This document shows positions 1-64,000 of a DNA stretch of 64,000 bases, piece after piece. The notes under the pieces were generated by a model. It had not been told where the DNA came from. It was given only the letters and a program-made list of their open reading frames with translations, and ran no database searches. Numbering within the stretch: position 1 is the stretch's first letter; each line of letters begins with the position of its first letter. Source of the stretch: a bacterium (GTDB lineage: Bacteria > Bdellovibrionota_C > UBA2361 > CALJRW01). Both the position numbers and the translations under genes were made by a program. The stretch is taken from contig JANNBC010000048.1 of the NCBI GenBank assembly GCA_031385045.1, positions 54,321 to 118,320 of the forward strand, in the 5' to 3' direction.

Positions 1-1373
1 ATGATCTGTGGCCATGGATCTTCGCTTAATTGCTTGATACCAAGACTTAATCTTTCATCTTGTTTATTGATATCTAAGATAATTGCTTCAACATCTTTAC
101 CTTTCTTGAAAGTATTCTTCAGATCGTTAGCATCCTTAAATTTCTCTAACCAAGAGATATCACTTAAGTGAACTAAGCCATCAATTCCCTCTTCCACACC
201 AACGAATAATCCGAAGTCTGTGATTGAGCGAACTTTTCCAGTAATCTTAGTTCCGACTGGAAATCTTTCATGAAGAGTATCCCATGGATTTGTTCCAAGA
301 TGTTTCAAGCTTAAGCTAATCTTACGCTCTGGAATATCAACATTAGTGATCATCGTTTCGATCTCTTGTCCTTTAGTATAAGACTTACCTAAAGACTTAG
401 TACGTTTAGTCCAGCTGATGTCATCAACATGTAAGAAGCCATCAATTCCATCACGTAATTCAACATGAATTCCGAAATCGGCAATTGAAACAATCTTACC
501 AGAAACTTTCTGACCTTGAGCGTAGATTCCATCAACTTTCTCCCATGGATCATCAGTTAACTGCTTCATACCAAGGCTGACTCTTTCTTTCTCTTCGTCG
601 TAAGAAACAACTACCACAGCAACCTTCTGCCCAACTGATAATCGATCAGAAGGGTGATCGATATGAGACCAAGTAATATCTGTAATATGCAACAAGCCAT
701 CAATACCACCTAAATCTACGAACGCGCCGTAATCAGTAATATTTTTAACTGTTCCTTCTAAGATTACACCTTCACCTAAAGCTTTAAGAGTTTCAGTTCT
801 TAACTCTTCACGTTCAGAAAGAAGTAATGTCCGCCTGGATACAACAATATTGCCTTTTTCTTTAGTGATCTTTAAAACTTTAAAGTCGTAAAGGTTACCA
901 ATAAAACGGTCTAAAGTTTTGTGAGGCTTAATATCTACTTGAGAACCAGGTAAGAAAGCTGGGATTCCGATATCCACTTGTAATCCACCCTTAACTTTAT
1001 GCTGAACACGTCCTGTTACAACACCACCATTCTCAAATTTATCTTCTACATCTTTCCAGATACGAATCTGCTTAGCTCTTTCATGAGACAAGATGATTTG
1101 GTTATGCTCATTTTCTAGAGCAACGATAAAAACTTCAACATAGTCACCGACTGTGCAAGTAAGTTTTTCTTCTAAATTATAAAATTCTTCTTTAGGGACA
1201 ACTCCGATTGATTTGTAGTTAACGTCAACGTGAACAAATTCTTTGTCCAACATTACAACTTTTCCCATGACGATTCTTGAAGGTCGAATTGCTTCGATCG
1301 CTTTAGATATCTGATTATCAAAAGCATCAGCAAATGTGCGAGAGGCTCCCGCAGCGTTAGAATTATTTTCCAT
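1..1373 (-). CDS. rpsA: 30S ribosomal protein S1. The N-terminus is at 1373; the 3' end is cut by the window edge
   Basis: The minus-strand translation starts MENNSNAAGASRTFADAFDNQ... and stays open to position 1. It contains the repeated S1-domain signature (G.V.G.V..ITDFGAFV.LGGIDGLLHI.DISW...). It lies immediately downstream of cmk, as in proteobacteria. Confidence 0.85.
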   Translation of the reverse strand, partial: MENNSNAAGASRTFADAFDNQISKAIEAIRPSRIVMGKVVMLDKEFVHVDVNYKSIGVVPKEEFYNLEEKLTCTVGDYVEVFIVALENEHNQIILSHERAKQIRIWKDVEDKFENGGVVTGRVQHKVKGGLQVDIGIPAFLPGSQVDIKPHKTLDRFIGNLYDFKVLKITKEKGNIVVSRRTLLLSEREELRTETLKALGEGVILEGTVKNITDYGAFVDLGGIDGLLHITDITWSHIDHPSDRLSVGQKVAVVVVSYDEEKERVSLGMKQLTDDPWEKVDGIYAQGQKVSGKIVSIADFGIHVELRDGIDGFLHVDDISWTKRTKSLGKSYTKGQEIETMITNVDIPERKISLSLKHLGTNPWDTLHERFPVGTKITGKVRSITDFGLFVGVEEGIDGLVHLSDISWLEKFKDANDLKNTFKKGKDVEAIILDINKQDERLSLGIKQLSEDPWPQI

Positions 1374-1538
1374 ATTTCTTTAAAGTTTAAAACGGCGACA
1401 TGCCAATCCATCCAATGCCAATTCTAAATTACAATGATTAAACCCAAGACTTAGGTCGCTAATTGAATTTTAAACAAAACTATTTGGACAAACGCTCAAA
1501 ACTGAAACCTGCTGATGTTTTTGGGCACAGCTACAATC

Positions 1539-2249
1539 TCATTTACACAGGTTTTGAGTTGCGTAATTATACACGTAATTAACCACTTCAGTCAACGTTT
1601 GCTGGGAGTTATCGATGATTAGTGCTCCAACTGCTGGAATAGTTGGGGCAACATCCCTGGTAGTATCCCGATGATTCCGCTCTTCAATTTCAATTTTCAA
1701 CTGTTTTTTAAGCAATTCTGGGTCACTTTCTGCGGCATCAGGATTATTTTTTAAAATCTGGTTTAGGCGTCTTTCTACTAAAATCTCTGGAGAACAGGTT
1801 AAAAAAACCTTTAATTCCGCATCTGGAAAGATAATTGTTCCCATATCCCTCCCTTCGGCAATTAGATTCTCCCCAACGAAGGCATTTTTCTGCATATCTA
1901 ATAAATAGTCCCGAATTAACTGATGTAGCGCCAAAGAAGATGTCGCCTCGGAAACTTCTGGCTGAAGAGCTGCCATGGTCACATTCTCTCCATTAAGAAT
2001 TAACTTATTATTCAGATCCTCAGTCGGCTCTAATTTAATTTCTGTATTTTTTAAAATCGGCAATAAGTCTTCCGGGCGATCAAAAGAAACCTGATTCTTT
2101 AGTGCTAAGTAACCAACCGCTCGATAAAGTAATCCAGAACTTAAATAACGATAGTCTAACCTCTTAGCCAATTCTCTAGAGACCGCAGTTTTTCCACTTC
2201 CAGCTAGGCCATCAATTGTAATCACAATGCGCGATTGTCGTGTCGACAT
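1539..2249 (-). CDS. cmk: cytidylate kinase
   Basis: P-loop ITIDGLAGSGKT near the N-terminus; length 236 aa; sits upstream of rpsA. Confidence 0.85.
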   Translation of the reverse strand: MSTRQSRIVITIDGLAGSGKTAVSRELAKRLDYRYLSSGLLYRAVGYLALKNQVSFDRPEDLLPILKNTEIKLEPTEDLNNKLILNGENVTMAALQPEVSEATSSLALHQLIRDYLLDMQKNAFVGENLIAEGRDMGTIIFPDAELKVFLTCSPEILVERRLNQILKNNPDAAESDPELLKKQLKIEIEERNHRDTTRDVAPTIPAVGALIIDNSQQTLTEVVNYVYNYATQNLCK

Positions 2250-2289
2250 ATTTTTGGATAATTTTTAAAAGTTAGTCTATATTGGCTCA

Positions 2290-2934
2290 GTGAACAGTAT
2301 AATTCAAGTTTTAAAAGATCAAGGCAAAGGCCGGGCCTTCTGCTTTATTCAAGAAGAAAAGTCCTCCGGCGAATTTTCTCTAGAACAATTAGAAAGTTGT
2401 TTTGTCAGCAACTCGCGAATCCTAGTAATCCAAACACCGATTGTCTCCGATGATAATTGGCTTTTAATTTCAGAGCAGATCCTTAAAACTCTGGAAGAAA
2501 TGGGGATTCGCCAAGTTTCCTTTGTTGGCTTAGGAGCGACAACTAGCCTGTGTCAACATATCGCACTGATCAACAACAAGCTAACCAGATCGCTTGTATT
2601 GATTAATCCAATGACTAGACCAAACCCTACTCGCTTCCAAAAAATTGTAGATCGAGTTGAGAACTTTCTCCCTTTAGGATTACCACTACGTCAGAAAACT
2701 AAAAACTTTGATAGTAAACCATTTTTACAAAGGCTACGTTCTCCTCTTTTAATCTTAACCACCAATGACGTAGATCATTACACTACTCAGGAATCTCAAT
2801 TAATGTTAAAGCGCGTGCCAACATCTTGGCATGTTCAACTTAATAATGAACAACCAGAGAAAAAAGCATCTGACTTAATTAATGAGTTTGAGAATGTTCC
2901 CGTTAAATGTCCACAGAAAAATCTGACAAAATAA
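2290..2934 (+). CDS. hypothetical protein, possibly a degenerate alpha/beta-hydrolase fold
   Basis: 214-aa ORF. There is no clear GxSxG nucleophile elbow; VGLGATTS is the only weak resemblance. Confidence 0.3.
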   Translation: MNSIIQVLKDQGKGRAFCFIQEEKSSGEFSLEQLESCFVSNSRILVIQTPIVSDDNWLLISEQILKTLEEMGIRQVSFVGLGATTSLCQHIALINNKLTRSLVLINPMTRPNPTRFQKIVDRVENFLPLGLPLRQKTKNFDSKPFLQRLRSPLLILTTNDVDHYTTQESQLMLKRVPTSWHVQLNNEQPEKKASDLINEFENVPVKCPQKNLTK

Positions 2935-3125
2935 CTTCGAGTAGCAAAAACCTTAGACTTTATTTTAAACACCGCTCTTGATCCGCTTCTAGAATTCAAC
3001 ATAGCACTTTTACTTAATCAAACTTTTAGGATGGAATAGGAATAGAACTAAATATAGATTTGATTAAAGACTTAAAAAAGATCTGAGATTAAAGATCTAC
3101 AATTATTAATTTTTAGAATTATACA

Positions 3126-3554
3126 CTAATTAAATAAGCTAAATTTTCTGGTTAGCTCCTTGACCAATAAAGTATCGCCAAAGAAACAAACTCCATAGTA
3201 TTCTAGTTCCAGCTCAGACGTCATTTTAGTGGCTTGTAATTGCTCGGCGGAAGTACCTAGTATCATTGTCGATACAAAATCTGTATAGGCTAGACCCTTG
3301 CTCAATACTTCATTCCTTAAAGATCTTAGCTTACTAGAATTATCGGCTCTTAAAACAATAAATGGATAATGTGAAATATTTGGATGCTTTGTTTGATTTA
3401 AATCTTGATATTCTAAAAAACATAAGTCTTCTAAAGGTAATCCCGAAACTAAGCCAGCAGTCATATGGCCTAATGCATTCAAAAGACGACCAATTTCAAT
3501 TTGCTTATTGAGAACTGCAACAAAGCGTTTTTCATTTTCATCTGGTAAATGCAT
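3126..3554 (-). CDS. hypothetical protein
   Basis: 142-aa ORF with no recognisable motif. It fills the gap between flanking genes on the opposite strand. Confidence 0.3.
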   Translation of the reverse strand: MHLPDENEKRFVAVLNKQIEIGRLLNALGHMTAGLVSGLPLEDLCFLEYQDLNQTKHPNISHYPFIVLRADNSSKLRSLRNEVLSKGLAYTDFVSTMILGTSAEQLQATKMTSELELEYYGVCFFGDTLLVKELTRKFSLFN

Positions 3555-3626
3555 AGTACACCCAAGTCAAAAGACTCAATAAACAATTTTTGAAAAAATA
3601 ACAGATTTACACTAGATTACCAAGAC

Positions 3627-4469
3627 GTGTCTAAGATAACTAAACTCCACTCAACTAACGATAGCCTAAGCAAAGATTTGGTGCTTACTCCAATTGGTTA
3701 TATTCATACCACTATGCAAGCTAAGTTTGATGCACCACATCAACCCAGTGGATCTGAGAAAGAGATTAGTGTGATCGAATTAATTGCTGACAGTCGATTA
3801 GAAGTAGCCCTCACTGACTTAGAAAGCTTTAGTCATATTTGGCTAATTTGGTGGTTTCATCGAAACCCTAACTGGAGAGCTAAAGTTCTTCCACCCCGAG
3901 GCCCAGAAAAAAGACGTGGTTTATTTGCTACCCGTTCACCGCACCGACCAAATCCAATCGGAATGACTGCTGTGCAGTTACTGAAAATTGAAAAAAATAA
4001 AATCTATATTGGAAGCCATGATCTAGTTGATGGCACTCCAATCCTTGATCTAAAACCATATCTACCAAAAGTAGATTCATTTCCTCAGGCTAATAGTGGA
4101 TGGATTGGTCAAATAGAAGCAGAGTTAGAGAAAAGCCCCAAGTATCAAATTGCATTTTCAGAACTAGCAAAGAAACAACTCCAATGGTTTGAATCTCAGG
4201 GAATTAATTTTATTGACCGAGCTTGCGAACTCTTAAGGATTGACCCTTCCCCACATCGCACTCGACGGATTAAGAAACAACCGAACAATAAATTTCGAAT
4301 GGGCTGTGGAGGATGGAGATTAATTTTTGTTATTCAGGACAATCAAATTTTAGTTGAGAAGTTCTATTCTGGTTATCCCAAAAGTAGTTTAAAAAAAGAA
4401 AGTGAATCCTTAATCCTCAACTACAATTCGCAAGTTGCCTTTTATGACATCTGGGAGAATGAAGAATAA
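3627..4469 (+). CDS. trmO: tRNA (t6A37-N6)-methyltransferase TrmO / TsaA-YaeB family, with a roughly 130-aa C-terminal extension
   Basis: Family-typical N-terminal blocks: IGYIHT...FDAPHQP, SHIWLIWWFHRN, RSPHRPNPIG, DGTPILDLKPY. Confidence 0.7.
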   Translation: MSKITKLHSTNDSLSKDLVLTPIGYIHTTMQAKFDAPHQPSGSEKEISVIELIADSRLEVALTDLESFSHIWLIWWFHRNPNWRAKVLPPRGPEKRRGLFATRSPHRPNPIGMTAVQLLKIEKNKIYIGSHDLVDGTPILDLKPYLPKVDSFPQANSGWIGQIEAELEKSPKYQIAFSELAKKQLQWFESQGINFIDRACELLRIDPSPHRTRRIKKQPNNKFRMGCGGWRLIFVIQDNQILVEKFYSGYPKSSLKKESESLILNYNSQVAFYDIWENEE

Positions 4470-4538
4470 CCGAATTGCTCCTTTGCTGTTCATCCGTGAT
4501 TGTGTATCCTCACACAGTAATTTCCAAAAAATATCAGA

Positions 4539-6491
4539 ATGCCTATCGCTCGATTAAAAAGATATACTAAAAAGACCTTCAAATTAGTTCTTTCTTTAAT
4601 ACTCTTAACTTTTATCTTACTGGAAATAATCTACCTACTACTTTCTAGCTCTAGCTTTATCACCAAGTTGGCTTTTCCAGAGATTAGCAAAAGAAGCGGA
4701 ATAAAAATTACCGCTGAGGAACTAAACCTGAAAATATTTTCAGGAATCAATGCCAAAAAAGTCCATATTATTTTCCCAAGCGGCTTAGAAATAGAAGCCC
4801 AACAAGTTGATTTAAGTTTTATTTTCAAAAAACTATTTGAGGATACCTTCCACCTAAATAATTTAACTGTTTCAGGCTTAAAGTTTAATGACCCTAAAAT
4901 TGGCTCAGCTATTGCGGATCTACAAGTTTCTGGAAGCTATCTTTTTACTGAGGAACAAATAAAAGTTGAGCTAGCAGGAGAATTAGAAACTTTATACTTA
5001 AACGATCAACCAAGCCTAAACTTTAATCACCCGGCCAAGCTAAATTTGAACTTAGATATTGATCCTAAAACTTTAAAAACTATTTTAATTAAAACAAAAA
5101 TTGAGAATTTAGATCTTACAGATTCAGAGATTGGTAGTAGTCAAGCAACTATTGAATTTAGCGGAAGCTACTCTACGGCAAATGGCGACTGCAAGGGCGA
5201 GCTAAAATCCGACTTCCAAAAACTAGCAGTTAATTATTTTCCGAAGCTGCTTTTAAAAAAAGATAGTAGTTTTTCTACCGACTTTGAATACACTAAGAAA
5301 AATCTTAATCTAAAAAAATTTACAATTAAGCTTCAACCAGAAGACCAAGAGCTACTCAAGATCAACGGCCAAGGGATTATCAATCTTCCTAAAAATGATT
5401 ACGATTTAAAGGTAGATTTACAGACTAAATCTATCGAACTACAAAAACTCTTGGCGTTATTTGACCCAGTAGCTAAGACTAATGCAACAAACAATAAAAA
5501 CTCAGCAAAAAAACAGCAAAGCAACTCTCCGCCCTTAAAATTAGCTATTCAATATCAAATTGAAACAGATCGATTTGCTTATTTAGGACATGCCCTACAA
5601 GCAGCTAAAGCAACTGGTGCTTTTTTAATGCCAAAAAGCCAAAGACCTGAACTTGCTAGTTTGCCCGGAGATTTGTCATATCAATTTATTATTTCTGCTA
5701 ATCAATTAGATACCTATGGTTTAAAGCTCACAAAGCTTCAGACCAAGGGTTTTGGATCAGATCAACAATTAAAAATAGAAGCATTAAATTTTCTTCAAGG
5801 GGAAAAGGCCTCAGTCGATACTAACGGAACACTGGAATTTACTAATAAAAAGTTTACCTTGTACCTAGCACTGAAGGATTTACAATTAGAGTCTATCCTT
5901 CCAGCGCTTTGTGGAGAAAAATGTCAGGCAATTAAAGGAAAGATTCCTTTAGCTAAACTAGCCTTACAAGGGACTGCTAGTGGAGAAGAATTTAGCAATT
6001 CTCTGACTGGTACTGTAGCAATGACTGGTGATAATGTTTTTTTACCAGCAAGATTTCAAGACATTCCACCAGTAAATTTAATCTTTCTTCCTTATTCAAT
6101 TGTCTCTGAAATTAGTAGCCTAACAATTGTTCATCTGCTCCCAGCAGGCTTGCTGAATATTAGCTCAAAGGCAGACAATGCACTTAGTGAATCAGGACGA
6201 ATTAAAATTAATGATTTTAATCTTCAAGTATTAATTAATCAGGAAGCCTACGATCTACAAACAGCAGACTTTCATATGAACCTAGTTCCTAGTGCAAATT
6301 TTAGTGGTAGTATTTATAAAAATAAGCGTTTAAATATTGAACTTGGAATGTGGTTACTTGGTATTCAAATTAGAATCCCTGTTGGCGGAACAGTATCATT
6401 ACCCCTACCGCAGCTCTATAAGTTGCCAATTACCCTAGTTAAAGGTTTAGGCTTATCTGTGCTAGACTTAATTCCTGGGCAAAATAATTAA
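4539..6491 (+). CDS. large membrane-anchored periplasmic protein, possibly AsmA-like, of unknown function
   Basis: One N-terminal transmembrane helix (LVLSLILLTFILLEIIYLL) followed by a 600-aa soluble region. It sits immediately upstream of the Mla-like operon. Confidence 0.45.
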   Translation: MPIARLKRYTKKTFKLVLSLILLTFILLEIIYLLLSSSSFITKLAFPEISKRSGIKITAEELNLKIFSGINAKKVHIIFPSGLEIEAQQVDLSFIFKKLFEDTFHLNNLTVSGLKFNDPKIGSAIADLQVSGSYLFTEEQIKVELAGELETLYLNDQPSLNFNHPAKLNLNLDIDPKTLKTILIKTKIENLDLTDSEIGSSQATIEFSGSYSTANGDCKGELKSDFQKLAVNYFPKLLLKKDSSFSTDFEYTKKNLNLKKFTIKLQPEDQELLKINGQGIINLPKNDYDLKVDLQTKSIELQKLLALFDPVAKTNATNNKNSAKKQQSNSPPLKLAIQYQIETDRFAYLGHALQAAKATGAFLMPKSQRPELASLPGDLSYQFIISANQLDTYGLKLTKLQTKGFGSDQQLKIEALNFLQGEKASVDTNGTLEFTNKKFTLYLALKDLQLESILPALCGEKCQAIKGKIPLAKLALQGTASGEEFSNSLTGTVAMTGDNVFLPARFQDIPPVNLIFLPYSIVSEISSLTIVHLLPAGLLNISSKADNALSESGRIKINDFNLQVLINQEAYDLQTADFHMNLVPSANFSGSIYKNKRLNIELGMWLLGIQIRIPVGGTVSLPLPQLYKLPITLVKGLGLSVLDLIPGQNN

Positions 6492-6495
6492 AGCT

Positions 6496-7632
6496 TTGAA
6501 AAATATGAATAATTTAGAATTTAATTGGCAGAAGAATTCTTTAGGATCAAGCTTATTTATTTCGGGAGATTTAGTATTAAATAATTTACCGATAGTACTT
6601 CCAACTGCGGAATTAAATCTAAATAGTCTAACAAAAGTAATAATCAATTGCTGCGCAGTTACTCAAATTGATACTAGTGGAGCAAATGCCTTGATACTGG
6701 CATTCATAGGGTTGGGGCTTTCTAAGGAGCAAATTGTTCTAGAGCAAATATCAAGTGAACAAGAAAATATCTTTAAGCTTGTAAACGAAAGATCGGAAAC
6801 TAAAGACCAAGCAAAAACTCCTGAAAAGTTTTTTTTATATCGCTGGATTTATTCTCTGGGTATTTCAGCCGAGGCAGTACTAAAAATTACCGCCTCGCAT
6901 ATCACTCTGCTGGGACACCTCATCTCAATTCTAACCTTCTATCTTTTTAATCCTAAAAAAATTAGATCACGAGAAATCTTTTCGCAACTAGAACAAACTG
7001 GCATACAAGCAATTCCAGTTGTCATGTTAGTAACTTTTTTAATTGGCATAGTCGTCTCTTATCTATTAGCGATGCAAGCTGAGAAATTTGGCGCTTCAAT
7101 TTTTGTCGTTGATGGAGTTGCCTTAGCAATGTGTCGCGAGATGTCTCCGATCTTAGTTGCAATTATCCTTGCTGGTAGATCAGGATCAGCTTTCACTGCT
7201 CAATTAGGGGCCATGAAGTTAACTGAAGAAATTGATGCCTTAAAAAGTATTGGACTAAATTCTTTTGATGTTTTGATTTTTCCAAGAATTTTTTCACTTT
7301 TAGTGGCCTTACCTTTACTCGTTTTTATCGGTGATATTGTTGGGATGTTTGGTGGTATGCTTGTTACTGATAATTACTTAAACTTAACAAGTACTTCGTT
7401 TATGCAAAGACTAGAACAAGTACTAACATTAAAACATGTCCTTGTTGGCTTAATTAAAGCCCCTGTTTTTGCTCTGGCAATTGGCTTAATTGCTTGTCGA
7501 GTTGGGATGGAAGTAGAAAAAGATGCCCGGAGCGTTGGACTATCAACAACAAAAACTGTTGTGCGAAGCATCGTAGTTGTAATCTTAATGAATGCTGCCT
7601 TTACTGTTGTCTTTGCAAACTTAGGATTTTGA
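6496..7632 (+). CDS. mlaE: MlaE-type ABC permease with an N-terminal STAS (MlaB-like) domain fused
   Basis: The N-terminal ~100 aa look like STAS (…VIINCCAVTQIDTSGANALILAF…). The C-terminal part is a multi-TM MlaE-like permease (FPRIFSLLVALPLLVFIGDIVGMFGG…). It is followed by mlaF. Confidence 0.7.
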   Translation: MKNMNNLEFNWQKNSLGSSLFISGDLVLNNLPIVLPTAELNLNSLTKVIINCCAVTQIDTSGANALILAFIGLGLSKEQIVLEQISSEQENIFKLVNERSETKDQAKTPEKFFLYRWIYSLGISAEAVLKITASHITLLGHLISILTFYLFNPKKIRSREIFSQLEQTGIQAIPVVMLVTFLIGIVVSYLLAMQAEKFGASIFVVDGVALAMCREMSPILVAIILAGRSGSAFTAQLGAMKLTEEIDALKSIGLNSFDVLIFPRIFSLLVALPLLVFIGDIVGMFGGMLVTDNYLNLTSTSFMQRLEQVLTLKHVLVGLIKAPVFALAIGLIACRVGMEVEKDARSVGLSTTKTVVRSIVVVILMNAAFTVVFANLGF

Positions 7633-7633
7633 A

Positions 7634-8368
7634 ATGAGTCCAATTCTAGAAATAAAAAATCTGCATACCCAATTTGGCTCCCAAATAGTCCATAATGGTT
7701 TATCATTTACAATTACAGAACCTGCCTACATTGCACTAATTGGTGGAAGCGGTACTGGTAAGAGTGTTTTACTTAAACAGATTATTGGCTTAAGCAAACC
7801 TAAATCTGGCGAAATATTAATCTTTGGTCAGACCCCAGACTATACCTTCAGTGAACAAGGGATTCAGGAAAATCCAGTGGGAATTCTTTTTCAACAAGGA
7901 GCACTTTTTTCCTCACTTTCGGTCTTAGAAAACGTCGAAGCACCACTTCGAGAACATACAAAACTTGATTTCACCGAACGTCGCAAAGTTGCTCGTTTAA
8001 AATTAGGACTGGCGGGCTTTCCACTTAGTTCGGAAAATAAAATGCCCAGCGAACTATCTGGTGGAATGTTAAAACGAGCAGCATTAGCAAGGGCGCTCGC
8101 ATTAGAACCTAAACTGTTACTTTGCGATGAGCCAGCCTCCGGACTTGATCCAATTAATGCTCGTGCTTTCGATCGACTAATGCTAACTTTGACACAATCT
8201 TTGAAAATTACGGCTCTGACTGTCACCCACGATCTAGCAAGTGTTTTAAATTATGCCAATCGAGTGATTGCCTTTGCCGAGGGTAAAATTTTAGCAGATG
8301 GAACCGCAACAGAGCTAGCAAAAGTTGATCATCCTTGGCTTTCTGAATATCTTAGTTCTGGAGAATAA
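7634..8368 (+). CDS. mlaF: ABC transporter ATP-binding protein MlaF
   Basis: Walker A GGSGTGKS; ABC signature LSGGMLKRAALARAL; Walker B LLLCDEP. Confidence 0.8.
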   Translation: MSPILEIKNLHTQFGSQIVHNGLSFTITEPAYIALIGGSGTGKSVLLKQIIGLSKPKSGEILIFGQTPDYTFSEQGIQENPVGILFQQGALFSSLSVLENVEAPLREHTKLDFTERRKVARLKLGLAGFPLSSENKMPSELSGGMLKRAALARALALEPKLLLCDEPASGLDPINARAFDRLMLTLTQSLKITALTVTHDLASVLNYANRVIAFAEGKILADGTATELAKVDHPWLSEYLSSGE

Positions 8369-8372
8369 TAAT

Positions 8373-9215
8373 ATGGATCAAGATCCTAAATACTTTTTTA
8401 TTGGCTTAATCGTTCTAACCTTAGTTGCTGGATTAAGCTTCTTTTTGCTCTGGGCAGCTAATTCTACCGAAGTTGCAGAAAAAATTAATTACGCTATTTA
8501 CTTAAAAGCTCAATCTCCTGCTGGCCTCCAAAAAGATGGACTTGTAATGATGAAAGGTATCAAAGTTGGAACGGTGCAAGAGATCATGTTTGATCCAACA
8601 GATGTCGAGCGAGTCTTAGTTCAGATCGTGGCTGATAGTAATGCTCCTATTAAAACTGATACCGCCGCGATTGTCCGTAGTAATTATGTAACAAGCCTTT
8701 CATATATTGATCTAATTGACTCAACTAAAGAATCCCCACTGCTACGTGAGGTGGGCGAAAAGAAAAAAGGTCGCTTTTTTATCCCAGAAGGAATAACCAA
8801 ACTAGACGAGCTACAAAATACCTTGCCAGAAATTTTAGACAATACCAGCAACCTATTAAAGCAGATGGAAAAGTTTCTAAGTAACTCCAATGTCGCCCAG
8901 ATTGCTAAGCTTCTAGAAAATACCGAGAAGATTACGGCTACAGTAGCCTCGCAAAGTGATGACATTGGCTCAGCTTTAAGCTCATTTTCAAAGGCGGCTA
9001 ACAATTTATCTCAATTAACCCAAGATCTTAAAACGGCCATGCAAACTATTCTCGCCCAGACTAATAAAATTGCCGAAGACTCGCAAAAACTTCTGACAAA
9101 AACAGCTAATAAGTTTGAACAAGCTGGAGATTCAGTTTCTAGTATGGCGCAAAGTATCAAGCAAGGAAAAGAAACTATCTTGGGACCAACAGAGAAAAAT
9201 CTTTTAAACGACTAA
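8373..9215 (+). CDS. mlaD: MCE-domain substrate-binding protein MlaD
   Basis: Start re-set to the internal ATG at 8373, which has an SD (GGAGAA) and lies 4 nt after the mlaF stop. One N-terminal TM helix, then an MCE domain (MMKGIKVGTVQEI…). Confidence 0.7.
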   Translation: MDQDPKYFFIGLIVLTLVAGLSFFLLWAANSTEVAEKINYAIYLKAQSPAGLQKDGLVMMKGIKVGTVQEIMFDPTDVERVLVQIVADSNAPIKTDTAAIVRSNYVTSLSYIDLIDSTKESPLLREVGEKKKGRFFIPEGITKLDELQNTLPEILDNTSNLLKQMEKFLSNSNVAQIAKLLENTEKITATVASQSDDIGSALSSFSKAANNLSQLTQDLKTAMQTILAQTNKIAEDSQKLLTKTANKFEQAGDSVSSMAQSIKQGKETILGPTEKNLLND

Positions 9216-9222
9216 GACAATT

Positions 9223-9705
9223 ATGAAAAAAATATTTTTACCATTGATTATATTATTATTTACTTTACTTAATGGCTGTTCTCTAACAGGAAAAAGTGAG
9301 CCACTGCAATACTTCACCCTAAATCCAATAGAAAATAGTTGTTTAAGAACTATTAATCTTTCTGGTCCATCTTACTTATTATCTGAGAAAATAATGTTAA
9401 AAAAGGGGCCGCATGCAATCGGCTCAATTAACAGTTCCTACTGGGTAACACCTTTGCAAATTTTAATCCCAGAAGTACTAACTTCCTCCCGAGGCACCAA
9501 ATCTTTAGATATTAAGATTGAAGAGCTAATTCTAAATCTAGACCAATCAAAAATACTTTTAAGAGCATTGATTAGAGATTGCTCCATAGCAAATTGCCAA
9601 GAAAGTCTGCTGATAGCGGAAGAAAAAACTAATAATGAAACATTAGCGATTGTGGAGGCTTATCAGCGAATACTAAATCAAGTTGTCAATAAATTATGTA
9701 GCTAA
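9223..9705 (+). CDS. ABC-transport auxiliary lipoprotein (PqiC/DUF330-like)
   Basis: Signal peptide with lipobox LLNGC; ~160 aa; last gene of the Mla/MCE operon. Confidence 0.5.
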   Translation: MKKIFLPLIILLFTLLNGCSLTGKSEPLQYFTLNPIENSCLRTINLSGPSYLLSEKIMLKKGPHAIGSINSSYWVTPLQILIPEVLTSSRGTKSLDIKIEELILNLDQSKILLRALIRDCSIANCQESLLIAEEKTNNETLAIVEAYQRILNQVVNKLCS

Positions 9706-9842
9706 AAAGTTGCTACTTCGCTCCTGTCGAAGATGCTGGCAGAGTAATGATTAATAGAATTACAGTTACTAATAAACTTAGCGGAAAAGGCAAAGTATTG
9801 TAAGCCTTGAATTCTTAAAATAATTCCCTCCGAAATCCAAAA

Positions 9843-10139
9843 TCAGGATTTATGACGAGAACTAAAATACTTTGTTACCTGCAAATAATCCTCATGAGTC
9901 CCACAAAAAGAGATCAAGGCAAAATACATAACTGCCCTGATGGTTTGCTTAAAGCCAAACTGAACATCTGCATCTGCTGCGAATGGCTGACTAAATTTTT
10001 CATCGGCTAATATCGTGGCAGGAGTAGGTTCAGATTTAATGGTAGGTTTAATTTCGGGTTTTAAAGGCTTCGGACGATCAACTAAATTTAAATTAGCGAA
10101 TGAGGGGAATGGAGCGGTGAGTTGTCCTGTCATAAGCAC
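9843..10139 (-). CDS. hypothetical protein
   Basis: 98-aa ORF, proline-rich in the N-terminal half; no motif. Confidence 0.25.
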   Translation of the reverse strand: MLMTGQLTAPFPSFANLNLVDRPKPLKPEIKPTIKSEPTPATILADEKFSQPFAADADVQFGFKQTIRAVMYFALISFCGTHEDYLQVTKYFSSRHKS

Positions 10140-10295
10140 GGTGCCTCAAAAACCAAATTTAACTTAACTAAAAGCAATTATTTTTTGAACTTATTCTATA
10201 GATAACAGCATATTTACCTACTGCCAATATACTAAAGTTAATTGGGGCTTAGTCTAATAATTCAGAACAAACGTTCAGTCAGGCAATTGCTGACA

Positions 10296-10976
10296 CTATG
10301 GAAAGTTTATCTCTGCAACTTGATTGGAATTAATTAATAGTGGCTCAATCTGAAAGGGAACAAAGCCAAGATCTGCAACCGAGAGAGTCGTCCCATCAGG
10401 AGAGGACTGCAGAGCTGTCAAAATCTCTAGGATCTCTTGCTTAGTTAACAATATCTCCCCCAAATCATTAGTCTTCAACCCGATTAGTTCTCGAGAACTC
10501 GGGCACGGGGCCGTTACACAACGAATGCCAGTATCAATCATCAATTTAACTTCCTGATTCTTGAGCACGACAGTTTGTGATTTTAAGAGCAATTTGAGTT
10601 GTAAGCCATCAATTGATTGAAGCTCCGCGAAAGTGCGACATTTTTGATTATAACAAAGACTTTTAGTCGTCCTTAGAGCTTGATCTAAAGAACAAGATTG
10701 GGAAGGATAATGGCAGATCTCCTGTAGCTCCGCTCGATGTTTAATTAGCTGCGAAATAATTTCAGAATCTGTATGAGCAACATCAGCAGCGCACAAGTCC
10801 CAATTAATACTAGCAGTCTGACATACTACCCCACTACTACAAGTATTTTTTATCGTAGAAACTAACTGTTGATAATTCCTCTCAACCGCTTGGCAATCAA
10901 TTCTTCCTTGCTCTGCAACACTTATATTTGCAAGTAAAAAAATACTAAATAAATATCTTAGAAAAGCTTGATCCAT
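10296..10976 (-). CDS. secreted cysteine-rich hypothetical protein
   Basis: N-terminal signal peptide (LFSIFLLANISVA). More than 12 Cys in 226 aa. Confidence 0.4.
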   Translation of the reverse strand: MDQAFLRYLFSIFLLANISVAEQGRIDCQAVERNYQQLVSTIKNTCSSGVVCQTASINWDLCAADVAHTDSEIISQLIKHRAELQEICHYPSQSCSLDQALRTTKSLCYNQKCRTFAELQSIDGLQLKLLLKSQTVVLKNQEVKLMIDTGIRCVTAPCPSSRELIGLKTNDLGEILLTKQEILEILTALQSSPDGTTLSVADLGFVPFQIEPLLINSNQVAEINFP

Positions 10977-11008
10977 TGGGAATTTTTATTCAAATCAATA
11001 ATCTTTGG

Positions 11009-11866
11009 TTAATTAAACATCGTGCATTGATCGAGTCTTGGTCTTTTAATTAAAATTTTTATTGTAGTTTCAATCGCATCATATTGCATTGCCACTCGTT
11101 CTTTTAAATCATCAGTAGTTAAGGTTTCCACAGTAATTGACATGCAATGCTCACCGTTAGTCACAAATCTATCCAGTAATGCCGCCTCACGAAGATGTAA
11201 ATTTTGATTATCTTCCGTACAGTGAATTACGCCAGCATTAATTTCAGCACCATAAAGTCGCTTAGCATGGTGGACCAAATGTCCTGAACTCTGCCAATTA
11301 TCAATAATCCTACCTGCAATCGGATAGGTATGGTTTGGAACACCATGTAAATACAAATAAGATCCTATTGGATCATCAGACTCTCCCAAATCCATTGGAG
11401 AGGTTGGATTATCCTCATGAAGGTGTAGTAAAAAATCTATCGATTTTCCCCATCTGTTCATCGATAAGATTAACTGCCTAGCTTCAGGAACATTTGTCTC
11501 AAAATAAAACTCACGATTAATATCTTGACCTTTAGCTGTCAATCGCGTTCCAGCATTAAATCCATCAGGATTGACGCATGGGTAATAAACTAAATTAACC
11601 TGATCGAGATACTTATGGGCTTCATTAGTCCAAAATTTATGAGCTGCTTCAACCCCAGCAACTTCATCCCCATGAGTTCCAGCAACAATCATTAAGGTTG
11701 GTAAATTTGGATCTGTAATCTGAGTCAGCATAACAAGAGCCTTTCCTAGCTGTGAATAACCATAGCAAGTTCGTTTTTGATGAATAAAATCAGCTGAAGA
11801 ATCAAGCAATGATTTTAGTAGTTTTGCAGAGGGAGCTTGTGCTTCAAATCGGCTCGACAACATCAT
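11009..11866 (-). CDS. M14-like zinc carboxypeptidase / AstE-AspA family deacylase
   Basis: Zn-binding motif VAGTHGDEVAG and a downstream HLHED block typical of the succinylglutamate desuccinylase/aspartoacylase family. Confidence 0.6.
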   Translation of the reverse strand: MMLSSRFEAQAPSAKLLKSLLDSSADFIHQKRTCYGYSQLGKALVMLTQITDPNLPTLMIVAGTHGDEVAGVEAAHKFWTNEAHKYLDQVNLVYYPCVNPDGFNAGTRLTAKGQDINREFYFETNVPEARQLILSMNRWGKSIDFLLHLHEDNPTSPMDLGESDDPIGSYLYLHGVPNHTYPIAGRIIDNWQSSGHLVHHAKRLYGAEINAGVIHCTEDNQNLHLREAALLDRFVTNGEHCMSITVETLTTDDLKERVAMQYDAIETTIKILIKRPRLDQCTMFN

Positions 11867-12252
11867 AAAATTGAACCTTATTAAGATCTATAGTGAGTCC
11901 AAAAAATAAATTACTTTAAAAACTGACGATTTTGTTTGGACTCCCTATTTATGTTGTTTTTAGCTATGCAAACTTGGATATCCACCGCCGCAATTGCTTC
12001 GGCGTGACAAGAATCCAAGATTTGCATTAGCCGTAATGACAGTATTTAATTTACTAACGTAAATTATTTTTTGTCATTACTTTACAATTCAGTAAAGGTT
12101 TTATTAGCTTGATCCTAAAAAATCCTTACCCTTGTTCTCAATATCCTCCAATTTTTGTTGATAACCTAGAAAAATCTTAATTCTATGAATGGTTGTTCTT
12201 TTTTAAAGGAATTAATTGGATTAAGAAAAATTTATGATTTATACACCAAAGA

Positions 12253-12483
12253 TTACTTAATTCGTAAGTCGCAACTCTCATCTATTAAATCATAAATTAT
12301 TTCCGCCTCACCTCTTTCTAGCTGACGAATGACCTGAGAAACTTTTTGATCAAGCGAGTATTCCTCCATTCCATAATCAGTGCCTTCTCTTAAAATAAAA
12401 GACTCAATGACACCTCTTAAGGCTTCAACAGATAATTCTTGATAAGAAACTACGATTAAATTTTTTGATTCATTCTGAGACAT
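12253..12483 (-). CDS. yheU: YheU family protein (UPF0270)
   Basis: 76 aa with the conserved ESFILREGTDYG block, as in E. coli YheU. Confidence 0.65.
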   Translation of the reverse strand: MSQNESKNLIVVSYQELSVEALRGVIESFILREGTDYGMEEYSLDQKVSQVIRQLERGEAEIIYDLIDESCDLRIK

Positions 12484-12485
12484 AG

Positions 12486-15400
12486 CTATACTATTTTTAC
12501 TTCTAAGGTTTCTAAATAAACTATTTTACATGAAATTTGACTAAAAGGGATTTGATACATTTCACTAACCGCTTCCTTGTAGCTTTCGAGCTGTTCTGTA
12601 TGAAATTGATAATGCTTAGACGGGATTAAATCACTTTTAAAATCAATAATCTCAGCATACTTTACTTGACCATTCAAACAGCCAAGAACTAAGCGATCAA
12701 TTGTCCCGACACTTAAACCTTTTTGTGTAACTACAGTAAAACGCCGCTCTCGCTCTACTTTTAAATCATGATTAACCCATTGCTGATAACTGGCTCTGCT
12801 TAATAAATTAATAATTGCCGGCTCTTGGATATTTTTTAGAAAGAAAGCTACAGCTTCATGTACTTCTTCCTCGGCACAGAGATGCTGTCCATTAGACCAG
12901 TCTAATAAATCTTTTAAAACTCTTTCCGGCTGAGCGGAAAAAGTATCAATCCAATCAATTGATTCGTAGAGGCGATGTAAAAGTGTCCCTTTATTCCGAG
13001 CTTTCTTACCCTCGATACTATGCCCGCGAAACTGTACTTTCGTTTTAGTTTTAGAAGGAGTAACACGAGGAATATTTCTTAATCCTAAGGTCTGAGTGCC
13101 CGCAAAGTTTGGATTAAGTGAAATCACTATCTCAGGTTTCACTTCCTGATTGTTTTTACTAATCAACCGATTCCAATTAATATCCCCTTCAGAATAAATC
13201 AGTTGCGCCTCGATTATATCAGCATTTTTTCCTTTAGACTTCTTCCGACTATCTTGGCTAGCAATAACTTGATTAGCATTTGCTAACAGCTTTCCAACTG
13301 TTGCAGAAGATTTTTGAGTATCTGTAAAAAGATATAGTGCATAACGTGCCCTAGTAAGTGCAACATATAAAACACTTAAAGCATCAACAGCTTCAGCAAC
13401 TTGTTCTTCATGATATGGCGCATTAAGTTCAGAATGAATTACTCTTACCTTTTCTGGAAGACTAACTAGGACTCTACTTGGCGCTTCAAAGATAGAACTT
13501 TTATAAGTCATGACTGGCTTAGCATGGAAGCGGCTAATCTCATGATCTAAATCTGCCAAGAAAACAGCATCAAATTCTAATCCTTTAGATTGATGAATTG
13601 TCATTACCTTCACAGGACTTTGTTCTGGATCAGGTATTTTCAATTTTCTAACATATTCTACAAATGCCGTGAGCGAAGCAGTCTTTCCTTGGTTAAAGGT
13701 AATTGTGGCATTCACTACCTGTTGTAACTTTGTTTGGTCTCTGGCGGCACACAAAGAATCAAGTTGTCTCGCTAATTCGGCTAAAACTGACCTGAGATTT
13801 TGATTAAGCAATTTATTTCGAAAATTTCTTCCAAGCAGATCAAGCTCTTCTAAAGAAGCAGTTCTTGCTATCCCAAAAGCCTCAGCCAAAGGAGAACTAG
13901 CTACATGATAATGAGCAATTCTATCCGCGGGATGATCCATTAGCCAAAGAAAGGAGAGTAGCGTTGTCACCACTGGCGAATCAGTTAAGAATGAGCCACC
14001 CTCACCACTTGCAGGCACAGAACGTTTTTTGAGTTCATATAAACACTTAGCTAAAGCTTGATGATTTCGAACTAATACTCCAATCGAAATAGTAGGGTTC
14101 GCTAAATAAAGACTTTGAACCTGATCCGCCATTAAAGTAATAGAAGACTCCTCTCCCACTGCAACAAACGATACATACCCAGGAAGTTCTTGATTAAACG
14201 CAGTATGCCGATCAAAACGTTTCTGCCAAATAGATCCAGCTTGTTGGAAGCGAGCAAGAACAGTATTCTCACTGATTTTTTCAAAAATATAATTCACATA
14301 GTCCAAAACAATTTGAGAAGAGCGACGAGACACCTCTAACCGCTCAGTCTCTAGCTGCTCCCAACGCGACTCAAGCTGATCAAATATTTCGGCAACCCCA
14401 CCACGAAAACCATAAATCGCTTGTTTCGTATCACCAACACAAAAAAAACTATGACTTCCATCAGCATGAGCTAGCACCTCAGCTACAATTGGTTCTAATA
14501 AAACCCATTCGGCAAGTGATGTATCTTGAAATTCATCTAATAAAATATGATTAATTTTAGTATCAATTCTAAAATATAAATCGGTCAGATTTTCAGAAAT
14601 TGTTGCTTGTTGTAAAAGTCTTTTGATATCATCAAAAGACACAGCGTTAGCTAGATTACGTTGCCCCTCATAAAGTTGCACCAGACTTTCCATTAAAACT
14701 CTTAGTGCAACCGTTTGCTGATGGGTTCGATTTAAAACACGATAACGAATTTGTTGAACGATTGGTCGAGTAAGTTGTAAAAGCTCCTCAGGAATCTCTA
14801 CTTTATTGAAGGAATCTGGTTCTCCAATAATTAGCTTCTGTAAAAGCTTACTGTCCTCATTTAAGCTCCTCCCTTCCCAGTATCCAGAGCCATTAACTAA
14901 ATCAATAATTTTATTTAATCCATTTTGGAAATGTATGTTGGGCTTGCCAGATTTATTAAGTGGAACTGAAAAATTTTGAAGTTGCTTGATTGCTTCCAGT
15001 AAATCTTCTGCTTTCGGCTCCGGACATTGAAAATCACAATTCCATGATTCTTTGGTACTTGTATAGATCAGCTCTTGTAGTTTAGAGACTTTATCAACTA
15101 AGGCACCATGAACCTTGCGAGTTCCTTGGTTATTTTGAAGTAAGGCAAGCAACTCTAATAGCTTTGCACTATCCTGACAAAGCTCTTTTACTGCTTCATC
15201 AAAAAATGTTGTTGTTTCCGATGGATCTAAGATCCGCCAACTTGTAGGCAACCTCAACTCGGCGGTAAAACTTTTTGCCAGACTAATAAAAAAGCTATCT
15301 AAGGTCCTAATCTGTAAGCGGTGTTGAAAGGCAATGAAATTTTTTAAAGTTACCACAACCTTTTCCAGTTTTAAATTAGCAATATCTAACTCCTGGCCAA

Positions 15401-15647
15401 GTTGCCTAGCTTTTTGTGAATCTGTTGCTCCCACAACCAAACGTTGGAGAATACGTTCCCGAATTTCGCCTGCTGCCTTTTTTGTAAAAGTTGTTGCCAA
15501 AATCTTATCAGGCTGTTCACCAAAGAGTAATAATTGTAAGTAACGTGACGATAGCTGAAAGGTTTTTCCTGTTCCAGCGCTAGCACGAACAACTTTTGGT
15601 GGTAGTAAGGACTCCACAGATAGATTAGACATCGGCTTCCTCTTCAA
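12486..15647 (-). CDS. addA: AddA-type helicase-nuclease subunit (UvrD-like helicase with a C-terminal PD-(D/E)XK nuclease)
   Basis: Walker A ASAGTGKT at the N-terminus. C-terminal RecB-type nuclease motif GTIDRLVL…AEIIDFKSD. 1053 aa, overlapping the upstream addB. Confidence 0.8.
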   Translation of the reverse strand: MKRKPMSNLSVESLLPPKVVRASAGTGKTFQLSSRYLQLLLFGEQPDKILATTFTKKAAGEIRERILQRLVVGATDSQKARQLGQELDIANLKLEKVVVTLKNFIAFQHRLQIRTLDSFFISLAKSFTAELRLPTSWRILDPSETTTFFDEAVKELCQDSAKLLELLALLQNNQGTRKVHGALVDKVSKLQELIYTSTKESWNCDFQCPEPKAEDLLEAIKQLQNFSVPLNKSGKPNIHFQNGLNKIIDLVNGSGYWEGRSLNEDSKLLQKLIIGEPDSFNKVEIPEELLQLTRPIVQQIRYRVLNRTHQQTVALRVLMESLVQLYEGQRNLANAVSFDDIKRLLQQATISENLTDLYFRIDTKINHILLDEFQDTSLAEWVLLEPIVAEVLAHADGSHSFFCVGDTKQAIYGFRGGVAEIFDQLESRWEQLETERLEVSRRSSQIVLDYVNYIFEKISENTVLARFQQAGSIWQKRFDRHTAFNQELPGYVSFVAVGEESSITLMADQVQSLYLANPTISIGVLVRNHQALAKCLYELKKRSVPASGEGGSFLTDSPVVTTLLSFLWLMDHPADRIAHYHVASSPLAEAFGIARTASLEELDLLGRNFRNKLLNQNLRSVLAELARQLDSLCAARDQTKLQQVVNATITFNQGKTASLTAFVEYVRKLKIPDPEQSPVKVMTIHQSKGLEFDAVFLADLDHEISRFHAKPVMTYKSSIFEAPSRVLVSLPEKVRVIHSELNAPYHEEQVAEAVDALSVLYVALTRARYALYLFTDTQKSSATVGKLLANANQVIASQDSRKKSKGKNADIIEAQLIYSEGDINWNRLISKNNQEVKPEIVISLNPNFAGTQTLGLRNIPRVTPSKTKTKVQFRGHSIEGKKARNKGTLLHRLYESIDWIDTFSAQPERVLKDLLDWSNGQHLCAEEEVHEAVAFFLKNIQEPAIINLLSRASYQQWVNHDLKVERERRFTVVTQKGLSVGTIDRLVLGCLNGQVKYAEIIDFKSDLIPSKHYQFHTEQLESYKEAVSEMYQIPFSQISCKIVYLETLEVKIV

Positions 15648-18393
15648 TAAACTGACTAGTTCCTAGCAGGGAAGCAAAAGCATCTCCGGGGTAAGACTGT
15701 TCGCTTGGAGGCCAAAACTCTTGACGACGGATTCTACGAATTATATCCGAGGCAACTTCACAAGCATCGGCTAACTCTTCTTTAGTCCAATTAACAAATG
15801 TCACCATTTTCTCTAATGGCAATTCAGGCACTAGGCGTATATAGCCCAGTTGCATTTCCCCAGAGAAACCATTTTGACTTAAAATATAATGATAAAGTGG
15901 TAACTGGAGATCGATCCAAGCATGATCTTTACGATGAGCTTTTTCAGGCTCTAGTGTTTTTTCTCCTAACTTATAATCAAACACTGCCCATATTTTTTGA
16001 GTTGGATGATAATCAATCCGATCAATCCGACCATAGATATGAAAATCTTCTCCATCAACGGTCATCAGAGTCCCAGCAGATTTTTGAGGGTATTCAATCT
16101 CTTTGGTAATCCATCCAGCCTGTCGCCAACCAACTTGCCAATTTGCAAACTGTTTTAATCTAATTCGCAACTGCTCTCTTTGAATGATCACAGCCGGCAA
16201 GGGATTGGTTCCAAATTGTTCTAAAAAAACTTCATCAAGAACTTCAGAAAGCTTGTTAAGCACATTTTCTAAAGAGCTATTTTTAAGCCCAACATCGCTA
16301 CGAATAAATCTTGCTAAAACTTCATGTCCTAAGTTACCAAACAATCTTCCATCCATTTCCAACATTAATGGATTAACTTCAGCTAGTTTTAATATATGTA
16401 ATAAATAAAACCGATAGGGACAAGACAAATAACTTCTAAATGCGGTGACTGACAAAATAGTAAGCGGTCGCATTTGTTTTTCGGGTTTAGGCGGAATCTC
16501 CCACTTAGCAATTCTACTAACCGCCTCACTTGCAGTACCTAAAGTTCTTACTGGTAAGTCTGTTAAATAAAGCTGTCTGACTTTTGATAAAAAATTTTCT
16601 TCGCCACTACTAACAAGCAAACGACTTGGTAAAAGTGAATTGCCTTCTGCATCAAAATGAAAATAAAGCAGCTTTAAATGTGGAACCGAGTTAACTAATG
16701 CTAATAAGACAAAAGCATCTCTAGCATAACGACGTTCATTATCTAATAGTCCAAGGTGCTTACGAACGCTTTGTGGCAAAAAAGGATCCGAATTAAGAGA
16801 CTCTGGAACCAGTCCCTCGTTCATTCCACAAACTACAATTACTGGAGCGTCTTCTAGTTGCAACTCTAACCATCCAAGTGTATCAATTTCTGAAGAATCT
16901 CTTTCCTTGGGGAGATTAATTTCAGCAACAAGTTTTAAAAAAAGATCTAGCGCCTCTGCCCCAGAAACTTCAGGCAATAAAGTATTTTGAGCTTCAGCAA
17001 TTAAATTCCAGACGCTGTCCATTGCTTCTAACTCCGCCTGAAATTCTGATGCTTCAGGATAAAAAGCTAAAAGTAAATTCTGTAGATCAGTAATCCATAA
17101 TTCCAAAGACCTAGTCGCATAGCGAAAAGGTGCCAAAATATCTTCTAATACTTCTTCTGCTTGAATAGCATATTGCTCCTCAGGTTTTAATTTCTTAGGG
17201 TGCTTAAAGACCTCTGACTGTAAATGATTCATTTGAAAAAGATCTAAATTTGCAATCAAAGAATCAAGTTCAGACAACCCTTGAAGCAAAAGTTTCGGTC
17301 TTAATAAACTTTCAACTTCTGGAAAACGAATTAGATCATAAAAATCATTAATTTTTCTACTACTTAAGAATCGAGAAATTTTGGCTAATAATTGTCCTGG
17401 CCTCGTTTCAGATAAAGCTACTCCTGCTGGATCATGAAGTTTTTGCCCAGCTTCAAGAAAGATACTCTCAAGGTAAGGCATAAGTTTTTGATCAGTATGA
17501 CCAAGGATAATTTCACTATGATGATAATTTCCATTTAGATCGTTAATGATTCCTAATGTTGCAACTGCCTGATCGCGAGCATCAACAGTAGGGATAATTA
17601 ATTCACTATTAATTTCCAGAGCACGCTCAAACCAAGCATCAGTTTTAATACTTCCATAAAGATCAAAAGCATCTTGTTCTGATTCCGGGGCATGAATTAA
17701 AGAGAAAACAGGACAACTCAATTGATCAATCATTTGACAGGTCACGAGATTAAGCTCACGCACAGCACAAATAATAATCGTACCTTGATACTTAATTTCT
17801 TTAAGCTGAATCGCCGTTAGTCGAGCTCGATGCCGATCTGTTAAATTTGCCTGAGATAAACTATTTAAATAATCTTCTTGGATTCCAGCTAAAATCTCCC
17901 ACCGGGAATCTTCTGGGGCAATGGGCATTTCCGCAATTTTGCTACCAGCCTCAGCAAATGTCATTAAATTAGCTGATAACTCAGAATCTAAACTAGCAAT
18001 GTTCTTGGCAATTCCAAACCAACTTCCTAAGTTCTCTTTACTTGGAAGAAGTCCAGCAATTTGCCTAACACATTCTGGCTGAAATTTAGTTAAAACATCG
18101 ATCCTTGCAAGGTTAGCTTCTAATTCACTGGCGACAGGAAGGTGTGAAAGATAAAGTTTTTCTGGCAGAGAACCTGTCGTGATAAATGTTGGTGGCGTTA
18201 GAATTAATTTTTGTTCCTGAGCATAGAGCGCTAACTTTTCTTGTAGCCTCCGCCCAGCCTTTGCACCAGTAAAAACGAGTAAACACTCCCCAAGGTTAAG
18301 CTCCAGATCACAGGAATATCTCTCAACTAGAAATTTTAAAATTCCATCTAAAGCTGGCTGTTTCCAGTCACAGAAAATTCGTTCTGGGGTCAT
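15625..18393 (-). CDS. addB: AddB-type subunit (inactivated helicase with a C-terminal PD-(D/E)XK nuclease)
   Basis: 922 aa with a degenerate Walker A. C-terminal nuclease motif GRIDRIDYHP…AVFDYKLGE. Its 3' end overlaps the addA start. Confidence 0.75.
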   Translation of the reverse strand: MTPERIFCDWKQPALDGILKFLVERYSCDLELNLGECLLVFTGAKAGRRLQEKLALYAQEQKLILTPPTFITTGSLPEKLYLSHLPVASELEANLARIDVLTKFQPECVRQIAGLLPSKENLGSWFGIAKNIASLDSELSANLMTFAEAGSKIAEMPIAPEDSRWEILAGIQEDYLNSLSQANLTDRHRARLTAIQLKEIKYQGTIIICAVRELNLVTCQMIDQLSCPVFSLIHAPESEQDAFDLYGSIKTDAWFERALEINSELIIPTVDARDQAVATLGIINDLNGNYHHSEIILGHTDQKLMPYLESIFLEAGQKLHDPAGVALSETRPGQLLAKISRFLSSRKINDFYDLIRFPEVESLLRPKLLLQGLSELDSLIANLDLFQMNHLQSEVFKHPKKLKPEEQYAIQAEEVLEDILAPFRYATRSLELWITDLQNLLLAFYPEASEFQAELEAMDSVWNLIAEAQNTLLPEVSGAEALDLFLKLVAEINLPKERDSSEIDTLGWLELQLEDAPVIVVCGMNEGLVPESLNSDPFLPQSVRKHLGLLDNERRYARDAFVLLALVNSVPHLKLLYFHFDAEGNSLLPSRLLVSSGEENFLSKVRQLYLTDLPVRTLGTASEAVSRIAKWEIPPKPEKQMRPLTILSVTAFRSYLSCPYRFYLLHILKLAEVNPLMLEMDGRLFGNLGHEVLARFIRSDVGLKNSSLENVLNKLSEVLDEVFLEQFGTNPLPAVIIQREQLRIRLKQFANWQVGWRQAGWITKEIEYPQKSAGTLMTVDGEDFHIYGRIDRIDYHPTQKIWAVFDYKLGEKTLEPEKAHRKDHAWIDLQLPLYHYILSQNGFSGEMQLGYIRLVPELPLEKMVTFVNWTKEELADACEVASDIIRRIRRQEFWPPSEQSYPGDAFASLLGTSQFIEEEADV

Positions 18394-18531
18394 GAAGCGA
18401 CTATGGTAGATAAAATGGACAGCTTCAACTTACATTCTTTAAAAGAATAGACTAGAATGAACCTGAGTTTTTAAGAAATTCTAACATTGAAAAATTACTA
18501 TTACAATCGATAAGCAAGATTTCAAACCACC

Positions 18532-18804
18532 ATGTCAAAAACAATAGATTTAAAAATTCAAGTCTCTGTTCGTGCCAAAAAATCAGAGATTCGCGGCTGG
18601 CATGAAGACCGCATCAAAGTGAGTTTAGCGGCTATTCCCGAAGATGGCTTGGCAAATAAAGAATTAGTAAAATTATTTTCAACAATTTTAAAGATTCCTA
18701 AAAGTCAGATTAACTTAATCCAAGGTTCGCAATCTAAATTTAAAACCTTACGGATCTCTGGCCTCGAGTTAGAAAATCTACCTTCGTCTTGTCAAAGACC
18801 TTAA
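18532..18804 (+). CDS. yggU: DUF167/YggU family protein
   Basis: 90 aa; the pattern …KVSLAAIPEDGLANKELVKLFS…KSQINLIQG matches YggU (UPF0235). Confidence 0.6.
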   Translation: MSKTIDLKIQVSVRAKKSEIRGWHEDRIKVSLAAIPEDGLANKELVKLFSTILKIPKSQINLIQGSQSKFKTLRISGLELENLPSSCQRP

Positions 18805-18927
18805 TTATCAATAATATCCTAAAAAATATGTTTTTTATAATATCTTAATGGACTAAAACAGGCTAAAACCTTGTCTGCCTTTCATGGCCTAAGCTACGTG
18901 TAAATAAGAACTTTCAAATTAAATTTT

Positions 18928-20181
18928 ATGTCTAAGTTAAGCAAACTTAATTCTGAACAAATGGCCTGGATCGCTGTGATGGTTGCAGCGCTCGGTTATT
19001 TTGTTGATGTTTTTGATATGTGGCTTTTTGGTAATTTTCGAGTTGCCAGTCTGCAATCTTTAGGTTTAGGGCCAGAAGAGATTACTAACGTTGGTGTTAC
19101 CTTACTTAACTGGCAGCAGGCCGGCTTTCTGATCGGTGGATTTATCTGGGGAGTCATGGGAGATAAAATGGGTCGCATGCAGGTTATGTTCGGCTCCATC
19201 TTGATCTATTCACTAGCAACTTTTTTAAATGCCTTTGTCACTGATATCACCCAGTACGCTATCTTAAGATTTATTAGTGGCTTGGGACTTGCTGGAGAAA
19301 TAGGAGCCGGGATCACATTAATTGTAGAACTCCTACCTCGAGCAAAACGTGGTGTCGGGACAACTATTGTTACCTGCTTAGGTGTATCTGGTGCCGTCGC
19401 TGCAGCAATTGCTGGCAAATATCTAGACTGGAAAACTGCTTACATTGTTGGTGGCTTAATGGGCTTTGCACTTTTAGGCTTAAGACTCTTTGTGCATGAA
19501 TCAGGAATGTATAATAAAGTTAAAGAAAAATCGGATGTTCCTCGCGGTTCGTTATTACTGATCTTTGGACACTCTCGTCGCTTTCTTCGTTATTTTAGTT
19601 GCGTGATTTTAGGTATTCCCATTTATCTATGCTTTGGACTAATGGTTACTTTCTCTCCTGAGATTGTCGGTGCTTTTGGTATAACTGAAAAATTTATTGT
19701 ACCGGACGTTATGATTTATGGTGCAATTGGTCTAACACTCGGTGATTTATTTGCTGGTATCCTTAGCCAGTATCTCCAGAGTCGAAAAAAAGCAATTTTA
19801 ATTTTCTTAAGTTGTGCCACTATATTAGGACTGATTGTAGCTAGTGGAGTACCAAGTACTATTTTTCAATATAAAATTCTAATTGGATTAATGGCTTTGT
19901 TTACTGGCTACTGGGCTTGTCTAATTACAACGTCGGCCGAACAATTTGGCACAAATATTCGGGCAACTGTTGCTACCACTGTTCCAAATATTATCCGAGG
20001 AACATCAATTTTACTCACTATGGCATTTGCTCATTTAAAGCCTAGTATCGGAATTGGTAATTCTATTTTATTAATTACGATTGTTGTCTTTGGATTGTGT
20101 TTTTTAGCACTGCTTGGAATCCAAGAAACATTTCATAGGGATTTGGATTATGTGGAGACTAAGTCTAAAAAATTGACTTAA
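18928..20181 (+). CDS. MFS transporter
   Basis: About 12 predicted TM helices. MFS-like loop motif GDKMGRM after TM2. Confidence 0.65.
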   Translation: MSKLSKLNSEQMAWIAVMVAALGYFVDVFDMWLFGNFRVASLQSLGLGPEEITNVGVTLLNWQQAGFLIGGFIWGVMGDKMGRMQVMFGSILIYSLATFLNAFVTDITQYAILRFISGLGLAGEIGAGITLIVELLPRAKRGVGTTIVTCLGVSGAVAAAIAGKYLDWKTAYIVGGLMGFALLGLRLFVHESGMYNKVKEKSDVPRGSLLLIFGHSRRFLRYFSCVILGIPIYLCFGLMVTFSPEIVGAFGITEKFIVPDVMIYGAIGLTLGDLFAGILSQYLQSRKKAILIFLSCATILGLIVASGVPSTIFQYKILIGLMALFTGYWACLITTSAEQFGTNIRATVATTVPNIIRGTSILLTMAFAHLKPSIGIGNSILLITIVVFGLCFLALLGIQETFHRDLDYVETKSKKLT

Positions 20182-20216
20182 AAGTGATATTCAGTTTTTG
20201 AGCTTATTAGATGAAA

Positions 20217-21995
20217 TTAAATAGCTAGATCATAATAAACATACTTCATAGCCTGCATAAAAACTCCAAATCGCTTTAGTAAAATATCTGGTGTTTCCTT
20301 CGCATCAGTTTCTAAAACCCAGCCTAAGTAACCTGTCCCTCTGGTTAAAAACTCCAGTTTTAAGTGATCAAATGCTGATAAACCTTCCTTGATTCCTAAC
20401 TGTCCATTTCCCTCCGTCCTAAAATAGGATTCTCGCAAAGTTAACAGCGTCTTTGCAAACAGTGGACTCCAAGCGACAACAGGCAAGTCTAATATCGCCT
20501 GACAAAGCTTTTCTTCTTGTTCAAAAGTCACACCGGCAGATTGTAAAACTTGAGCGACCGCCTTGGGATCAATATAAATAGAATTTTTTGTTAAGAACTC
20601 ATACAAAATATGCTTTTCCTTTGTCGGATCTAATTCCTTTGCAACTAATTTTTCAGTTGGTCCAGAAATTTTAGTATCATGGATATTAAAAACTTGATAA
20701 AATCTAGAGCAGTAGACATACAATAAATAGTGAATCAATTCTGGAGTTTCTTGATATCCATCGTTATTTAATACTTCCTGAACAACTAATAAGTCTTGAA
20801 TAAATTGTCCTTGAGCATCTAACAATTGTTGTCGAGTTTGTAGCGTTTCGCTATCAGGATTATTTCTGGCGAGAGAACTAATGAAATTTATTTTAATTGC
20901 CAGTGCCTCAACTGGTAAAAATTTTAATTCGGGAGTAGCCTGCCAGAGATCTACTGTAATTTGACGGAGGGTTGTTAAAAGCTCTTGATCCTCAATGACA
21001 CTAGTAAACCTGTCCATCTCAGTAGGACTTAAACTTGTTAAGTGGTGTAACCAATCATGATCAGCCATCTGATATACTGCTTGAATCGCTTGATAGATTC
21101 GCTGATCAATTTTATTTCCAGTGATACTCGCCACCCGAGAAAGAGCATTCATCGCTCGAGCATCAATTTCAACGGTACTCAGAGTTGCTGTATAACTAAT
21201 AATTTGATCTTCAAATCTTCGCGGATAAACTAATTCTGTGAAAGTATGATTATATAAAAAACCACTAACTAATTGTGGATTAAATAAATCCATTGTTGCG
21301 TGCGAAGAGTTGAGATCAGTGAATAAAGGAGAGATAACGACGGCAGAGCCCATAACTCTTCCAGTTCGAAAACTAATTTTAGCATGTAGTTGATGTAAAT
21401 CAGGACATTCCTGATAAGCAGAAATTGAATCTTCTAAATTGCTTAACCTTGCACCTGCATTCTCTAGACTACTAACTACAGCTGAATAAAAACTATCACT
21501 TTGCATTTGGAGAAGTTGCAATTGATGAAGCTTCTCAATAGGGGTTGTCATTAATAAATTAGTAAATTCTTTTTTATTAAAACCACTTCTTGCTCGATAC
21601 TCATTGGTAAAAAATGGATCTAGTAAATCTTCACTTAGATCAAGACAATGAATTTGTGAACATAACGAATACAACTTAACAATTACTTTTTCAGAAGTTA
21701 AGTATTCAAATAGTTCTTGGCGTGATTCACGGACGTAGGTTAGTAGACTTTTATAGAGGATATCAGGCGTTGAATAGAATAGCAGACCTAAAATTTCAGA
21801 ATTTGTACCAGGTTCATTGCCTGTAGAATTTCGACAATGAATTAAGAATGATTCAATTTCAGTGGAAAGCTTTTTAACAGAACCAAGAACATTTTGTGGC
21901 TCTAAAGATACTAAAAAGTTAGCTGACAGATCAGAATTAACCTGCGCTGGAACAGCTACTAAACTTGTTTTTGGTGAACTCTGACCACGAATCAT
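20217..21995 (-). CDS. hypothetical cytoplasmic protein (592 aa, ORFan)
   Basis: Long uninterrupted ORF with neither a signal peptide nor a recognisable motif. Confidence 0.45.
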   Translation of the reverse strand: MIRGQSSPKTSLVAVPAQVNSDLSANFLVSLEPQNVLGSVKKLSTEIESFLIHCRNSTGNEPGTNSEILGLLFYSTPDILYKSLLTYVRESRQELFEYLTSEKVIVKLYSLCSQIHCLDLSEDLLDPFFTNEYRARSGFNKKEFTNLLMTTPIEKLHQLQLLQMQSDSFYSAVVSSLENAGARLSNLEDSISAYQECPDLHQLHAKISFRTGRVMGSAVVISPLFTDLNSSHATMDLFNPQLVSGFLYNHTFTELVYPRRFEDQIISYTATLSTVEIDARAMNALSRVASITGNKIDQRIYQAIQAVYQMADHDWLHHLTSLSPTEMDRFTSVIEDQELLTTLRQITVDLWQATPELKFLPVEALAIKINFISSLARNNPDSETLQTRQQLLDAQGQFIQDLLVVQEVLNNDGYQETPELIHYLLYVYCSRFYQVFNIHDTKISGPTEKLVAKELDPTKEKHILYEFLTKNSIYIDPKAVAQVLQSAGVTFEQEEKLCQAILDLPVVAWSPLFAKTLLTLRESYFRTEGNGQLGIKEGLSAFDHLKLEFLTRGTGYLGWVLETDAKETPDILLKRFGVFMQAMKYVYYDLAI

Positions 21996-22191
21996 TTGCT
22001 AATCGGCTTAATTATTTATCCCTGATAGTTATGCTTTAAATTTGATTCCTATGATAGTCTCGGAAAGAAAATTATAATTCTACTAAGTATTTGTTTTATT
22101 TGGGATTTTTAATCGTAGTAAGGAGGCTCGGAAAGTAACTGTAACTGTATTTAAGGCGTAAGCTTAAAATTTACAGCATGCCGTACTAGTT

Positions 22192-22482
22192 TTAGCGATC
22201 TTGAGCTTTGCGCGGATAGGTAATCTCAGCAACTTTGCAATCATCACGACAAATCAAAGAAACATGGTCGAGGTTTAATTGCATTGTTTCACCTTCAATC
22301 TTAACGGCAACAATCTGTTTTTTATCACTAGCATTTTGAGCTAGAGCACTTTCTAACTGCGAGTATCCATTTTTAAGTTTAATTAGGACGCCACTTTCCG
22401 TAATAATAGTAGCCCCGTCCCCAGCAAAAGCAAAATTGATCGGTAAGAGTAATAGCAAAATTAAAGAGATTTTTTTAAGCAT
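22192..22482 (-). CDS. small secreted hypothetical protein
   Basis: Signal peptide MLKKISLILLLLLPINFAFA; 96 aa. Confidence 0.4.
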   Translation of the reverse strand: MLKKISLILLLLLPINFAFAGDGATIITESGVLIKLKNGYSQLESALAQNASDKKQIVAVKIEGETMQLNLDHVSLICRDDCKVAEITYPRKAQDR

Positions 22483-22730
22483 TTTTACAATTAAAGATAA
22501 GCCTAATTAATTATCAAATTTAACGGCCCCATTTGCAATAGTTTATTATAGCGACAGCTTCCAAATCCCTAAAATTAAGCCTTAGTTGTAGATTACTAAA
22601 AATTACTAGCAATTAGAGGTTAAAATAGCTTTCTACCTCCAGAATCTAGCTTCTCAAATAATTCTTCCACGCACTTTCTTAACAAGCAATTTAGTCTATT
22701 ATACGTTCCAAGATTTATTAAAGCTAAACA

Positions 22731-23354
22731 ATGTCCTCACTCCTTAGTGAATTTCAATTAGATTTACACCTTGTTAAACGACTAGCTAATTTAGATTTTG
22801 CAAATCCTGTTAGCTTGGAACTAAGTTTTCCCAAAGCGCTCTGCTTTACAATTCTTCCTGATGACAAACTTGTAATAATCTTTTCAGAAAATCTGGACTT
22901 ATGTCGTGATGGGCTGCTTAGCTCTGCGGAAAGTGTTATTAGATCCTCCAGAAATTGCCAAGATCCGATTACGACTGTTTCAGAAGCATTAGCAATCTTT
23001 ATTCAAACAAAGAAAGGTTTTGCCTTTAATTTTAGCAAAATGCCTCTTACAACTTCTGATATAGAAATATCTACTACTCCACTATCACTTCAAATCGAGA
23101 CCTTCCCTGCTTTTAATCCTTGTAGTCATTCCAGTGATACTCCAACTATTTTTGTTGCACTACCTGAGATTCCAATTGGAATTAATCCCCTAAAAAAAAT
23201 AAATAACACTGGCCTCGCAACTCTTGTATTAACTACAGAGACTCGATCTGAAACTCCTCAAATGACTCGCGCTGATCGTTTAAAATATCTAGAATCCCGA
23301 ACCATAAATACTAGAAGTGAAAACCCTGGAGAGAGAAATCATCGTCGCCATTAA
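22731..23354 (+). CDS. hypothetical protein
   Basis: 207-aa ORF with no motif. Confidence 0.35.
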   Translation: MSSLLSEFQLDLHLVKRLANLDFANPVSLELSFPKALCFTILPDDKLVIIFSENLDLCRDGLLSSAESVIRSSRNCQDPITTVSEALAIFIQTKKGFAFNFSKMPLTTSDIEISTTPLSLQIETFPAFNPCSHSSDTPTIFVALPEIPIGINPLKKINNTGLATLVLTTETRSETPQMTRADRLKYLESRTINTRSENPGERNHRRH

Positions 23355-23384
23355 ATTAGTTAAGTTTTTTATTAATTAGAAAAT

Positions 23385-24656
23385 ATGAAAGTATTACCTG
23401 CAATTACCAGTCAATTATTAAGCCTTAGCCTATATTGTTTACCAATAGCAAAAGCTGAGGAAAACAATCAGGTAATGCCAAATGCACCAAAAGAAAATTT
23501 GGAACTAACAAAATCAGCAGAAGCACTTACAATGCTCAAAAAATTTGAAGAAACTGGCAGAACAAGGAACTTTGATATTTTAAAAGCTGCTAAGCCAGAA
23601 GAAAGAGTAAGGCTATTACAAGAACAAGAGAAGCAAATCATTCAAGTGATTAATAGCTTAGCAAAACTTTATAATTTGCCTGTTACAGATCCTGGGCTTC
23701 GCCTCACTCCAGCAAACTTCCAAACCCTGACAGAACCATTAATCACGGAAATTTTTAAAGATAAACAAACTATTTTATTCCCTAGATCATTAATCATAAA
23801 TGAAGAAGAAGGAGTCATCCTCTATACTTTACCAGTTACTATTGCCGAAAAATATCAAGAGCGTGTGATCCCACGAGAATATCAAATCGCTGGTTTACTT
23901 AATGACAACAACATATCTCCTGTTAGCTTTCACCAAACCTCTGTTCCATTCTTTGAAGTAATGATCGCCGGGCCCCATGAAGCAATAATCTCCCAAGTAG
24001 CACCCAAAGACTACTCGCTCACAAATAAAACTGGTGCTGTGATCTTTAAAGATCGCCTCGCAGGCGAATTGAAAGCTGCTTCTAAAGGAGTCCCTGCGCC
24101 AATCGAAAAAATTGAGCATGCACTAGCTGTTAGAATTACTACTTTTGCCATGACTGATATGTCACCTGAGGTTCCTCCAATAATGAAATTTGAGGGAAAA
24201 GAATTTCAAAAAGTTCAACTTGGACAACTCTTTGGAGATTATAAATTTTTAAACTCAACTAAAAGTCTTGGCTTAGAATTTTTAGTTTATGATTTGCAAA
24301 TTGCTGAAAAAACTAAAGATCCCCAATATCAGTTATCCCTCCTGATTCTTAAAAAAGCCTTGGAGAATTTTATTACTGAACAAGATATTCGTGGCTCGCA
24401 TCTCAATACTTTAATCGGACAACAAATCGGTGATAACAAACAGTTCTATCCAACACAAATTGCTAATCTTAGAGTAGATCTTCAAACTAAAGCTCCCACA
24501 GCAATCTTGTCAGAATTGTTTTCTATAGCAATAAAGCAAAAAACTACAGACTTAACAGTAACTAGAGTTCCATTGATGGAAAGTTTCTACCTCACTTATC
24601 TAAATACAATGGCTGATGAAGTAGATAATATTAGAAACTCAATTAAGCTAAAGTGA
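23385..24656 (+). CDS. secreted hypothetical protein (423 aa)
   Basis: N-terminal signal peptide (LLSLSLYCLPIAKA). Its 3' end overlaps the convergent 710-aa ORF. Confidence 0.45.
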   Translation: MKVLPAITSQLLSLSLYCLPIAKAEENNQVMPNAPKENLELTKSAEALTMLKKFEETGRTRNFDILKAAKPEERVRLLQEQEKQIIQVINSLAKLYNLPVTDPGLRLTPANFQTLTEPLITEIFKDKQTILFPRSLIINEEEGVILYTLPVTIAEKYQERVIPREYQIAGLLNDNNISPVSFHQTSVPFFEVMIAGPHEAIISQVAPKDYSLTNKTGAVIFKDRLAGELKAASKGVPAPIEKIEHALAVRITTFAMTDMSPEVPPIMKFEGKEFQKVQLGQLFGDYKFLNSTKSLGLEFLVYDLQIAEKTKDPQYQLSLLILKKALENFITEQDIRGSHLNTLIGQQIGDNKQFYPTQIANLRVDLQTKAPTAILSELFSIAIKQKTTDLTVTRVPLMESFYLTYLNTMADEVDNIRNSIKLK

Positions 24657-26780
24657 GCTGTTAAAAAATTCTAATAATTGTTTTAATTCTCTCTTCCCTT
24701 TAAAGGTATAAAGCTTCTGAGAACGATGCTCTGCTGGTAGAGCTATTTTAAAAGAAAGGAAATTAGAGTGAGAACCAGAACCCGTCATGTATAATACCAA
24801 GCGATCTGCTGGAATATTATTTGCAATGTCTTTCAGAGGTGCAAATTTTTCTGAATCAGCAATTCTAATGTCTGTAATCTTAGGAGCAAGTTCCATCATT
24901 AATTCTGCTTTTAAAGGATTTACTCGCTCCAGCGGCATAACAATCAGGATACTCTTAAAGCTTGGAGGACATTTAATTGTTAGTGGTTTAACAAACTCAA
25001 CTATTTTACCTTCACCAAGATCATCCTCCCCACTTTGGCTTAGGCTAACTAGTTGCTTGATTTCACCGTGTTTAGCTTCAAGCCAACTAGCAAACAAATC
25101 AACCTCTTGATGTACCTTACAATGTGATAGCTTATTTACTTCCGTTAATCTTTGTTCGTAGGTAGCTAAAAAATCGGGATTAGTTAAGACATGTTGGAAA
25201 TAAATCCGGCGCATTCGGTGGCTATCTAGCGTACTCTGATAAAAGCTGGAAGTTAAATGATCTTTGATATGTCGACAAATGTTGTTAGCAACATCTGAGC
25301 TCTCCCCATACTCACTAATTGCCTCTCTAAAAAGTCGTCCACACTGATATTTATTAAAAATTTGTCGAGCTTCAATTAGTCTAGAATCCAATAAAATTAA
25401 ATCGGATCTTTTAGACGTACTTGCTAATTCACCTTGATCTACTGCGCTAATTTCACGAGTAACCTGACGAGTTAAGTGCATGACGGCCTCAGGACTTAAA
25501 GTGTCAGGTAAACTTTGAAGATCTAAAGAATTTAATTTTAAAATCATAGCTTTTTTTCGCTCTGATTCTTTACCAAATAAAGCTTGAGCTTGAGTAATCA
25601 GATCCGTCCGCAACAGGTCTCCTCTTTTAACTCCATCAATTAAACTCTGTAAACATTCTGGATCATTATTTACAACAAGATAATTTTGAATCTTTTCTAT
25701 GTATTCAGGAGCCTGATCAAATAGTGCACTTAAGAACTCCGAATTCAAAACCTTGCCCAACTTCACAGTTGAATCAGAGATAGTAATTAGTAATCGGCCT
25801 AAAGGATGATCATTTGAGCTTCCAAATTCAATCAAAAGCTTTAATGCTTCTGATTGATCAAAACTATTTGATTTTGCAACTCGTTCGGCAATTGCCAAAT
25901 ACTCGGGACGTTCTGTTAAAAAATCAAAAATTGTAGCTGCTTCTGAGCCAGCGACAGTAAGAATTGAGATCATCTTACTTCGCTCTCGTCGCTCTAGTTT
26001 TAACAATGCTTGATAACAAGCAACTCCATAATGATATTCAGAAGCATCCGCATTTTTCACTAATAACTTATATGCCGAGTAAAGCTCAGCTGGTTTTTTA
26101 TCCTTACAAATAGCTTGATAAGCAAGTTGATCATTTGCCCAATCACTATGATCCATAAAACTAAATAATATTCCATGGAAAATACCATTGGTGACATTTT
26201 TTAAGCTTGGAAATTCTTGGGTATCAAAAAGATATTTATCAATACATTCCTTCTTAACCCCAGCCATAATCCCCTGAATTTCTTCCGGAAGATTTTCTGC
26301 AATTTTTAAGACAACACTAAAAAAACTTTCAAAGTAGTCGAGTGAAAGTTGCATAATCTTTGGATCTAATGCCCGATTTAGATGCATGATATTTGTTGCA
26401 ATATTATCAGGCAAAATAGTCAAGGTTACGGCGTTACAAGCCTGTGGTGTTAAATCACCATTACTTTTTTGTTTCAAAACCTTGGCAGCATTAAGGAAGA
26501 TATATCTTAAATTATTAACGGTGCGTTCAGTTAGTACTTCTCCAAAATCTTGATGTATCTCACCATTCGCGATTAGCTCTCGACAGGAACGCACCGAATA
26601 AAGGATTATCTTACTAGCATCCTTCCAATTTAATTCAGGAGCTAAAAAAACAAGATCTAGCCACTTAAGCCCATTGTCACTTGGCGAAAAACCTAATTTG
26701 CGTAGTTCATCTAAACTTCGATCAAAAAGTTGATTAATCTGCTCTCTGATTGGCTTTTCTGGTTCTATTCCAGGAATCAT
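24648..26780 (-). CDS. hypothetical cytoplasmic protein (710 aa, ORFan)
   Basis: Long ORF with no recognisable catalytic motif. Confidence 0.5.
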   Translation of the reverse strand: MIPGIEPEKPIREQINQLFDRSLDELRKLGFSPSDNGLKWLDLVFLAPELNWKDASKIILYSVRSCRELIANGEIHQDFGEVLTERTVNNLRYIFLNAAKVLKQKSNGDLTPQACNAVTLTILPDNIATNIMHLNRALDPKIMQLSLDYFESFFSVVLKIAENLPEEIQGIMAGVKKECIDKYLFDTQEFPSLKNVTNGIFHGILFSFMDHSDWANDQLAYQAICKDKKPAELYSAYKLLVKNADASEYHYGVACYQALLKLERRERSKMISILTVAGSEAATIFDFLTERPEYLAIAERVAKSNSFDQSEALKLLIEFGSSNDHPLGRLLITISDSTVKLGKVLNSEFLSALFDQAPEYIEKIQNYLVVNNDPECLQSLIDGVKRGDLLRTDLITQAQALFGKESERKKAMILKLNSLDLQSLPDTLSPEAVMHLTRQVTREISAVDQGELASTSKRSDLILLDSRLIEARQIFNKYQCGRLFREAISEYGESSDVANNICRHIKDHLTSSFYQSTLDSHRMRRIYFQHVLTNPDFLATYEQRLTEVNKLSHCKVHQEVDLFASWLEAKHGEIKQLVSLSQSGEDDLGEGKIVEFVKPLTIKCPPSFKSILIVMPLERVNPLKAELMMELAPKITDIRIADSEKFAPLKDIANNIPADRLVLYMTGSGSHSNFLSFKIALPAEHRSQKLYTFKGKRELKQLLEFFNSSL

Positions 26781-26924
26781 AATTTATGGTGATTTTGATA
26801 TAATTAGTAACAGCACTAAGTTACTTAGTTATGCTAGTTAAAAAATAACTGTTACCATTTCTTTAATTTTTAGTAAGCGTTCAGGTAGTCATTATAAAGA
26901 AAGATCAAATCCCCTTTAAGGGGT

Positions 26925-27105
26925 CAATTTACGAAGTAAATTGGGGGTAGCTTGGTCCTCCCGTAGCTTTAGCGAAGGGGGAGAGACGACTAGCCGTTCA
27001 CACCACTGGACAAAATCGTTCAGATTTTGACAAAGAAACAGCTGGATCTGCTTTCTTTGAGCATCTTGGCAAAAGACTTTTACCTAACACGTGAACGGCT
27101 ATAAT
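26925..27105. ncRNA. GC-rich structured island in a divergent intergenic region (candidate non-coding or cis-regulatory RNA, family unassigned)
   Basis: Local GC is far above the surroundings (e.g. ggggtagcttggtcctcccgtagctttagcgaagggggagagacgac). An 11-bp closing pair agccgttcac(26991-27001)/gtgaacggct(27091-27101) encloses two internal hairpins, caaaatc/gattttg and caaagaaacag/ctgctttctttg. Confidence 0.3.
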
Positions 27106-27211
27106 TTTTACGCATCAGTTATAATAGACTAACTAGCTGTAATTACTACTAATCTGACAAGGGCATTAGCAACCATGGAGTATTTCGCTATCGATCAGAC
27201 TTGTAGCACTA

Positions 27212-27220
27212 TGCTATAAT
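27212..27220 (+). promoter_or_regulatory. extended -10 element TGcTATAAT, 7 nt upstream of the ATG at 27228 (leaderless-type promoter candidate)
   Basis: TGnTATAAT read directly from the sequence; no SD between it and the ATG. Confidence 0.35.
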
Positions 27221-27227
27221 ACTGTTT

Positions 27228-27839
27228 ATGAGAAAATTTCCGATACTCTTACTCCTAATTAGTAATCTTGCCATGGCAGAGATTTATAATTGCAATGGAA
27301 CTTGGTCTAACAAACCTTGCCCTGAAGGGGGAGCACTTGAATCAATCGTAGAAATCAAACGAGCGCCTCAAACTCCTGAGGAGATATCGGCTAGTCAAAA
27401 GAAAATGATTGTTCACGATCTCCAAACTCTTAAATTTAATGCGGAACGCGAAACTGGATTAATGTTTGTTATTTCTGATATCCTAGCAATTTGTAATAGT
27501 CAGGACGCCACCCTAGAGGACTGCACAGAAAAGGCTAATCAGAAAGTTGATAGTATTACGAAGTCGCTTACTGATGTTAAAATTAGTCGTGAAAATAATA
27601 AGACAAAAAAGCCTGAAGATCAGCAGGTAAGCGATCCCACAACTGATAAAAACGTCTCAATTACAGTAGTTGAAAACCGCGACCCCTACTACAAACGCTT
27701 TCCATGGTATCGACCTACTCGACCAAAACCATTCCCAACAAGTGAGCCAGATCGACCTGTTATTCAGCCACCAGTAACTCCTGAACCTCCAGTGAAACAA
27801 CCAGGGAAGCAAAGTGGTGGTGGAATTGGAATTAAATAA
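27228..27839 (+). CDS. secreted protein with a Pro-rich C-terminal tail
   Basis: Signal peptide MRKFPILLLLISNLAMA; Cys pairs; C-terminal PTRPKPFPTSEPDRPVIQPPVTPEPPVKQP. Confidence 0.45.
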   Translation: MRKFPILLLLISNLAMAEIYNCNGTWSNKPCPEGGALESIVEIKRAPQTPEEISASQKKMIVHDLQTLKFNAERETGLMFVISDILAICNSQDATLEDCTEKANQKVDSITKSLTDVKISRENNKTKKPEDQQVSDPTTDKNVSITVVENRDPYYKRFPWYRPTRPKPFPTSEPDRPVIQPPVTPEPPVKQPGKQSGGGIGIK

Positions 27840-27845
27840 GACTAA

Positions 27846-29048
27846 TTAGTTATCAGAAAAAACTTCTTCTAAAAGTTGCTTATAACTTTGTGGATGATGA
27901 AACTCAGGTTCTTCACGATTGTTTAATAAATGTACTGTTTCATTATATCCCCGCTCAATTAAACCTTGAATGTAATCAGGATCAAGGGCGACATAGGATA
28001 ATGTTTCATAGGCGACTTCTTCCCCTAATCTATTCTTTAAAATCTTAAAAATTGGCCAGATTGGGCCTACCGCACCAATAAACTTTCGAGACGAAGTATT
28101 TACAGAATTTTTTAAAAGTTCCCCCAGTGGTTTACGACAACGGATCACAAAAGTTTCCGGTGGTCGTAGACAAAAAGTCTTTTCTTGCGCTTCAACTTCC
28201 CAAGATGGACGTGTATCTAAAGAACTATTCTGGCGATTTAACCACCAATCTCTTCCGGAAATATCAATTGAGATAATTCGCTCTGCTCCCATCCGCACAG
28301 CTGGATCAACTGGAACATTCTGAGAAATACCACCATCAACTAAGCGCACAGTTCCTTCCTTGGTATCAAGTTCAACTGGTGGCAAGACAGAAGGTAGAGC
28401 TGCTGAGGCAAATCCATGCTTAGCCTGTAAAGAATCTACATAACAAACATCAAAACTTGCTCCTAACATCGCCGGTGACTCCAGCTCTTTATGAGAACTA
28501 ACAAATAATAATGGTCGACGAGTCTCCCCCTCGATTGTTGTCATTACTCCAACAGACTCTAATTGCGACAAACGGTTATTAGGATGAAGTCCGCCATGAT
28601 CATTAATGACTTGATCCACTCGCTCCATTAATGGTCGAGGATTAAAAATTGATTCGGTATTAGAATTAGGGCCGGGATTTAAAGATTGGATAGCGGCAAC
28701 TTTGATTGCTCGAAAAAAAGAAGCTGAAGGACTGTCGGCAAAGGTATTACGAAAAGTTCGCTCCTTCCAAAGCTCCTCGGTAACTTCTACGGCATGAGCA
28801 ATTCCCTCTTTTAAACAAGCACTAATCAATAAACCATTAATGGCTCCAAGGCTGGAACCAATCACTACCTTAATTGGATTATGTTCTTGATCTTGTAGAT
28901 AGGGGATTAGGGCCTTTAATGCACCAATTTGATAAGCTGCCCTACTTCCACCACCCGATAAAACTAAGCCGATAGCTCCTGCTCTTGTTGACCAGGGTGT
29001 TTTGTTTAAAATTGCTTTTTCTTGAAGATTTCTTGGGTGACGTCGCAT
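27846..29048 (-). CDS. patatin-like phospholipase
   Basis: Oxyanion GGGSRAAYQIG, nucleophile elbow GSSLG, and DGG catalytic Asp (VDGGISQN). 400 aa, including a C-terminal extension. Confidence 0.7.
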   Translation of the reverse strand: MRRHPRNLQEKAILNKTPWSTRAGAIGLVLSGGGSRAAYQIGALKALIPYLQDQEHNPIKVVIGSSLGAINGLLISACLKEGIAHAVEVTEELWKERTFRNTFADSPSASFFRAIKVAAIQSLNPGPNSNTESIFNPRPLMERVDQVINDHGGLHPNNRLSQLESVGVMTTIEGETRRPLLFVSSHKELESPAMLGASFDVCYVDSLQAKHGFASAALPSVLPPVELDTKEGTVRLVDGGISQNVPVDPAVRMGAERIISIDISGRDWWLNRQNSSLDTRPSWEVEAQEKTFCLRPPETFVIRCRKPLGELLKNSVNTSSRKFIGAVGPIWPIFKILKNRLGEEVAYETLSYVALDPDYIQGLIERGYNETVHLLNNREEPEFHHPQSYKQLLEEVFSDN

Positions 29049-29134
29049 AATTAATTTAGTAGTGTATCGCTGCTGTAAACATTTCTACTTACTGTTAGGA
29101 TGCACCTAACTGAACATTTTATTTAAACAAATTC

Positions 29135-30853
29135 ATGAAAAGGCATAATTCTGCGACAATTCTCCTTCTTACTTTCATTATATTAGCTTTATTAGCGTGT
29201 GGGAAGAAAAAAACTGAAAATGAAACTAACTCTTCTAATCTAAAGGAAAAGGTAACGGATCTATTTGACACCTCCTCAGAAGAACAAGCACTTTTAGAAA
29301 AACTACCTGCCAACACCCTATTTTATGGCTTTGTTGATTTAGAAAACCCTAAATATCAATCATTTCTAAAAAGCCCTTTTGCCAAATATGGAAATGTTTT
29401 TGAAAGTATTAGCAAAGGTGTCAGCAGTCCTGGCCTAAAAGGCAAAGACAAATTAGTGACAGAGATTCTAGCCAAGTTCTCTGATCAAGAAGGCAAGAAT
29501 GTTCTTAGCCTCTATCGCCAGTCAGCAGACCGAGTTAGCAGTTACCTATTCTTTATTGCTGGAGATACCGCACAAGATTTAAGCTTTAATACCTTTGCTT
29601 ACTCCAAAGATAAAAAATATTTTATCAACAACTTTGAACAGCTGACTCAAGAATTTAGCACCGCTGGATTATCTCTAGACCCAGCAGCGGAAGAACTTAA
29701 AATTGGATCTCAAGGGAAAAGTTTTAATATTCCGGATACAACTTCTCAATTGCATGTGATTGCTGATGAAAATTTCCTAGCACTTAGTTCTTCAAAGACT
29801 GCCGCTAGTAGATTATTTACCAAACAAGAAGCTAGTGATCGATTTGACTACAAAAATAATCTACCAAAAGAGTTACAAGATAATATCAGCGGTCAGCCAA
29901 TTCTTTTTGCGGTAGCAAACTTTGAGCGTATTTTACAACTAGTTCCAGGCCTTGGATTAATCAATCCAAAGTACAAACAATTGTTAAATTTAATCCCCAG
30001 ACAAGCGCTATTTACTAGTGACTTTAACGAAACTCCTGAAAGTAAATTAAGTTTTCATCTTCCAGCAGCCTCACTGCCAGTTAACTTACAAGGCGCCCTT
30101 TCCGGTAGCTCAGCTAAGGCTTGGGAAACTTTTTCAGCCAGCACTTTCTTAGGATTTAATCTAAATCTTGGATTTATTAAAAAGGTTTTAAGGTTTCTAA
30201 CTACAGATGTGCTTGATCCAACAAATGTAATGCAAACTAAAACTCTGACTGAAGCTGGTAATTACTTACCAGAAAATGGCGAGCTTGGAGTTGCCTTAAC
30301 AAATTTTAACATTACTGGATTTCCGGATTTGCAACTAACAGTACCGTTAACTAATGCCCTAGAAAAAATTGCCCTAGTTAAAAGCTTAATCGCTAGTCAA
30401 AAAAGTGCTGGAATGGGTAATATGGAATGGCAAGAGAAGTTAATTGCAGAACAACCAGCAGAGTACATTGTGACACCATTTGGAATTGGCTTATACATTA
30501 ATACTAATGGTGATCAGGTAAAAATTGGAACCTCAGAAACTGCCTTAAAAGAATTGATTGCACCAAGTGCAACTCTACTGAGCTCACTAGATCCAAAGCT
30601 ACAGTTTGCTCCAAACAATACAATCTTCAGCTTTTACCTAGACTACGCCAAGCTCTATCGCGTAGCACAAAGTTTTAGGAGTATGATGTCCATGTTTATC
30701 CCACCAGATCAGGGTACTCAAATTCAGACCTTCTATCAAAAGTTAGAAGAGCTTAAAAATCTTGTTGTCTTTGGTGATAGCTCTTACAAAAATGACATCC
30801 TAGAGTTTGGAGTAAAACTTCAGACTATTACTCCTCCAGCTCCTCAGAGCTAG
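29135..30853 (+). CDS. lipoprotein, hypothetical (572 aa)
   Basis: Signal peptide with lipobox LLACG. Confidence 0.5.
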   Translation: MKRHNSATILLLTFIILALLACGKKKTENETNSSNLKEKVTDLFDTSSEEQALLEKLPANTLFYGFVDLENPKYQSFLKSPFAKYGNVFESISKGVSSPGLKGKDKLVTEILAKFSDQEGKNVLSLYRQSADRVSSYLFFIAGDTAQDLSFNTFAYSKDKKYFINNFEQLTQEFSTAGLSLDPAAEELKIGSQGKSFNIPDTTSQLHVIADENFLALSSSKTAASRLFTKQEASDRFDYKNNLPKELQDNISGQPILFAVANFERILQLVPGLGLINPKYKQLLNLIPRQALFTSDFNETPESKLSFHLPAASLPVNLQGALSGSSAKAWETFSASTFLGFNLNLGFIKKVLRFLTTDVLDPTNVMQTKTLTEAGNYLPENGELGVALTNFNITGFPDLQLTVPLTNALEKIALVKSLIASQKSAGMGNMEWQEKLIAEQPAEYIVTPFGIGLYINTNGDQVKIGTSETALKELIAPSATLLSSLDPKLQFAPNNTIFSFYLDYAKLYRVAQSFRSMMSMFIPPDQGTQIQTFYQKLEELKNLVVFGDSSYKNDILEFGVKLQTITPPAPQS

Positions 30854-31778
30854 TTGTTAGGCTGGATTGGTTTTTCTTAAGTCCAAGAAAAACCAATCCA
30901 CCAATTAGAGCTAAAACATAAGATTTAGCCCTAAGTACCAAACCCACCCCTAAGGCTTCTTCTGGTGTCGCCCCTAGTAATGTTAAAAAATAAAAGAAGG
31001 CGCCTTCCTGTATTCCTAAACCATTGGGCGTTAAAGGAATAGCCGAAATTAATAAAACAATCGGTAAGACAACAAACATTTGTAATACTGGAGCATCCCA
31101 CCAACCTACAGCCCAAGCTGCAGCCAAGGTATTCATCACTGTCAAACTATGAAAAAGAAAAGAAATCCCCAGTGTTACAACTAGTAACTTTGGTTGTTTA
31201 AACATTAAACGGACAGCCTCTTGAAAACTAGCAAGCTTTGGAGTGAACTTTTGAAAAAACTTCCAATAAGGAAAAATGATTTGAAAATTAAATTTTAGGG
31301 TAAAAATAATGATAGCACTGAGGACTAGTGAAATAAGTAATAAAATATAAGAAACCTTTGGTGCTAATCCTGTTAACCAAGGCAAAGCTAAAAGTGCCAA
31401 CAAGAGCATGGCAATAAAACCACTTAAACGCTCCATAAAGGTTGCTGCTAAACTTTTAGAGCGAGATTGCTTATCTGTAATTAAAAGACTTCGGGCCAAG
31501 TCTCCGCCGACAAAGGATGGTAACAATAAATTTACAAAGTAACTTAGTAAATAATATCGATAAAGCTTAGCAAGACTAACTGTAATTCCTGTCGAAGCTA
31601 AAAATATTCCCCACTTTAAAGAACTGACGTATATCATAACAAAAGAAATCAGCAGTAAAAACCCAGCTAACCCCCAAGTTATATTTTGAAAAGCACTTAC
31701 TAATTCCGAGAAATCAATAACTAAAAACAAACTTCCAAAAATGATTAATGCAAAAAGTAATTTTAAATATTTAATCAC
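30828..31778 (-). CDS. integral membrane protein, lysylphosphatidylglycerol-synthase TM-region / flippase-like (UPF0104)
   Basis: About 8 TM helices; PSFVGGDLARSLL block. Confidence 0.5.
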   Translation of the reverse strand: MIKYLKLLFALIIFGSLFLVIDFSELVSAFQNITWGLAGFLLLISFVMIYVSSLKWGIFLASTGITVSLAKLYRYYLLSYFVNLLLPSFVGGDLARSLLITDKQSRSKSLAATFMERLSGFIAMLLLALLALPWLTGLAPKVSYILLLISLVLSAIIIFTLKFNFQIIFPYWKFFQKFTPKLASFQEAVRLMFKQPKLLVVTLGISFLFHSLTVMNTLAAAWAVGWWDAPVLQMFVVLPIVLLISAIPLTPNGLGIQEGAFFYFLTLLGATPEEALGVGLVLRAKSYVLALIGGLVFLGLKKNQSSLTTSSEELEE

Positions 31779-31782
31779 AGTA

Positions 31783-32859
31783 TTACTCTAAAACTTTTGG
31801 AACACCTTTACTAATTGTTTTCATGATAAACCCAATACCTTGAATATCTCCTTCGGCATCAAATGAATATTCACCAAAATTACCAGTAAACTTTCGTCCC
31901 GATTTCAGCAAATCAGGGATTGTAAGCTTTTCAGAATTGGCAATTTGAATCAATCGCAAAGCTTCATAAGCAGTGATAATTACTGAATCCAATCCCCGAA
32001 CTTGGAATCCAGCTTGATAGAAACGGTTCATCGCCTGCTTACCATCTGTCGTTAAGATTCGATCAAGTGGAGTAAAATCAACATAACTTAAACCCTCTGC
32101 CAATTCCTTGGCCTCTTCTAAAAAAGTTTTTGACCCGGGATGATAGGCTGCCAAGATTGGAATATTCCAATGCAAGCTTCGTGTAATTTTTAGTTGTTGC
32201 AAAAAATCGCCTTGGTCAATTGGATTTAGAAATAGGGCTTCTGGAATAGCATGCTTAAGTTTAACCAAGAGAGTTCTAAAATCATTATCTCCTGGATTAT
32301 AGTCAAGGTTTACAGAGTTAATTTTAGATTTTTCTAAATTAGCAAGAAAAGACTCTTTTAAATCCTGGGCATAATCACTTTGATTACTAAGTATTGCCAC
32401 TGAGTGAAACTTTTGTTGCCAAACATATTCCGCAAGTTTTTTGGCAACCAACTGGTCACTTGGCGTTGTTCTAAAAATGTCTCCTGGCTGCTTTGTCACT
32501 TCAGGAGAGGAAGCACAGGTAACAAGCATTGGTATTTTCGATCGGGCATAAATTGGCGCAGTTGCAATAGCTACATTACTACAAGTAAACCCAAGTACTA
32601 AATCTACTTTATCAATCTCAATAAATTTCTTAGCAATGCTCACCGCCTTAGAGTTATCACATTGATCATTTTCAATAATTAATTCAATCTGATTAAGCTT
32701 TAAATCTTCTTTAGCAAACTGAAAGGCATCACGCATATCATTACCCCACTGTTTCCCGGGACCAGTTAAATCAACGGAAACACCGATTTTCAGGTATTGC
32801 TGATCTGCAAAACTAACTGTTGCAAACAAGAAACTTAATAAAAAATATCTCCAAATCAT
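31783..32859 (-). CDS. LivJ-like periplasmic ligand-binding protein (ABC substrate-binding/receptor family), orphan
   Basis: Signal peptide, then …KIGVSVDLTGPGKQWG…, typical of branched-chain amino-acid binding proteins. No permease or ATPase adjacent. Confidence 0.6.
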   Translation of the reverse strand: MIWRYFLLSFLFATVSFADQQYLKIGVSVDLTGPGKQWGNDMRDAFQFAKEDLKLNQIELIIENDQCDNSKAVSIAKKFIEIDKVDLVLGFTCSNVAIATAPIYARSKIPMLVTCASSPEVTKQPGDIFRTTPSDQLVAKKLAEYVWQQKFHSVAILSNQSDYAQDLKESFLANLEKSKINSVNLDYNPGDNDFRTLLVKLKHAIPEALFLNPIDQGDFLQQLKITRSLHWNIPILAAYHPGSKTFLEEAKELAEGLSYVDFTPLDRILTTDGKQAMNRFYQAGFQVRGLDSVIITAYEALRLIQIANSEKLTIPDLLKSGRKFTGNFGEYSFDAEGDIQGIGFIMKTISKGVPKVLE

Positions 32860-33728
32860 TTTCTTAATTCAATTAAAATTCTTCGCGGTGCAGGCCAGCC
32901 TTCAATAGTTAAATCAGAATTAACTGGATCTAAAAATTCAGCTAGACTTTCATAAGGAGCAAGTGGACTCACTCGCTGCTCATCTAAACTAGTTTGAGAC
33001 ACAGAAAGCAGTCGGTGCTTAGTAAAGCCAGCTTGTTGTGTCCAACGTACCAGACCCGGAATGCTTGTTAAATGATAAATATTTTTCATTTTTGAATAGC
33101 GATCTGGGATTAGGATTGGCTCAATCTGATCTCCAGGTAAAACCATTGTCTCTAATAAGACACACCCATCAGGTTTTAATGCTCGATAAAGATTATTAAT
33201 AGACTGAACTGGCTCGCGCCGATGATAGAGTACTCCCATCATTAAAATCAGATCAAAAGCCTCTGGGAAATGTGGCAAATCCTCGACTCCTTCAGTAATG
33301 TAACGCAACCGATTATCGCGAATAAAATGTGATAATAACTGATGTTGATAATGACAGTTCTTAAATGGATCAAATCCACACACAAGCTGTGGGTTTAGGG
33401 TTAAAAGCTTAAACATGAAGTACCCGTTACTACAGCCAACATCAGCAACAGTTTTATCAGAAAGATCTGGTAAGATTGCTTTTAACCTCTCCCATTTTAT
33501 ATTACTTAACCATTCACTATTTAGTTCATAATCAAATAATCGGTAGGGTCCCTGCCTCCAAGAGATCATACTATTTACAGCTTGCTCCAGCGCATTATGC
33601 TGTTCCGAGCTAATTGGATTTTGAGAATAAATCTGAATGGCATCAGCTTGTAAATCAACTGACCAATTTCCATCAGCAAAAAGATCTTTGACTAAACGGA
33701 TGGAAGCATTAATTAGATCGTGCTGCAT
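32856..33728 (-). CDS. cmoB: tRNA U34 carboxymethyltransferase CmoB
   Basis: WRQGPYRLFDYELNSEWLSNIKWERL…VADVGCSNGYFMFKL aligns block-for-block with E. coli CmoB ([26 protein letters not shown]…LDVGCGSGYHMWRM). Confidence 0.75.
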   Translation of the reverse strand: MQHDLINASIRLVKDLFADGNWSVDLQADAIQIYSQNPISSEQHNALEQAVNSMISWRQGPYRLFDYELNSEWLSNIKWERLKAILPDLSDKTVADVGCSNGYFMFKLLTLNPQLVCGFDPFKNCHYQHQLLSHFIRDNRLRYITEGVEDLPHFPEAFDLILMMGVLYHRREPVQSINNLYRALKPDGCVLLETMVLPGDQIEPILIPDRYSKMKNIYHLTSIPGLVRWTQQAGFTKHRLLSVSQTSLDEQRVSPLAPYESLAEFLDPVNSDLTIEGWPAPRRILIELRK

Positions 33729-34896
33729 CTTCGTAAACTTTTAATGTTAAATCCCAGGTTCGATTCCAAGTAAATTTTTGCGCTTGCAAAGGCCCTGCCA
33801 CTCGATCGATCTTGCGCTGCTCCGGATTTCGAATAACCTCAAACATTTCCTTGGCATTTTGCTCTGAAGCTCTTGGATCAAGATAATGAGCAACATCACC
33901 TAGAACTTCAGGCATAGCAGAAAGTTTAGTACTAAAAACAGTTGCCCCAGCCGCCATTGCTTCTAGCGGTGTTAAACCAAAACCTTCATAGAGACTAAAA
34001 AAGCACATTGCTTCACAATTTTGGTAGAGAGTGATTAGTTCCGCATCTGCCACAAAACCAAGCTCCAGAACATCATCAACCAAAGCAAGCTGATCAATCA
34101 AAGCTTTTAATTTAGGATATTCGCGATCCTGATTGATTCGTCCCACTAAAAAAAGTTTGGGGAAATTATTTAAAAGATGCTTCTCTTGATACAATTTTTT
34201 TAACTCCGCATAGGTCACTAACAATCCGCTAAAATTCTTTCTTGGATCTATCCCACCAACATATAATAAAAATTTAAGATCGGCTGCTAAATTATATTTA
34301 GCAAGGATCTCGCCTAGATTTAAATTCGAGTTTTCAAAATAAACAGCATCAACACCAAGTGGCGTAACTGAAATTTTCTCAGCAGGAATTTGCAATTGGT
34401 GAATTAAATCATTCTTGGAACATTCGCTAATAGTAATAATCTGACTGGAGTTTTTTATTGCTTGAAGTTCAAAAAAACGTGCTAAATGATACCGCCAATT
34501 AGGATTATCGGCTTGATATAAATCTTTACAGACAATTGGAATCAGATCCATCACTGTCAAAATGTACGGCTTTGCACACCACGTAGGCGCATCTGTTTGT
34601 GCTAGAAAGTGTAAATGGGAAAATTTTTTTAACTGAGCTCCAGACAATTTAAATGGATACAATAATTGCTGTTTTAAAGTTTGCCGCCCAGCAGGTGCCA
34701 AATCAATCAATTTTGCTAAACAAGAATTAGCTAATACCTCGCGATGATTAAAATATCCGTAGCTTATGGTGCTTGTATTTTTTTCTAAAAACTTTTTAAA
34801 TTCTCGAGCATACTTACCAATCCCTCTAGTACTATGCTCCTTAAAGGTTGGATCAAGCGCACTAAAATCAATTCCAACTTTGAAATCTTTGATCAT
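33709..34896 (-). CDS. family-1 (GT1/GT4-type) glycosyltransferase
   Basis: C-terminal GT1 motif (…EGFGLTPLEAMAAGATV…). Confidence 0.7.
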   Translation of the reverse strand: MIKDFKVGIDFSALDPTFKEHSTRGIGKYAREFKKFLEKNTSTISYGYFNHREVLANSCLAKLIDLAPAGRQTLKQQLLYPFKLSGAQLKKFSHLHFLAQTDAPTWCAKPYILTVMDLIPIVCKDLYQADNPNWRYHLARFFELQAIKNSSQIITISECSKNDLIHQLQIPAEKISVTPLGVDAVYFENSNLNLGEILAKYNLAADLKFLLYVGGIDPRKNFSGLLVTYAELKKLYQEKHLLNNFPKLFLVGRINQDREYPKLKALIDQLALVDDVLELGFVADAELITLYQNCEAMCFFSLYEGFGLTPLEAMAAGATVFSTKLSAMPEVLGDVAHYLDPRASEQNAKEMFEVIRNPEQRKIDRVAGPLQAQKFTWNRTWDLTLKVYEDAARSN

Positions 34897-35957
34897 ACCA
34901 GCAGTAGTTTACTAAGATTAGTTTGAAATTTATCAAAAGATAAACTTTGTACTCTTTCTTTGCCAGCTTGAATTAATTTTTGACGAAGCTCTTGATTGGT
35001 ATGAACTTCTTCAATTAATGCCGCAATCTTTAAATGATCTTTCTCATTAACTAATAAGCCACCTGCTCCAATCGTATCTGGGAGTGCCGAAGAGGCATAG
35101 GCAATAACTGGTAAGCCAAAATGCATTGCCTCAACAACCGGCAAACAAAATCCTTCATGCTCACTCATGCAAAGATAGACTGATGAATTTTCATATAATG
35201 CTTTTAGTTCGGAATCTGCAAAGCAACCAACAAAGTTAACTTCTTTTTCTAGTCCAAGAAAGTACACCAAGCGTTTTAAACTAAAGGAATAAATCTCTGT
35301 ATCAATATCAATTCCTGGCAACCAAAGCTTGAGTGGAATTTTTAACTTCTCTTTAATCAGATAAGCAACTTTAATAATATCTTCAATACATTTATTAGGA
35401 GCAAAGCGACCAACATGTACTAAATGAAGACAGGGATCATTTTGTAACAAGCTAGCAATTCCAGGATTTGTTTCCATCTCCCAACGCACAGGGTCTATTG
35501 GTAAATCAAGTACTTCCGCTTTAAAACCAAGCTCTGCTAGTTCACCAGCATTAAATTTAGAATCCGCAAGAATTCTATTACTAAGACCAAGTAACTCCGG
35601 CAACTCTTTCGCACCTTGCTCAATGTCATTCGCCACTCGGGGATTAATGCCCGCGTAATACTTAGAGGGAGTAAGATTATGATAAATTAAAACTCGCTCG
35701 GCAGCAGTAAGTGATCGATATAAATCATTTAAAGGTGATCCTAAGGAGTAATGTAGGATAATTTGCCCCTTAAAGTCTGTGGCAAGTTGCTGGTAAGGAA
35801 TGGTTAAGCCTTTTAGTTTTGGATGCTCATTAATCGCATAAATCTTAGAATCGCATCCGGCCTGGAGCAGTGCTCGTTGCATAGCCAAAACCTCCCCCGA
35901 AATAGCATCGCCGTAACTTAAGGTATGAACTAATTGGTGAATTGATTTTTGACTCAT
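34893..35957 (-). CDS. family-1 (GT1/GT4-type) glycosyltransferase
   Basis: …SEHEGFCLPVVEAMHFGLPVIA… GT1 signature; overlaps neighbours by 4 nt. Confidence 0.7.
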   Translation of the reverse strand: MSQKSIHQLVHTLSYGDAISGEVLAMQRALLQAGCDSKIYAINEHPKLKGLTIPYQQLATDFKGQIILHYSLGSPLNDLYRSLTAAERVLIYHNLTPSKYYAGINPRVANDIEQGAKELPELLGLSNRILADSKFNAGELAELGFKAEVLDLPIDPVRWEMETNPGIASLLQNDPCLHLVHVGRFAPNKCIEDIIKVAYLIKEKLKIPLKLWLPGIDIDTEIYSFSLKRLVYFLGLEKEVNFVGCFADSELKALYENSSVYLCMSEHEGFCLPVVEAMHFGLPVIAYASSALPDTIGAGGLLVNEKDHLKIAALIEEVHTNQELRQKLIQAGKERVQSLSFDKFQTNLSKLLLV

Positions 35958-35979
35958 CGTTTAATTTGAAACTCTCTAA

Positions 35980-36756
35980 CTATAGACATTCCGCAAATGT
36001 TTCTCTGTTTTTTAGGTAGGTATTTTTGCCTAAAATATAGATCAAAACCCCGAATAAAAACACAACTGAAATATTCCAAAGAGGTGGCCACTTACCATCA
36101 ATTAAAATAGCGTGATAAGACTCAATTAATAAAGCAATTGGATTAAAATCAATTGTAAAACGATACTGTTCCGGAACTGTAGTAACTGGATAAATAATCG
36201 GACAAAGAAAGAATAATAGATTAAAGACATTTCCTAATAAATGCTGAATATCTCGATAGAAAACATTTAAGGAAGCAAAAAAAAGTGCTAAGCCATACAT
36301 TAATCCTAATTGTAAAAGAATGATTAACGGTAGCGCAAATATCTTTTCAGTTAGTGGAATTTTATAAATAAAGATGAAGATAAACAACAAAATTAGTGAT
36401 AACAGGTAATGCACCAAGTTAGTTAAAATTGCGACTGCTGGTAAAATCTGCGGAGGAAACATTGATTTTGTAATTAGGCTGCCACCAGAACTAATTGAAC
36501 TAGTAGCTTCAATCAAACCTGAGTTAAACCAAGTCCATGGCAGTAATCCACAAAAAAGATAAACACTATAATTATCATTTGAATCTAGTCGGGCATAATA
36601 CTTAAAAACTAAGGTATAAATTAGCATGAATAAAAGCGGATTGAGAAATGACCATAGAAATCCAAGTGTTGACCCACGATAGCGACTCGCTAATTGACGC
36701 CCCACCAGCGCTAGAATTAAACCACGATATTTAATTAGTTCTGCAAAAATACTCAT
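35980..36756 (-). CDS. wzm: ABC-2 type polysaccharide export permease (Wzm/KpsM-like)
   Basis: Six TM helices, ABC-2 family architecture; directly downstream of the Wzt-like ATPase. Confidence 0.7.
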   Translation of the reverse strand: MSIFAELIKYRGLILALVGRQLASRYRGSTLGFLWSFLNPLLFMLIYTLVFKYYARLDSNDNYSVYLFCGLLPWTWFNSGLIEATSSISSGGSLITKSMFPPQILPAVAILTNLVHYLLSLILLFIFIFIYKIPLTEKIFALPLIILLQLGLMYGLALFFASLNVFYRDIQHLLGNVFNLLFFLCPIIYPVTTVPEQYRFTIDFNPIALLIESYHAILIDGKWPPLWNISVVFLFGVLIYILGKNTYLKNRETFAECL

Positions 36757-38057
36757 GAATTAAACTGCCAAGAATGTTGTAAATGAAGCACGCCGATCTG
36801 ATCATGCTGAGATTGAACTGAAAACTTAATTGCGTTTTTATGATAATCATAGGCATACCCATCTTCCCGGTGGACAGCCAAATCAAGATAATAAGTATTT
36901 GTTAGCAAATTAGTTGATGGAATCACAATACTAACAACACCTTCTATTGCTAAGTCTCGTGTTTCCACTCTTTCTAAGTGTGTATTTGTTCCAATTATAT
37001 TTAAACCATCAGCGCGATTAATTCCAAAACCAAAGACAACAGATTTTTGTGGAGCATGAATTTTGTAATAAATATTAACTACACTTGGCTCCCCTGTATG
37101 AAATAGAACCTTCTCTTCACCTTTAAAGTTAGTTAAAGTTGCACGAGTAATTTCAATCTCACGACTTCCCCAACGCTCATAAGCAAATTTCTCAAGCTCT
37201 TCATGAGCTTCAGGCTTAGCTGTCTTAGCATTAACGCTAATTTGTGTTGCCTCGCGTGACTTGCCTAAAATTTCTTCTTCTATACCTTTCTCAATAAACT
37301 CTCGGTAATGATCAATCACCCGACGTGGATGACCACGGTCTTTCACTTCGCCTTTATTTAACCAAATAACTTCGTCACTCCAACGTTCGATAGCACCTAA
37401 ATCATGGCTCACCATAAAAAGAGTTTTTTCTTGACTACGCAGCTCGGCAACTTTCTCTTGGCACTTCTGAACAAAGCCGGCATCCCCTACTGCTAAGACC
37501 TCATCAATCAATAAGATATCTGGATCCGTATTCACTGCAAGACTAAAACCTAAACGCATAAACATACCAGAGGAATATGTTCTAACAGGTTGATCAATGA
37601 AATCTTGAAGTTCGGCAAACTCAACAATCTGATCAAACTTTTCATTAATTTGTTTTTTAGTTAATCCATATAAGATTCCAGCTAGATATAGATTCTCCCG
37701 GCCAGTAAAATCAGGATGAAATCCAGCCCCTAATTCAATCAAGGCTCGAACCTCACCATTAATCTTAACATGTCCATGGTCAGGCGCATAAATACCAGTA
37801 ATTAATTTTAATAAAGTTGACTTACCAGAGCCGTTGCGACCAATAATTCCAACAGAGGCACCTCGTGGAATACGAATAGTTAAATCTTTAATCGCTGTTG
37901 TTTGAATAATATTCTGAGCAATCTTCTTTTGAAAAGGCTTAGTGACTAAAGACTTCAGAGTAGTATAGCTTCCGGTAAGATTTTTACTTCGATTAAAACT
38001 CTTCGATAGCTCAAAGATATCTACGGCGTAATCTAGTTTAGAATCGATAGTACTCAT
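36753..38057 (-). CDS. wzt: polysaccharide ABC exporter ATP-binding protein (Wzt/TagH-like) with a C-terminal carbohydrate-binding domain
   Basis: Walker A GRNGSGKST, signature YSSGMFMRLGFS, Walker B LLIDEVLAVGD, and a roughly 180-aa extra C-terminal domain. Confidence 0.75.
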   Translation of the reverse strand: MSTIDSKLDYAVDIFELSKSFNRSKNLTGSYTTLKSLVTKPFQKKIAQNIIQTTAIKDLTIRIPRGASVGIIGRNGSGKSTLLKLITGIYAPDHGHVKINGEVRALIELGAGFHPDFTGRENLYLAGILYGLTKKQINEKFDQIVEFAELQDFIDQPVRTYSSGMFMRLGFSLAVNTDPDILLIDEVLAVGDAGFVQKCQEKVAELRSQEKTLFMVSHDLGAIERWSDEVIWLNKGEVKDRGHPRRVIDHYREFIEKGIEEEILGKSREATQISVNAKTAKPEAHEELEKFAYERWGSREIEITRATLTNFKGEEKVLFHTGEPSVVNIYYKIHAPQKSVVFGFGINRADGLNIIGTNTHLERVETRDLAIEGVVSIVIPSTNLLTNTYYLDLAVHREDGYAYDYHKNAIKFSVQSQHDQIGVLHLQHSWQFNS

Positions 38058-38617
38058 TATTTGATTATATAAATATCAGATAGGTTGCGGTAATAATCTT
38101 CATGATTCATTCCATAACCAACAAACCACTCTGGGCCATCAAAATTAAAGCCAATAAAATCAGGTTTAAATAATGGCTCTTGTAAGTGACGATTGACTAA
38201 AACTGCAGAGTTTACTTGACGAGCCCCAGCGTTAATAAAATTTTTAGAGATGTGATGAAGCGTTCTTCCAGAATCACAGATATCATCAATTAAGAGAATA
38301 ATCTGATCTTTAACATCAAAGCCCATGGAATCAACCTTTACCTCTTCGCGTTGACTATTATCTTCAGCATTATATGACCAACAACGTACTGGAGAAATCG
38401 AAACGGAACAGTCAATTGCCCGCACTAAATCAGCAAAGAAGAAAATTGATCCTCTTAAAATTGGCACAACTACAACCTGTTGTTGCACTGGAAGTTGCAA
38501 TGACTCAATCCAATTAGAGATTTTAGATCCTAATTTATGATTAACTGCTTGTATTTCAGCAGCAGAGTATTGTAATTTAAAGTTATTCGGTATTTGCATA
38601 ACACTTAAGTTGTTCAA
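38057..38617 (-). CDS. hpt: hypoxanthine/guanine phosphoribosyltransferase
   Basis: PRPP-binding motif ILLIDDICDSGRTL; 186 aa. Confidence 0.7.
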   Translation of the reverse strand: MNNLSVMQIPNNFKLQYSAAEIQAVNHKLGSKISNWIESLQLPVQQQVVVVPILRGSIFFFADLVRAIDCSVSISPVRCWSYNAEDNSQREEVKVDSMGFDVKDQIILLIDDICDSGRTLHHISKNFINAGARQVNSAVLVNRHLQEPLFKPDFIGFNFDGPEWFVGYGMNHEDYYRNLSDIYIIK

Positions 38618-38641
38618 GAGGCCTGAGAAATTACTATATAA

Positions 38642-39034
38642 ATGAATATTTTCAAAATCTTACTAATTACTAGCTACCTAGCTCTTTGCGCTTGCCAGCA
38701 ACAGCCAGCTTATCAAGAACTTAAAGAGGAACTTAGCCAGAGTCTACAAGAAATTAATTCTAAAATATCCAAAGAATACCAAAAACACGAGGATGGAATC
38801 GGCAAGCTAGCTAATGCTGAACTAGACAAACTCCAGGCAATTGAGTACCACGTTTTTGAACTTGGCAGCGAGGAGTCAACTGAACAACACCAACAGAAAC
38901 TAAATGAAATCGGTAAAGAACGTTGGGATTGTTTCTTTATTGATAAATCAAATGAATTTTACCGCGTTTATTGTCGTCGGACACCGAAGTCTTACTTGAG
39001 ATATCTATCTAGAATTCCAAATTTTATTCCTTAA
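38642..39034 (+). CDS. small lipoprotein, hypothetical
   Basis: Signal peptide with lipobox LALCAC. Confidence 0.4.
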   Translation: MNIFKILLITSYLALCACQQQPAYQELKEELSQSLQEINSKISKEYQKHEDGIGKLANAELDKLQAIEYHVFELGSEESTEQHQQKLNEIGKERWDCFFIDKSNEFYRVYCRRTPKSYLRYLSRIPNFIP

Positions 39035-39041
39035 ATTTCCG

Positions 39042-39845
39042 ATGAAATTCTTACCCTATTGCTTACTACTTATTTTCTTAACCTCATGTTCTGTCCAACG
39101 CAAACCAGTTGTGGCAGGAGAAATTCCATTACAAGGCGACTTGAACCCTCAAGAGATTGAGTATGGAGCACAAGTTTTTAACCAACTGGCAGCTGAGTAT
39201 CCAATGGAAGAGGATCTAGCATTAAACTCACGAGTTAGAAAAATTGTTACCAGACTGTCAAATGCTGCTTCCGGTAATAACGGAGGAAATCCTTGGCATG
39301 TCTATGTGTTTAAGGATGATAATTTTAAGAATGCTGCGGCTACAAGGGGAAACTATATTTTCGTTTGGACTGGAATTCTTAATACCACTGAGAGTGACCA
39401 TCAACTTGCAACAATTCTGGCCCATGAAGTAAGTCACGTCCTAGCAAACCACACAACGCCAACCTCGGGAGAAGCAGCAAATCAAATTATAGCTGGCAGT
39501 AGTGGACAAGTTGCCTCTTCCGTCCTAGCTGCCAGTGGTCAATACTATGGAATTGCCAATATCGCTGGCCAACTCACATCTGCATTAATGCAAGGGTTAA
39601 TTGTAAATCCAGGATCACAACGGTTAGAAAGTGAAGCTGATACCATTGGCTTATTTTTAATGGCCAAAGCTGGTTACAATCCTCAAGCTGCCCTAGATTT
39701 TTGGAATCAAGTTCGACAAGATCCTAACTTTGGCGGTGCCTCCATTAGCTTCCTATCCACTCACCCAAGCTCCGAAGCCCGAATCATCAATATCGAGAAA
39801 TACCTCCCCCAAGCCCAAATCCTCTACCACAAATCCCGCAAATAA
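39042..39845 (+). CDS. M48-family zinc metalloprotease lipoprotein
   Basis: Lipobox LTSCS; HEVSH (HExxH) zinc motif and a downstream E. Confidence 0.7.
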   Translation: MKFLPYCLLLIFLTSCSVQRKPVVAGEIPLQGDLNPQEIEYGAQVFNQLAAEYPMEEDLALNSRVRKIVTRLSNAASGNNGGNPWHVYVFKDDNFKNAAATRGNYIFVWTGILNTTESDHQLATILAHEVSHVLANHTTPTSGEAANQIIAGSSGQVASSVLAASGQYYGIANIAGQLTSALMQGLIVNPGSQRLESEADTIGLFLMAKAGYNPQAALDFWNQVRQDPNFGGASISFLSTHPSSEARIINIEKYLPQAQILYHKSRK

Positions 39846-39850
39846 CCTCC

Positions 39851-39869
39851 CCCCGACTTCTCTGATACC
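39851..39869 (+). repeat. copy A of the intergenic motif CCCCGAnnTCTCTGATAC
   Basis: ccccgacttctctgatacc, with extra Cs at the 5' side. Intergenic, 150 nt upstream of the ORF at 40018. Confidence 0.5.
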
Positions 39870-40017
39870 TTATTAACTTAACTTAGCGCATTAAGACTAC
39901 CACCCAACATCACTGTTACTTAAAAAAGCGAAAAAATGGCATATCTTCACTAGCCCCCCAAATACCACTAAAGTCCCAATTCCTATCAGCCGATACCCAT
40001 TAAAATCAAGGAAGATT

Positions 40018-40608
40018 ATGAATTGGCTATTAAACATCTTAAATCAGTTACTCAACCACAAGACTCAGGAAGACACCTGGCATCGTATTTCAACTCCAGT
40101 TCGCCGGATGAATGCTGATGTCCAAATTAAAAACACTATACAGCCTCCAGATTCATACTCAGAACAACTTTTTCAACAAAAAGTATCGATGATTGAGCAA
40201 TCTTTGCGACTTGCTAAAGATCAAGCAAAAAGTATTAATCAAGCTGTACAGAATATTCCAACTCATCCGGAAAGCATTGAAGAAGCTATTAAAGAAATCA
40301 TTAAAAATTGTGATGCCGTGTCTCTAAGTGGGATACAAATATTAGAAGGCGAACCAATTCACCTAAAATATCAACAACAAGAACTGGTTATCCAATTGCC
40401 TTCATGTAGTAAAGAAATTCTTGATTTATCAAGAGATCGGAAGTTTCTACCTAACGTAAATCAAAAAGTGCAGGAATTAAGCTTAGCTATTGATGCCTCC
40501 CTAGAAAATTTACAAAAATTTCTAACCAAAATTGAAACCGGACAACAAAATTATCTTTCTGCTGGCATTGACTTAAAGCTTTTTCAAAGCCAAATAACTG
40601 ATGCCTAA
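40018..40608 (+). CDS. hypothetical cytoplasmic protein
   Basis: 196-aa ORF, helical/charged; no motif. Confidence 0.4.
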   Translation: MNWLLNILNQLLNHKTQEDTWHRISTPVRRMNADVQIKNTIQPPDSYSEQLFQQKVSMIEQSLRLAKDQAKSINQAVQNIPTHPESIEEAIKEIIKNCDAVSLSGIQILEGEPIHLKYQQQELVIQLPSCSKEILDLSRDRKFLPNVNQKVQELSLAIDASLENLQKFLTKIETGQQNYLSAGIDLKLFQSQITDA

Positions 40609-40734
40609 TCTGGCGATGCTTTAACTTAGCACTCACCTAGACAAAAGAGACCCAGTTTGGGAATCTTAGTCATCAATGATACAATACTCCTTAAGTAATG
40701 ATCAATTTGCGATGACAAGTTATTATTGTTAATT

Positions 40735-40960
40735 ATAGTATATACTAAAACCGATTAGGTTTTAGCGAACTGCTAGGAAAAATGCGGATTGCATTTTTAG
40801 TTCATTGGGGTTTTAGTATATTTGTTTTCCCCAGATAAAATGCTTGTAAAATAAGCATTTTAGCCTGAGCAACCCCCTTGGGTCGCTTCAAGCGCTTTGC
40901 GCTTGATATACTAGGCGACTAATTTTAGAACAGTAATTTCTAATGTCGCCTAGTATATCT
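40735..40960. repeat. cluster of five consecutive stem-loops upstream of ffh (possible structured sRNA or a miniature inverted-repeat transposable element (MITE)-like element)
   Basis: Hairpin 1: 40745-40765, ctaaaacc/ggttttag. Hairpin 2: 40778-40798, aaaaatgc/gcattttt. Hairpin 3: 40837-40861, aaaatgctt/aagcatttt. Hairpin 4: 40888-40906, tcaagcgc/gcgcttga. Hairpin 5: 40905-40959, a 15-bp stem gatatactaggcgac/gtcgcctagtatatc with a 25-nt loop. There is also a long-range inverted pair, tatactaaaacc/ggttttagtata. Confidence 0.45.
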
Positions 40961-41028
40961 AAAAAGTAATTGACCTGAAGAGCGTTAAGCCTTTGGTTGG
41001 ACACCATATTTGTTATTTAGCTATTTCA

Positions 41029-42390
41029 ATGTTTCAAAATTTATCTGATAAACTAACTACTGCACTAAAAAGTCTCCGCGGTAAAACTGTAATCTCTGCA
41101 CAGGATCTCGAAGCCACTCTGAAAGAGGTACGCCTTGCTCTCTTAGAAGCTGATGTAAATTATAAAGTTGCTAAAGATTTCTGTGCTGAAATTGCTATTC
41201 TTGCTCAAGGCGAAGAAGTTTTAAAAAGTCTGAAACCAGATCAACAAATTATTAAGATTGTACATGAGCAGCTTAAAATCATGCTTGGTTCAAATGCCAG
41301 TGAGCTTAATATTAAAGTTGCCCCACCAGCAATTATTATGTTGGTTGGTTTACAAGGGTCTGGGAAAACAACAAGTTGCGGCAAATTAGCAATTTACCTT
41401 CGCAAGCAATTAAAGCGTAATCCACTGTTAGTCCCTGCAGACATTTATCGTCCTGCTGCGATTGAACAATTAAAAACTTTAGGCAAACAAATTAATGTTC
41501 CAGTTTACGACACTCAACCAGGACAAAAACCACTACAGATTGCCGAGCTTGCGGTAGAGCAAGCGAGACTAATGGGTCATGACATTGTAATTCTTGATAC
41601 TGCTGGTCGCTTACAAATTGATACAGAGTTAATGCGAGAATTAGGTGACATCCAAGCCTCAATTAAACCCCAAGAAATACTCTTAGTTGCAGATGCCATG
41701 ACGGGGCAAGAAGCTGTAAATGTTGCTCAAGGTTTTAGCGATCAACTGGCACTAACCGGATTAATTCTTACAAAGCTTGATGGTGATGCCCGCGGTGGAG
41801 CAGCATTATCTATGCTAAAAGTAACTGGCCAGCCGATTAAATTTATTGGTTTAGGAGAAAAAATAGATGCTCTAGAAGTCTTTCACCCAGATCGCCTAGC
41901 TTCCAGAATTCTTGGTATGGGTGACATGCTAAGCCTAATTGAAAAAGCATCAGAACAAATTAACATCGAAGATTCTCTTAAGCTACAAAAGAAATTTCAA
42001 AAAAATAGTTTTGATCTAGAGGACTTCCTTTCCCAGTTAAGAATGATGAATAAGATGGGCAGTATTAGCTCACTGATGTCCATGATTCCAGGAATGGATA
42101 AAATGGCTAAAAAAATAGATCCAGAAGCTGCAGAGAAAGAGCTCCGCAAAACAGAAGCGATTATTTTATCAATGACAAAAAAAGAACGGATTAATCCAGA
42201 CATCTTAAACGGTAGTCGTCGAAAAAGAATTGCTAACGGATCGGGGACACAAGTTCAAGACGTAAACCAGCTCTTAAAACAATTCTTAGAAATCAAGAAG
42301 ATGATGAAACAGTTCAACAAGATGGGAATGGGGAATATGATGAAAGCAATGGGCGGGAAAAATCCCCTCAGTATGCTAAAAGGGCTTTAA
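41029..42390 (+). CDS. ffh: signal recognition particle protein Ffh
   Basis: Start re-set to MFQNLSDKLT… (E. coli MFDNLTDRLS…). GTPase G1 GLQGSGKTT, DTAGR, TKLDGD; Met-rich M domain at the C-terminus. Confidence 0.9.
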   Translation: MFQNLSDKLTTALKSLRGKTVISAQDLEATLKEVRLALLEADVNYKVAKDFCAEIAILAQGEEVLKSLKPDQQIIKIVHEQLKIMLGSNASELNIKVAPPAIIMLVGLQGSGKTTSCGKLAIYLRKQLKRNPLLVPADIYRPAAIEQLKTLGKQINVPVYDTQPGQKPLQIAELAVEQARLMGHDIVILDTAGRLQIDTELMRELGDIQASIKPQEILLVADAMTGQEAVNVAQGFSDQLALTGLILTKLDGDARGGAALSMLKVTGQPIKFIGLGEKIDALEVFHPDRLASRILGMGDMLSLIEKASEQINIEDSLKLQKKFQKNSFDLEDFLSQLRMMNKMGSISSLMSMIPGMDKMAKKIDPEAAEKELRKTEAIILSMTKKERINPDILNGSRRKRIANGSGTQVQDVNQLLKQFLEIKKMMKQFNKMGMGNMMKAMGGKNPLSMLKGL

Positions 42391-42399
42391 CTGAGACTT

Positions 42400-42729
42400 C
42401 TACTGACGACTCGAACGTAACTCTTTTAATTTTTTCTTAAGTCTTAAATATTTGCGTTCAGTAGAGTTCATTGATTCGATAGTGGCTTCTAAATCTGATT
42501 TTTGAAATTCACAAGTTTGAATACTCTGTTTCGAAATTTGTAATTTTGTTACTAAACATTGGCCAATATAGTAATCAAGACATGGAGACTGCGAATCAGA
42601 ATATTCATCCAATAAATTACCATTATCATCACAAGGATAAACTGCCGCACATACAACACCATCTTCCGCGATCGCACCTTGCCCTAAGATAAAAGAAATT
42701 AAGAAGAAAGCGGTGAGTAATTTTTTCAT
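42400..42729 (-). CDS. small secreted Cys-containing protein
   Basis: Signal peptide from MKKLLTAFFLISFILGQGAIA (internal Met used as the start). Confidence 0.4.
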   Translation of the reverse strand: MKKLLTAFFLISFILGQGAIAEDGVVCAAVYPCDDNGNLLDEYSDSQSPCLDYYIGQCLVTKLQISKQSIQTCEFQKSDLEATIESMNSTERKYLRLKKKLKELRSSRQ

Positions 42730-43009
42730 ATTAAGAACCAAGTAGTTTACAGGATACATATCTGATACATATTATGATCTGCTTCATGTAATTGTTGCAG
42801 GGGAATGATTAAATATTTATAAGAAACTAGCAAGTTTTAAGTGTTTTTATAATATGCAATAATATCAATATGTTGCAATATCACCCTAACCAGATAATCC
42901 CTGCCTAGACGTCACTTTGCCTTGATTTAGCTAAAATTGCTATCAACAAATAAATTTGTTATAAAACCTCTTCGTAATTTTTAAAATTTTTAAAACTTGG
43001 AGTTATAAA

Positions 43010-43399
43010 GTGGCTGTAGTTATTGGACTATCTAGACAGGGTCAAAAGAAACTTCCCTTTTATCGTATTGTTGTCAAACAAAAAGGGACTAAACGCGATG
43101 GTAAATTTATTGAAATCGTTGGAAATCATAATCCCCTATTAAATCCTGCTGTTACTTCTTTCAAAGAAGAACGCGTTAAACATTGGATCTCTGAAGGTGC
43201 TATACCATCTTTATTAGTTTCAAATCTTTTAGAGAAATCATTCCCTGGATACTACAAAGGAATTGTTACTGCTCGTAAAGAAAAAATTAAAGCAAAGAGA
43301 CTTGCTCGAAAAGCGAAACAAGGCCCAGTTGCTAAAAAAGCTGCTGTTGCAAGAAAGCCAAAAGCTAAGAAAGTAGCTGTGAAAAAAGCAAAGAAATAG
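43010..43399 (+). CDS. rpsP: 30S ribosomal protein S16 with a Lys/Ala-rich C-terminal extension
   Basis: GTG start with SD GGAG. N-terminus AVVIGLSRQGQKKLPFYRIVV… matches S16. About 45 extra K/A-rich residues at the C-terminus. Confidence 0.85.
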   Translation: MAVVIGLSRQGQKKLPFYRIVVKQKGTKRDGKFIEIVGNHNPLLNPAVTSFKEERVKHWISEGAIPSLLVSNLLEKSFPGYYKGIVTARKEKIKAKRLARKAKQGPVAKKAAVARKPKAKKVAVKKAKK

Positions 43400-43408
43400 T
43401 ATCTCACA

Positions 43409-44119
43409 TTGTCTGACACTAAAAACCTCGTTCCATACAAGTTTTCAGTTCTAACAATCTTCCCAGAGCTTTTTGCTAGTTACCTTGAAGCTAGCCTAAT
43501 CGGTAAAGCTATTAAAAATCAAATCGTCGAAATTAACTTAGTTAACTTTCGGCGATTTGCAGAACCTCCCCATTTCAAAGTTGATGACGAGATATATGGT
43601 GGTGGAGCTGGTATGCTTCTAAAACCAGAACCACTTATCAAAGCAATCACGGAAGAAGAAGCTCGATTACCTCACGCCAAAAAGATCTTACTTAGTGCTT
43701 CTGGAAAAAAATTCACTCAAGCAGTAGCTAATGAACTTAGTAAAGAATCAGAATTAATCATGGTCTGTGGTCGCTATGAGGGTGTCGATCAACGGGTCAT
43801 CGATTTAAAGATTGATGAAGAATATTGCCTAGCAGATGTAGTCTGCATGGGTGGAGAAGTCCCAGCAATGATGATCCTTGAAGCTATTACACGCCTCTTA
43901 ACGGAAGGGATCGGAAATCCGGATTCTCTACTAGAAGAATCTTTCTCAATCACAAACAATCAGCAAACCCTACTAGAGGCTCCCCAATATACCAGACCTC
44001 CAGAGTATGAGGGTAAAACTGTTCCTGAGGTACTACTATCTGGTAACCATTCTAAGATTAAAGAATGGCGCCTGCAGGAGGCAATAAAAAAGACTAAAAA
44101 AAACAGGCCTGACATATGA
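43409..44119 (+). CDS. trmD: tRNA (guanine37-N1)-methyltransferase TrmD
   Basis: FSVLTIFPELF, DDEIYGGGAGMLLKPEP, CGRYEGVDQRV, PQYTRPPEYEGKTVPEVLLSGNHSKI. Confidence 0.9.
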   Translation: MSDTKNLVPYKFSVLTIFPELFASYLEASLIGKAIKNQIVEINLVNFRRFAEPPHFKVDDEIYGGGAGMLLKPEPLIKAITEEEARLPHAKKILLSASGKKFTQAVANELSKESELIMVCGRYEGVDQRVIDLKIDEEYCLADVVCMGGEVPAMMILEAITRLLTEGIGNPDSLLEESFSITNNQQTLLEAPQYTRPPEYEGKTVPEVLLSGNHSKIKEWRLQEAIKKTKKNRPDI

Positions 44120-44667
44120 ACCTAAATGTAATCTTATTGCATGATAAAATGATGGATAAACAAGGTGATCTTGTGACGACTTCGTTAACAATGATTGATC
44201 TTCATGATATCTGTCGAAGCTGTTGTACTTATGGTGTTAACAACTTCTTTATTGCTCACCCATCTACTTCATTAAAGAAACTTGCAAGGACATTAAAAAA
44301 TCACTGGGAGGTTGGATTCGGCGCAACTTATAACCCAAATCGCAAAGAAGCTTTAGGACGAGCGCGGATTGTGCATGATTTAGATGAAGCTATCAATCTC
44401 ATAGATTTAGAGCATGGTGAATTACCAAAAATTTTAGCTACTTCAGCACATCTTGGCGGAGAAAGAACAAAATTCTCCGAAATAAAAAAGTTGATGGAAG
44501 ATGAAAAACCATATCTATTAATGCTGGGAACTGGCTGGGGTATGTCGGATCAATTATTGGATCGAGCTGACTATTTTCTGGAACCTATAAATGGCCCTAC
44601 TGACTATAATCACCTCTCTGTAAGATCTGCTTGTGCAATCATGTTGGATCGAATCTTAGGTGTCTAA
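44116..44667 (+). CDS. SPOUT-superfamily RNA methyltransferase (TrmH/TrmL-like), of unknown specificity
   Basis: C-terminal SPOUT knot motifs (LLMLGTGWGMSDQLLDRADYFLEPI…YNHLSVRSACAIMLDRI). Overlaps the trmD stop by 4 nt. Confidence 0.55.
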   Translation: MNLNVILLHDKMMDKQGDLVTTSLTMIDLHDICRSCCTYGVNNFFIAHPSTSLKKLARTLKNHWEVGFGATYNPNRKEALGRARIVHDLDEAINLIDLEHGELPKILATSAHLGGERTKFSEIKKLMEDEKPYLLMLGTGWGMSDQLLDRADYFLEPINGPTDYNHLSVRSACAIMLDRILGV

Positions 44668-45702
44668 TTAAAAATCGTTAAGTACGATTGGAACATCAGC
44701 TTCCCGATCTTTAAAATTAAAAAACCCGAATTCAGGATCCGGAATCTGCTCTAAAGCTATTGTCTGACAATCTATATCGCCCAATGAGCACGAGCTAAGA
44801 ATTTGATAAAGCTGTTTAACATGAACATAGGTGGCAAGAACTGTTGGCGCATATGTGATCTCTCTGTTAGGAAAAGAACTACGCACCTTCACAACAAAAC
44901 TAGCTGGAGTTGGTGGATAACCAAACCCAACAAACTGTCCTTTATACTTAGGAAACTTTTTTAATAATTCAGGTGTAACTGTTTCCGTGGAAGTAAAAAT
45001 TTTTGGTTTAAAATTATACTGAGATAAAGCTTTAACTAAATTATTGAGATCAGGGACATATGCCATAGAAATAATGGTTTCAATTTTTTTTGATTGAAGT
45101 CGCTTCACTTGGGTTAATACATCATCCCCATAATTAAACTCAGCAACTTCATATTCTGGAAAAACCATTCTAACACCTTCATCACAAAGGTCTCCAAACT
45201 CAGAAATTGGCTTAAGATGGGCAATTGCTTTTACTCCCCCTTGCTTTGCTCTCTCCGCCAATAATTTACAACCTTCAATATAATTTAAATAAGTCTTGAA
45301 TGCATAACGATTACTACTAAGAATTGACCTAGCGGCTGCTGCATATAAAAGAATCTTCTTCTGTTGCTCTACTAACTCCGATATCGCAATTGAGGGCGCG
45401 GCAAAATCAGAAAAAACGGCATCGACATGATCAATTAATAATGCTTTCTGCGCTACTGCGATTGCCTCTTTTGGTTGCAGCTTGGAATCATAAACAAACA
45501 ATTTTAGTAATTCTTGATTCTGATTAATTTCCTTTGCTGCTTGATCTGCACCTAAAACCGTCTGACTACCCCAAAATGCACCTGGCCCAGTTAAGTCTGT
45601 AATGATAGCAATTCGAACCGTTTGTTTTGGTTCAGCTAAGACAAGTGATGTACTATGAAATAATAAGAGTAATAGAACACAAATTACTTGATAGTTCCTC
45701 AT
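44668..45702 (-). CDS. LivJ-like periplasmic ligand-binding protein, orphan
   Basis: Signal peptide, then RIAIITDLTGPGAFWG. Paralogous to the ORF at 31783-32859. Confidence 0.55.
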   Translation of the reverse strand: MRNYQVICVLLLLLFHSTSLVLAEPKQTVRIAIITDLTGPGAFWGSQTVLGADQAAKEINQNQELLKLFVYDSKLQPKEAIAVAQKALLIDHVDAVFSDFAAPSIAISELVEQQKKILLYAAAARSILSSNRYAFKTYLNYIEGCKLLAERAKQGGVKAIAHLKPISEFGDLCDEGVRMVFPEYEVAEFNYGDDVLTQVKRLQSKKIETIISMAYVPDLNNLVKALSQYNFKPKIFTSTETVTPELLKKFPKYKGQFVGFGYPPTPASFVVKVRSSFPNREITYAPTVLATYVHVKQLYQILSSCSLGDIDCQTIALEQIPDPEFGFFNFKDREADVPIVLNDF

Positions 45703-46490
45703 ATGAAAAGCAAGATTAGAATTCCAATAATTATCCGATAATACCCAAAAGGCTTCAAGGAAAATCGATTCAATAAAGCAATAAAAAACTTAATTGCAAT
45801 AATAGCGACCAAAAAGGATACCACGAATCCTACGGCTAATATTGGCAAATGCTCGGAGTGAAGAAAGCGCCAACTCTTATAAAGATCGTAACCAACGGCA
45901 GCAAACATGGTTGGTACAGCTAAGAAAAATGAAAATTCTGCTGCTATTTTTTTTTCACAACCAAGTAACATTGCACCGACAATAGTGCTCCCAGAACGAG
46001 ATACTCCAGGACATAATGCAAGACATTGGAATAATCCGATTTTAAGACAATCAAGATATGATAGTTGATACTCAGAATTTTTAGTCGGTTGGTTAATTAA
46101 CTTTTCAATTACTACTAAGACGACCCCACCAAGAATCAGTCCAATTGCTACGGTTGTAGAATTAAATAAATGTTGTTTGATAAACTTATAGGCTAATAAA
46201 CCAAAAATAAGCGCGGGAAATGTAGCCAAAGACAACTTAAGAATCCCCGACTTCCCTGAGAAACCTGATTTAAGCTTAAAATTCACCAAATTGAAAAATT
46301 TACTTCGATATAAGAAAAGAACAGCCAAAATGGCACCTAACTGTATAAACACAGAAAATGTATCTGCAAACTGACCTTCAAAATTAAGTAATTTGCCTAC
46401 TAGAATAATATGACCTGTACTAGATACTGGTAGAAACTCGGTTAGTCCTTCAATTATTCCTAAAATAGTTGCCTTAATAAGATCCGACAT
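45699..46490 (-). CDS. uppP: undecaprenyl-diphosphate phosphatase
   Basis: BacA/UppP blocks: GIIEGLTEFLPVSSTGH, PGVSRSGSTI. Confidence 0.8.
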   Translation of the reverse strand: MSDLIKATILGIIEGLTEFLPVSSTGHIILVGKLLNFEGQFADTFSVFIQLGAILAVLFLYRSKFFNLVNFKLKSGFSGKSGILKLSLATFPALIFGLLAYKFIKQHLFNSTTVAIGLILGGVVLVVIEKLINQPTKNSEYQLSYLDCLKIGLFQCLALCPGVSRSGSTIVGAMLLGCEKKIAAEFSFFLAVPTMFAAVGYDLYKSWRFLHSEHLPILAVGFVVSFLVAIIAIKFFIALLNRFSLKPFGYYRIIIGILILLFI

Positions 46491-47911
46491 TAAACTCTTG
46501 ATACCCCATCCAACTTAGCCTGATTCATCACTGCCTCTGTCACCTTACTCGCAACCATAGGATTAAAAACATTAGGGATAATTAAATGTTTATTTAGAAG
46601 TTCAGGAGCAATACTATCTGCGATTGCTCGTGCCGCCGCAAGCTTCATACCCATAGTGATTTTACGAGCACGACAAAGCATTGCACCCTTAATAATCCCT
46701 GGAAAGCATAAGACATTATTTACCTGATTAGGATAATCTGAACGCCCTGTGGCAATAACACCAGCGATATCTGCAATTTCATCTGGAAAAATCTCTGGTA
46801 TTGGATTGGCAAGAGTAAAAATTAATGGATTTTTATTCATCGTACTAATCATCTCCCGTGTCACAACTCCTGGTTGTGAGAGCCCTAAAAACATATCTGC
46901 GCCTACCAATGCGTCTCCCAACGTCCCTGAGATATTATCTGGGTTAGTGACCTTAACGAGCTCTTCTTTCATCGAATTCATTCCCTTTGTTCGTCCTCGA
47001 TAAGCTATCCCCGAGGTATCACAAGCTATAATATTCTTAGCACCAGCCTCTAATAGTATTTTAATACAGGCGACCCCTCCAGCTCCAAATCCATTCACAA
47101 CAATTTTTAAATCTTCCAACTTACGATCTAAAACCTTCAGGGCATTATAAACCCCGGCTAAAACTACTACCGCAGTTCCATGCTGATCATCATGAAAAAC
47201 AGGAATATCTAGAGCTTCAATTAGCCGTTCTTCAATTTCAAAACATCGCGGGGCAGAAATATCTTCTAAATTAATTGCCCCAAAAGTTGGCGCTAAATAA
47301 ATAATAGTTTTAATGATTTCTTCAGTATCTTTTGTATCTAAACAAATTGGAAAGGAATTAACCCCTGCAAATTCCTTAAATAAAACCGCCTTCCCTTCCA
47401 TAACAGGCATTGCTGCGGCTGGACCAATATCACCTAGACCCAAGACTGCAGTTCCATCCGTGATTACAGCTACACAATCATTTTTAATAGTATATTGATA
47501 AGATTTCTCAGGGAACTCGTGGATTAACTGACAGACTCTAGCCACACCAGGAGTATACGCCCTAGATAATTCATCACTATTTCGTATCTTTAGTTTTGGC
47601 TGAGTAGTTAACTTACCACCTTCATGCATTTTTAATGTATCATCTTGCCAAGTTAGGATTTGAACAAAATCAAACTTTGAAAAATGTTTAACAATTTCTT
47701 CAGCACTCTCTGTACTTTTGGCATTAATGGTAATCTTACGAATTGTACTCTCAAAATCAGAACTAACTAGCTCCACTTCAGCAATAGAACCACCTAGCTC
47801 AGCAACTTTTGATAGCAACAACGCAAATTTACCAATAATATTAGGAATTTTAACTGTCACCGTTACGGAATATCCAGCTGAAGGAATGGCAAAGGTCGAA
47901 GAATTATGCAT
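46490..47911 (-). CDS. NAD(P)-dependent malic enzyme with an N-terminal ACT-like domain
   Basis: Malic enzyme blocks (…[15 protein letters not shown]…, [12 protein letters not shown]). The first ~80 aa look like an ACT fold. Confidence 0.8.
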
Positions 47912-48156
47912 AGATTTTGAACAATAAAATCAACAGGCCAATAGGATTTATGTAAAAAAAGCCAACAGATAAGCGCTTGGGGCAATTTTTATACACTACT
48001 CTAGGGCATTAAAATCCATAATCTATTAACATATTAATAGAAGAAAGCGAATTGCCAATTTAACTTGTATTTAAGCCTAAATAAAAGTTGAATCTTCTCT
48101 CTTGACGGTCTGCTTATTAACTCTATTATTAAAGGAATGATCAATTTAAAAAAAGT

Positions 48157-49344
48157 ATGAGCCAAAAATATTTAAAAACAAATTTATTTACTTCTGAATC
48201 TGTTTCTGAAGGACACCCTGATAAAATCTGCGATCAAATTAGCGATGCTATTCTTGATGCTTATCTTAGAAAAGATCCAAACAGTCGCGTTGCCTGCGAA
48301 TCCTTAGTAAAAAACAACAACGTTGTGATTGGTGGAGAGATTACCAGCAGTATCTCGATAGATCACGAACAAATTATCAGAGAAACAATCAATAACATTG
48401 GCTACAATGATTCAAAGCTTGGCTTCACTGGAGCGTCTTGTGAAATCATTAAATTCATAAGCGAACAATCACCTGAAATTAGCATGGGCGTATCTGAAGG
48501 TGAAGGCTTACATCAAGAACAGGGTGCTGGCGATCAAGGCCTGATGTTTGGCTTTGCATGCAATGAGACTGAAGAACTGATGCCAATGCCAATATCATTA
48601 TCACATAAGTTACTTTATGAATTAGCTAGAAAAAGAAAAAATAAAGAAGTAAATTTTCTACAACCTGATGCAAAATCTCAAGTAACTGTTCGATACGAAA
48701 ATAACAAACCTAAATCTATTGATGCAATTGTTATCTCTACCCAACACAACGAAGAAATCTCCCTAGATGATTTAAAAGAATATCTAATCGAGGAACATAT
48801 CAAAAAAACCATCAAGGAAGAGTACTTAACTAAAGAAACTAGATACTACATCAATCCTACCGGTAAGTTTGTAATTGGTGGTCCAGTTGGTGATTGTGGA
48901 TTAACTGGACGTAAAATTATTGTAGACACTTATGGTGGGTATGGAAGACATGGAGGAGGCGCATTTTCGGGTAAAGATCCTTCGAAAGTCGATCGCTCTG
49001 CCGCCTATATGGCAAGATATATTGCAAAAAATATTGTTGCAGCTGGACTTGCCAAGAAATGTGAAGTTCAACTTGCCTACGCCATTGGAGTTGCAGATCC
49101 GGTTGGAATTTATGTATCTACTTTTGACACAAGCGAATTCCCTGAAGAGCAATTTGCCTCAGCAGTAAGTGAAATCTTCGAGCTAACACCAAAAGGTATT
49201 ATTAAATCTCTAAATTTACTAAAACCAATATACCAACCAACTGCTTCATATGGACACTTCGGAAGAACCCCAACCAAGGAAGGACTATTTAGTTGGGAAA
49301 AAACTGATAAAGTATCCGATCTTCAATCTTACTTTAAAATTTAA
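48157..49344 (+). CDS. metK: S-adenosylmethionine synthetase
   Basis: [56 protein letters not shown]. Confidence 0.9.
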
Positions 49345-49355
49345 TAACTAACTAT

Positions 49356-50282
49356 CTACTTTGCGACAAATAAAACTGGGCGATAAGTACCGGGTGGAAA
49401 TTCAGCATTAAGGTTTCCATTTCGATACTGCTCTGAGGCATTCTTGAATGCAAAATAGATCTTGAAGTACCAGTCAACAAACTTAGCCCATCTGACTGAA
49501 CAGATAGAAAGAATCCTAGGTCGTTTTTTATTAAAATTGCTTTGTTTGGTATTTTTTGGCAAGGATCCTGGTTGTTTTTTTAGTAATTTATCGCGCCCTA
49601 CAAAGCCAACTCCATTACTCATTCTGCTTTGTACAATTTCTCTGATTCGCACTTCTAGTTTTTGAATCATCAATTTTTCATACTCATTCTGAGTAAGACT
49701 CTCATACCCAGGCAATCTTTTAAATTTTAATTGAACAGTGTAAGTATAATCTTCAATCCTAACATCATGAGACCATCTTTTCTTCTCATTATAATCTTTC
49801 CATTTCACCACCTTAAACTTTCGTACTATCCCCCTGATTGAATCATAAAAACAATTATACCCGGGATAATCTTTAATATGCCTCACCAATCCATCCTTAA
49901 CCGGCTGTAAGACAGTATAAAAAAAATATTCTTCAATATCATCAGCACCAGGCGTAAACTCATTGGAGTATCTTCTAGCAAAGAGATTACTTCCTGGAAA
50001 TTGACCACAACGTCTACTTACAGCACGAGCAATTGAAGCATTAAGATCTCTCATAAAACTAGCCCGATTGGAATTAGGAAAATGTGCCAGCTCATGATGA
50101 TGATTCCCCTCAATCGCAATAGCATATAGATCTACATTATAGATCTCAGAATACTTAGCAGTGTATGCCAAGATATCCTGTTCTAGCTGAAAATTATTAA
50201 TGAACCATAATTCGGAGTTCCTTGTTCTCGTCGTACAAAAGGAAGCTATTTCTGATGATTCAATTCTAGGATGATAAGACAT
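49356..50282 (-). CDS. HUH Y1 transposase-like protein (IS200/IS605 TnpA / REP-associated tyrosine transposase family) with a C-terminal extension
   Basis: HuH motif AIEGNHHHEL at roughly aa 60; RAYT-like block SFMRDLNASIARAVSRRCG; catalytic-helix motif YFFYTVLQPVKDGLV (Y…Q). 308 aa, of which ~140 form the Y1 domain. No inverted-repeat IS ends are visible. Confidence 0.6.
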   Translation of the reverse strand: MSYHPRIESSEIASFCTTRTRNSELWFINNFQLEQDILAYTAKYSEIYNVDLYAIAIEGNHHHELAHFPNSNRASFMRDLNASIARAVSRRCGQFPGSNLFARRYSNEFTPGADDIEEYFFYTVLQPVKDGLVRHIKDYPGYNCFYDSIRGIVRKFKVVKWKDYNEKKRWSHDVRIEDYTYTVQLKFKRLPGYESLTQNEYEKLMIQKLEVRIREIVQSRMSNGVGFVGRDKLLKKQPGSLPKNTKQSNFNKKRPRILSICSVRWAKFVDWYFKIYFAFKNASEQYRNGNLNAEFPPGTYRPVLFVAK

Positions 50283-50339
50283 ATAGTAACAAATAAATTA
50301 TTACTTGCTTATCGACTTGATTATAAAAAAGTTGCTCTT

Positions 50340-50765
50340 CTAATTAACTACACCTTCAAAGTATCTGTTAACTTGATCTGTAGGCTCAATATCTTTTGAA
50401 TCATATGATACATGTCGACGATATTCATCTAATTCTATCCTATTGTTCTTGAGTAAATCATAGTTATTTTGAATAATAGAGTTATTATCTTTAATTTGCT
50501 TGTTTTGTTTATATTTTTTATACGCATACCTTGAGACAAGAACTGTCCCGGCACCTATCCCGGCACCAAGCCCGGCACTAGCTAATATATCACCATCAGA
50601 GATTGCCGCCCCGACTAACGCACCAGCGCCTGCTCCAATTCCAGCACCTACACCTGTAGCAGCTAAAGTAGACATGCCTTGCTCTTCATCGATTGTTGCG
50701 CAACCAACTAAGAGAACAAGTGAGAAGATAATAACTGTAAATTGATGAAATTTTTTAATACACAT
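50340..50765 (-). CDS. glycine-zipper (Rick_17kDa_Anti/SlyB-like) lipoprotein
   Basis: Lipobox LLVGC; GVGAGIGAGAGALVGA…GLGAGIGAG glycine-zipper repeats. Confidence 0.55.
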   Translation of the reverse strand: MCIKKFHQFTVIIFSLVLLVGCATIDEEQGMSTLAATGVGAGIGAGAGALVGAAISDGDILASAGLGAGIGAGTVLVSRYAYKKYKQNKQIKDNNSIIQNNYDLLKNNRIELDEYRRHVSYDSKDIEPTDQVNRYFEGVVN

Positions 50766-50782
50766 ATATGTATTATCAAAGT

Positions 50783-50812
50783 TGACTTAAATTTTGATTC
50801 AGATCAACATAA
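50783..50812 (+). promoter_or_regulatory. sigma70-like promoter for trmB (TTGACT-N18-CATAAT), 7 nt before the ATG at 50820
   Basis: Hexamers read directly from the sequence. Confidence 0.3.
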
Positions 50813-50819
50813 TTTAATC

Positions 50820-51464
50820 ATGAAAAACAATTGTAACCCTTATTCTGACTTAATCCACGAATTCTCTGATACCATCTGGAATGGCCTAAACAATCTACAA
50901 CTAGCTGAAATTACAAGTAAATTAACTAGCTACAATGATATTTACCTTGAAATTGGCAGTGGCTCAGGAAATTTTTTAATTAATCTAGCTAGTGCTAATC
51001 CAGACAAATTATACGTTGGAATTGAGCTAAGATATAAACGTTGCGTTAGAACGGTGCAAAAAGCTCAAAAGTTAGCCATTCAAAATCTACTAATTATTAG
51101 AGAAGATGCTAACTTAGTCCTTCCCCAACTTCTCCGAGAATCTATTAGTGGAGTTTATATCAATTTCCCGGATCCGTGGGCAAAAAAACGCTGGCTTAAA
51201 CACCGCATGATTTCTATAAAGTTCCTAGATGAAACCTCTCGTATCTTAAAAAAAGATGGATTTATTAAGCTCAAAACGGATCATTCCGACTATTATTACT
51301 CGAGTAGAGAGATCTTTCAAACTCACTCACAGTTTAAACTGCAAGACTTTTCCGAAGATCTACACAATAGCGACCTAAAAAAAACTAATATTCTTACGGA
51401 ATTTGAGCAGTTATTTCAATCTAAACAAAAACAGATCTACTTTGTACATTTTACACGAAGCTAA
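50820..51464 (+). CDS. trmB: tRNA (guanine46-N7)-methyltransferase TrmB
   Basis: EIGSGSGNFL (SAM motif I) and FPDPWAKKRW. Start set to the internal ATG at 50820 because the longer ORF would overlap the upstream gene, and a TTGACT-N18-CATAAT promoter lies at 50783-50812. Confidence 0.7.
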   Translation: MKNNCNPYSDLIHEFSDTIWNGLNNLQLAEITSKLTSYNDIYLEIGSGSGNFLINLASANPDKLYVGIELRYKRCVRTVQKAQKLAIQNLLIIREDANLVLPQLLRESISGVYINFPDPWAKKRWLKHRMISIKFLDETSRILKKDGFIKLKTDHSDYYYSSREIFQTHSQFKLQDFSEDLHNSDLKKTNILTEFEQLFQSKQKQIYFVHFTRS

Positions 51465-51817
51465 TCCAAACAAAATACTTACCTCTTGACTGCTTTTCTA
51501 AGTACAACTAGTTGATTTATATCAAATTATTTCTCTCCCTCCCTTCAAAATTCAATTCTTAGCTAAAAGACTGAACATCTATTATAGAAAAATTTTTATT
51601 TATATCTTTATCAGTCACTACTCAATTATAATAAATATTAGATTGAAGATTTCAGCTAGGCACATTTGTTTTGATGATCAGGGCAACTTTTCTTGGCTAA
51701 GATTCGATATAGAGAATAATGATTCAGAAGATAATTTTTGAATATTTAAAGAAGACTCTTTCATCATAGTAATAGAAGATTAACCGTAAAGTTAGTCATT
51801 AATTTCTAAGGTTTTAT

Positions 51818-51997
51818 ATGAAGAATAAAGTTATAAACAATAAAATTAATAAAGTTGAAACAACTATCGGTGAGCTTGTTGAAGCTGTAACAAAGATTGC
51901 GGCTGAACATACATCAAATGAGCAAGAGCAATACATGCTAGCGTCACAGGCGATGGAAGAGCTACTGAATGCGCAACAACAACTAGATTTTAATTAA
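51818..51997 (+). CDS. small hypothetical protein (59 aa)
   Basis: Absent from the ORF track, which appears to omit ORFs under 60 aa. An AAGG lies 7 nt upstream of the ATG. Charged, helical peptide. Its 3' end overlaps the convergent gene by 8 nt. Confidence 0.3.
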   Translation: MKNKVINNKINKVETTIGELVEAVTKIAAEHTSNEQEQYMLASQAMEELLNAQQQLDFN

Positions 51998-52805
51998 TCA
52001 CAAATAAATCTGTTGAGATTTCTTTGTCAATCTGTGACTGCAAGTTACGGATATTAATTTTGACATCGTACTCCGGCACCTCCAGTTGAAGTATCTTGGG
52101 AAGTAATTGGTCTTCAAATGTTGCGTAATTAAGAATCTTACCTTTTAATATTACCTTTTCAGAACCCTTCTTATAAATAAGAAAATCTTGAATGAGGTTA
52201 TCTTGATCAGCGTTCCAAAAAAATTGCTGATCTTCCGTATAGTATGAAAGTAGATTTTTATTAGAAAAAATCTTAATTGAATCTAGCAACCAATTTTCCG
52301 GTGGTCTCCCACGTAGAATACTAAGAATCTCTTCTAAAGTTATTGGAATATGATAATATTTTTCGAATAAATCTTCAGTAAAAGCACCAACTTCTTCGGC
52401 ATTTTCTTGAGAATCATAATAAACATAATTCTCACCATTTGATATAAAATAATTACTAACCCAGCCTGCTTGCAATGGATATGTTTCAACCCGAAACATA
52501 TTTGGCGCTTTAAAAACCAAGCCCTGTCGAAAAGTATTAAAATTTTTGCCATATTTAAGACTAACATTAAGCAGAAATTTTGCACTTTCAATAGATTGCT
52601 GATTTTTTAATTCTAGAATTTTGTTACTAAGTGCAAGAAGTTCTAGTGGGACTCCAGTCTGCTGTGGATAAGGCTGATAGGCTTTTGAAGTACACGATGC
52701 TAGCAACAATAAAGCAAGCACCAGCATCCTAACTGGCCATTCATTAATTAAATTAGGCGCCAACTTAAACTGTCGACAGAAGAATGATTGATTTCTTAAC
52801 TTCAT
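51990..52805 (-). CDS. lipoprotein, hypothetical (possibly LolA/LolB-fold)
   Basis: Lipobox LLLASC; 271 aa; sits upstream (same strand) of the TPR lipoprotein. Confidence 0.45.
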   Translation of the reverse strand: MKLRNQSFFCRQFKLAPNLINEWPVRMLVLALLLLASCTSKAYQPYPQQTGVPLELLALSNKILELKNQQSIESAKFLLNVSLKYGKNFNTFRQGLVFKAPNMFRVETYPLQAGWVSNYFISNGENYVYYDSQENAEEVGAFTEDLFEKYYHIPITLEEILSILRGRPPENWLLDSIKIFSNKNLLSYYTEDQQFFWNADQDNLIQDFLIYKKGSEKVILKGKILNYATFEDQLLPKILQLEVPEYDVKINIRNLQSQIDKEISTDLFVIN

Positions 52806-52824
52806 AAAAATGAATTGATACCTA

Positions 52825-54537
52825 CTATTTTGAAATCTTGCTCTTTAATCTAACTTTTAACTTTCGGATTTCACTACTCAGATCAGCCTGGTTAGCAATT
52901 AATGAGGATTTTAAATAATACTCTTGTGCCTTCTTAGTATCACCAAGCTCTTTAATAATATCACCATAATGCTCTAATAAGACTGGATCGTCAGGTAAAA
53001 ACTTAAGTGCTCGATTCATTTGCTCTAAAGCAGCTGGATAATTTGCTTGTTTATAAAAAATCCAAGCTTTTGTATCGATAAAATATGCGCTCTGTGGGTC
53101 AAAAACTAAGGCCTGATCAACATACTGATGTGCGATATCAAGATGAGTACCTGCTTCAGCATAAGTAAAGGCAACAAAATTGAGTGCATCCTGATGATTT
53201 GGGTTTAGCTCTAAAATTTGAGCTAAAATTTCTAAACATTCAGAATCTCGATTTAATTCTTGGAGAACAACGGCATATTCAAACATTAATGCTTGCTCAT
53301 TCGGAAACTTTTCTAATAAATCAGGTAATAAATCTTCTAAGACGCTAAACTTTCTTTGTGCGTGCAATAAGCGAATGTACACCAACCATAATTCAAGATC
53401 TCCTTGATAGGTTTTAATCCCAACAAGTTCTTCCATCACCTTAGAGGCTTCAGGAACTTTCCGCATCTGTTGTAAGATCGTAACTGCTCCGAGCCTAGAC
53501 TTTAAAAAATGAGGACTCTCTGCTGGAACACTCATGAATTCTTGGACGGCTAAATCATATTTTTTTAAATTATTAAAGAATGTTGCCAAATAAAACCTTA
53601 CAGGGATGAAATCTGGATACATCAAGGAAAAGACTTGCAAGCTAATAATCGACTGATTTATGTTTTGTTGGCTAATAAAACTGCTTAAGTATTTAAAATT
53701 ATAATCTCGAATCATTTCAGGGACAGAACGAGTAGGTTCAATTAATGACTCTAAGCGTTCAGAAACTGCGGGATCTTGCTCGATCGATAGCAATAAATCC
53801 CTTGCAAAGGCATGCTTTCTATTTTGAATCTTTGTAGTCTTGAGATAGTCTTGAAGCTCAGAGGTATTTTTAGATCTAATCAAAAACTCCAGATATTCAT
53901 TCTCTAAGGCGACACACTCTGATTCTAAAATATGACATTGCTTAAAAACCCGATTGGCCTCTTCTAGATTGTCACTTGCAGCATAGGCTTCGGCCAATAA
54001 CGGTAATGTGAAATTACGTACTTTTTCGTTCCTAATCTTTGCTATTTCATCAATCAAACTATTAGCATCAGAAGTACTTCTAATTTCTCCAAAAAATTTA
54101 GCGATTAATAATTCATCGGCTTTGGGAAAAGCTTTAATTCCTTGATCAAAAGTTGTTTTTGCGAGTTCTTCATTATTATCTACTAAAAGTAAATCTCCAA
54201 GGAGGATATAATCAATCAACTCTGGGTTAATACGAATCTTTTCCTGTAATAAATAAATAGATTCCTCTACTTGCTTTTTAGTTAGCGAAATTTCTAATAA
54301 TCTTAGAATATAGTTCCCAGGATCTTCGTTATTGGCTTTGGCGGCTAAGCTTTGATAGTGCTGATAGGAACGCTCTAAATCTTCATTTTTAAAAGCCAAT
54401 TCACCAACAAGAAAGTTATAGTATTGGGAGGACTGCGTCTGATACGATCTTGGTGGCTTACTTGGGAAAATTGCTTGACTACTGCACCCTGAGCATAGGA
54501 GCAAGAATAGCACGATCAGAATTCGGACATTATACAT
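52825..54537 (-). CDS. TPR-repeat lipoprotein
   Basis: Lipobox LLCSGCSS; multiple 34-aa TPR-like repeats (W/LG/Y/A/F/A/P pattern) across 570 aa. Confidence 0.6.
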   Translation of the reverse strand: MYNVRILIVLFLLLCSGCSSQAIFPSKPPRSYQTQSSQYYNFLVGELAFKNEDLERSYQHYQSLAAKANNEDPGNYILRLLEISLTKKQVEESIYLLQEKIRINPELIDYILLGDLLLVDNNEELAKTTFDQGIKAFPKADELLIAKFFGEIRSTSDANSLIDEIAKIRNEKVRNFTLPLLAEAYAASDNLEEANRVFKQCHILESECVALENEYLEFLIRSKNTSELQDYLKTTKIQNRKHAFARDLLLSIEQDPAVSERLESLIEPTRSVPEMIRDYNFKYLSSFISQQNINQSIISLQVFSLMYPDFIPVRFYLATFFNNLKKYDLAVQEFMSVPAESPHFLKSRLGAVTILQQMRKVPEASKVMEELVGIKTYQGDLELWLVYIRLLHAQRKFSVLEDLLPDLLEKFPNEQALMFEYAVVLQELNRDSECLEILAQILELNPNHQDALNFVAFTYAEAGTHLDIAHQYVDQALVFDPQSAYFIDTKAWIFYKQANYPAALEQMNRALKFLPDDPVLLEHYGDIIKELGDTKKAQEYYLKSSLIANQADLSSEIRKLKVRLKSKISK

Positions 54538-54571
54538 GGTTTAAAAATCTTCAAAATTTAACTAAGTTGCT

Positions 54572-54590
54572 CCCCGACATCTCTGAGAAT
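54572..54590 (+). repeat. copy C of the intergenic motif
   Basis: ccccgacatctctgagaat, between lpxL (3' end) and the start of the TPR gene. Confidence 0.45.
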
Positions 54591-54600
54591 TTAGATTAAA

Positions 54601-55509
54601 CTATTTATAAAGCTTCTCGCCCACTCCAGCAAGCACCGCAGTTTTCCAGCGTCGATGGAACCAAAACCATTCTTCCGGGGCAACCAAAATCATTTCTTGC
54701 AGATCCTGCGAACAGACATCTGTAATCTTGTAAATCTTTTCATTCATACCAAGCGATTTATCCTGATATAGCTCTTGAAATTCTTGAATTCTGATATTCA
54801 GTCGATATTTACCATCTTCTGTTGAATTCATGCAGAAAGATACCATTGGAAGCTCATATCTCGCTCCGACTAGACCTACTGCGGGGGTAGTGGCAGCATA
54901 CTTACCAAACCATTTGATAAAAACTCCCTGACTCCGAACAACATTCTGATCAAAAAGAATTGCTACATCCATCTTCTCAGAAATCATTTTGAAAATTCTA
55001 CGAATAGCCCCTTTTCTAGGAATTAGCTGATTACCACCCTTGCTACGTTGCTCATTCCACCAAAGATCTAAGGCCTCAGGCTTTAGCTTACGCGCGACAA
55101 AAGCGATTGGACCAAACTGGACGCAAAGGTAACGAAGAATGAACTCAAAACTACCAATATGACCAGTTAGAATTAGAATTGGCTTATCAGGATATCTAGC
55201 TTTGAGATCTTTTAATTTCTGAAGATCGGGGCATTCAATATTCTCTAATATCCAGCTATCAGACAGTTCTTTCTGTCTTAGAACATCAACAATACAACGC
55301 CCCCAAACTCGATAGGACTGATTTAGAATCTGATAGTACTCCTCAGGAGTTTTATTGGGTAATGCTATCTGTAAATTAATCAAAGCCGTCTTTCTTAAGT
55401 CTTTAATTAAGAAACCTAAACTTTTCAAAATTAAGCTAAAGATGCTAATTCTTAATGCCAGCGGCAAAAGATTGAAACAAAAAATTGTATTTTTAATTAA
55501 CCAGTACAT
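54601..55509 (-). CDS. lpxL: lipid A biosynthesis (Kdo2-lipid IVA) acyltransferase, LpxL/LpxM/LpxP family
   Basis: N-terminal TM helix; HtrB/MsbB family blocks (…ILTGHIGSFE…, conserved H of the HX4D-like motif). Confidence 0.65.
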   Translation of the reverse strand: MYWLIKNTIFCFNLLPLALRISIFSLILKSLGFLIKDLRKTALINLQIALPNKTPEEYYQILNQSYRVWGRCIVDVLRQKELSDSWILENIECPDLQKLKDLKARYPDKPILILTGHIGSFEFILRYLCVQFGPIAFVARKLKPEALDLWWNEQRSKGGNQLIPRKGAIRRIFKMISEKMDVAILFDQNVVRSQGVFIKWFGKYAATTPAVGLVGARYELPMVSFCMNSTEDGKYRLNIRIQEFQELYQDKSLGMNEKIYKITDVCSQDLQEMILVAPEEWFWFHRRWKTAVLAGVGEKLYK

Positions 55510-55515
55510 AATTTA

Positions 55516-57369
55516 ATGATTAACATTAATAGATTAATCAAGTTAAAAGATAAATATCCAGATTTTTTGACTAATCAGGCTGCCTTAAGCCTTTTTTTAG
55601 CTAAGAACTTACCCCTAAGAATTGCGGGAATAACGATTAATCAACCTAATTACTGCCAAAGTACTACTTCCATCAGAGACGAATTACAAAAAATTAACCA
55701 TTTTTTTAAAATCAATTTTCTTACAATTAATGACTCTAATCAATTAAGGGAGGTATTTGAACAGATCCCAACATGCCTAGCAACAGAATATGATCAAAAT
55801 GCTGAAGTGATCTTCGATAACTTACTTTGTAGTCCAGCTAAAAATATTACTGGTACTTTTTATACACCACAAACCATCGCCAGCCTATTAGTGAAAGAGA
55901 CATTAGCTGAAGAACCAAGCATTAATTTTCAATATCTTGATCCAGCCTGTGGGGCAGGTATCTTTCTAAAAGCTTGCCTAAAAATATTTACCGGCAATTC
56001 TGAAAAGAAATTAACATTCATAGAAAATTCTTTATTTGGATATGATATTAATCAACAGGCCATAGAAATTTGTAAGTTCTTACTTTTAATTGAAGCCTTA
56101 AAAGACCACCCCAATCTCAATCGCAAAACCACTCTTCCTGATTTAAGTAAGAATTTTATCTGCCAAAATAGTCTACTCACAGAAATTGCTCAAAAGTTTG
56201 ATTATATCTTTTGTAACCCTCCTTTTGGCTTATCTCGCAATCAACAAATAGAGCAAGGAGAATTGGAAGAACTGACTAGGATTAACAATTGGTTTTTTAC
56301 AGGCAAACTTAATAAATATCTATTATTCTCCTTGAGATGCTTTCAGATGCTTAAGCCACAGGGATCTGCCGGCATCCTAACACCTAACTCTTGGCTAGGT
56401 ATCAGAGATGGCGAGAGCTTCAGGAAATATCTTTTAAATGAAAAAGCCCTGCCTAAGATTTTATGCTTTGAAAAAAAAATCTTCCCAAAACTTGGAGTGG
56501 AAACTGTTATCAGTATAATTTCTAAAAAACCAACTTCAAAGGTAATAATTAAAAAATTTAATCCTGAATTTGAATTAGCTAAATCTACCGAGATTGATCA
56601 TCATGTAATTTCTAATCATAAGAACTGTCTTATTCCCATGATTTGGCATGAGAATTTTCTAAATATTTTTAATCACTTACAAAAAACGACTAGTCCTCTT
56701 TCTGACTCCAAGCTAAATATTACTCCATCGATTGCCCTACAAGTTTATAGCCTAGGTCGTGGAACACCTCCTCAATCTGCAGAAATAGTCAAAAATAATT
56801 CTTTTCATTTTAAGAATAAACATACAGTGACAAGCCACCCTTATCTAAATGGCAAAGACTTAAGCTCCTTTCAGATCAATTGGTCAGGGCAATTCTTAGA
56901 CTACGGCCCCTGGGTAGCTGAATTTCAAGATTTTACACGCTACCAAAAGCCTCGATTACTCCTGAGAGAAGTACTAGGGAAACCACCCTACGTTATCAAG
57001 GCAACTGTAACTCACGAGATCTATTTATATAATAGATCCATTCTACACATCCATGCTCAAGATCCCAAGATTCTGCCACTAATTAATACAATTATGAATT
57101 CAAAATTTGCTAGTTTTTACTTATTGATTAAAGGAAGAAAAACAAACCGTAAAATCTTCCCAAAAATTGTCTTAGATGACCTAAAAGATTTCCCACTGCC
57201 CAATTTAGTCGATTATAATTCAAATGAGCTGAATGTCTTACTGGATAAGCCTTTAACTAGCGAAAATCGTTCATTACTTGATAAATTAGTCTATAAACAA
57301 TATTCTTTAAATTCAGAACAGATTAAGACTATTGAAGATACACTACAAGAATGGAAAGCGACATTTTAA
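55516..57369 (+). CDS. gamma-class N6-adenine DNA methyltransferase (HsdM/Eco57I/TaqI-like), apparently orphan
   Basis: Motif X GTFYTPQTIASLLV, motif I LDPACGAGIFL, motif IV FCNPPFG in the gamma order. A roughly 330-aa C-terminal target-recognition-like domain follows. No nuclease motif. Confidence 0.75.
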   Translation: MININRLIKLKDKYPDFLTNQAALSLFLAKNLPLRIAGITINQPNYCQSTTSIRDELQKINHFFKINFLTINDSNQLREVFEQIPTCLATEYDQNAEVIFDNLLCSPAKNITGTFYTPQTIASLLVKETLAEEPSINFQYLDPACGAGIFLKACLKIFTGNSEKKLTFIENSLFGYDINQQAIEICKFLLLIEALKDHPNLNRKTTLPDLSKNFICQNSLLTEIAQKFDYIFCNPPFGLSRNQQIEQGELEELTRINNWFFTGKLNKYLLFSLRCFQMLKPQGSAGILTPNSWLGIRDGESFRKYLLNEKALPKILCFEKKIFPKLGVETVISIISKKPTSKVIIKKFNPEFELAKSTEIDHHVISNHKNCLIPMIWHENFLNIFNHLQKTTSPLSDSKLNITPSIALQVYSLGRGTPPQSAEIVKNNSFHFKNKHTVTSHPYLNGKDLSSFQINWSGQFLDYGPWVAEFQDFTRYQKPRLLLREVLGKPPYVIKATVTHEIYLYNRSILHIHAQDPKILPLINTIMNSKFASFYLLIKGRKTNRKIFPKIVLDDLKDFPLPNLVDYNSNELNVLLDKPLTSENRSLLDKLVYKQYSLNSEQIKTIEDTLQEWKATF

Positions 57370-58550
57370 ACCACGAAAATATTACCAGATTAACAATTGA
57401 TGGTAAGGATGTAATCCTTATTGGAACTGCTCATGTTAGCCAAGAGAGCGTTGATTTAGTGCAAAGAGTAATCACTGAAGTTAAACCCGACACAATTGCC
57501 GTTGAACTTTGCGACTCTCGATATCAAAGTTTAAAAAATCCTGAAAAATGGAAAAGCCTAGATCTCTTTACTGTGATTAAAGAAGGTAAAGCCTTTGTTC
57601 TACTTTCCCAACTAATACTTTCTAGCTTTCAGAAAAAAATTGCTAAAGAATTAAAGATCCAACCTGGAGCTGAAATGATGGCGGCAATTAAGTTAGCTGA
57701 AGAACAAAATGCTCATTTAGTGTTAGCTGATCGAGACGTTAAAACAACACTTAAAAGAACTTGGGCTAACCTAAGTTTTTGGCAAGGATTAAAAGTGATG
57801 TCCACACTGCTGGCAGGCTTATTAACAAACGAGAAAGTATCTGCAGAAGATATTGAGAAATTAAAAAAGAACGATGCCTTAGAGGATGCAATGAAAGAAT
57901 TTGCTACGCAGTTTCCAACTGTTCGAGAAAGCTTAATTGATGAACGAGATCAATACCTAGCAGAAAAAATTCGCATCGCTTCAGGCAATACAATTGTTGC
58001 CGTGCTAGGAGCTGGACACTTACCTGGAATTAAAAAATATATTTACACTCCCAGAGACTTAGCTCCTCTAGAAGTGATTCCACCTCCTGGAAAATTTAAA
58101 AAATATTTCTCTTGGAGCATCCCAGTACTTTTTGTTTTAATCATTGTTTACTTAATAATCAATGGTAGCTCAGGAGAAGCAACTGGCTTTGTTTCTCTTT
58201 GGGTAATCCTAACAGCTTCCTTAGCAACATTTGGAGCCCTAGTTGTGCGAGCCCATCCGCTGACAACTCTTTCTGCTGCTATTTCAGCACCGCTGACAAC
58301 AATCCATCCATTAATTTCAGTTGGAATGGTTGCTGGATTAGTTGAAGCCTATATCAAAAAACCAACGGTATCTGACCTAGAAACCATTTCTGAAGATCTA
58401 ACAAGCTGGAATAAGGCGATTAATAATCAAGCAATCAAAATATTTTTAGTCCTGATTTCTACAAATTTATTTACTAGTATTCCTGCACTTTCTGTAATTC
58501 TTTACGGAACAATTACAACCGCAACTTCTTTCTTAAAAAATATATTTTAA
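57351..58550 (+). CDS. TraB/PrgY/GumN (Tiki-like) family protein with a C-terminal TM region
   Basis: Two GxxH motifs (LIGTAHVSQES and VLGAGHLPG) typical of the TraB family; about 4 C-terminal TM helices. Its first 19 nt overlap the MTase 3' end. Confidence 0.7.
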   Translation: MESDILNHENITRLTIDGKDVILIGTAHVSQESVDLVQRVITEVKPDTIAVELCDSRYQSLKNPEKWKSLDLFTVIKEGKAFVLLSQLILSSFQKKIAKELKIQPGAEMMAAIKLAEEQNAHLVLADRDVKTTLKRTWANLSFWQGLKVMSTLLAGLLTNEKVSAEDIEKLKKNDALEDAMKEFATQFPTVRESLIDERDQYLAEKIRIASGNTIVAVLGAGHLPGIKKYIYTPRDLAPLEVIPPPGKFKKYFSWSIPVLFVLIIVYLIINGSSGEATGFVSLWVILTASLATFGALVVRAHPLTTLSAAISAPLTTIHPLISVGMVAGLVEAYIKKPTVSDLETISEDLTSWNKAINNQAIKIFLVLISTNLFTSIPALSVILYGTITTATSFLKNIF

Positions 58551-58552
58551 TA

Positions 58553-58810
58553 ATGAATGATCCTTTTTTAAGATTTTATACCTTTGCAACGATTACGCTA
58601 AGTTGCTTCACCGGAGTGCTCATTGCAGTACCATTAGCTTTAAGTAATCCAAATCCACTTGCCTTATTATTGCTACCGTTCTTTGGCACAATGGGTGGCA
58701 TTGCTGGATATAGACGTAGAAATAGCCGTATTTTCTTTTATTTAAGCCTATTTGCGGTAGTAGTTTTATCAACTATTATTTGTGTTAATATAGTCAAGAA
58801 TGAATTCTAG
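58553..58810 (+). CDS. small membrane protein (85 aa, 2-3 TM helices)
   Basis: Hydrophobic segments; starts 3 nt after the TraB stop. Confidence 0.4.
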   Translation: MNDPFLRFYTFATITLSCFTGVLIAVPLALSNPNPLALLLLPFFGTMGGIAGYRRRNSRIFFYLSLFAVVVLSTIICVNIVKNEF

Positions 58811-59786
58811 TATTATCCAAACAGCTAAGTCAGTCCTCGCCTCTGAAGCACAAGCAATTTGTGATCTAGCGGAAACTATTGACGAACATTTTGTCAGCTC
58901 CGTAAAAGCCATTTTGGAAATGGAAAGGCATGGACATGTAATTGTCTCTGGAATGGGAAAAGCGGGTTTAATTGGTACAAAAATTTCAGCAACATTAGCT
59001 TCAATTGGAACTGCTTCCTTTTTCTTACATCCAGCAGAAGCTTTACATGGAGATCTAGGTCGCTATCGAAAAAATGACATTGCTCTAATCCTTTCTAATT
59101 CTGGGGAAACTGAAGAGATCTTAAAAACAATTCCTGCAATCCGCAGTATTGGATGTCCAATAATTTCAATCACTGCTACCCATGACAGTACACTAGCAAA
59201 GCAGAGCGATCTAACTATTGCCATTGGCAACTCAAATGAAGCAGGCAGTCTCGGATTAGCGCCAACAACCAGTACCTGTAAAATGCTGGCGATCGGCGAT
59301 GCCTTAGCAATGTGCCTAATGCATGAGAAAGGTTTATCCGCCAAAGACTTTGCTTTTTATCATCCTGGAGGAAACCTAGGAAGAGCACTAGTAAAAGTAT
59401 CAGAGCTAATGCGTACTGGAGATGAACTTTGCGTTCTAAGCGATCAGCTCTCAATTCAAGAAGTAATTAAAAGCTATAGCGCCACAAAAGGTCGTCCCGG
59501 AGCTTCAGTATTAGTCAATCAAGCAGGTAAAGTCACCGGAATATTTACAGATGGTGACTTAAGACGTTGTCTGGATCAGGGCCTTAACTTTTTAAACCAA
59601 CCAGTTTCCTCTGTAATGGGCAAATCTCCAAAATCAGTCAGACCCGATCTACTGGCAATGGAAGCATTAAAAGCCATGTCACAATTTAAGATCGACCAAA
59701 TTATTGTGATGAATGACAACTGTGAGCCCTTGGGAATGTTAGATATTCAGGACATCTGTTTCTTAGTCCCCGGCTCTCAAATCTAA
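58800..59786 (+). CDS. kdsD: arabinose-5-phosphate isomerase (KdsD/KpsF/GutQ family: SIS plus tandem CBS)
   Basis: SIS domain (VIVSGMGKAGLIGTKISATLASIGT…, LILSNSGETEE). C-terminal CBS pair. Confidence 0.75.
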   Translation: MNSSIIQTAKSVLASEAQAICDLAETIDEHFVSSVKAILEMERHGHVIVSGMGKAGLIGTKISATLASIGTASFFLHPAEALHGDLGRYRKNDIALILSNSGETEEILKTIPAIRSIGCPIISITATHDSTLAKQSDLTIAIGNSNEAGSLGLAPTTSTCKMLAIGDALAMCLMHEKGLSAKDFAFYHPGGNLGRALVKVSELMRTGDELCVLSDQLSIQEVIKSYSATKGRPGASVLVNQAGKVTGIFTDGDLRRCLDQGLNFLNQPVSSVMGKSPKSVRPDLLAMEALKAMSQFKIDQIIVMNDNCEPLGMLDIQDICFLVPGSQI

Positions 59787-59902
59787 ATAATTCGCAATTA
59801 GCCAACAACTTTTGAAAATAAATATCGATTAGTTAATAAGCAAGAATCAGCAGTGTCCCGATTAAAGTTTTAAAAATCTTTCAATTAACTCGATTAATAA
59901 AA

Positions 59903-60313
59903 ATGATTCATAATAATCTAGCGGGATTCACATTAACTGAATTACTATCAGTCATCATGCTTGTAGGAATAGTCTGGGCGATCTCTAATTTAACTGGATC
60001 CGAAATACAAAAAACAATTACAGCTAAAACTGAACTAGAGCAGTTAAAATTAGAATTCGAAAAACAAATATCATATGCAAATATTACCAAAGAAAAAATT
60101 CAAATAATTCCAGAGAATATAAGACTAAAGGTTATCGGGAATAAATTTATCTACGAAATTCCACTAAAAAATCAACTCCTAATTAATTCTAACGAACATC
60201 AACTAAATTTTCACCCCAGGCAAGTTTGCTCTCCAGCCAGTATTTCCTCGAATGCAAATAAAAGCTGTCATTTAATAATCTCCTTGCGATGTCGTATGCG
60301 AATTCAATGCTAA
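59903..60313 (+). CDS. type IV pilin-like / T2SS pseudopilin (GspH/FimT-like)
   Basis: Class III signal peptide MIHNNLAG|FTLTELLSVIMLVGIV, with E at +5. Confidence 0.65.
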   Translation: MIHNNLAGFTLTELLSVIMLVGIVWAISNLTGSEIQKTITAKTELEQLKLEFEKQISYANITKEKIQIIPENIRLKVIGNKFIYEIPLKNQLLINSNEHQLNFHPRQVCSPASISSNANKSCHLIISLRCRMRIQC

Positions 60314-60558
60314 GTTTTAATCATAATGGATTTGGTCTACTCGAAATATTACTTAGCTTAATAATTTTGAGTCTGATGATTGGTTCGATCCTCTCCCTTC
60401 AAAACAAATCATTATTAGAACGCAACATTAGTCGACCAAAGTTCGATTCAGCTTCAGGTGAATTTAAAAATTGCCAAATAAAGAGAATAAAAACTTATAA
60501 GATACTAGTTTGTAATGAACTCAATTTCCCTAATCTTCCAAAATATATCTTCTTTTAA
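60289..60558 (+). CDS. pseudopilin (GspI/PilV-like), small
   Basis: Prepilin motif NHNG|FGLLEILLSLIILSL. Confidence 0.5.
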   Translation: MSYANSMLSFNHNGFGLLEILLSLIILSLMIGSILSLQNKSLLERNISRPKFDSASGEFKNCQIKRIKTYKILVCNELNFPNLPKYIFF

Positions 60559-61399
60559 CATAACTCAAAGGCAACAGGCTTCAAGTCTGATCGAATTACT
60601 AGTAGTAATCTCACTCAGTCTCTTTCTTTCCTTAGTTGGCTATCAAGTCCTAAAAACTTCAATCGCAATTAAAAAAGTTATCGGTATTGATTATCAAAAA
60701 AGTTATCAAGCCGTGCGGCTTAAAAGTTTAATCGAAGATATAATTCAAGATCTCAGCTGGCATACTTTGCCAATTGAACCAAAGATTTTCGGTAAAGGCG
60801 AAATTAATATTGATGGCGATCCATTTCTACTTAGTAGCGATCCATTAAAACTACCAAACGTAAGATCGGATGCGATTAGCTACCTGAGCCTAGATTATTC
60901 TCATTTAATCCATGTTACTTTGAATGAAAATCTAATCTTAGAAGGTTGTAGTGATAAGCTTATTCCTAATATTCTATATAATTTTATTGGAATTGACTTG
61001 GGTGGAGTTAGCTATTTCCAAGGCTATGCTAGAAAAATAGCAGTAGGTTGCTATCAATTCCAAGTTATTCAAATGCCAAATTTAATCTTGGCTAAACGTC
61101 ATGAGAAGTTTCCGATATTTACTAAAATCTTGATTCCAGTGGTTGATGAATATTTAGTATATGTAGATCGAACAAATCAACTTCGATATGTAACACTTAA
61201 AGGCTTAAATATTTTGGAAAACCAGCCAGTTTTTGAAGATGCTCCAGATTTATCACTTAGCCTGATTAAATATGAACAGGTCTGGCAATTAGATTTAAGG
61301 TGGAAATATCCAGAGCAGCTACCAGAGAAAGAATTTAAGCAAGTTGGGACAGCTCGACTTGCTCGCCAGTCACTCGGAAATTTATTATTAAACTTATGA
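60515..61399 (+). CDS. pseudopilin (GspJ/PilW-like)
   Basis: N-terminal …ASSLIELLVVISLSLFL pilin-like hydrophobic helix with E. 294 aa. The start codon is uncertain, since the listed one overlaps the upstream gene by 44 nt. Confidence 0.5.
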   Translation: MNSISLIFQNISSFNITQRQQASSLIELLVVISLSLFLSLVGYQVLKTSIAIKKVIGIDYQKSYQAVRLKSLIEDIIQDLSWHTLPIEPKIFGKGEINIDGDPFLLSSDPLKLPNVRSDAISYLSLDYSHLIHVTLNENLILEGCSDKLIPNILYNFIGIDLGGVSYFQGYARKIAVGCYQFQVIQMPNLILAKRHEKFPIFTKILIPVVDEYLVYVDRTNQLRYVTLKGLNILENQPVFEDAPDLSLSLIKYEQVWQLDLRWKYPEQLPEKEFKQVGTARLARQSLGNLLLNL

Positions 61400-62184
61400 A
61401 AGGTTTAATTAGTATCTACTTACTAATTATCTTAATGATCTCTACAGTATTAATCCTCGGTACATTTGAAGAGACCTTTAGCATGTTAACTCAGATTAAA
61501 TTTAGCATCAGTCATCAAAGAAAAATTGCAAATCAACAAGAAATTTTGCTTGGTCAATTAACAGACCTGGATCCTACCACTTCCCAAAGGAAGTTTTGCG
61601 TTCAGAATCAATCGGAAAAACTTTGTTACTTAAACAATAGTTTATTTGATCAAGGCAATCAGTCCGACATCATTGCAAATCTTAGTAATCAAAATCTACT
61701 ACTAGACTTCGCTAATTATGAACGATTAAGCGAAAAATGTGTTTATTCAATCCCAGCACAAAACCAGCTAGAATGGAACTTGGTTAACCCCAAAACCTGC
61801 TTACAAATTAAATCTTCATTAAAACCTGAAGCTTATTATGAATTTAACTTGGCATTGGAAGATTTTGAAATATCAACTAAGCAACTGTTACTTATAAATG
61901 GATATACTGCAATTAATAACCTACTAGTCATAAAAAATGCTACGATCATTAGTCTTGGAGACTTAATCATCGATAATTTAATCCTTACCGAACAGGCGGA
62001 AATCAATTTAATTTCGGTTCGCGGCAAAGTACATATTCGACATTATAGCGAGGATGCTCATTTGTTTCAGAAAACTGATTCTTGCTGGCAAATTGGCTCT
62101 GGCTATAAAAGACCTTCTATCCCAAATCTAAAATTTATCGAAACAATGGCCTTTAGCCTAACTCCCAAAATCCCAAGCAATTAA
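61396..62184 (+). CDS. pseudopilin (GspK/PilX-like)
   Basis: N-terminal hydrophobic helix MKGLISIYLLIILMISTVLIL without E5, as in GspK. Last gene of the four-gene cluster, with a 4-nt overlap. Confidence 0.45.
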   Translation: MKGLISIYLLIILMISTVLILGTFEETFSMLTQIKFSISHQRKIANQQEILLGQLTDLDPTTSQRKFCVQNQSEKLCYLNNSLFDQGNQSDIIANLSNQNLLLDFANYERLSEKCVYSIPAQNQLEWNLVNPKTCLQIKSSLKPEAYYEFNLALEDFEISTKQLLLINGYTAINNLLVIKNATIISLGDLIIDNLILTEQAEINLISVRGKVHIRHYSEDAHLFQKTDSCWQIGSGYKRPSIPNLKFIETMAFSLTPKIPSN

Positions 62185-62221
62185 TACCCGCCCCATGCTA
62201 ATTCCAAGATCAAATGGCTTT

Positions 62222-62240
62222 CCCCGAGTTCTCTGATACC
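62222..62240 (+). repeat. copy B1 of the intergenic motif
   Basis: ccccgagttctctgatacc. Confidence 0.5.
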
Positions 62241-62270
62241 AAAATAGAACGGTGAAATCGTTATTTCATC

Positions 62271-62290
62271 CTCCCGATATCTCTGATACT
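62271..62290 (+). repeat. copy B2 of the intergenic motif
   Basis: ctcccgatatctctgatact, 22 nt upstream of a TGgTATATA extended -10 box. Confidence 0.5.
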
Positions 62291-62309
62291 TGGGTTTTAA
62301 GTGAAGTCT

Positions 62310-62318
62310 TGGTATATA
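62310..62318 (+). promoter_or_regulatory. extended -10 element TGgTATATA, 8 nt upstream of the ATG at 62327 (leaderless-type promoter candidate)
   Basis: Read directly from the sequence; no SD. Motif copy B2 occupies the -35 region. Confidence 0.35.
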
Positions 62319-62326
62319 GATAACTA

Positions 62327-63196
62327 ATGATTATCATTCACACCGCAATTCACCCGGAAGCCAAACCACTAATTTCCATGTTACAGCTAAAACGGGACTT
62401 AGATTTTGCTGTTTTCGAATTATACCAAAATAAGGAATTTGCTTTAGTTGTCTCAGGGATTGGTAAAGTTAATACTGCAATTGCCTTAGCTACAGCTATT
62501 CAATATTTAAAAGGACAAGGACAGCTTATCTCTGGCTCAACCCTAGTAAACTTCGGCTTAGCTGGAGGAACAGGGGAATTTCAATTTGGAGAATTATACT
62601 ATGTTCAAAAAATTACTGACCAAGCAACAGAGGCAAACTACTATCCAGACTTAATTTATAAACATCAACTACCTCCCGCAATCTTAACAACATTTGATCG
62701 CCCAGTTGCTCGTGCTAGCTTTCCAGAATTATCTAATACTCTTGTGGACATGGAGGCTTCCGCATTTTTTCACACAGCAAATAAATTTGTTGATGTCCAT
62801 CAAATTCATTGCCTTAAAATTTTGATTGATCATTTAGCTCCAGAAGACTTTAAAATTGATCTTGTCAGTGAATTAATTGATAAAAAGCTCAACCTAATAA
62901 AAGACTTTTTAGATTCCTTACCTAGATCTCCAATCTTAGAAGACTTAAGTCTAAATGAGATTGCCGAAGAGCAAACAATTGAAAAAGTGATTGCTGATTT
63001 AAAACTGAGTAAATCGCAAGCACAACAACTTCGAGATCTAGTAATGCAATACCACACGATGACTCACCTACTCTTTGCTGATTTTATTCGAAGCTATCAT
63101 TACCGAGTCTCGGAACACAAAAGTATTAATGCCAACAGTTTTGAAAAACTAAAAGCAAAACTATCAATTGAAATTGGAAAGCACCTTGGAAACTAA
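62327..63196 (+). CDS. PNP/UDP-1 family nucleosidase (methylthioadenosine (MTA)/S-adenosylhomocysteine (SAH) nucleosidase or futalosine hydrolase MqnB-like) with a C-terminal extension
   Basis: ALVVSGIGKVNTAIALATAIQYL, NFGLAGG and VDMEASAFFH align with E. coli MtnN blocks (SGIGKVAAALGAT, NTGSAGG, VEMEATAIAH). Confidence 0.65.
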   Translation: MIIIHTAIHPEAKPLISMLQLKRDLDFAVFELYQNKEFALVVSGIGKVNTAIALATAIQYLKGQGQLISGSTLVNFGLAGGTGEFQFGELYYVQKITDQATEANYYPDLIYKHQLPPAILTTFDRPVARASFPELSNTLVDMEASAFFHTANKFVDVHQIHCLKILIDHLAPEDFKIDLVSELIDKKLNLIKDFLDSLPRSPILEDLSLNEIAEEQTIEKVIADLKLSKSQAQQLRDLVMQYHTMTHLLFADFIRSYHYRVSEHKSINANSFEKLKAKLSIEIGKHLGN

Positions 63197-64000
63197 ATTA
63201 AGCCGTGCCTTTGATACGATTTATATTGAGAAAGATGCCAAAGATTACCCAGTTACAATTAATATTCTAAACCAATTTAAAAAATCACAGCAAATTTCCA
63301 TCAATTCGTATCAAGAAATATTTAATCGTAATCGACAAGATTTTAGACAACAAAAGCTCTCGCCCAAGCTGATTTTGGCGATTAAAAAAGATTCCTATCT
63401 TTACCCTGGGAGCTCTTTTACTCCAAGCTTTAACCAACCACATTTCTTTTATAATGCAATGGCTCTAAACTGCCTATATGACTGTAGTTATTGCTACTTA
63501 CAAGGCATGTTTAACTCAGCAAATTTAGTAATCTTTGTTAATGAACAAGATTTCTATCAAGCAACATTAGATAAGCTAAAAGAATTAGGAAGTTTGTACT
63601 TAAGTATTTCCTATGATACTGATTTACTAGCAATTGAACATTTAACTGGCTACTGTGCAAAGTGGATCACACTTTGTCAGCAGAACCCGAAACTCCTTGT
63701 CGAATCAAGAACTAAAAGTGTCAACTTTAATGCCATCAAAGAGCTAGCTCCAGTTGATAATTTTATTTTATCTTGGACACTGAGTCCACTAAGCGTGAGC
63801 CAAAGGATTGAAATTAATACTCCAAGTCTTGTTAGTAAAATAAAAGCTATTCAGAATGCCCAAGCACAGGGATGGAAAGTTAGAATCTGCTTTGACCCAC
63901 TATTAATGCACGTAGATTGGGCTAAGCAATATAAAGATCTAATCAAATTAATTAATAGTGAATTAGACTTAAATTTGATTAGAGATTTTAGTATTGGAAG
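63186..64000 (+). CDS. spore-photoproduct-lyase (SplB)-like radical SAM enzyme. 3' end beyond the window; putative TTG start
   Basis: Open frame from 63153 to the window end. IYIEKDAKDYP, CLYDCSYCYLQ (CX3CX2C) and the downstream blocks align with B. subtilis SplB (VYIEPRALEYP, CMGHCHYCYLQ…). Not in the ORF track because it is unterminated. Confidence 0.7.
   Translation, partial: METKLSRAFDTIYIEKDAKDYPVTINILNQFKKSQQISINSYQEIFNRNRQDFRQQKLSPKLILAIKKDSYLYPGSSFTPSFNQPHFFYNAMALNCLYDCSYCYLQGMFNSANLVIFVNEQDFYQATLDKLKELGSLYLSISYDTDLLAIEHLTGYCAKWITLCQQNPKLLVESRTKSVNFNAIKELAPVDNFILSWTLSPLSVSQRIEINTPSLVSKIKAIQNAQAQGWKVRICFDPLLMHVDWAKQYKDLIKLINSELDLNLIRDFSIG

Follow-up and report, generated by a model that had tools for sequence, protein, structure and literature searches.

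The systems described so far that come closest to the locus reported here are short invertible switches upstream of genes, small palindromic elements of the MITE and REPIN type, and orphan trans-encoded small RNA genes. In REPINs the hairpins are preserved during evolution. RecV, which inverts the flagellar switch of C. difficile, is not known to be encoded beside that switch. The switch is 154 bp long and bounded by imperfect inverted repeats, its effect is Rho-mediated and does not come from a promoter in the switch, and RecV also inverts the cwpV switch and two other invertible sequences (PMC7446863).

Here, we describe a lineage-specific, non-coding and self-contained cassette of 217 bp, located between the hypothetical gene ORF196 and ffh in a stretch of 64,000 nucleotides (the window). 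It is a previously uncatalogued, conserved and non-random orphan structured cassette, and its notable property is an inversion in place between related genomes. This inversion is the most informative feature of the locus and had not been foreseen by the first-pass annotation, which had pointed to a set of hairpins packed upstream of ffh.

The hairpin cluster upstream of ffh

The ORF196-ffh spacer holds, at 40735-40960, six perfect stems of 8-15 bp and a seventh stem of seven pairs (Table 1), and 72 nt separate the end of the element from the ATG of ffh. Every one of the five hairpins with 8-15-bp stems listed in the first-pass annotation was found, all of them perfect. The long-range complementarity that it had noticed was confirmed as a 13-bp pair, and its remark that the hairpins differ and are not tandem REP copies agrees with the stem sequences, which differ from one another. 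The T-runs that it had seen after two of the hairpins are merely the A/T-rich 3' arms of stems. Folding, which had been proposed there as a check, gave an energy far beyond that of shuffled sequences on both strands (z = -5.9 on the plus and -9.1 on the minus strand for a segment of 301 nt), and in a sliding scan with 220 nt no other stretch of the 64 kb was as extreme as the cluster on either strand (z of about -5).

Two other structured stretches were seen in the window. The second most structured intergenic one lies at 11880-12100 in the spacer 11867-12485 (z about -4.2 to -4.7) and has several imperfect inverted repeats, its sequence being unrelated to the element upstream of ffh. A perfect 16-bp hairpin (TGGATTGGTTTTTCTT/AAGAAAAACCAATCCA) at 30863-30900, where two convergent ORFs meet or overlap, is probably a bidirectional terminator.

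Table 1. Positions of the block, its hairpins and its neighbours in the window
Feature	Position	Strand	Remarks
ORF196, conserved hypothetical gene, left neighbour	40018..40608	+	used to find relatives
P', copy of ffh promoter-like block, AATTTGCGATG...TTGTTAATTATA	40704..40737	+	directly upstream of element
Left terminal inverted repeat, ATATACTA	40740..40747	+	inversion breakpoint maps here
Module A	40740..40821	-	13-bp long-range stem around hairpin 40778-40798, plus alternative hairpin 40745-40765
Long-range perfect pair, 13 bp	40740-40752/40809-40821		
Conserved block, 217 bp	40741..40957	- (tentative RNA strand)	reverse complement aligns to L081 6696-6909
Perfect stem, 8 bp	40745-40752/40758-40765		
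Perfect stem, 8 bp	40778-40785/40791-40798		
Invariant 18-nt stretch, AAAACAAAUAUACUAAAA on minus strand	40811..40828	-	alignment columns 183-200
Hairpin H4, TAAAATGCTT/AAGCATTTTA, 10 bp perfect	40836..40862	-	
Perfect stem, 10 bp	40836-40845/40853-40862		
Hairpin H3, 7 pairs	40868..40887	-	AGCGACC...GGUUGCU on minus strand
Hairpin H2, TCAAGCGC-TTT-GCGCTTGA, 8 bp	40888..40906	-	
Perfect stem, 8 bp	40888-40895/40899-40906		
Hairpin B	40905..40959	-	outer 15-bp perfect stem, inner 6-bp stem 40925-40930/40938-40943
Perfect stem, 15 bp	40905-40919/40945-40959		
Candidate internal promoter in hairpin B, GCGACA-16-TAAAAT	40922..40949	-	weak, 9/12 match
Right terminal inverted repeat, TAGTATAT	40951..40958	+	
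Possible decayed second P copy, TAATTGACCTGAAG	40967..40980	+	by eye against TAATTTGCGATGCTTAAG of L081; z 0, not significant
ffh, right neighbour	41029..42390	+	TIGR00959, 9e-179; start aligned in relatives

The first-pass annotation had also suspected terminal repeats from the recurring half-site tagtatat, and the block is indeed bounded by ATATACTA and TAGTATAT. The perfect part of these repeats is 8 bp long, and an imperfect extension covers 19 nt at 74% (40729-40747/40951-40969). Together with 40736-40743, the left repeat makes up a 12-bp perfect palindrome, TAGTATATACTA. The dinucleotide TA at each end of the block (TA/TACTA...TAGTA/TA) fits a TA target duplication and is inseparable from the repeat. 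Nine copies of TAGTATAT occur in the window against 2.35 expected, and five of the nine are inside the element; a shufflon-like reading of these five was unsupported, as their extended contexts are just the stem sequences.

No conserved ORF, small ORFs included, was found in the block. The Rfam scan that the first-pass annotation had proposed matched no family in Rfam 15 at the gathering score, the matches with E values up to 10 being at chance level, and an SRP RNA beside ffh, 6S RNA and riboswitches were ruled out at both the gathering and the permissive thresholds. The idea of a CRISPR or tracrRNA locus, raised by GTTTTAG motifs, was likewise dropped: there is no repeat array, and no cas genes were found among the scanned ORFs.

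The block in related genomes

ORF196 matched no Pfam or NCBIfam family, and among 5.8 billion cluster representatives it has only two detectable homologues besides itself. On the contigs of the homologues the gene order M48 peptidase - ORF196 - ffh - ORF119 - rpsP - trmD is kept. The ORF196-ffh spacer measures 393 nt in the sister genome GCA_041740355.1 (L081) and in an independent Logan assembly (L082), and 116 nt in a further relative (L083), where it is empty of the element. The window, L081 and L083 are roughly equidistant from each other (amino-acid identity of 82, 81 and 74% in ORF196 and 94-97% in Ffh, and 46-60% identity at third codon positions). In more distant relatives (L085-L087), with Ffh about 70% identical, the spacer is 78-192 nt long or holds another gene, and the hairpin cluster is absent. 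The gene in question, in L087, encodes 314 aa of unknown function (2063-3007, minus strand) and stands between the ORF196 homologue and ffh, and the spacer therefore takes different insertions in different lineages. The nearest named Ffh matches, 64-67% identical, carry Bdellovibrionota or Oligoflexia names, which gives a rough placement only, and an Ffh-based contig scan returned, among the matches listed, only phyla at 52-58% identity, uninformative for synteny.

In the source record, ffh begins with a TTG at 40993 (465 aa, P0124). This longer call is probably over-extended, because two close relatives begin at an ATG aligned with position 41029 (453 aa). A Shine-Dalgarno-like sequence before the ATG of ffh was absent in all three genomes inspected (window, L081 and L083).

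Aligned on the same strand, the spacers of the window and L081 scored 9 against a shuffle maximum of 8, which is noise, and the homologue of the block stayed hidden in these "divergent" spacers until the reverse complement was tried. The reverse complement of 40741-40957 aligns end to end with L081 6696-6909, with 153 of 217 positions identical (70.5%) and three one-base gaps. This is the only detectable homologue, and it sits in the same ORF196-ffh spacer in the opposite orientation. The flanking genes and both flanks are collinear between the two genomes, and just the block is flipped. The comparison with the ffh upstream region of relatives, which the first-pass annotation had recommended, yielded in this way a homologue that is inverted in L081 and absent in L083.

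The breakpoints of the inversion fall within the terminal motif TATACTA/TAGTATA. The termini, TATACTA-N6-ATTAG, are alike at both ends in both genomes, the terminal repeats being diverged or degenerate in L081 (CACACTA against TATACTA). In the left flank, the 12-mer ATTATTGTTAAT is found exactly 7 nt from the block in both genomes, where it abuts opposite block ends, and the same spacing indicates one orthologous site and an inversion in place instead of two insertions. The orientation of L081 across the block is reproduced by L082, and both junctions of the window are reproduced at 100% identity by Logan contigs of its own sample (L084 and L089). As the junctions were independently assembled in both genomes, the orientation is not an assembly artefact.

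The Logan (k-mer) assembly of the window's own sample (SRR20217212) ends at 40820 and restarts at 40929, which leaves 108 nt (40821-40928) unbridged. Two breaks within 217 bp are unlikely to be a coincidence, because the Logan contigs outside the element are 8-14 kb long and 100% identical to the window. The breaks could result from hairpin-induced coverage loss or from micro-heterogeneity, and since they lie away from the block boundaries they are no direct evidence of whole-block inversion. Their reading as the inversion of a sub-segment was rejected, as the right break (40929) is not at a repeat.

Since the block has inverted repeats on both sides (perfect over 8 bp, 74% over 19 nt) and occupies one orthologous site in both orientations, it could be a programmed inverton. 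A site-specific recombinase encoded elsewhere would then flip it, so that within the population either the leader of ffh would change or an RNA gene would switch direction. Its size and its position between promoter and gene resemble the 154-bp flagellar switch of C. difficile, and the two breaks in the k-mer assembly of its own sample would fit as well. We nevertheless consider a programmed inverton quite improbable, as in the assemblies the orientation differs only between species-level lineages, the breaks are off the block boundaries, the terminal repeats are diverged in L081, no tyrosine or serine recombinase was found among the 42 window ORFs scanned, and an OFF state of ffh, an essential gene, is implausible. 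Inside the block there are a weak promoter-like site on the minus strand and a weak terminator-like site, neither of which was found in L081. We likewise give little credence to an active cassette that, by a distant recombinase or through the palindromes at its ends, would turn an RNA gene around within a population together with the leader of ffh, which is essential. In that case, continuing inversion and homogenisation of the arms would have left the perfect stems and the two assembly breaks as their traces. Such flipping within populations, if it occurs, would make the block an inverton whose cargo is an RNA and not a promoter.

Between the window and L081, the identity of the block stands against 49-50% in the immediate flanks and a shuffled baseline of 47%. 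Two other nearby intergenic regions reach 62% with many gaps, and third codon positions of the neighbouring genes 49-55%. Even the unpaired columns of the block are 67% identical compared to about 50% in the flanks, and the invariant stretch of 18 nt comprises a single-stranded linker together with the 5' arm of the module A stem. Circularity in the pairing analysis was avoided by taking the window's own stems (67 pairs) as a strand-neutral reference and by placing the observed substitutions at random. In this comparison of two sequences, 56 of the 67 pairs are still canonical in L081 against 46.1 +/- 2.9 expected (P 0.0007), and seven pairs have changed on both sides and are still Watson-Crick against 2.0 expected (P 0.002). 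RNAalifold, run on the same two sequences, gave 63 pairs with eight compensatory and none broken (-45 kcal/mol) for window(-)/L081(+), and 36 pairs (-25 kcal/mol) for the opposite strand.

The hairpins have been kept to different degrees. In L081, the outer stem of hairpin B has nine Watson-Crick and two G.U pairs and the inner stem six of six Watson-Crick pairs, three pairs of this hairpin being compensatory (16/52 in the outer, 25/39 and 26/38 in the inner stem). Hairpin H2 is conserved with one compensatory pair (C-G to U-A), and module A occurs as a version with a 17-bp stem and two G.U pairs. Least conserved is the stem of hairpin H4, with six Watson-Crick pairs, one G.U pair and three mismatches. 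Hairpin H3 contains the one non-canonical pair of the window, which reads G.U on the minus and A.C on the plus strand. Among wobble-compatible non-Watson-Crick pairs, G.U outnumbers A.C by 10:0 on window(-)/L081(+) (binomial P 0.002). The same A>G/C>T excess is found in the unpaired columns (8:2), and against a null model preserving the observed spectrum of substitutions the excess of G.U is not significant (P 0.21). G.U against A.C was accordingly downgraded as a proof of the transcribed strand, and the strand call (minus in the window, plus in L081) is tentative because the unpaired columns carry the same substitution bias.

The compensatory changes fit RNA hairpins, single-stranded DNA hairpins and symmetric protein sites equally. 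Recent snap-back duplications could also yield perfect stems, and the cluster might on this ground be taken for neutral palindromic debris of local inverted duplications, without function. This is very improbable, as the homologue is nearly gapless and 70.5% identical while the flanks are saturated, and the pairs have been kept and compensated. As far as the sequence comparison tells, the block is under selection in the pair formed by the window and L081.

Possible nature and origin of the block

The block is found on either side of what seems to be the ffh promoter. In L083, one promoter-like block, P (AATTTGCGAT...TTGATATTCATA), precedes ffh by about 30 nt, and in L081 block P is nearly unchanged (z 15) and located downstream of the element. 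In the window, the similarity of P' has a z of 4.9 to block P of L081 and of 2.7 to that of L083. The left flank of L081, as read by eye, is orthologous to P' but damaged by a 4-nt deletion and a changed TTGCGA. The pair P'/P was rejected as a transposon target duplication, since about 35-40 bp far exceeds known duplications and the second copy of the window is statistically unsupported.

Stacked terminators or attenuators of ffh, which the first-pass annotation had put forward, find no support in the relatives, as the block is inverted and upstream of P in L081 and absent in L083. The terminator scan gave one weak site at 40900-40917 and zero at the listed hairpins, none of which combines a G+C-rich stem with a U-tract as in an intrinsic terminator, and in L081 the scan found no terminator-like site. 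A leader or attenuator of ffh was rejected also on the ground that neither orientation nor position is fixed and that the element is missing in L083 and L085-L087. In the window, the likely ffh promoter is separated from its gene by the element, while in L081 the element precedes the promoter, which is hard to reconcile with a dedicated ffh attenuator. As a separate observation, ATATTTGTT occurs at 40818-40826, in the invariant stretch, and again at 41006-41014, 15-23 nt upstream of the ffh ATG. The putative minus-strand RNA of the element could in this way pair over 9 nt with the 5' region of ffh, but the pairing is weaker in L081 and may be due to chance.

A cis function could also be independent of orientation. 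The hairpin cluster would then act in a plus-strand ORF196-ffh transcript as an insulator or terminator, or as a 3' mRNA stabiliser like REP/BIME, and in the window it would also be part of a structured ffh leader of about 290 nt transcribed from P'. ORF196 and ffh are both on the plus strand, the perfect palindromic stems fold on either strand, the G.U pairs of L081 are on the plus strand, which is that of the neighbouring genes, and of the window's promoter-like blocks the better-preserved one precedes the element. Such a role is still unlikely in our view. The inversion gives the plus-strand RNA complementary loops and linkers, yet the unpaired columns are conserved, including the invariant 18-mer. 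In addition, the terminator scan is essentially empty, L083 and the more distant relatives do without the element, and the window's sole non-canonical pair would be A.C on the plus strand.

The first-pass annotation had further considered a MITE-like insertion and proposed a search for other copies. None was found in the 64-kb window by BLAST with word size 7, or in 125 kb (window and related genomes) with covariance model R1. BLAST of the block against plasmids and phages gave no match, a viral scan with the 18-mer gave 16 matches, all of them chance matches in coding sequence, and metagenome pattern scans gave 0 and then 6 matches that share nothing beyond the searched pattern. Three contigs (L108, L110 and L111) carry one family of foldback repeats with the junctions GTTTTAGTATATACTAAAAC, a 16-mer (TAGTATATACTAAAAC) that is also found at the left end of the element; these repeats are probably unrelated to it and were selected by the pattern. 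Two further metagenome contigs (L107 and L109) have few ORFs of 60 aa or more and are eukaryote-like.

A RAYT-like HUH/Y1 protein of 308 aa, IS200-like, is encoded at 49356-50282 on the minus strand, 8.4 kb from the element. It has the motifs HHHE and YTVLQPVKDGLV and matches Pfam Y1_Tnp with an E value of 2e-4 and NCBIfam REP_Tyr_transpos with 5e-9 along the whole profile, neither of which reaches the curated cut-offs. Hairpins of the element's type were not found in the flanks of its gene, where a REP/RAYT pair would have them, and one palindrome repeated in inverted pairs, as in REP, REPIN or BIME sequences, was not seen: the stems of the element differ, and no repeat of them occurs elsewhere in the 125 kb of window and relatives.

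The block could also be a palindromic, non-autonomous mobile element (of the MITE, ERIC, Correia or REPIN type) that landed in the ffh promoter region and was possibly exapted there. A transposase would recognise its hairpins, perhaps in single-stranded DNA if it is an HUH/Y1 enzyme like the RAYT-like protein, and the TAs at the ends would be the target duplication. Several properties of the locus agree with a mobile element: it is a discrete block with terminal inverted repeats compatible with TA duplication, of three relatives at about equal distance from one another two have it and one does not, both orientations occur, a RAYT-like gene is in the window, and conserved hairpins are also known from REPINs. 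However, the single copy in all the searches weakens this reading, and so do the mutually different hairpins and the RAYT-like gene that lacks them in its flanks. The shared left flank (ATTATTGTTAAT and 7 nt) points to one orthologous site inverted in place, and an immobile selfish copy would be expected to decay like the flanks. We therefore regard a mobile element as possible but rather unlikely.

An old block at a single locus, conserved well beyond the neutral level, with its pairing and its unpaired stretches kept and with both its inversion and a shift relative to the ffh promoter tolerated, fits best a self-contained functional non-coding element. Tentatively, and at clearly less than an even chance, we take it to be an orphan, self-contained structured RNA gene that was flipped in situ between its terminal inverted repeats. 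That the block acts as RNA, and not as single-stranded or palindromic DNA, is our inference, and the same holds for the strand, the promoter and the order of events proposed below. Of the structured small RNA suggested in the first-pass annotation, the conserved structure with compensatory changes is upheld, and it is the RNA form itself that we add by inference. With its six perfect stems of 8-15 bp, the element resembles DNA palindromes more than a typical sRNA.

The proposed gene would encode a structured small RNA of about 175-215 nt, consisting of the long 5' hairpin B, two short G+C-rich hairpins, a variable hairpin, the invariant single-stranded A-rich linker and the 3' module A, a domain closed by a stem of 13-17 bp. 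The block may have entered the ffh promoter region in an ancestor and left one promoter-like block on each side (P' and P), and from the arrangement P'-element-P each lineage would have kept one good promoter copy. In one lineage, recombination or template switching between ATATACTA and TAGTATAT would later have turned the block around at its site. In the window, transcription of the RNA would use the minus strand and point away from ffh, possibly starting at the promoter-like site in hairpin B. This site is the only minus-strand promoter-like one in or upstream of the block, and its counterpart in L081 (GCGACA-16-CAAAAT) is below the scan threshold. Its use would leave the 5' arm of hairpin B untranscribed despite the compensatory changes in this hairpin. 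Because the block would work in either orientation and on either side of the functional ffh promoter copy, its function would be independent of ffh.

Should the block prove to be an RNA gene, it would add a novel structured RNA from an uncultured and little-known lineage that, by the names of the Ffh matches, may be Bdellovibrionota-like. The locus would also serve as a natural experiment, in which both orientations at one locus separate an intrinsic function from cis regulation of ffh.

Comparison with known systems

With the flagellar switch of C. difficile and the leader invertons of the fimS type, the element shares a short non-coding block, short imperfect inverted repeats, a position upstream of the first gene and two orientations. 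It is longer than the C. difficile switch (217 bp against 154 bp) and, unlike that switch, has its orientations in different species-level genomes and its repeats perfect over only 8 bp and diverged in L081, a recombinase was not found among the window ORFs scanned, conserved hairpins pack the element and the neighbouring gene is essential.

Like the Correia/NEMIS, ERIC and RUP elements and REPIN/BIME sequences with RAYT, the element is small, intergenic and hairpin-forming and has terminal inverted repeats with a possible TA duplication. As with MITE and REPIN elements, it is present or absent among relatives and occurs in either orientation, and a RAYT-like gene is in the same window. In contrast to these elements, it is a single copy in 125 kb, all its stems differ, the RAYT-like gene is not flanked by it and one orthologous site is occupied. 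Instead of the short target duplication of MITE and REPIN elements, it is flanked by two copies of a promoter-like block of about 35-40 bp.

From orphan trans-encoded small RNA genes the element differs in that its stems are perfect in the window, no strong promoter or Rho-independent terminator was recognised, it has no Rfam match, and it is bounded by inverted repeats and inverted between relatives. It shares with them a length of about 200 nt, an intergenic position without an ORF and a restriction to one lineage, as well as conservation beyond the surrounding spacers and compensatory and wobble changes that keep the stems.

Follow-up and report, generated by a model that had tools for sequence, protein, structure and literature searches.

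Among the closest described counterparts of the protein studied here is TnpA_REP, the E. coli RAYT (PDB 4ER8; subclass 2.2 of TnpA_Y1 in Quentin et al. 2018; group 2 of Bertels), with which it shares 20% sequence identity. Compared with TnpA_REP, the present family displays Y-x3-Q-P in place of Y-x3-N-P, the class 2 signature (Quentin 2018) that is absent also from the protein itself, H-U-Q instead of H-U-H in most relatives, and an extra C-terminal region of about 150 aa. The gene further differs from a REPtron in having no inverted flanking REPs, which most of its relatives possess in the form of terminal inverted repeats. The latter arrangement is that of TIRYTs and TIRtrons (Di Nocera et al. 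2013, PMC3733652): the relatives are RAYT-like Y1 genes whose flanks carry terminal inverted repeats in place of classic REPs, these repeats are moderately abundant also as solo, dimeric or clustered copies, and the proteins are longer than RAYTs. TIRYTs mostly belong to subclass 2.1 (Quentin et al. 2018, PMC6006769). The core of the family repeat is however TCTCAGAGAC and not GGGGWSAS, Pfam yields no match in the C-terminal half of 20 members, with neither Bac_DnaA_C nor HTH detected, and the copy under study is itself devoid of terminal repeats.

Three other groups are relevant for comparison. Class 3 TnpA_Y1 proteins, intermediates between IS and REPtron, combine an NH-x-H HUH motif and a Gln-containing Tyr motif with atypical flanking repeats in many genomic copies, and sometimes with several genes per genome (Quentin et al. 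2018, PMC6006769), and in this they resemble the present family. By published signatures the two are nevertheless set apart, class 3 having Y-x4-Q, a median length of 178 aa, a CnGA foot and a distribution over Planctomycetes, Acidobacteria and Proteobacteria (PMC6006769), as opposed to Y-x3-Q-P, about 310 aa, another repeat and Bdellovibrionota. Subclass 2.3 of Chromatiales and Alteromonadales (Quentin et al. 2018) is similar in its median of 325 aa, its long subclass-specific C-terminal tail and its several moderately diverged copies per genome, but differs, again by published signatures, in NHYH, YVDLNP, two core insertions, the lack of flanking repeats and taxon; no subclass 2.3 protein was among the 176 matches to a C-terminal query. 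Finally, TnpA proteins of IS200/IS605 (IS608 TnpA, PDB 2VHG; subclass 1.1) measure about 130-150 aa, with DH[VI]H and no extra domain, and their elements have subterminal hairpins, often tnpB, and near-identical multiple copies, none of which is seen at our gene.

The window, i.e. the whole stretch of 64,000 nt that was analysed (contig JANNBC010000048.1 of assembly GCA_031385045.1, positions 54,321 to 118,320 of the forward strand), contains the gene in the following setting:

49356..50282, minus strand: complete open reading frame of the Y1 HUH nuclease/transposase homolog, 308 aa plus stop, with an ATG start (from the list of open reading frames)
49818..50282, minus strand: N-terminal RAYT-like catalytic domain, about aa 1-155
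50094..50102, minus strand: codons of the HUH motif H61-H62-H63, CATCATCAT on the coding strand, as read from the sequence
49905..49919, minus strand: catalytic helix Y122-T-V-L-Q126, likewise read from the sequence, with the Tyr nucleophile (Y122 codon 49917-49919) and the putative third metal ligand (Q126 codon 49905-49907)
49359..49817, minus strand: basic and aromatic, family-specific C-terminal region, about aa 156-308, a beta-alpha-beta unit and two long helices
49345..49355, no strand: spacer of 11 bp that separates the stop codon of metK from that of the convergent Y1 gene, too short for a right end
50283..50339, minus strand: spacer of 57 bp between the Y1 gene and the gly-zipper lipoprotein gene upstream of it, without a left-end repeat
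48157..49344, plus strand: metK, convergent neighbour and native flank of the insertion site, 90% identical to that of the sister genome
50340..50765, minus strand: gene of a Gly-zipper_YMGG lipoprotein, the same-strand neighbour on the upstream side and native flank of the insertion site, homologous to the gene adjoining metK in locus L087

The evidence supports assignment of the gene as a Y1 HUH enzyme of RAYT type. The protein has the Y1 catalytic fold that is a feature of the superfamily, its AF2 model reaches a pLDDT of 89.5 and a pTM of 0.87, and the tyrosine motif Y122-T-V-L-Q126-P127 corresponds column by column to YIYINP of 4er8 in the alignment. Homology to Y1 transposases is real, though weak by sequence. 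The Pfam comparison proposed in a preliminary description of this DNA gave 21.9 bits for PF01797 (Y1_Tnp), short of the gathering score of 23, with 15 of 20 relatives matching at E below 0.01; NCBIfam NF047646 (REP_Tyr_transpos) is aligned across the whole model (12-144 of 146) at 36.1 bits, against an equivalog cut-off of 80. A PDB sequence search with the single protein returned spurious spike-protein matches and 4er8 at E 0.38, and PHROGs contributed a single weak match of unknown function.

The same description had recorded the open reading frame, an NHHH motif and a Y…Q catalytic helix. Indeed, all are present, and the catalytic residues withstand careful alignment: among 191 relatives H61 is kept in 190, Y122 and Q126 in every one, and P127 in 162, while position 63 is occupied by Q in 119 of them and by H in 72. 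In the intact single-strand-DNA nuclease/transposase that the gene encodes, H61, H63 and Q126 would, by analogy with TnpA_REP and IS608 TnpA, serve as metal ligands that polarise the scissile phosphate, with Tyr122 forming the 5'-phosphotyrosine link.

In total 644 homologs were found, the best 120 of which are full-length at 55-100% identity. Confirmed loci number 131; they reside almost exclusively in Bdellovibrionota/Oligoflexia MAGs, and the best 80, which were kept, come from 53 assemblies. We regard this as a new subfamily, almost confined to Bdellovibrionota and not found described in the literature searched. The C-terminal query recovered 176 matches, the full-length ones sharing one architecture and those from genomes being nearly all from Bdellovibrionota, and the C-terminal half is rich in basic and aromatic residues (K+R 32 vs D+E 14; 23 F/W/Y in 153 aa). 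No known family or fold was found for it. As judged by sequence comparison, the region of about 150 aa is a family trait met nowhere else. The preliminary description had placed the border after about 140 aa and proposed a domesticated enzyme with a novel domain of about 170 aa. The basic and aromatic character and the novelty stand, but the core extends to about residue 155, and the region is not tied to domestication: it is a full-length trait also of those relatives, at 55-69% identity, that occur in several copies with inverted repeats on either side. It is conceivable that the basic region helps in recognising the dispersed motif described below.

These relatives behave as mobile elements. 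Fourteen genomes carry 2-7 gene copies at 47-97% amino acid identity, and beyond the open reading frame the copies remain similar in DNA for about 90-170 bp on the upstream side and 230-260 bp on the downstream side, where the similarity ends. The genomic contexts differ among genomes. In most relatives, inverted repeats about 20 bp long that share a cross-genome core, TCTCAGAGAC (repeat consensus (a/t)TtcTCTCAGAGACcgCGcG), stand on either side of the gene, 60-230 bp before the ATG and 150-260 bp past the stop. Among the 66 loci with full flanks, the core occurs on both sides in 27 and on one side in 15, over a background of about 0.02 per flank, and some of the others have variant repeats. 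The core also stands alone: 14 exact copies are at distances of 400-1500 bp, where 0.29 would be expected, and 9 more, against about 1 expected, are farther away than 1.5 kb. The 1.25-kb repeat-bounded unit of the relatives is the known TIRtron/REPtron arrangement, built on a repeat distinct from GT[AG]G REPs.

Could the window copy then be an ordinary, active insertion sequence of IS200/IS605 type that happens to be seen once here? The several copies per genome, conserved ends and varied contexts of the relatives would fit, as would the Y-x3-Q spacing, which is that of IS200-type TnpA (Quentin 2018, PMC6006769). The copy itself speaks otherwise. As the preliminary description had stated, metK lies a mere 11 bp away and the gene lacks inverted or palindromic ends: the repeat search detected none, the 450 bp beyond each end contain neither an inverted repeat nor the family core, and the two spacers of 11 and 57 bp leave no space for ends. 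No flanking repeat accompanies the sister-genome ortholog either. The protein is twice as long as an IS200 TnpA, no tnpB neighbours the gene in the list of open reading frames, and tblastn revealed no second Y1 copy, so that the earlier claim of a single copy holds for the 64-kb window, a part of the genome. GC content (0.36 for the gene, 0.364 for the whole window) is host-like. Promoter and terminator scans identified none for the gene, and Rfam and tRNA scans gave nothing specific to the locus.

The gene sits at the same position in the sister genome, with synteny over at least 8 genes, as a 69%-identical ortholog, and the genes around it are about as similar (trmB 69.5%, gly-zipper 68%, TPR 65%). 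A block at 50295-50315 (TCGATAAGCAAGTAATAATTT) in the 57-bp upstream spacer is common to both. With dN at 0.229 and dS at about 2, dN/dS is about 0.11 or less, an upper bound only, because dS is saturated. An active insertion sequence is thus largely refuted for this copy, and we give it next to no credence.

The same figures bear on whether the gene is a neutral relic, a stranded and useless transposase whose decay is still to come. Its ends are gone, it stays under the thresholds of the curated family models, and in the W-x-R-R-Y motif the W is replaced by F in the window protein and its sister ortholog, all compatible with such a relic. The open reading frame is however intact in both diverged genomes, dN/dS is like that of neighbouring host genes, all catalytic residues and 89 of the 91 columns with a conservation of 90% or more are retained, and both halves of the protein are constrained (identity of 76% for the N-terminal and 62% for the C-terminal part). 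We consider the relic quite improbable. Rather, the gene shows the marks, at sequence level, of vertical inheritance and selective maintenance.

In the protein tree the end-less clade, of two members (the window and the sister genome), is nested among repeat-flanked clades. Moreover, L087, a more distant relative, represents an empty site, with metK, 99 bp and the gly-zipper gene and no Y1 gene between them. It is likely that one repeat-bounded unit inserted between metK and the gly-zipper lipoprotein gene in the window lineage, that both ends were then lost, and that the end-less gene has since been passed on vertically under purifying selection. Of the domesticated Y1 enzyme put forward in the preliminary description, the RAYT type and the missing ends are borne out, and the syntenic ortholog, the low dN, the GC content and the conserved columns speak for a selectively maintained gene; it is probably domesticated, as judged from two genomes.

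The preliminary description had also proposed a search for REP-like palindromes starting with GT[AG]G. None were found in the 64-kb window, nor was any palindromic repeat family. The window is nonetheless not free of related repeats: away from the gene there is a dispersed motif of 15 nt (TCAGRGAWNTCGKGG), or of 15-19 nt when given as T(A/C)TCAGRGAWNTCGKGG. Part of it surfaced in a blind repeat search (families D5 and I4). Six exact copies and one near copy are present, against 0.09 expected for a motif partly defined after matches had been seen:

39851..39869, minus strand: solo copy GGTATCAGAGAAGTCGGGG, intergenic, 5 nt past a stop codon (repeat family D5)
46245..46259, minus strand: copy TCAGGGAAGTCGGGG within uppP (family I4), at a position conserved in the sister genome
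47508..47522, plus strand: copy TCAGGGAACTCGTGG within the malic-enzyme gene (family I4), identical in the sister genome
50855..50873, minus strand: copy GGTATCAGAGAATTCGTGG within trmB, in its 5' part (D5), 572 bp upstream of the ATG of the Y1 gene
54572..54586, minus strand: copy TCAGAGATGTCGGGG, intergenic, about 35 nt before the start of the TPR gene, the best match of the window to the repeat matrix at 20.8 bits
62222..62240, minus strand: copy GGTATCAGAGAACTCGGGG, intergenic (D5)
62272..62290, minus strand: near copy AGTATCAGAGATATCGGGA, which departs from the 15-nt pattern at one position and shares a spacer with the copy at 62222..62240, 50 bp away

The motif is a two-mismatch variant of the family core. 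The 10-nt core itself, with at most one mismatch, has 4 matches in the window, which is chance level, none of them near the Y1 gene. A matrix built from 78 family repeats, on the other hand, yields 5 matches of at least 14 bits, as compared to 0.5 in shuffles. Across 88 loci the exact motif is found at sites homologous in the sister genome and otherwise only beside Y1 genes, namely in the left terminal repeat of L036 and at L015/L024. L036 is among the nearest repeat-bearing relatives of the window protein in the protein tree, and its terminal repeat is identical to the trmB copy GGTATCAGAGAATTCGTGG at 17 of 18 positions. We infer from this resemblance and phylogenetic congruence that the motif is a clade-appropriate variant of the family repeat and is linked to the enzyme. 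A metagenome scan with GTATCAGAGAANTCGGGG returned 28 single matches, which we read as chance, since the contigs vary widely in GC and encode no Y1 homolog. The copies at 50855 and 47508 were considered as displaced original ends of the element and rejected, both being inside conserved host genes; the empty site of L087, which leaves the gly-zipper gene outside the element, speaks against this as well.

Alternatively, the gene may encode a domesticated Y1 nuclease with a role unrelated to the motif, such as another ssDNA transaction or defence, the motif being an independent, look-alike DNA signal. In favour of this, no copy lies within 500 bp of the gene and the motif has no hairpin; half of the exact copies are in conserved genes at positions shared by the two genomes, a poor fit to mobile repeats, and several Y1 subclasses with large C-terminal domains have no associated repeats (Quentin 2018, PMC6006769). 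The exclusive occurrence beside Y1 genes elsewhere in the 88 loci, the near-identity to the repeat of L036 and the excess of matrix matches all argue against such a coincidence, and we deem it unlikely.

Within the in-gene copies synonymous-site identity amounts to 19/23, against 382/770 outside (p = 0.0012); 3 of the 6 exact copies are in conserved coding sequence, and codon usage could add to their conservation. A farther-reaching view is a fully domesticated single Y1 nuclease, end-less and vertically inherited, with a new DNA-binding C-terminal fold and a chromosome-wide cognate motif, present even within housekeeping genes and under DNA-level selection, mostly on the lagging-strand template, which would serve a host ssDNA function at replication forks and not transposition. 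We hold this to be possible, if on the doubtful side. Aggregated, the findings rather point towards an immobilised, probably domesticated copy of a RAYT/TIRYT-like Bdellovibrionota subfamily, putatively linked in trans to the motif, to which we assign a probability of roughly 0.7; the enzyme may then still act on the dispersed T(A/C)TCAGRGAWNTCGKGG sites.

The family constitutes a natural series in one phylum, with multi-copy repeat-flanked units, single repeat-flanked genes, at least one end-less, syntenic and selectively maintained copy and an empty site, and as such bears on the domestication of HUH tyrosine transposases and on the host roles of RAYT-like enzymes. Its C-terminal region, without detectable relative, is an addition to Y1 diversity, and the cross-genome core TCTCAGAGAC provides defined substrates for biochemistry. 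If the motif is the target of the enzyme, the synonymous-site conservation in genes would point to a host-level role of the Y1 nuclease together with its site.

Reading the gene codon by codon upheld the ORF and the HUH and Tyr/Gln residues claimed in the preliminary description:

49356..50282, minus strand: Y1 ORF with ATG start, 308 aa (ORF listing)
50094-50102, minus strand: codons of H61-H62-H63 (read from sequence)
49917-49919, minus strand: codon of Y122 (read from sequence)
49905-49907, minus strand: codon of Q126 (read from sequence)

The stop codons of the Y1 gene and of metK (ending at 49344) are convergent and lie 11 bp apart, as had been claimed, and 57 bp separate the Y1 start codon from the stop of the upstream Gly-zipper_YMGG lipoprotein gene on the same strand. 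No inverted repeats or palindromes bracketing the gene were found in the window sequence, in agreement with the absence of ends noted earlier, and the single-copy claim stands at the scale of the 64-kb window, where tblastn recovered no second copy. A search of 48000-51600, the 3.6 kb around the metK/Y1 junction (49345-49355), turned up no terminator-like hairpins, and hence the two transcripts may overlap. Just 5' of the Y1 start, a 21-nt block, TCGATAAGCAAGTAATAATTT (50295-50315, minus strand), is near-identical in the upstream spacer of locus L006 of the sister genome (JBGSMD MAG), the remaining spacer being divergent; it could be an element of the promoter or 5' UTR. A SAM riboswitch was not detected upstream of metK (leader about 47928-48156), and no tRNA genes or Rfam families reached threshold in window 1-64000. 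The longest hairpin of the window, a perfect 16-bp stem with a 6-nt loop (TGGATTGGTTTTTCTT AAGTCC AAGAAAAACCAATCCA), is located at 30863-30900, and a 43-nt segment occurs three times at 147-708, spaced 258-261 nt (repeat family D1), probably reflecting an about 87-aa repeated protein module of a gene running off the window start.

The proposed Y1 homology was detected with Pfam Y1_Tnp, but just below threshold (21.9 bits, cut-off 23, aa 32-107 only), and the match to NCBIfam REP_Tyr_transpos, at 36 bits (cut-off 80), covered nearly the whole model. A PDB sequence search with the single window protein was uninformative, and the family profile returned a sole match, 4er8 (E = 0.08). Kinship to Y1 transposases is weak by sequence and clear by predicted structure, with an AlphaFold2 model from a 20-sequence alignment reaching pLDDT 89.5 and pTM 0.87. 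The profile alignment places Y122-T-V-L-Q-P-V-K-D-G-L-V over Y-I-Y-I-N-P-V-K-H-G-W-V of 4er8, and SDYPGY over SDWPFS; from this alignment and the predicted structure, the core is of RAYT type, with Gln replacing the class-2 Asn. The HUH and Tyr residues are not lost on alignment: Y122, Q126 and W26 are each retained in 191/191 other family members and H61 in 190 of the 191; at position 63, 119 members have Gln and 72 have His, making the family mostly H-U-Q. Of the 91 columns with at least 90% conservation, 89 are kept in the window protein, and the other two carry conservative changes (G98S, A148S). On sequence grounds, conservation across the 191 other members supports an active enzyme.

The C-terminal half is indeed basic and aromatic (K+R 32 versus D+E 14; 23 aromatics in 153 aa), and across the family this region is conserved as strongly as the core, with the motifs YPGYNCF, RLPGYE, RPRxLS, WYF and FPxGTYxP. 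Its suggested novelty was borne out: no Pfam family matched the region in any of 20 members, and phmmer against 1.84 billion representative proteins yielded 176 matches; all full-length ones share one architecture, in which the region occupies about residues 145-306 of some 310 aa, and the others are fragments. The region is thus family-specific. Modelled alone it gave a low pTM, as compared to 0.87 for the entire protein, which suggests packing against the core instead of a free-standing domain.

The full protein has 644 homologs, the best 120 at 55-100% identity and 95-100% coverage, and the family is nearly confined to Bdellovibrionota/Oligoflexia MAGs; the literature searched held no description of this Bdellovibrionota Y1 family. 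A genome scan gave 131 confirmed loci in species-representative genomes, the best 80 of the 131 coming from 53 assemblies. Fourteen assemblies harbor 2-7 copies each, forming sets at 87-97% identity, with 47-77% between sets. Same-genome copies stay similar at the DNA level beyond the ORF, for about 90-170 bp on its upstream side and 230-260 bp on its downstream side; there the similarity ends, delimiting a unit of about 1.25-1.3 kb. The unit boundaries are inverted repeats with the core consensus (a/t)TtcTCTCAGAGACcgCGcG, conserved across genomes. Allowing at most one mismatch (background about 0.02 per flank), the 10-nt core is present and oriented as expected on both sides in 27, and on one side in 15, of the 66 loci with complete flanks. 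Several core-negative loci bear variant repeats (e.g. TCCTCAGNGCGTCCGATA in CAZDWZ), some repeats are fully palindromic (e.g. AAGGTCTC-T-GAGACCTT in L081), and many have a genome-specific 3' extension. Exact cores also occur solo, paired or clustered at 400-1500 bp from the gene (14 versus 0.29 expected), and beyond 1.5 kb (9 versus about 1 expected).

Short tandem motifs lie just outside the repeats in some genomes; at the ends of L017, L023, L026, L029, L031 and L033 a motif of 11-13 nt, e.g. CCCCAATATTT, is often present twice in tandem. The terminal repeat is also found solo, paired and tandem-clustered in L012, L014, L022, L032 and L081, with REPIN-like pairs such as L032 693-731. Among L035, L051 and L052 the non-coding stretch from stop to right repeat shows about 90% conservation and ends about 255 bp past the stop in hairpin-capable CCCCCAGCAGCTGTGCTTGTTTGGGGG, with a second copy about 500 bp beyond. 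Locus L062 has two tandem Y1 genes about 1.3 kb apart, and contig CAZDWZ010000027 three copies (L071, L073, L075) within 44 kb; in some genomes the entire repeat-gene-repeat unit is locally amplified, in tandem or clustered.

The window protein is closest to P0002 on JBGSMD010000013 (69% identity). Neither copy has a family repeat within 450 bp of the gene, nor room for one. The two genomes share at least eight syntenic genes (TPR gene, orf271, trmB, gly-zipper, Y1, metK, malic enzyme, uppP), neighbours found at 0 of the other 79 loci. Ortholog identity (69.3%) is comparable to that of the neighbours (trmB 69.5%, gly-zipper 68%, TPR 65%), and GC of the gene is 0.36 in a window of 0.364. With dN at 0.229 and dS about 2, which is saturated, dN/dS is about 0.11 or less; both halves are constrained, the N-terminal part being 76% and the C-terminal part 62% identical. 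A neighbour-joining tree embeds the window clade among clades flanked by repeats, and L020, sister to the window clade, still has palindromic flanks. MetK of the window lineage is 90% identical to that of the sister genome, the next best being 72%. In L087 (MetK 69%), 99 bp separate metK from the homologous gly-zipper gene, which is convergent with it; this interval holds no Y1 gene and represents a matching empty site. The simplest reading is that a unit entered the metK/gly-zipper interval before the two genomes diverged and then lost both ends, and that selection has maintained the end-less gene ever since. The window copy has lost its element ends and is inherited vertically under constraint. 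The lineage itself is isolated, its MetK matching one Bdellovibrionota MAG (JTS-AC222) at 90% and the rest of a 5.8-billion-protein collection at 72% or less.

Scanning the window with the strict family core gave chance-level matches only. A blind repeat search returned a 21-nt family, D5, at 39850, 50854 and 62221, and an inverted pair, I4, at 46242/47498. Reverse-complemented, D5 reads TGGTATCAGAGAATTCGTGGA and matches the L036 terminal repeat, TCTCAGAGAATTCGTGG, at 17 of 18 positions; in the protein tree, L036 is among the nearest relatives that bear repeats. A matrix from 78 family repeats gave 5 window matches of at least 14 bits versus 0.5 in shuffles (top score 20.8 bits; best shuffle score 18), and the pattern TCAGRGAWNTCGKGG has 6 exact copies and one with a single mismatch, against 0.09 expected. 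The 15-19-nt motif, written T(A/C)TCAGRGAWNTCGKGG, is found both between and within genes:

39851-39869, minus strand: exact, intergenic
46245-46259, minus strand: exact, inside uppP
47508-47522, plus strand: exact, inside the malic-enzyme gene
50855-50873, minus strand: exact, inside trmB
54572-54586, minus strand: exact, intergenic
62222-62240, minus strand: exact, intergenic
62272-62290, minus strand: one mismatch, intergenic, same spacer as the 62222 copy

All seven copies are more than 500 bp away from the Y1 gene. Six of the seven are on the minus strand, a bias not significant at so few copies; GC skew of the window (36% GC) is uniformly negative on the plus strand, and the minus strand therefore has leading-strand sequence. 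Across 88 loci, the exact pattern occurs solely at the homologous site of the sister and beside Y1 genes (left end of L036; about 860 bp downstream in L015 and L024). At the positions homologous to the in-gene copies, the sister genome carries versions with up to two mismatches, and third positions of identical-amino-acid codons agree between the genomes in 19/23 cases inside the motif versus 382/770 outside (binomial p 0.0012). We regard the dispersed motif as real; it is probably akin to the terminal repeat of the family, and it may be a substrate of the Y1 enzyme.

The Y1 HUH fold is intact with all catalytic residues. Enzymes of the superfamily (IS608 TnpA, TnpA_REP) perform metal-dependent ssDNA cleavage via a 5'-phosphotyrosine intermediate, at sites specified by a short element that is structured or guide-paired. 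In the window genome, the enzyme would be unable to move its own gene, and may retain trans activity on the dispersed motif, with the basic C-terminal region possibly adding DNA recognition, e.g. of the portion 3' of the TCTC-N-GAGA mini-palindrome.

The repeat-flanked relatives have the same arrangement as the TIRtron/TIRYT, terms coined by Di Nocera et al. (PMC3733652), and Quentin et al. (PMC6006769) treated similar cases as REPtron-like, with class 3 placed between IS and REPtron. By analogy, the window gene may work like a RAYT or TIRYT. Unlike class 2 RAYTs, however, its protein stays below the NCBIfam and Pfam cut-offs and has Y-x3-Q-P instead of the signature Y-x3-N-P; the gene is without the flanking repeats of RAYTs and TIRYTs, the GGGGWSAS motif and HTH tail of TIRYTs are both missing, and so are IS200-type ends. 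The most fitting classification is as an immobilised member of a TnpA_Y1 subfamily that appears not to have been described before. General reports of large C-terminal domains specific to a subclass, and of Y1 genes lacking repeats, already exist (Quentin et al. 2018, PMC6006769), which limits the surprise; distinctive are the cross-genome repeat core, the family-exclusive C-terminal region, the end-less syntenic copy with its matching empty site, and a motif conserved at synonymous sites.

Follow-up and report, generated by a model that had tools for sequence, protein, structure and literature searches.

Orphan Type II DNA methyltransferases (MTases) were present in 48% of the organisms surveyed, and conservation at the genus level was 57% for orphan MTases versus 9% for MTases of restriction-modification (R-M) systems (PMC4752239); the premise of an earlier note on the DNA analyzed here, that such enzymes normally have a restriction or specificity partner, was therefore too strong. 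Dam and CcrM (from Gamma- and Alphaproteobacteria) embody the concept of a vertically inherited orphan that has one fixed target throughout a lineage and serves regulation or replication timing (PMC3973325, PMC4752239), and their essentiality and cell-cycle roles have been shown. CamA, the Clostridioides difficile adenine methyltransferase A (PDB 7LNI, 7LT5), is a species-conserved orphan MTase (PMC8187626) for which both the target, CAAAAA, and a role in sporulation are established. The Type II gamma-class enzymes M.TaqI and M.BseCI, on the other hand, belong to R-M systems and are paired with restriction endonucleases. As for the TraB superfamily, a member of which is encoded next to the MTase described here, the function of its membrane-anchored bacterial and archaeal representatives is still unassigned (PMC12462473). 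The features of the locus are given as positions in the window, that is, the whole 64-kb stretch of DNA that was analyzed (Table 1).

Table 1. Features of the MTase locus, with positions in the window.
Feature	Positions	Strand	Residues or size	Basis
TPR protein and predicted lipoprotein, conserved upstream block	51990..54537	-	570 aa; 271 aa	
Lipid A biosynthesis acyltransferase, LpxL-like	54601..55509	-		PF03279, E = 1e-45
Stand-alone gamma-class N6-adenine DNA MTase	55516..57369	+	617 aa	Pfam, AlphaFold2 model, clade
MTase, N-terminal helical region			1-~100	
MTase, central catalytic Rossmann domain			~100-345	
MTase, TaqI_C-type recognition domain, then helical C-terminal tail			~400-561 (domain)	
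MTase motif X, GTFYTPQ	55852..55872	+	113-119	
MTase motif I, AdoMet binding, DPACGAGIF	55939..55965	+	142-150	
MTase motif IV, catalytic, NPPF	56215..56226	+	234-237	
MTase target-recognition domain	56716..57198	+	401-561	
TraB/PrgY/GumN (Tiki-superfamily) protein	57351..58550	+	399 aa	PF01963, TIGR00261
Small membrane protein, two hydrophobic helices	58553..58810	+	85 aa	hydropathy
KdsD/KpsF-type arabinose-5-phosphate isomerase, SIS and CBS domains	58800..59786	+		TIGR00393, Pfam

What the earlier note had read from the 617-aa ORF was confirmed. Motifs X, I, and IV follow one another in the gamma-class order (from residues 113, 142, and 234), and Pfam recognized PF02384 (87.5 bits, cut-off 20.4), PF07669 (77.8 bits, cut-off 25.3), and, at residues 441-561, the TaqI_C specificity domain PF12950 (44.1 bits, cut-off 26.5), in agreement with the C-terminal TRD-like domain described; no nuclease domain was detected by Pfam, again as described. 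All three families for which profile searches had been proposed (PF02384, PF12950, and, for the adjoining gene, PF01963) were matched. In an alignment of 28 MTase sequences, G113, T117, and P118 of motif X, P143, C145, G146, and G148 of motif I, and N234, P235, and P236 of motif IV were invariant; the consensus of motif IV across the clade is NPPY, its copy in the window NPPF. Invariant positions of the recognition domain include Q409, Y411, Q420, R480, R484, and E485, and further Y505, S508, K542, R545, and K550. The MmeI_Mtase model remained below its Pfam cut-off (16 vs 27 bits).

Comparison of the AlphaFold2 model (pLDDT 91.4, pTM 0.89) with solved structures gave CamA as the best match, followed by M.BseCI and M.TaqI. 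CamA, which is also the best match by sequence among solved structures, aligns over the full length (~590 aligned columns; TM 0.72 normalized to CamA), at an identity of ~16% and with sequence similarity confined to MTase residues 100-349 (E = 5e-15). Both proteins are monomeric gamma-class N6-adenine MTases in which a catalytic domain precedes a C-terminal DNA-recognition domain, and both are lineage-conserved orphans without a restriction partner (for CamA, PMC8187626). However, they come from different phyla and are not orthologues, the MTase has an N-terminal extension of ~85 aa that CamA lacks, and a role for it can only be proposed, whereas that of CamA is established. With M.TaqI and M.BseCI (17-21% identity), the MTase shares the two-domain fold, the motif order, and the TaqI_C-type specificity domain, but no restriction endonuclease was recognized for it, and the recognition domain of its clade is conserved rather than varying. 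Dam and CcrM are members of the alpha and beta classes and bear no sequence relationship to the gamma-class MTase.

An exhaustive homologue search delineated a clade of ~135 stand-alone representatives, mostly of 500-730 aa and scoring at least 218 bits, below which proteins of ~1000-1100 aa appeared. Clade members with a source label were all from uncultured MAGs, most of them labeled Bdellovibrionota, Bdellovibrionales, or Oligoflexia; close relatives on plasmids or phages were not found (the best being ≤26% identical). The nearest outgroup consists of ~1000-aa Type IIG-like fusion enzymes. These Type IIG/IIL fusions (MmeI/Eco57I-like; homologues from Leptospira and Micromonospora), 26-33% identical over the MTase and recognition domains, have the succession of an Eco57I/N6_Mtase and a TaqI_C domain in common with the MTase, but carry an extra ~450 aa at the N-terminus where the MTase has a helical region of ~100 aa; one of the Leptospira proteins (951-1097 aa) contains an HSDR_N nuclease domain in this part. 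Within the stand-alone clade, the recognition domain was the best-conserved region (mean pairwise column identity of 0.49-0.50, the two catalytic halves having 0.30 and 0.40-0.42). The Type IIG-like outgroup, a heterogeneous set, showed the reverse, its recognition domain being the least conserved region (0.34 vs 0.57 and 0.39).

The gene downstream of that for the MTase encodes, as had been noted, a TraB-family protein, the match to the superfamily being full-length and above the curated cut-offs (PF01963, E = 1e-37; TIGR00261, 332.8 bits, cut-off 178). Its N-terminal part is a predicted hydrolase domain that contains two GxxH motifs, GTAH (residue 25) and GAGH (residue 220), and its C-terminal part a membrane domain; three segments in the C-terminal third exceeded a strict hydropathy threshold. 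The GxxH motifs, the conserved acidic residues, and the membrane domain are shared with the superfamily, and G25-T-A-H28, E52, E108, D127, D197-E198, D200, and G220-A-G-H223 are invariant. In contrast to those of enterococcal PrgY and TraB, its gene does not lie on a plasmid or in the context of a pheromone system, and it is followed in this lineage by one for a specific small membrane protein and then by that for KdsD (TIGR00393, 269 bits, cut-off 203.7; SIS and CBS domains also by Pfam). The MTase and TraB reading frames overlap by exactly 19 nt, as originally stated. The 85-aa membrane protein and its coordinates were likewise correct, but its ATG is separated from the TraB stop codon by 2 nt (TA), not 3. 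Because the 85-aa ORF in turn overlaps the KdsD gene, by 11 nt, four genes rather than three are packed together, KdsD being the last of the run. On the other side, the start codon of the MTase gene lies 6 nt from that of the divergent LpxL-like gene.

The arrangement was then compared among 13 MTase-bearing lineages, considering flanks of 8-10 kb for TraB. TraB directly adjoins the MTase in four of them, with overlaps of 19 nt (the window and lineage L001), 14 nt (L086), and 11 nt (L174), and this arrangement persists down to ~40% MTase identity, which indicates that expression of the two genes has stayed coupled to some degree in that sub-lineage. In three lineages, TraB is found 5.7-8.8 kb away, separated by unrelated genes (P-type ATPase, EamA, and acetyltransferase), and in the remaining six it was not found within the flank. 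The relative L173 presents the converse situation, as LpxL is followed after 75 nt by TraB, the small protein, and KdsD, and no MTase match (E ≤ 0.01) was obtained in the slot between LpxL and TraB; in one lineage at least, the MTase can thus be dispensed with or relocated. The trio of TraB, small protein, and KdsD is kept in L001, L086, L088, L173, and L174. The adjacency of MTase and TraB, which the earlier note had suggested testing for being unique to this genome, is literally not so, since it recurs in related lineages, but it does so as part of a larger housekeeping gene order rather than as a co-inherited pair. The most constant neighbor of the MTase is the LpxL-like gene, located upstream in 11 of the 13 lineages (directly adjacent in seven, within 1-2 kb in two, and behind a 9-kb GH94 gene in two), and the TPR protein and predicted lipoprotein are syntenic in L001, L003, L005, L007, L008, L009, L086, L173, and L174. 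Pairwise identities of the MTase correlated with those of LpxL (Spearman 0.59) and KdsD (0.84), the p-values being nominal because the pairs are non-independent. The GC content of the locus is unremarkable, and neither a tRNA gene nor a flanking repeat was found as a mark of an island. The locus is a core, vertically inherited one with LPS/housekeeping flanks.

These patterns bear directly on the proposal in the earlier note of a module in which the canonical nuclease is replaced by TraB and the small membrane protein. On this reading, the three genes would constitute a new methylation-associated defence system with a TraB-like metalloprotease and its membrane partner as the effector. The overlapping frames in four lineages, the persistence of the adjacency at low MTase identity, and a low-level resemblance of the catalytic core to the defence MTases PglX and MAD2 would be in line with it. 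However, TraB is distant or absent from the flank in nine of the 13 lineages, and in L173 the genes for TraB, the small protein, and KdsD lie beside LpxL without the MTase. TraB homologues are, moreover, ~40 times more abundant than those of the MTase (7,755, in a search that was saturated, vs 191), and TraB orthologues of ~48% identity stand alone on contigs labeled Phycisphaerales and Desulfobacterales. PADLOC returned only generic MTase matches for the MTase and none for TraB or the small protein, the setting is not that of a variable defence island, and conservation of the recognition domain runs counter to the pattern of diversifying defence systems. The proposal is largely refuted by the synteny data and must be regarded as highly improbable.

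Somewhat less improbable, but still unlikely, is that the MTase serves for modification in an ordinary Type II R-M system whose restriction enzyme is encoded, unlinked, elsewhere in the genome. The search for a partner in the source genome covered the 64-kb window, in which no restriction or specificity gene was recognized among the ORFs of at least 150 aa (about a dozen of these having no Pfam match); outside the clade, the closest relatives are restriction-modification fusions, the best NCBIfam match across both MTase domains was the Alw26I/Eco31I/Esp3I Type IIS family (although at 79 bits, compared with a cut-off of 353.5), and in L086 there is a second enzyme, Type IIG-like and of 775 aa, at a distance of 7 kb. 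Yet, the genes of R-M systems nearly always lie together, and neither a restriction nor a specificity gene was recognized beside the MTase in the window or in any of the 13 orthologous loci. The conserved slot, the co-divergence with LpxL and KdsD, and the conserved recognition domain typify orphan rather than R-M MTases, the latter are seldom conserved even at the genus level (PMC4752239), and close plasmid or phage relatives are lacking. That RNA or protein rather than DNA is methylated has very little probability. Although (N/D)PP(Y/F) also occurs in glutamine MTases of the HemK/PrmC type and in some rRNA m6A MTases, several homologues are named "methylase of polypeptide subunit release factors" by JGI, and tRNA-modification genes (TrmB at 50742-51464 and TrmD further upstream) belong to the housekeeping neighborhood, the fold matches DNA-bound CamA, M.BseCI, and M.TaqI over its full length, including the DNA-reading C-terminal domain, TaqI_C scores above the Pfam cut-off, HemK-type models are sub-threshold (MTS, 16.7 bits vs a cut-off of 23), and the nearest outgroup is made up of Type IIG enzymes. 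It is no more plausible that an intact ORF has survived as the functionless, decaying remnant of a lost R-M system. The empty slot in L173 and the faster divergence of the MTase compared with its neighbors (64% vs 79-87% identity to L001, the closest relative) would fit such a relic, but full length is retained in ~135 diverged representatives with invariant catalytic motifs and a highly conserved recognition domain, and purifying selection of this kind over distances of ~30-40% identity is incompatible with neutrality.

The MTase is, therefore, likely to be a solitary, monomeric orphan, conserved in its lineage and vertically inherited, probably regulatory with a fixed target, and functionally separate from TraB. 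The notion of a solitary (regulatory) MTase, which the earlier note had also considered, thus held as far as "solitary" is concerned, given that no restriction gene was recognized, that the stand-alone clade co-diverges with its neighbors, and that the recognition domain is conserved; "regulatory" is the more conjectural part. The enzyme is presumably active: motifs X and I would bind S-adenosyl-methionine, the TaqI_C-type domain would read a specific DNA sequence, and the target adenine would be flipped into the NPPF pocket for N6 methylation. The clade most likely descends from a Type IIG-like restriction-modification fusion that lost its N-terminal nuclease part, and vertical inheritance in a fixed slot of the chromosome, beside the lipid A acyltransferase gene, would have followed. 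Because the recognition domain is best conserved and no nuclease partner was recognized, methylation of a single fixed motif most likely serves as an epigenetic or housekeeping signal rather than for self/non-self discrimination; like the marks set by Dam, CcrM, and CamA, it may act on transcription or on post-replication timing. Absence of the gene from the L173 slot argues against an essential, CcrM-like role, and the roles of Dam and CcrM are shown whereas that of the MTase is a suggestion.

For an orphan MTase of this kind, proximity to an unrelated TraB through conserved gene order would make the finding a largely ordinary one. The 19-nt overlap would reflect compaction of an old housekeeping gene order, and the two genes are probably co-transcribed in this sub-lineage as a result, without being functional partners. 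TraB, a strongly conserved, membrane-anchored, Tiki-type predicted metallohydrolase, and the 85-aa protein, its putative lineage-specific membrane partner, would form a separate unit that travels with KdsD. The small protein is a conserved positional partner of TraB in the lineage of the window: although sequence searches retrieved only close relatives, alignment with its counterparts downstream of TraB in L001, L086, L088, and L005 revealed a conserved GY(R/K)(R/K)xxSRxFFY motif, and tblastn located it directly after TraB in L173 and L174, too.

All three ORFs described in the earlier note were found at exactly the positions it gave, and the first of them encodes a gamma-class N6-adenine DNA methyltransferase (MTase), on the combined grounds of profile matches, motif order and two-domain fold. 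Against Pfam, the protein scored 87.5 bits with N6_Mtase (PF02384; curated cut-off 20.4), 77.8 bits with Eco57I (PF07669; curated cut-off 25.3) and, over residues 441–561, 44.1 bits with the TaqI_C specificity domain (PF12950; cut-off 26.5); of the profile searches that the note had called for, PF02384 and PF12950 were thus positive for the MTase, as was PF01963 for the TraB protein encoded downstream. Motif X (GTFYTPQ, residue 113), motif I (DPACGAGIF, 142) and motif IV (NPPF, 234) follow each other in the gamma-class order that had been read from the sequence, with the recognition domain (401–561) behind them; NPPF conforms to the (N/D)PP(Y/F) pattern of motif IV in this class. G113, T117, P118, P143, C145, G146, G148 and the N234-P-P stretch are invariant in 28 members of the clade of stand-alone MTases to which the enzyme belongs.

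Coordinates of the features discussed (window numbering unless a related locus is named)
Feature	Position	Strand	Size	Basis or content
Lipid A acyltransferase (LpxL)	54601–55509	−		PF03279, E = 1e-45
MTase	55516–57369	+	617 aa	Pfam domains and motif order
Sigma-70-like site	57190–57219	+		TTCCCA, 18 nt, TATAAT; 10/12 matches; consensus match only
TraB	57351–58550		399 aa	PF01963 and TIGR00261
Small membrane protein	58553–58810	+	85 aa	Two hydrophobic helices
KdsD/KpsF arabinose-5-phosphate isomerase	58800–59786			TIGR00393, 269 bits
TraB–small protein–KdsD trio	57351–59786
Run of six ORFs	20217–30853		592, 207, 423, 710, 203, 572 aa	No Pfam match at E ≤ 1e-8
Patatin-like phospholipase	27846–29048
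IS200/Y1-transposase-like ORF	49356–50282	−	308 aa	Sub-threshold, 21.9 bits (cut-off 23)
Small-gene cluster	59903–62184			Starts with prepilin-type N-terminus AGFTLTELL; no strong Pfam matches
Type IIG-like MTase, locus L086	18931–21258		775 aa	N6_Mtase, MmeI_Mtase, Eco57I, TaqI_C, faint HSDR_N_2
Staphylococcal-nuclease-like gene, locus L087	13910–14410			PF00565
Staphylococcal-nuclease-like gene, locus L089	15343–15918			PF00565

An AlphaFold2 model of the MTase, built from the 28 clade members, was confident (pLDDT 91.4, pTM 0.89). Its top match among solved structures was CamA (Foldseek E = 1.7e-27; TM 0.72 when normalized to CamA; ∼590 aligned columns), followed by M.BseCI and M.TaqI. No nuclease domain was detected by Pfam, as the earlier note had stated, and in the model the two-domain fold and a helical N-terminal stretch fill all 617 residues, so that a nuclease would not fit. 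CamA, from Clostridioides difficile, is an orphan MTase that is conserved across its species and methylates CAAAAA (PMC8187626). Despite the structural match, the MTase is not its orthologue but an analogue and fold relative: identity is only ∼16% in the structural alignment, and the phmmer match (E = 5e-15) covers residues 100–349 but not the recognition domain.

Other assignments were considered and set aside. A Type IIG or other Type II R-M enzyme would require a nuclease domain in the polypeptide or an adjoining endonuclease gene, and neither was recognized; the MmeI_Mtase model reached 16 bits, which is below its cut-off of 27. The Alw26I/Eco31I/Esp3I family of Type IIS adenine MTases (TIGR02987) was rejected at 79.1 bits (cut-off 353.5), BREX PglX at 50 bits (cut-off 500) and MADS MAD2 at 45.8 bits (cut-off 720); BREX or MADS genes are absent from the window. 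PADLOC matched the MTase with generic MTase models only. The Leptospira relatives, ∼1,000-aa proteins with a Type IIG-like layout, are not orthologues either.

A word-indexed search returned 191 homologues of the MTase, the best ∼65 of which are stand-alone proteins of 500–730 aa; where a source was given, these were labeled as uncultured MAGs of Bdellovibrionota, Bdellovibrionales or Oligoflexia, and a few as Deltaproteobacteria, Dadabacteria, Proteobacteria or simply bacterium. At lower ranks, the homologues turn into Type IIG-like fusions (∼900–1,050 aa). The same transition emerged when 1.84 billion cluster representatives were searched exhaustively with HMMER, with ∼135 stand-alone proteins at 218 bits or more and ∼1,000–1,100-aa proteins thereafter. 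The nearest relatives from a named genus, those of Leptospira (951–1,097 aa), carry ∼450 additional N-terminal residues, including an HSDR_N nuclease domain in one of them, and are an outgroup to the clade.

R-M enzymes diversify their specificity, and lineage-wide orphan MTases retain theirs. Among the 28 clade members, mean pairwise column identity was highest in the recognition domain (0.49), compared with 0.30 and 0.40 in the two catalytic halves and 0.15 in the N-terminus; a repeat with 61 members gave 0.50 versus 0.30 and 0.42. In a control with 44 Type IIG-like outgroup proteins, by contrast, the recognition domain was the least conserved part (0.34 versus 0.57 and 0.39). As the recognition domain is best kept in the clade and the reverse holds in the outgroup, the MTase has the conservation profile of an orphan, and this is indirect evidence that one target sequence has probably been conserved across the clade. 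Avoidance of the motif in the genome is not expected for an orphan MTase.

The earlier note had left a choice between a solitary MTase and an undescribed module in which TraB and the small membrane protein replace the canonical nuclease. The former was supported by the lack of a recognized linked nuclease, the core locus and vertical inheritance. No restriction or specificity gene was recognized among window ORFs of at least 150 aa (∼12 of which are without Pfam match), or adjoining the MTase in 13 orthologous loci. These loci were gathered via MTase homologues, genome and metagenome scans and, to avoid sampling bias, TraB homologues, and were scored by tblastn with the proteins of the window. 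Only ∼8 of 80 loci returned by a genome scan with a 10-sequence MTase alignment were true orthologues, the others being distant MTases, and the metagenome scan contributed just three orthologues, of which two lie on short contigs. The neighbor that stays with the MTase is LpxL rather than TraB. In 11 of the 13 lineages that carry the MTase, LpxL is found upstream of it, directly adjacent in seven, within 1–2 kb in two and beyond a 9-kb GH94 gene in two. The pairwise identities of the MTase across loci correlated with those of KdsD at a Spearman coefficient of 0.84 and with those of LpxL at 0.59 (0.52 when the closest pair is left out); as the pairs lack independence, the p-values are nominal. 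Together, the constancy of LpxL and this co-divergence indicate that the MTase is vertically inherited within an old housekeeping gene order. In content, the window is unremarkable core chromosome (Cmk, TrmO, the Mla system, an AddAB-like helicase-nuclease pair, Ffh, TrmD, BacA, MetK, TrmB, LpxL, KdsD, pseudopilins, an O-antigen ABC transporter and glycosyltransferases). GC content near the MTase (0.34–0.36) equals that of the flanks, plasmid and phage relatives are at best 26% identical, and scans for tRNA genes and Rfam families (at gathering threshold; none across positions 1–64,000) and for repeats bounding the MTase region (none) revealed neither an island nor an RNA element.

Conservation is not without exception. 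The slot of the MTase is empty in one related locus, L173, and the window MTase is only 64% identical to that of the related locus L001, a level at which synonymous sites are saturated, whereas the neighboring proteins are 79–87% identical; the empty slot and the faster divergence argue against strict essentiality of the MTase. Another locus, L086, encodes a second, Type IIG-like MTase ∼7 kb downstream of the orphan (39% identical to that of the window), so that members of the orphan clade and R-M-type relatives can share one genome. In the distant orthologous loci L087 and L089, PF00565 genes lie 2–4 kb downstream of the MTase. They do not adjoin it, do not resemble restriction enzymes and probably belong to the local gene order.

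The reading of MTase, TraB and small protein as one module draws on their tight packing, and adjacency of the first two does recur: the order LpxL–MTase–TraB–small protein–KdsD was found in four of the 13 lineages, namely, in the window, L001 (counted together with L006, which is the same contig), L086 and L174, with MTase/TraB overlaps of 19, 19, 14 and 11 nt, respectively, and MTases 64, 39 and 41% identical to that of the window in the latter three. The neighborhood conservation that the earlier note had proposed as a check does not extend beyond these. In three lineages (L005, L007 and L088), 5.7–8.8 kb with unrelated genes (P-type ATPase, EamA, acetyltransferase and others) separate the MTase from TraB, and in the other six (L003, L009, L010, L087, L089 and L090), TraB is absent from the 8–10 kb downstream of the MTase. 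Conversely, L173 has LpxL, 75 nt, TraB, small protein and KdsD in that order, but no MTase at E ≤ 0.01 within 12 kb. Its neighboring genes are as near to those of the window as the ones of L174 are (LpxL, 42% in each). With TraB separable from the MTase, present without it in L173 and alone elsewhere, replacement of a nuclease by such a module is unsupported. Neither TraB nor the 85-aa protein matched any PADLOC model at E ≤ 0.01, and the overlap, eye-catching as it is, should not enter lists of candidate defense systems.

The TraB gene of the window encodes, as judged from its profile matches, a member of the TraB/PrgY/GumN family (Tiki superfamily; PF01963, E = 1e-37, 130.9 bits, cut-off 26.8; TIGR00261, 332.8 bits, cut-off 178.35). 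The two GxxH motifs seen earlier are present (GTAH, residue 25; GAGH, 220), and the C-terminal third is hydrophobic. Both motifs, together with E52, E108, D127, D197-E198 and D200, are invariant in 20 sequences labeled as coming from several phyla, in which mean column identity (61%) exceeds that of the MTase. A homologue search was saturated at 7,755 matches, a far wider spread than that of the MTase, and orthologues with 48–49% identity stand alone on Phycisphaerales- and Desulfobacterales-labeled contigs, where neither an MTase nor a small membrane gene nor KdsD lies in their vicinity. Among solved structures, only a spurious weak match (PrsA) was found; metalloprotease activity of membrane-anchored bacterial Tiki/TraB members is a prediction only (PMC12462473). 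The 85-aa ORF is a genuine gene: counterparts in the same position behind TraB occur in L001, L005, L086, L088, L173 and L174, and the five small proteins aligned, that of the window included, share GY(R/K)(R/K)xxSRxFFY between the two helices. A homologue search retrieved close relatives only, the broader conservation being evident from position and alignment.

As TraB is widespread and can stand alone, and the small protein is kept behind it, the two form a unit of their own, separate from the MTase, which travels with KdsD in this lineage. The trio of TraB, small protein and KdsD was observed in six lineages (window, L001, L086, L088, L173 and L174), beside or near divergent LpxL, which places a membrane-anchored TraB/Tiki protein in a lipid A/Kdo neighborhood; this setting is lacking on the TraB contigs with other phylum labels (L170 and L172). 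The arrangement is a modest lead on the function of such proteins.

At the junctions, the 19-nt overlap of the MTase and TraB frames was as described, but TraB and the 85-aa ORF are 2 nt apart rather than 3. Beyond what had been noted, the 85-aa ORF overlaps KdsD by 11 nt, and only 6 nt separate the start of the MTase from that of divergent LpxL. The same 6-nt distance was observed in L001 and L086, 1 nt in L174, and overlapping starts in L089. With starts abutting in this way, either each gene has its promoter within the coding sequence of the other, or the starts have been called too far upstream; a consensus scan gave no convincing promoter for LpxL/MTase. Over the region, the promoter/terminator scan returned 14 promoter-like sites where 21 were expected. 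One sigma-70-like site lies near the end of the MTase coding sequence, inside its 3′ part and ∼130 nt before the TraB start. Shuffled controls contain more sites of this kind than the region does, but the site could act as an internal promoter from which TraB, small protein and KdsD are expressed independently of the MTase. Judged from gene spacing, by which operon structure was assigned here, the four tightly packed genes probably share one transcript in this sub-lineage.

In sum, the MTase is a monomeric two-domain gamma-class enzyme whose AdoMet-binding and catalytic motifs are intact and whose recognition domain is conserved; its gene lies in a vertically inherited core locus. It would be expected to methylate N6 of adenine in a single fixed DNA motif, and the conserved recognition domain predicts one m6A motif common to the clade. 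Since no linked restriction partner was recognized, the methyl mark probably acts as a signal, either epigenetic or post-replicative, in the manner of the marks set by Dam, CcrM and CamA. The clade probably descends from a Type IIG-like ancestor that lost its nuclease part. It is improbable, in our estimation, that the clade is a Dam/CcrM equivalent co-expressed with envelope genes, which couples methylation state to outer-membrane biogenesis in an uncultured Bdellovibrionota lineage. A fixed-motif regulator would then be wedged between LpxL and TraB–small protein–KdsD and, in the sub-lineage with overlapping frames, would be co-expressed with these lipid A/Kdo genes, the coupling taking effect as these bacteria pass through their unusual cycle of growth and division. 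Of this reading, only a conserved orphan whose target is probably fixed has support.

Lineage-wide orphan MTases (such as Dam, CcrM and CamA) are the chief known route to bacterial epigenetic regulation, and every family that is newly defined offers a way into the gene regulation of its lineage. The present one is a new and reasonably large family within a well-known kind, restricted to poorly studied uncultured MAGs, mainly labeled Bdellovibrionota; a literature search yielded no paper dealing with an orphan MTase of Bdellovibrionota, and the clade is undescribed in the literature searched. Orphan Type II MTases were present in 48% of surveyed organisms, and 57% of orphan but only 9% of R-M MTases were conserved at the genus level (PMC4752239). 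Regulatory orphans are marked in that study by clusters of the motif, or by sites reproducibly left unmethylated, close to the replication origin and in promoters.

Elsewhere in the window, the 308-aa ORF with a sub-threshold transposase match occupies the same syntenic position in L001 (69% identity) and appears to be a domesticated or REP-associated gene of tyrosine-transposase-like type, not a mobile element. Six ORFs without Pfam match form a run broken solely by a patatin-like phospholipase gene. The small-gene cluster headed by a prepilin-type N-terminus is syntenic in L001 and L174 and appears to encode pseudopilins or type IV pilin-like proteins.

Follow-up and report, generated by a model that had tools for sequence, protein, structure and literature searches.

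A nucleosidase coupled to a radical SAM protein with the spore photoproduct lyase fold: probably an uncharacterised enzyme system and not spore-type DNA repair

At the end of a 64,000-nucleotide stretch of bacterial DNA (the window; contig JANNBC010000048.1, positions 54,321 to 118,320), a gene for a nucleosidase with the MTAN fold overlaps a gene for a radical SAM protein of the spore photoproduct lyase (SPL) family. We found that the two genes are a genuine, widely conserved and often fused pair, and that the radical SAM protein has the full SPL fold with a remodelled active site and is not SplB. The pair is probably an uncharacterised enzyme system and not spore-type DNA repair. The features of the locus are as follows.

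62223-62239 and 62273-62289, + strand: two copies of the 17-nt motif CCCGAnnTCTCTGATAC, in the 142-nt intergenic region preceding the nucleosidase gene
62327..63196, + strand: MTAN-fold nucleosidase-like gene with an ATG start, 289 aa; core at about aa 1-180, helical C-terminal extension at about aa 200-289
63168..63196, + strand: gene overlap, nucleosidase stop and radical SAM start region, with TTG at 63168, 63174 or 63186
63168..64000, + strand: SPL-family radical SAM gene, running past the window end, with 277 of an inferred 340 codons inside
63471-63494, + strand: [4Fe-4S] motif C102-x3-C106-x2-C109 (CLYDCSYC) in the SPL-family radical SAM gene

An earlier note, made from the letters of the window, had described a two-gene module in a Gram-negative non-sporeformer; comparison across genomes bore out the module and showed it to be conserved. 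In 74 of the 80 species-level genomes compared, the SPL-like gene is immediately preceded by the nucleosidase gene on its own strand, and one further genome carries a fusion; the genomes come from about ten phyla, those of sporeforming Clostridia among them. Among the 150 best representatives of the family, 39 are single nucleosidase-SPL fusion proteins, which are not simple frameshifts because the two parts are joined by a linker of about 40 aa. Clustered at 50% identity, the SPL-like family as a whole falls into at least 693 clusters, and it occurs in at least about 590 species genomes of about ten phyla; Leptospira interrogans and Fusobacterium varium, both pathogens, are among the carriers. 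The host of the window is a Bdellovibrionota bacterium. The closest genome, 'Bdellovibrionota bacterium JTS-AC222', is syntenic, with 76% amino acid identity. Lipid A acyltransferase and outer-membrane proteins of the host fit a Gram-negative non-sporeformer, but this setting is nothing special to the module, which is also found in sporeforming Clostridia and Bacillales.

A short-chain dehydrogenase (SDR) gene directly follows in 51 of the 80 loci, although it is absent from this place in the lineage of the window; its product gave generic SDR matches only, with no sub-family model. In the loci compared, the SDR was the sole conserved neighbour, and no repair gene, transporter, kinase or acceptor-supplying gene was conserved nearby. 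Tight linkage of the SPL-like gene to the SDR is also seen in Methylobacter; in the Methylococcales the two share one operon, to which the nucleosidase gene is not linked. Stand-alone nucleosidases of methanotrophs could be taken as a sign of independence from the radical SAM protein, an argument weakened by the presence of the SPL-like-SDR operon elsewhere in the same genomes.

The start of the radical SAM gene had been placed at a TTG at about 63186. This position is possible, as is 63174, but the gene callers' start in the two closest relatives (P0099 and P0100) is equivalent to 63168; the overlap is 29 nt long from TTG 63168 and 11 nt from TTG 63186. An identical 29-nt overlap is called in the syntenic relative L001, which we used for context beyond the window, and in a Leptospira locus (L003), and the nucleosidase stop falls 22-35 nt inside the SPL-like profile in about 70 of the 80 loci. 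This arrangement of stop and start suggests translational coupling. Upstream of the nucleosidase gene, the two copies of CCCGAnnTCTCTGATAC are a candidate operator or promoter element: the motif occurs four times in the window, where 0.01 matches would be expected, and the relative with 76% identity retains both copies but not the spacer that separates them. Positions 62309-62337 hold a weak sigma-70-like site, and a search for a riboswitch or other cis-RNA gave nothing consistent across 24 loci.

The nucleosidase reading frame contains the motifs SGIGKV, GLAGG and VDMEAS and matches Pfam PNP_UDP_1 at 31 bits (cutoff 25.1), in agreement with the MtnN-like nucleosidase that had been proposed to end at 63196. 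Its top NCBIfam match, a weak one, was futalosine hydrolase TIGR03664 (34.4 bits, cutoff 124.7), and the MtnN models all scored below cutoff (TIGR01704, 13.1 against 73.8; PRK05584, 21.5 against 169; PRK07164, 31.7 against 161 bits); identity to MtnN is at most 21%. An AF2 model (pLDDT 87) used in Foldseek had MTANs and the H. pylori futalosine hydrolase as top matches (probability 1.0, TM 0.67 per target), and more than 40 MTAN structures were matched at probability 1.0. The PNP_UDP_1/MTAN fold is thus common to this protein, MtnN (Pfs), MqnB and the MTANs of H. pylori and C. jejuni. Residues E11, E143 and D168 correspond to E12, E174 and D197 of E. coli MtnN and are kept family-wide, in fused, adjacent and stand-alone forms alike; the purine-protonating Asp and the ribose-binding Glu are retained, and equivalents of Glu12, Met173-Glu174 and Ser196-Asp197 are accompanied by the GIGK and NxGxAGG loops. 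Because the MTAN catalytic residues are kept, hydrolysis of a 5'-deoxyadenosyl nucleoside is plausible, and we dismissed a degenerate, non-catalytic adaptor on the same grounds. Unlike MtnN and MqnB, the protein combines a shortened core (about 180 aa) with about 90 aa of family-specific helices at its C-terminal end, its gene overlaps or fuses with a radical SAM gene, and it scores far under all equivalog cutoffs. A C-terminal extension of roughly 60 aa beyond MtnN had been noted before and was recovered here: it amounts to about 57 aa by length, is conserved, and appears in the AF2 model as helices outside the MTAN core at about residues 200-289.

The radical SAM reading frame (+2 frame) is open to base 64000 and carries TIYIEKDAKDYP and CLYDCSYCYLQ, so that the SplB signature ascribed to a TTG-started frame is present, IYIE block included. 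We took the full length of 340 aa from P0100, a near-identical metagenome copy that differs from the window protein at one of 277 residues. The protein matches Pfam SPL PF20903 at 59-60 bits (cutoff 27). On the SplB equivalog TIGR04070, with a cutoff of 400, the window fragment scored 67.8, P0100 69.4 and a Leptospira protein (P0125) 73.2 bits, and family scores on TIGR03886 were 50-66 bits (cutoff 437). The AF2 model of the ortholog P0099 (pLDDT 92) matched SPL 4FHC with an E of 7e-22, a TM of 0.82 and 18% identity, that is, with the SPL fold over the full length; MqnE came next in Foldseek at TM 0.46, a generic radical SAM level at which PFL-AE and LipA are equally similar. Checks of the downstream frame against SPL models and structures therefore upheld its fold, whereas the SplB equivalog score stayed under the cutoff.

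The H-donor Cys of SPL, Cys140 in G. thermodenitrificans and Cys141 in B. subtilis, is part of a radical relay proposed to regenerate SAM. In G. thermodenitrificans numbering, Cys140 acts as H donor, and Arg193 and Glu268 are ligands of the lesion base (PMC3467042). In the family described here, all three are replaced in 270 of 270 sequences: the Cys140 column holds Tyr in 259 of them, Phe in 9 and Cys in none, while Arg193 has become Ala or Ser, never Arg, and Glu268 has become Gly, never Glu. The three Cys of the cluster motif are invariant in the same 270 sequences. No other conserved Cys was found in a 28-sequence alignment, and none N-terminal of the motif, where the clostridial enzyme has Cys77 as H donor. 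The radical-relay tyrosines of B. subtilis SPL, Tyr97 and Tyr99, give a mixed picture: the first has an invariant equivalent in Tyr108, but at the position of the second, Tyr stands in 108 of the 150 best representatives and Phe in 119 of 120 members of the gammaproteobacterial clade. The family shares with SplB (TIGR04070; PDB 4FHC, G. thermodenitrificans) the fold, PF20903, the CX3CX2C motif with a Tyr between the second and third Cys, and the N-terminal IYIE block; unlike SplB, it has a shorter hairpin, occurs mostly in non-sporeformers and is partnered with a nucleosidase. Because lesion ligands and H donor are lost, the radical SAM partner would act on a substrate other than the spore photoproduct, and a role in spore-type DNA repair is unlikely.

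MTAN hydrolyses 5'-deoxyadenosine, which is an inhibitor of radical SAM enzymes, and this clearance is normally left to the housekeeping MTAN. We tentatively favour a working model in which the nucleosidase is a dedicated partner that clears 5'-deoxyadenosine from a radical SAM enzyme using SAM stoichiometrically, probably on a small molecule. The two genes would encode a physically coupled enzyme pair, in which the SPL-fold enzyme acts on a presumed small-molecule substrate and, in most lineages, the co-operonic SDR processes the product. The radical SAM enzyme would spend one SAM per turnover and release 5'-deoxyadenosine; stoichiometric use is probable because the SPL H-donor Cys, which takes part in the proposed SAM-regenerating relay, is missing. 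The nucleosidase, as an MTAN-type N-ribosyl hydrolase, would split 5'-deoxyadenosine into adenine and 5-deoxyribose at source, thereby relieving product inhibition and pulling the reaction forward. The helices of its C-terminal extension may hold it to the radical SAM partner, to which it is covalently fused in many lineages. The SDR that usually follows the SPL-like gene points to small-molecule chemistry, and the Methylococcales layout fits a main pathway of radical SAM enzyme and then SDR to which the nucleosidase is accessory. Several features argue against this model: the strong divergence from MtnN, the shortened core and an extra domain would be unnecessary for ordinary 5'-deoxyadenosine, and the invariant Tyr108 together with a Tyr at the Cys140 position could leave a SAM-regenerating relay possible. 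We know of no other H-abstracting radical SAM family with a dedicated or fused nucleosidase.

A close rival to 5'-deoxyadenosine removal, possible in our judgement if rather unlikely, is radical adenosylation: like MqnE and HpnH, the SPL-fold enzyme would transfer the 5'-deoxyadenosyl radical onto an unsaturated acceptor, after which the nucleosidase, like MqnB or HpnG, would remove adenine to give ribosyl-X and the SDR would reduce the sugar, yielding for example a ribityl or tetrol chain. MqnE is genetically paired with MqnB, and the radical SAM families known to us to be coupled to a PNP_UDP_1 nucleosidase are adenosyl-transferring. HpnH and HpnG, an adenosylhopane synthase and the nucleosidase that removes adenine from the 5'-deoxyadenosyl unit, likewise couple a radical SAM gene to a PNP_UDP_1 nucleosidase gene, as in the present pair (PMC13459092). 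Three genes, with the SDR in 51 of 80 loci, would match three chemically required steps, channelling is compatible with the fusions, and the distance from MtnN points to an unusual group at the 5' position. Futalosine hydrolase as top NCBIfam match of the nucleosidase points the same way, but at 34 bits against a cutoff of 125; MqnE as next structural match after SPL does so too, but at a TM no better than that of PFL-AE or LipA. Unlike HpnH and MqnE, the radical SAM protein of the pair is a member of the SPL family, and SPL, its one characterised relative, abstracts hydrogen. No hpn genes were found near the pair and no mqn genes among its conserved neighbours, the HpnG model was absent among the six NCBIfam models matching the nucleosidase (E <= 0.1), we can name no acceptor, nor a conserved gene that would supply it, and in the Methylococcales it is the supposed middle enzyme, the nucleosidase, that is unlinked. 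We regard as doubtful the fuller proposal that the SPL-fold enzyme is a new adenosyl-transferase family beside MqnE, HpnH and ArsS, forming with nucleosidase and SDR a self-contained three-step cassette that grafts a SAM-derived five-carbon ribosyl or ribityl unit onto a common cellular acceptor.

AprD4 and AprD3, a radical SAM dehydratase and an SDR reductase, form a deoxygenation pair, and their operon, a radical SAM gene followed by a classical SDR, resembles most loci here in gene order, although no nucleosidase is known to take part in the AprD4/AprD3 system. In a third reading, the nucleosidase might act first or last on a purine nucleoside while the radical SAM enzyme and SDR remodel the ribose, for example by radical diol dehydration and keto reduction, as AprD4 and AprD3 do, or by C-S or C-C lyase chemistry on a ribose derivative such as methylthioribose or S-ribosylhomocysteine. 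This is distinctly unlikely: the tight linkage of SPL-like gene and SDR and the retained purine-protonating Asp and ribose-binding Glu agree with it, but nothing specific favours one substrate over another, the surroundings hold no conserved transporter, kinase or riboswitch, and such a pathway has no need of a nucleosidase fusion. Least probable of these readings, in our view, is direct reversal of a thymine-dimer-type lesion in DNA or RNA with the nucleosidase clearing 5'-deoxyadenosine, which is what the earlier note had inferred. Sporeformers, in which the module also occurs, already have splB. The IYIE block, the CxxxCxYCY motif and the invariant Tyr108 would suit a repair enzyme, but the three SPL-specific residues are replaced throughout, scores on SplB and TIGR03886 are 50-73 bits against cutoffs of 400-437, and an SDR, not a repair gene, usually follows. 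Also in favour of repair, other SplB-like families of non-sporeformers are DNA-damage regulated: LexA-regulated proteins of COG1533, TIGR03886 and the UDG-associated TIGR03916 lie in SOS regulons or beside UDG or ImuB-C genes (PMC4951493, PMC8565304, PMC3765255). These, like the family here, are radical SAM proteins from non-sporeformers that carry the annotation 'DNA photolyase/SplB', but unlike the COG1533 and TIGR03886 proteins our family has no SOS box and other neighbours. In 80 upstream regions, including Leptospira, Clostridia, Bdellovibrionota and Verrucomicrobia loci, exact matching to LexA consensus motifs of the relevant clades gave no hit.

Two further ideas were rejected. Queuosine salvage pairs the QueK nucleosidase with the radical SAM queuine lyase QueL (PMC11477304, PMC11130926); we found no QueL-like NCBIfam match, no queuine-lyase structure among the top 50 Foldseek matches, and neither a preQ1 riboswitch nor a QrtT transporter nearby, and QueK comes from a different nucleosidase family. 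An anti-phage defence role with a PNP-domain effector was set aside, as none of the three proteins had a PADLOC match; viral contigs are essentially free of the module, with only two remote relatives (21-24% identity) among them. A literature search on the nucleosidase-SPL pair or the SPL-like family found nothing specific.

Until now, SPL has been viewed as a fold with a single function, confined to endospore formers. The family described here is a discrete sister group that has an MTAN-like partner, often within one polypeptide, and in most cases an SDR too; naming its genes 'DNA photolyase' or 'spore photoproduct lyase' is probably wrong. The natural nucleosidase-SPL fusions are ready-made constructs for biochemistry. 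If 5'-deoxyadenosine removal holds true, this would be the first radical SAM enzyme with built-in 5'-deoxyadenosine disposal, relevant to understanding and engineering product-inhibited radical SAM catalysis. If adenosylation holds instead, the pair would add to the known cases of radical adenosylation one that yields a new metabolite, and the product of the cassette would be a new metabolite or lipid of Leptospira, Bdellovibrionota, Verrucomicrobiota, Clostridia, Fusobacterium and methanotrophs.

The nucleosidase-like ORF and the spore photoproduct lyase (SPL)-like ORF, both with the sequence blocks quoted in the earlier note, are present in the window:

62327-63196, + strand: nucleosidase-like ORF, ATG start, 289 aa, with the blocks SGIGKV, GLAGG and VDMEAS
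TTG run at 63168, 63174 and 63186 to the window end, in a frame other than that of the nucleosidase: SPL-like ORF, containing TIYIEKDAKDYP and CLYDCSYCYLQ

The former matched Pfam PNP_UDP_1 (31 bits, cutoff 25.1) and the latter SPL PF20903 (59 bits, cutoff 27). In NCBIfam, the nucleosidase ORF remained below threshold for futalosine hydrolase (34 bits vs 125) and the MtnN models (13-32 bits vs 74-169), as did the SPL-like ORF for SplB TIGR04070 (68 bits vs 400) and TIGR03886 (67 vs 437). Because all NCBIfam scores are sub-threshold, neither protein is, judged by sequence, orthologous to the named enzymes, and the assignments hold at the superfamily level. Over the 277 codons of the SPL-like gene readable in the window, a metagenomic 340-aa homologue, P0100, shows a single mismatch (Y149N), so that the complete gene is predicted to encode 340 aa. 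The TTG equivalent to 63168 is the start chosen by gene callers; from there, the gene overlaps the nucleosidase gene by 29 nt, and the identical overlap is found in gene calls of Leptospira.

To place the pair in a wider context, we searched GTDB, at one genome per species, with an alignment of 28 SPL-like family sequences and confirmed at least 590 loci. The best 80 of these, which we analysed, included 21 from Leptospiraceae, about 16 Bdellovibrionota-like, 8 Verrucomicrobiota, 4 Lentisphaerota, 4 Balneolales, 3 Bacteroidota, 1 Gemmatimonadota, 1 Burkholderiales and 18 Firmicutes. Among the last are the sporeformers Clostridium, Caloramator, Tepidibacillus, Tepidibacter, Thermobrachium and Thermotalea; the host is a non-sporeformer, as the earlier note emphasized, but this is unremarkable for the family. 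Searches of these loci with purpose-built profile HMMs showed that, in 74 of the 80, a nucleosidase-like gene in the same orientation ends no more than 150 nt from the SPL-like start; in about 70 of them, its stop falls 22-35 nt inside the SPL-like profile. In L062, the two are fused into one ORF of 649 aa; two further loci show a gap of 157 nt, two Lentisphaerales loci carry the nucleosidase gene 2.9-4 kb upstream, and one locus on a short contig had no nucleosidase gene detectable with these profiles. Across 1.84 billion cluster representatives, exhaustive searching with HMMER yielded 693 SPL-like clusters at E <= 1e-30; in 39 of the best 150 representatives, a nucleosidase domain lies N-terminal to the SPL-like one within a single polypeptide (460-756 aa). 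Fusions with a full-length nucleosidase match have a linker of about 40 aa and are thus not simple frameshifts of overlapping genes. These data bear out the proposed two-gene module and, as Rosetta-stone evidence, strongly suggest that the two proteins work together. The coupling is unusual and obligatory. We found no publication on the pair.

The closest syntenic relative is L001/L007, a contig of 'Bdellovibrionota bacterium JTS-AC222' encoding a nucleosidase (P0002) of 76% identity. Upstream, the window and L001 share a TraB-family gene and an SIS+CBS isomerase; L001 has three unannotated ORFs at the place of a prepilin-like cluster in the window, and its 340-aa SPL-like gene is followed by HSP20. 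The flanking features of the window are as follows:

55516-57369: type IIG-like restriction-modification enzyme, 617 aa; syntenic L001 counterpart with N6_Mtase, Eco57I and TaqI_C
59903-62184, + strand: putative pseudopilin/type IV pilin-like cluster, four consecutive ORFs directly upstream of the module
39852-39868, 50856-50872, 62223-62239 and 62273-62289, + strand: four copies of the 17-nt motif CCCGAnnTCTCTGATAC, 0.01 expected by chance

The type IIG-like enzyme is kept in both Bdellovibrionota genomes. The four upstream ORFs have no Pfam matches. A prepilin-type N-terminus (AGFTLTELL) occurs in at least one, similar hydrophobic leaders in the others, and the cluster resembles a pseudopilin or type IV pilin-like operon. 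All CCCGAnnTCTCTGATAC copies are intergenic and 5' of + strand genes: one precedes an uncharacterised 196-aa ORF, one a TrmB-like methyltransferase gene, and two the nucleosidase gene. Similarity among the sites is limited to the 17-nt core. The motif may be a promoter/operator element of an unknown regulon.

Foldseek matched the AF2 model (pLDDT 87) of the nucleosidase-like protein to H. pylori futalosine hydrolase and to over 40 MTAN structures (probability 1.0, TM about 0.67 per target), at identities of at most 21%. Profile alignment to PDB MTANs placed Glu11 ('ALxxEA') in the N-terminal block containing E. coli Glu12, 'DMEAS' on the (M)E motif (Glu174) and 'SD' on the 'VSD' motif (Asp197). 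Because these three catalytic positions are conserved family-wide (26-28 of 28 fused, 77-79 of 80 adjacent and 93 of 93 stand-alone homologues), the protein is predicted to be a catalytically competent purine N-ribosyl hydrolase. The same conservation rules out a dead adaptor. In the window protein, residues 167-168 (62825-62830) have Ile at the Ser196 equivalent before the catalytic Asp, a position occupied by Ser in 75 of 80 adjacent homologues. Compared with MtnN, the core is shortened, and a conserved helical region without MTAN counterpart is added at about residues 200-289; the C-terminal extension of roughly 60 aa described previously holds by length but is slightly low by structure.

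The AF2 model of P0099 (pLDDT 92), an orthologue of the SPL-like protein, superposes on G. thermodenitrificans SPL over its full length (Foldseek TM 0.82, 18% identity), followed by MqnE, PFL-AE and LipA at a generic radical SAM level (TM <= 0.5). In SPL, Cys140 is the H-atom donor, a role taken in clostridia by the upstream Cys77; Arg193 and Glu268 are among the residues binding the lesion bases, and Tyr98 is a relay candidate (PMC3467042). We read the corresponding columns from an HMM alignment to 4FHC and across 270 family sequences. Of the latter, the Cys140 column holds Tyr in 259, Phe in 9 and Cys in none; the Arg193 column has Ala or Ser and never Arg, and the Glu268 column Gly and never Glu. 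By these columns, the lesion pocket is rebuilt. The Bs-Tyr97 equivalent is invariant and that of Bs-Tyr99 is Tyr or Phe. Besides the three cluster ligands, the 28-sequence alignment contains no conserved Cys N-terminal to the cluster motif. Hence, of the SPL features named in the earlier note, the protein keeps the C-terminal region and the tyrosines but lacks the second conserved Cys. The Y149N difference of P0100 (window 63612-63614) lies in the Cys140 column and may reflect natural variation or a sequencing error.

A classical short-chain dehydrogenase (SDR, about 240 aa), for which a family-model search gave no specific sub-family, directly follows the SPL-like gene in 51 of the best 80 loci and is their sole other widely conserved neighbour. 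It occurs in pathogenic-clade Leptospira, Clostridia, other Bdellovibrionota, Opitutales and Balneolales, also in Fusobacterium varium and Clostridium muellerianum, and is missing from the window and the 20-kb syntenic region of L001. Three loci show other arrangements:

L170 6001-7697 (Methylobacter sp. G7): SPL-like and SDR genes, overlapping, one operon
L005 6001-6840 (Methylomonas): stand-alone nucleosidase-like gene
L164 4998-6292 (one metagenome contig): shortened nucleosidase-like ORF, then a module-type SDR (196 bits), without an SPL-like gene between

A metagenome scan from the nucleosidase side revealed a large methanotroph-type clade with the nucleosidase gene alone. Methylobacter genomes have the SPL-like-SDR operon elsewhere, so that loss of linkage has not meant loss of any of the three genes. 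The stand-alone gene adjoins a gene for a SirB-like membrane protein or a homoserine-kinase-like gene; SPL-like proteins of the methanotroph clade have Phe at the Bs-Tyr99 equivalent and Arg in the Cys241 column. L164 may be a deletion derivative.

Taken together, the nucleosidase probably acts on a SAM-derived, 5'-deoxyadenosyl-bearing product of its partner, and this partner is probably not a spore photoproduct (SP) lyase. Our best reading, held tentatively, is by-product removal, in which the nucleosidase would clear 5'-deoxyadenosine (5'-dAdo) from the SPL-like enzyme. This enzyme probably uses SAM stoichiometrically, since it has no Cys at the SPL H-donor position, part of the proposed SAM-regenerating relay, and a tethered or fused MTAN-like partner would hydrolyse 5'-dAdo on the spot. 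A main pathway with an accessory enzyme fits because, in Methylococcales, the SPL-like and SDR genes are linked and the nucleosidase gene is not. Radical adenosylation is a close sub-model, if a somewhat unlikely one, in which SPL-like enzyme, nucleosidase and SDR form a three-step cassette. The known couplings of radical SAM enzymes to PNP_UDP_1 nucleosidases are adenosyl-transferring, as in MqnE/MqnB. HpnH/HpnG is another such pair (PMC13459092). Moreover, the nucleosidase has strongly diverged from MtnN, its best, sub-threshold match is futalosine hydrolase, and the SDR could reduce the freed ribosyl group. We regard a nucleoside-sugar remodelling pathway as improbable.

DNA or RNA lesion repair also appears improbable. 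The SP or thymine-dimer repair role proposed earlier is not supported: the H-donor Cys and the lesion ligands are replaced, and exact LexA-box consensus sequences of the relevant clades were found upstream neither in the best 80 loci nor in the window. In non-sporeformers, radical SAM proteins of other SplB-like types are under SOS control or linked to UDG or ImuB-C genes (PMC4951493, PMC8565304, PMC3765255); in contrast, the SPL-like family has neither property and lies below the TIGR03886 cutoff. No PADLOC family matched, the SPL-like family is essentially absent from viral contigs, and no Rfam element was consistently upstream across 24 loci. A c-di-GMP-I riboswitch (83 bits) is present at L056 4098-4185 in a Eubacteriales MAG, some 0.9 kb 5' of the nucleosidase gene, but its target is probably a gene lying between the two. 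The system represents an uncharacterised, widespread variant of an SPL-fold radical SAM enzyme combined with an MTAN-fold hydrolase.
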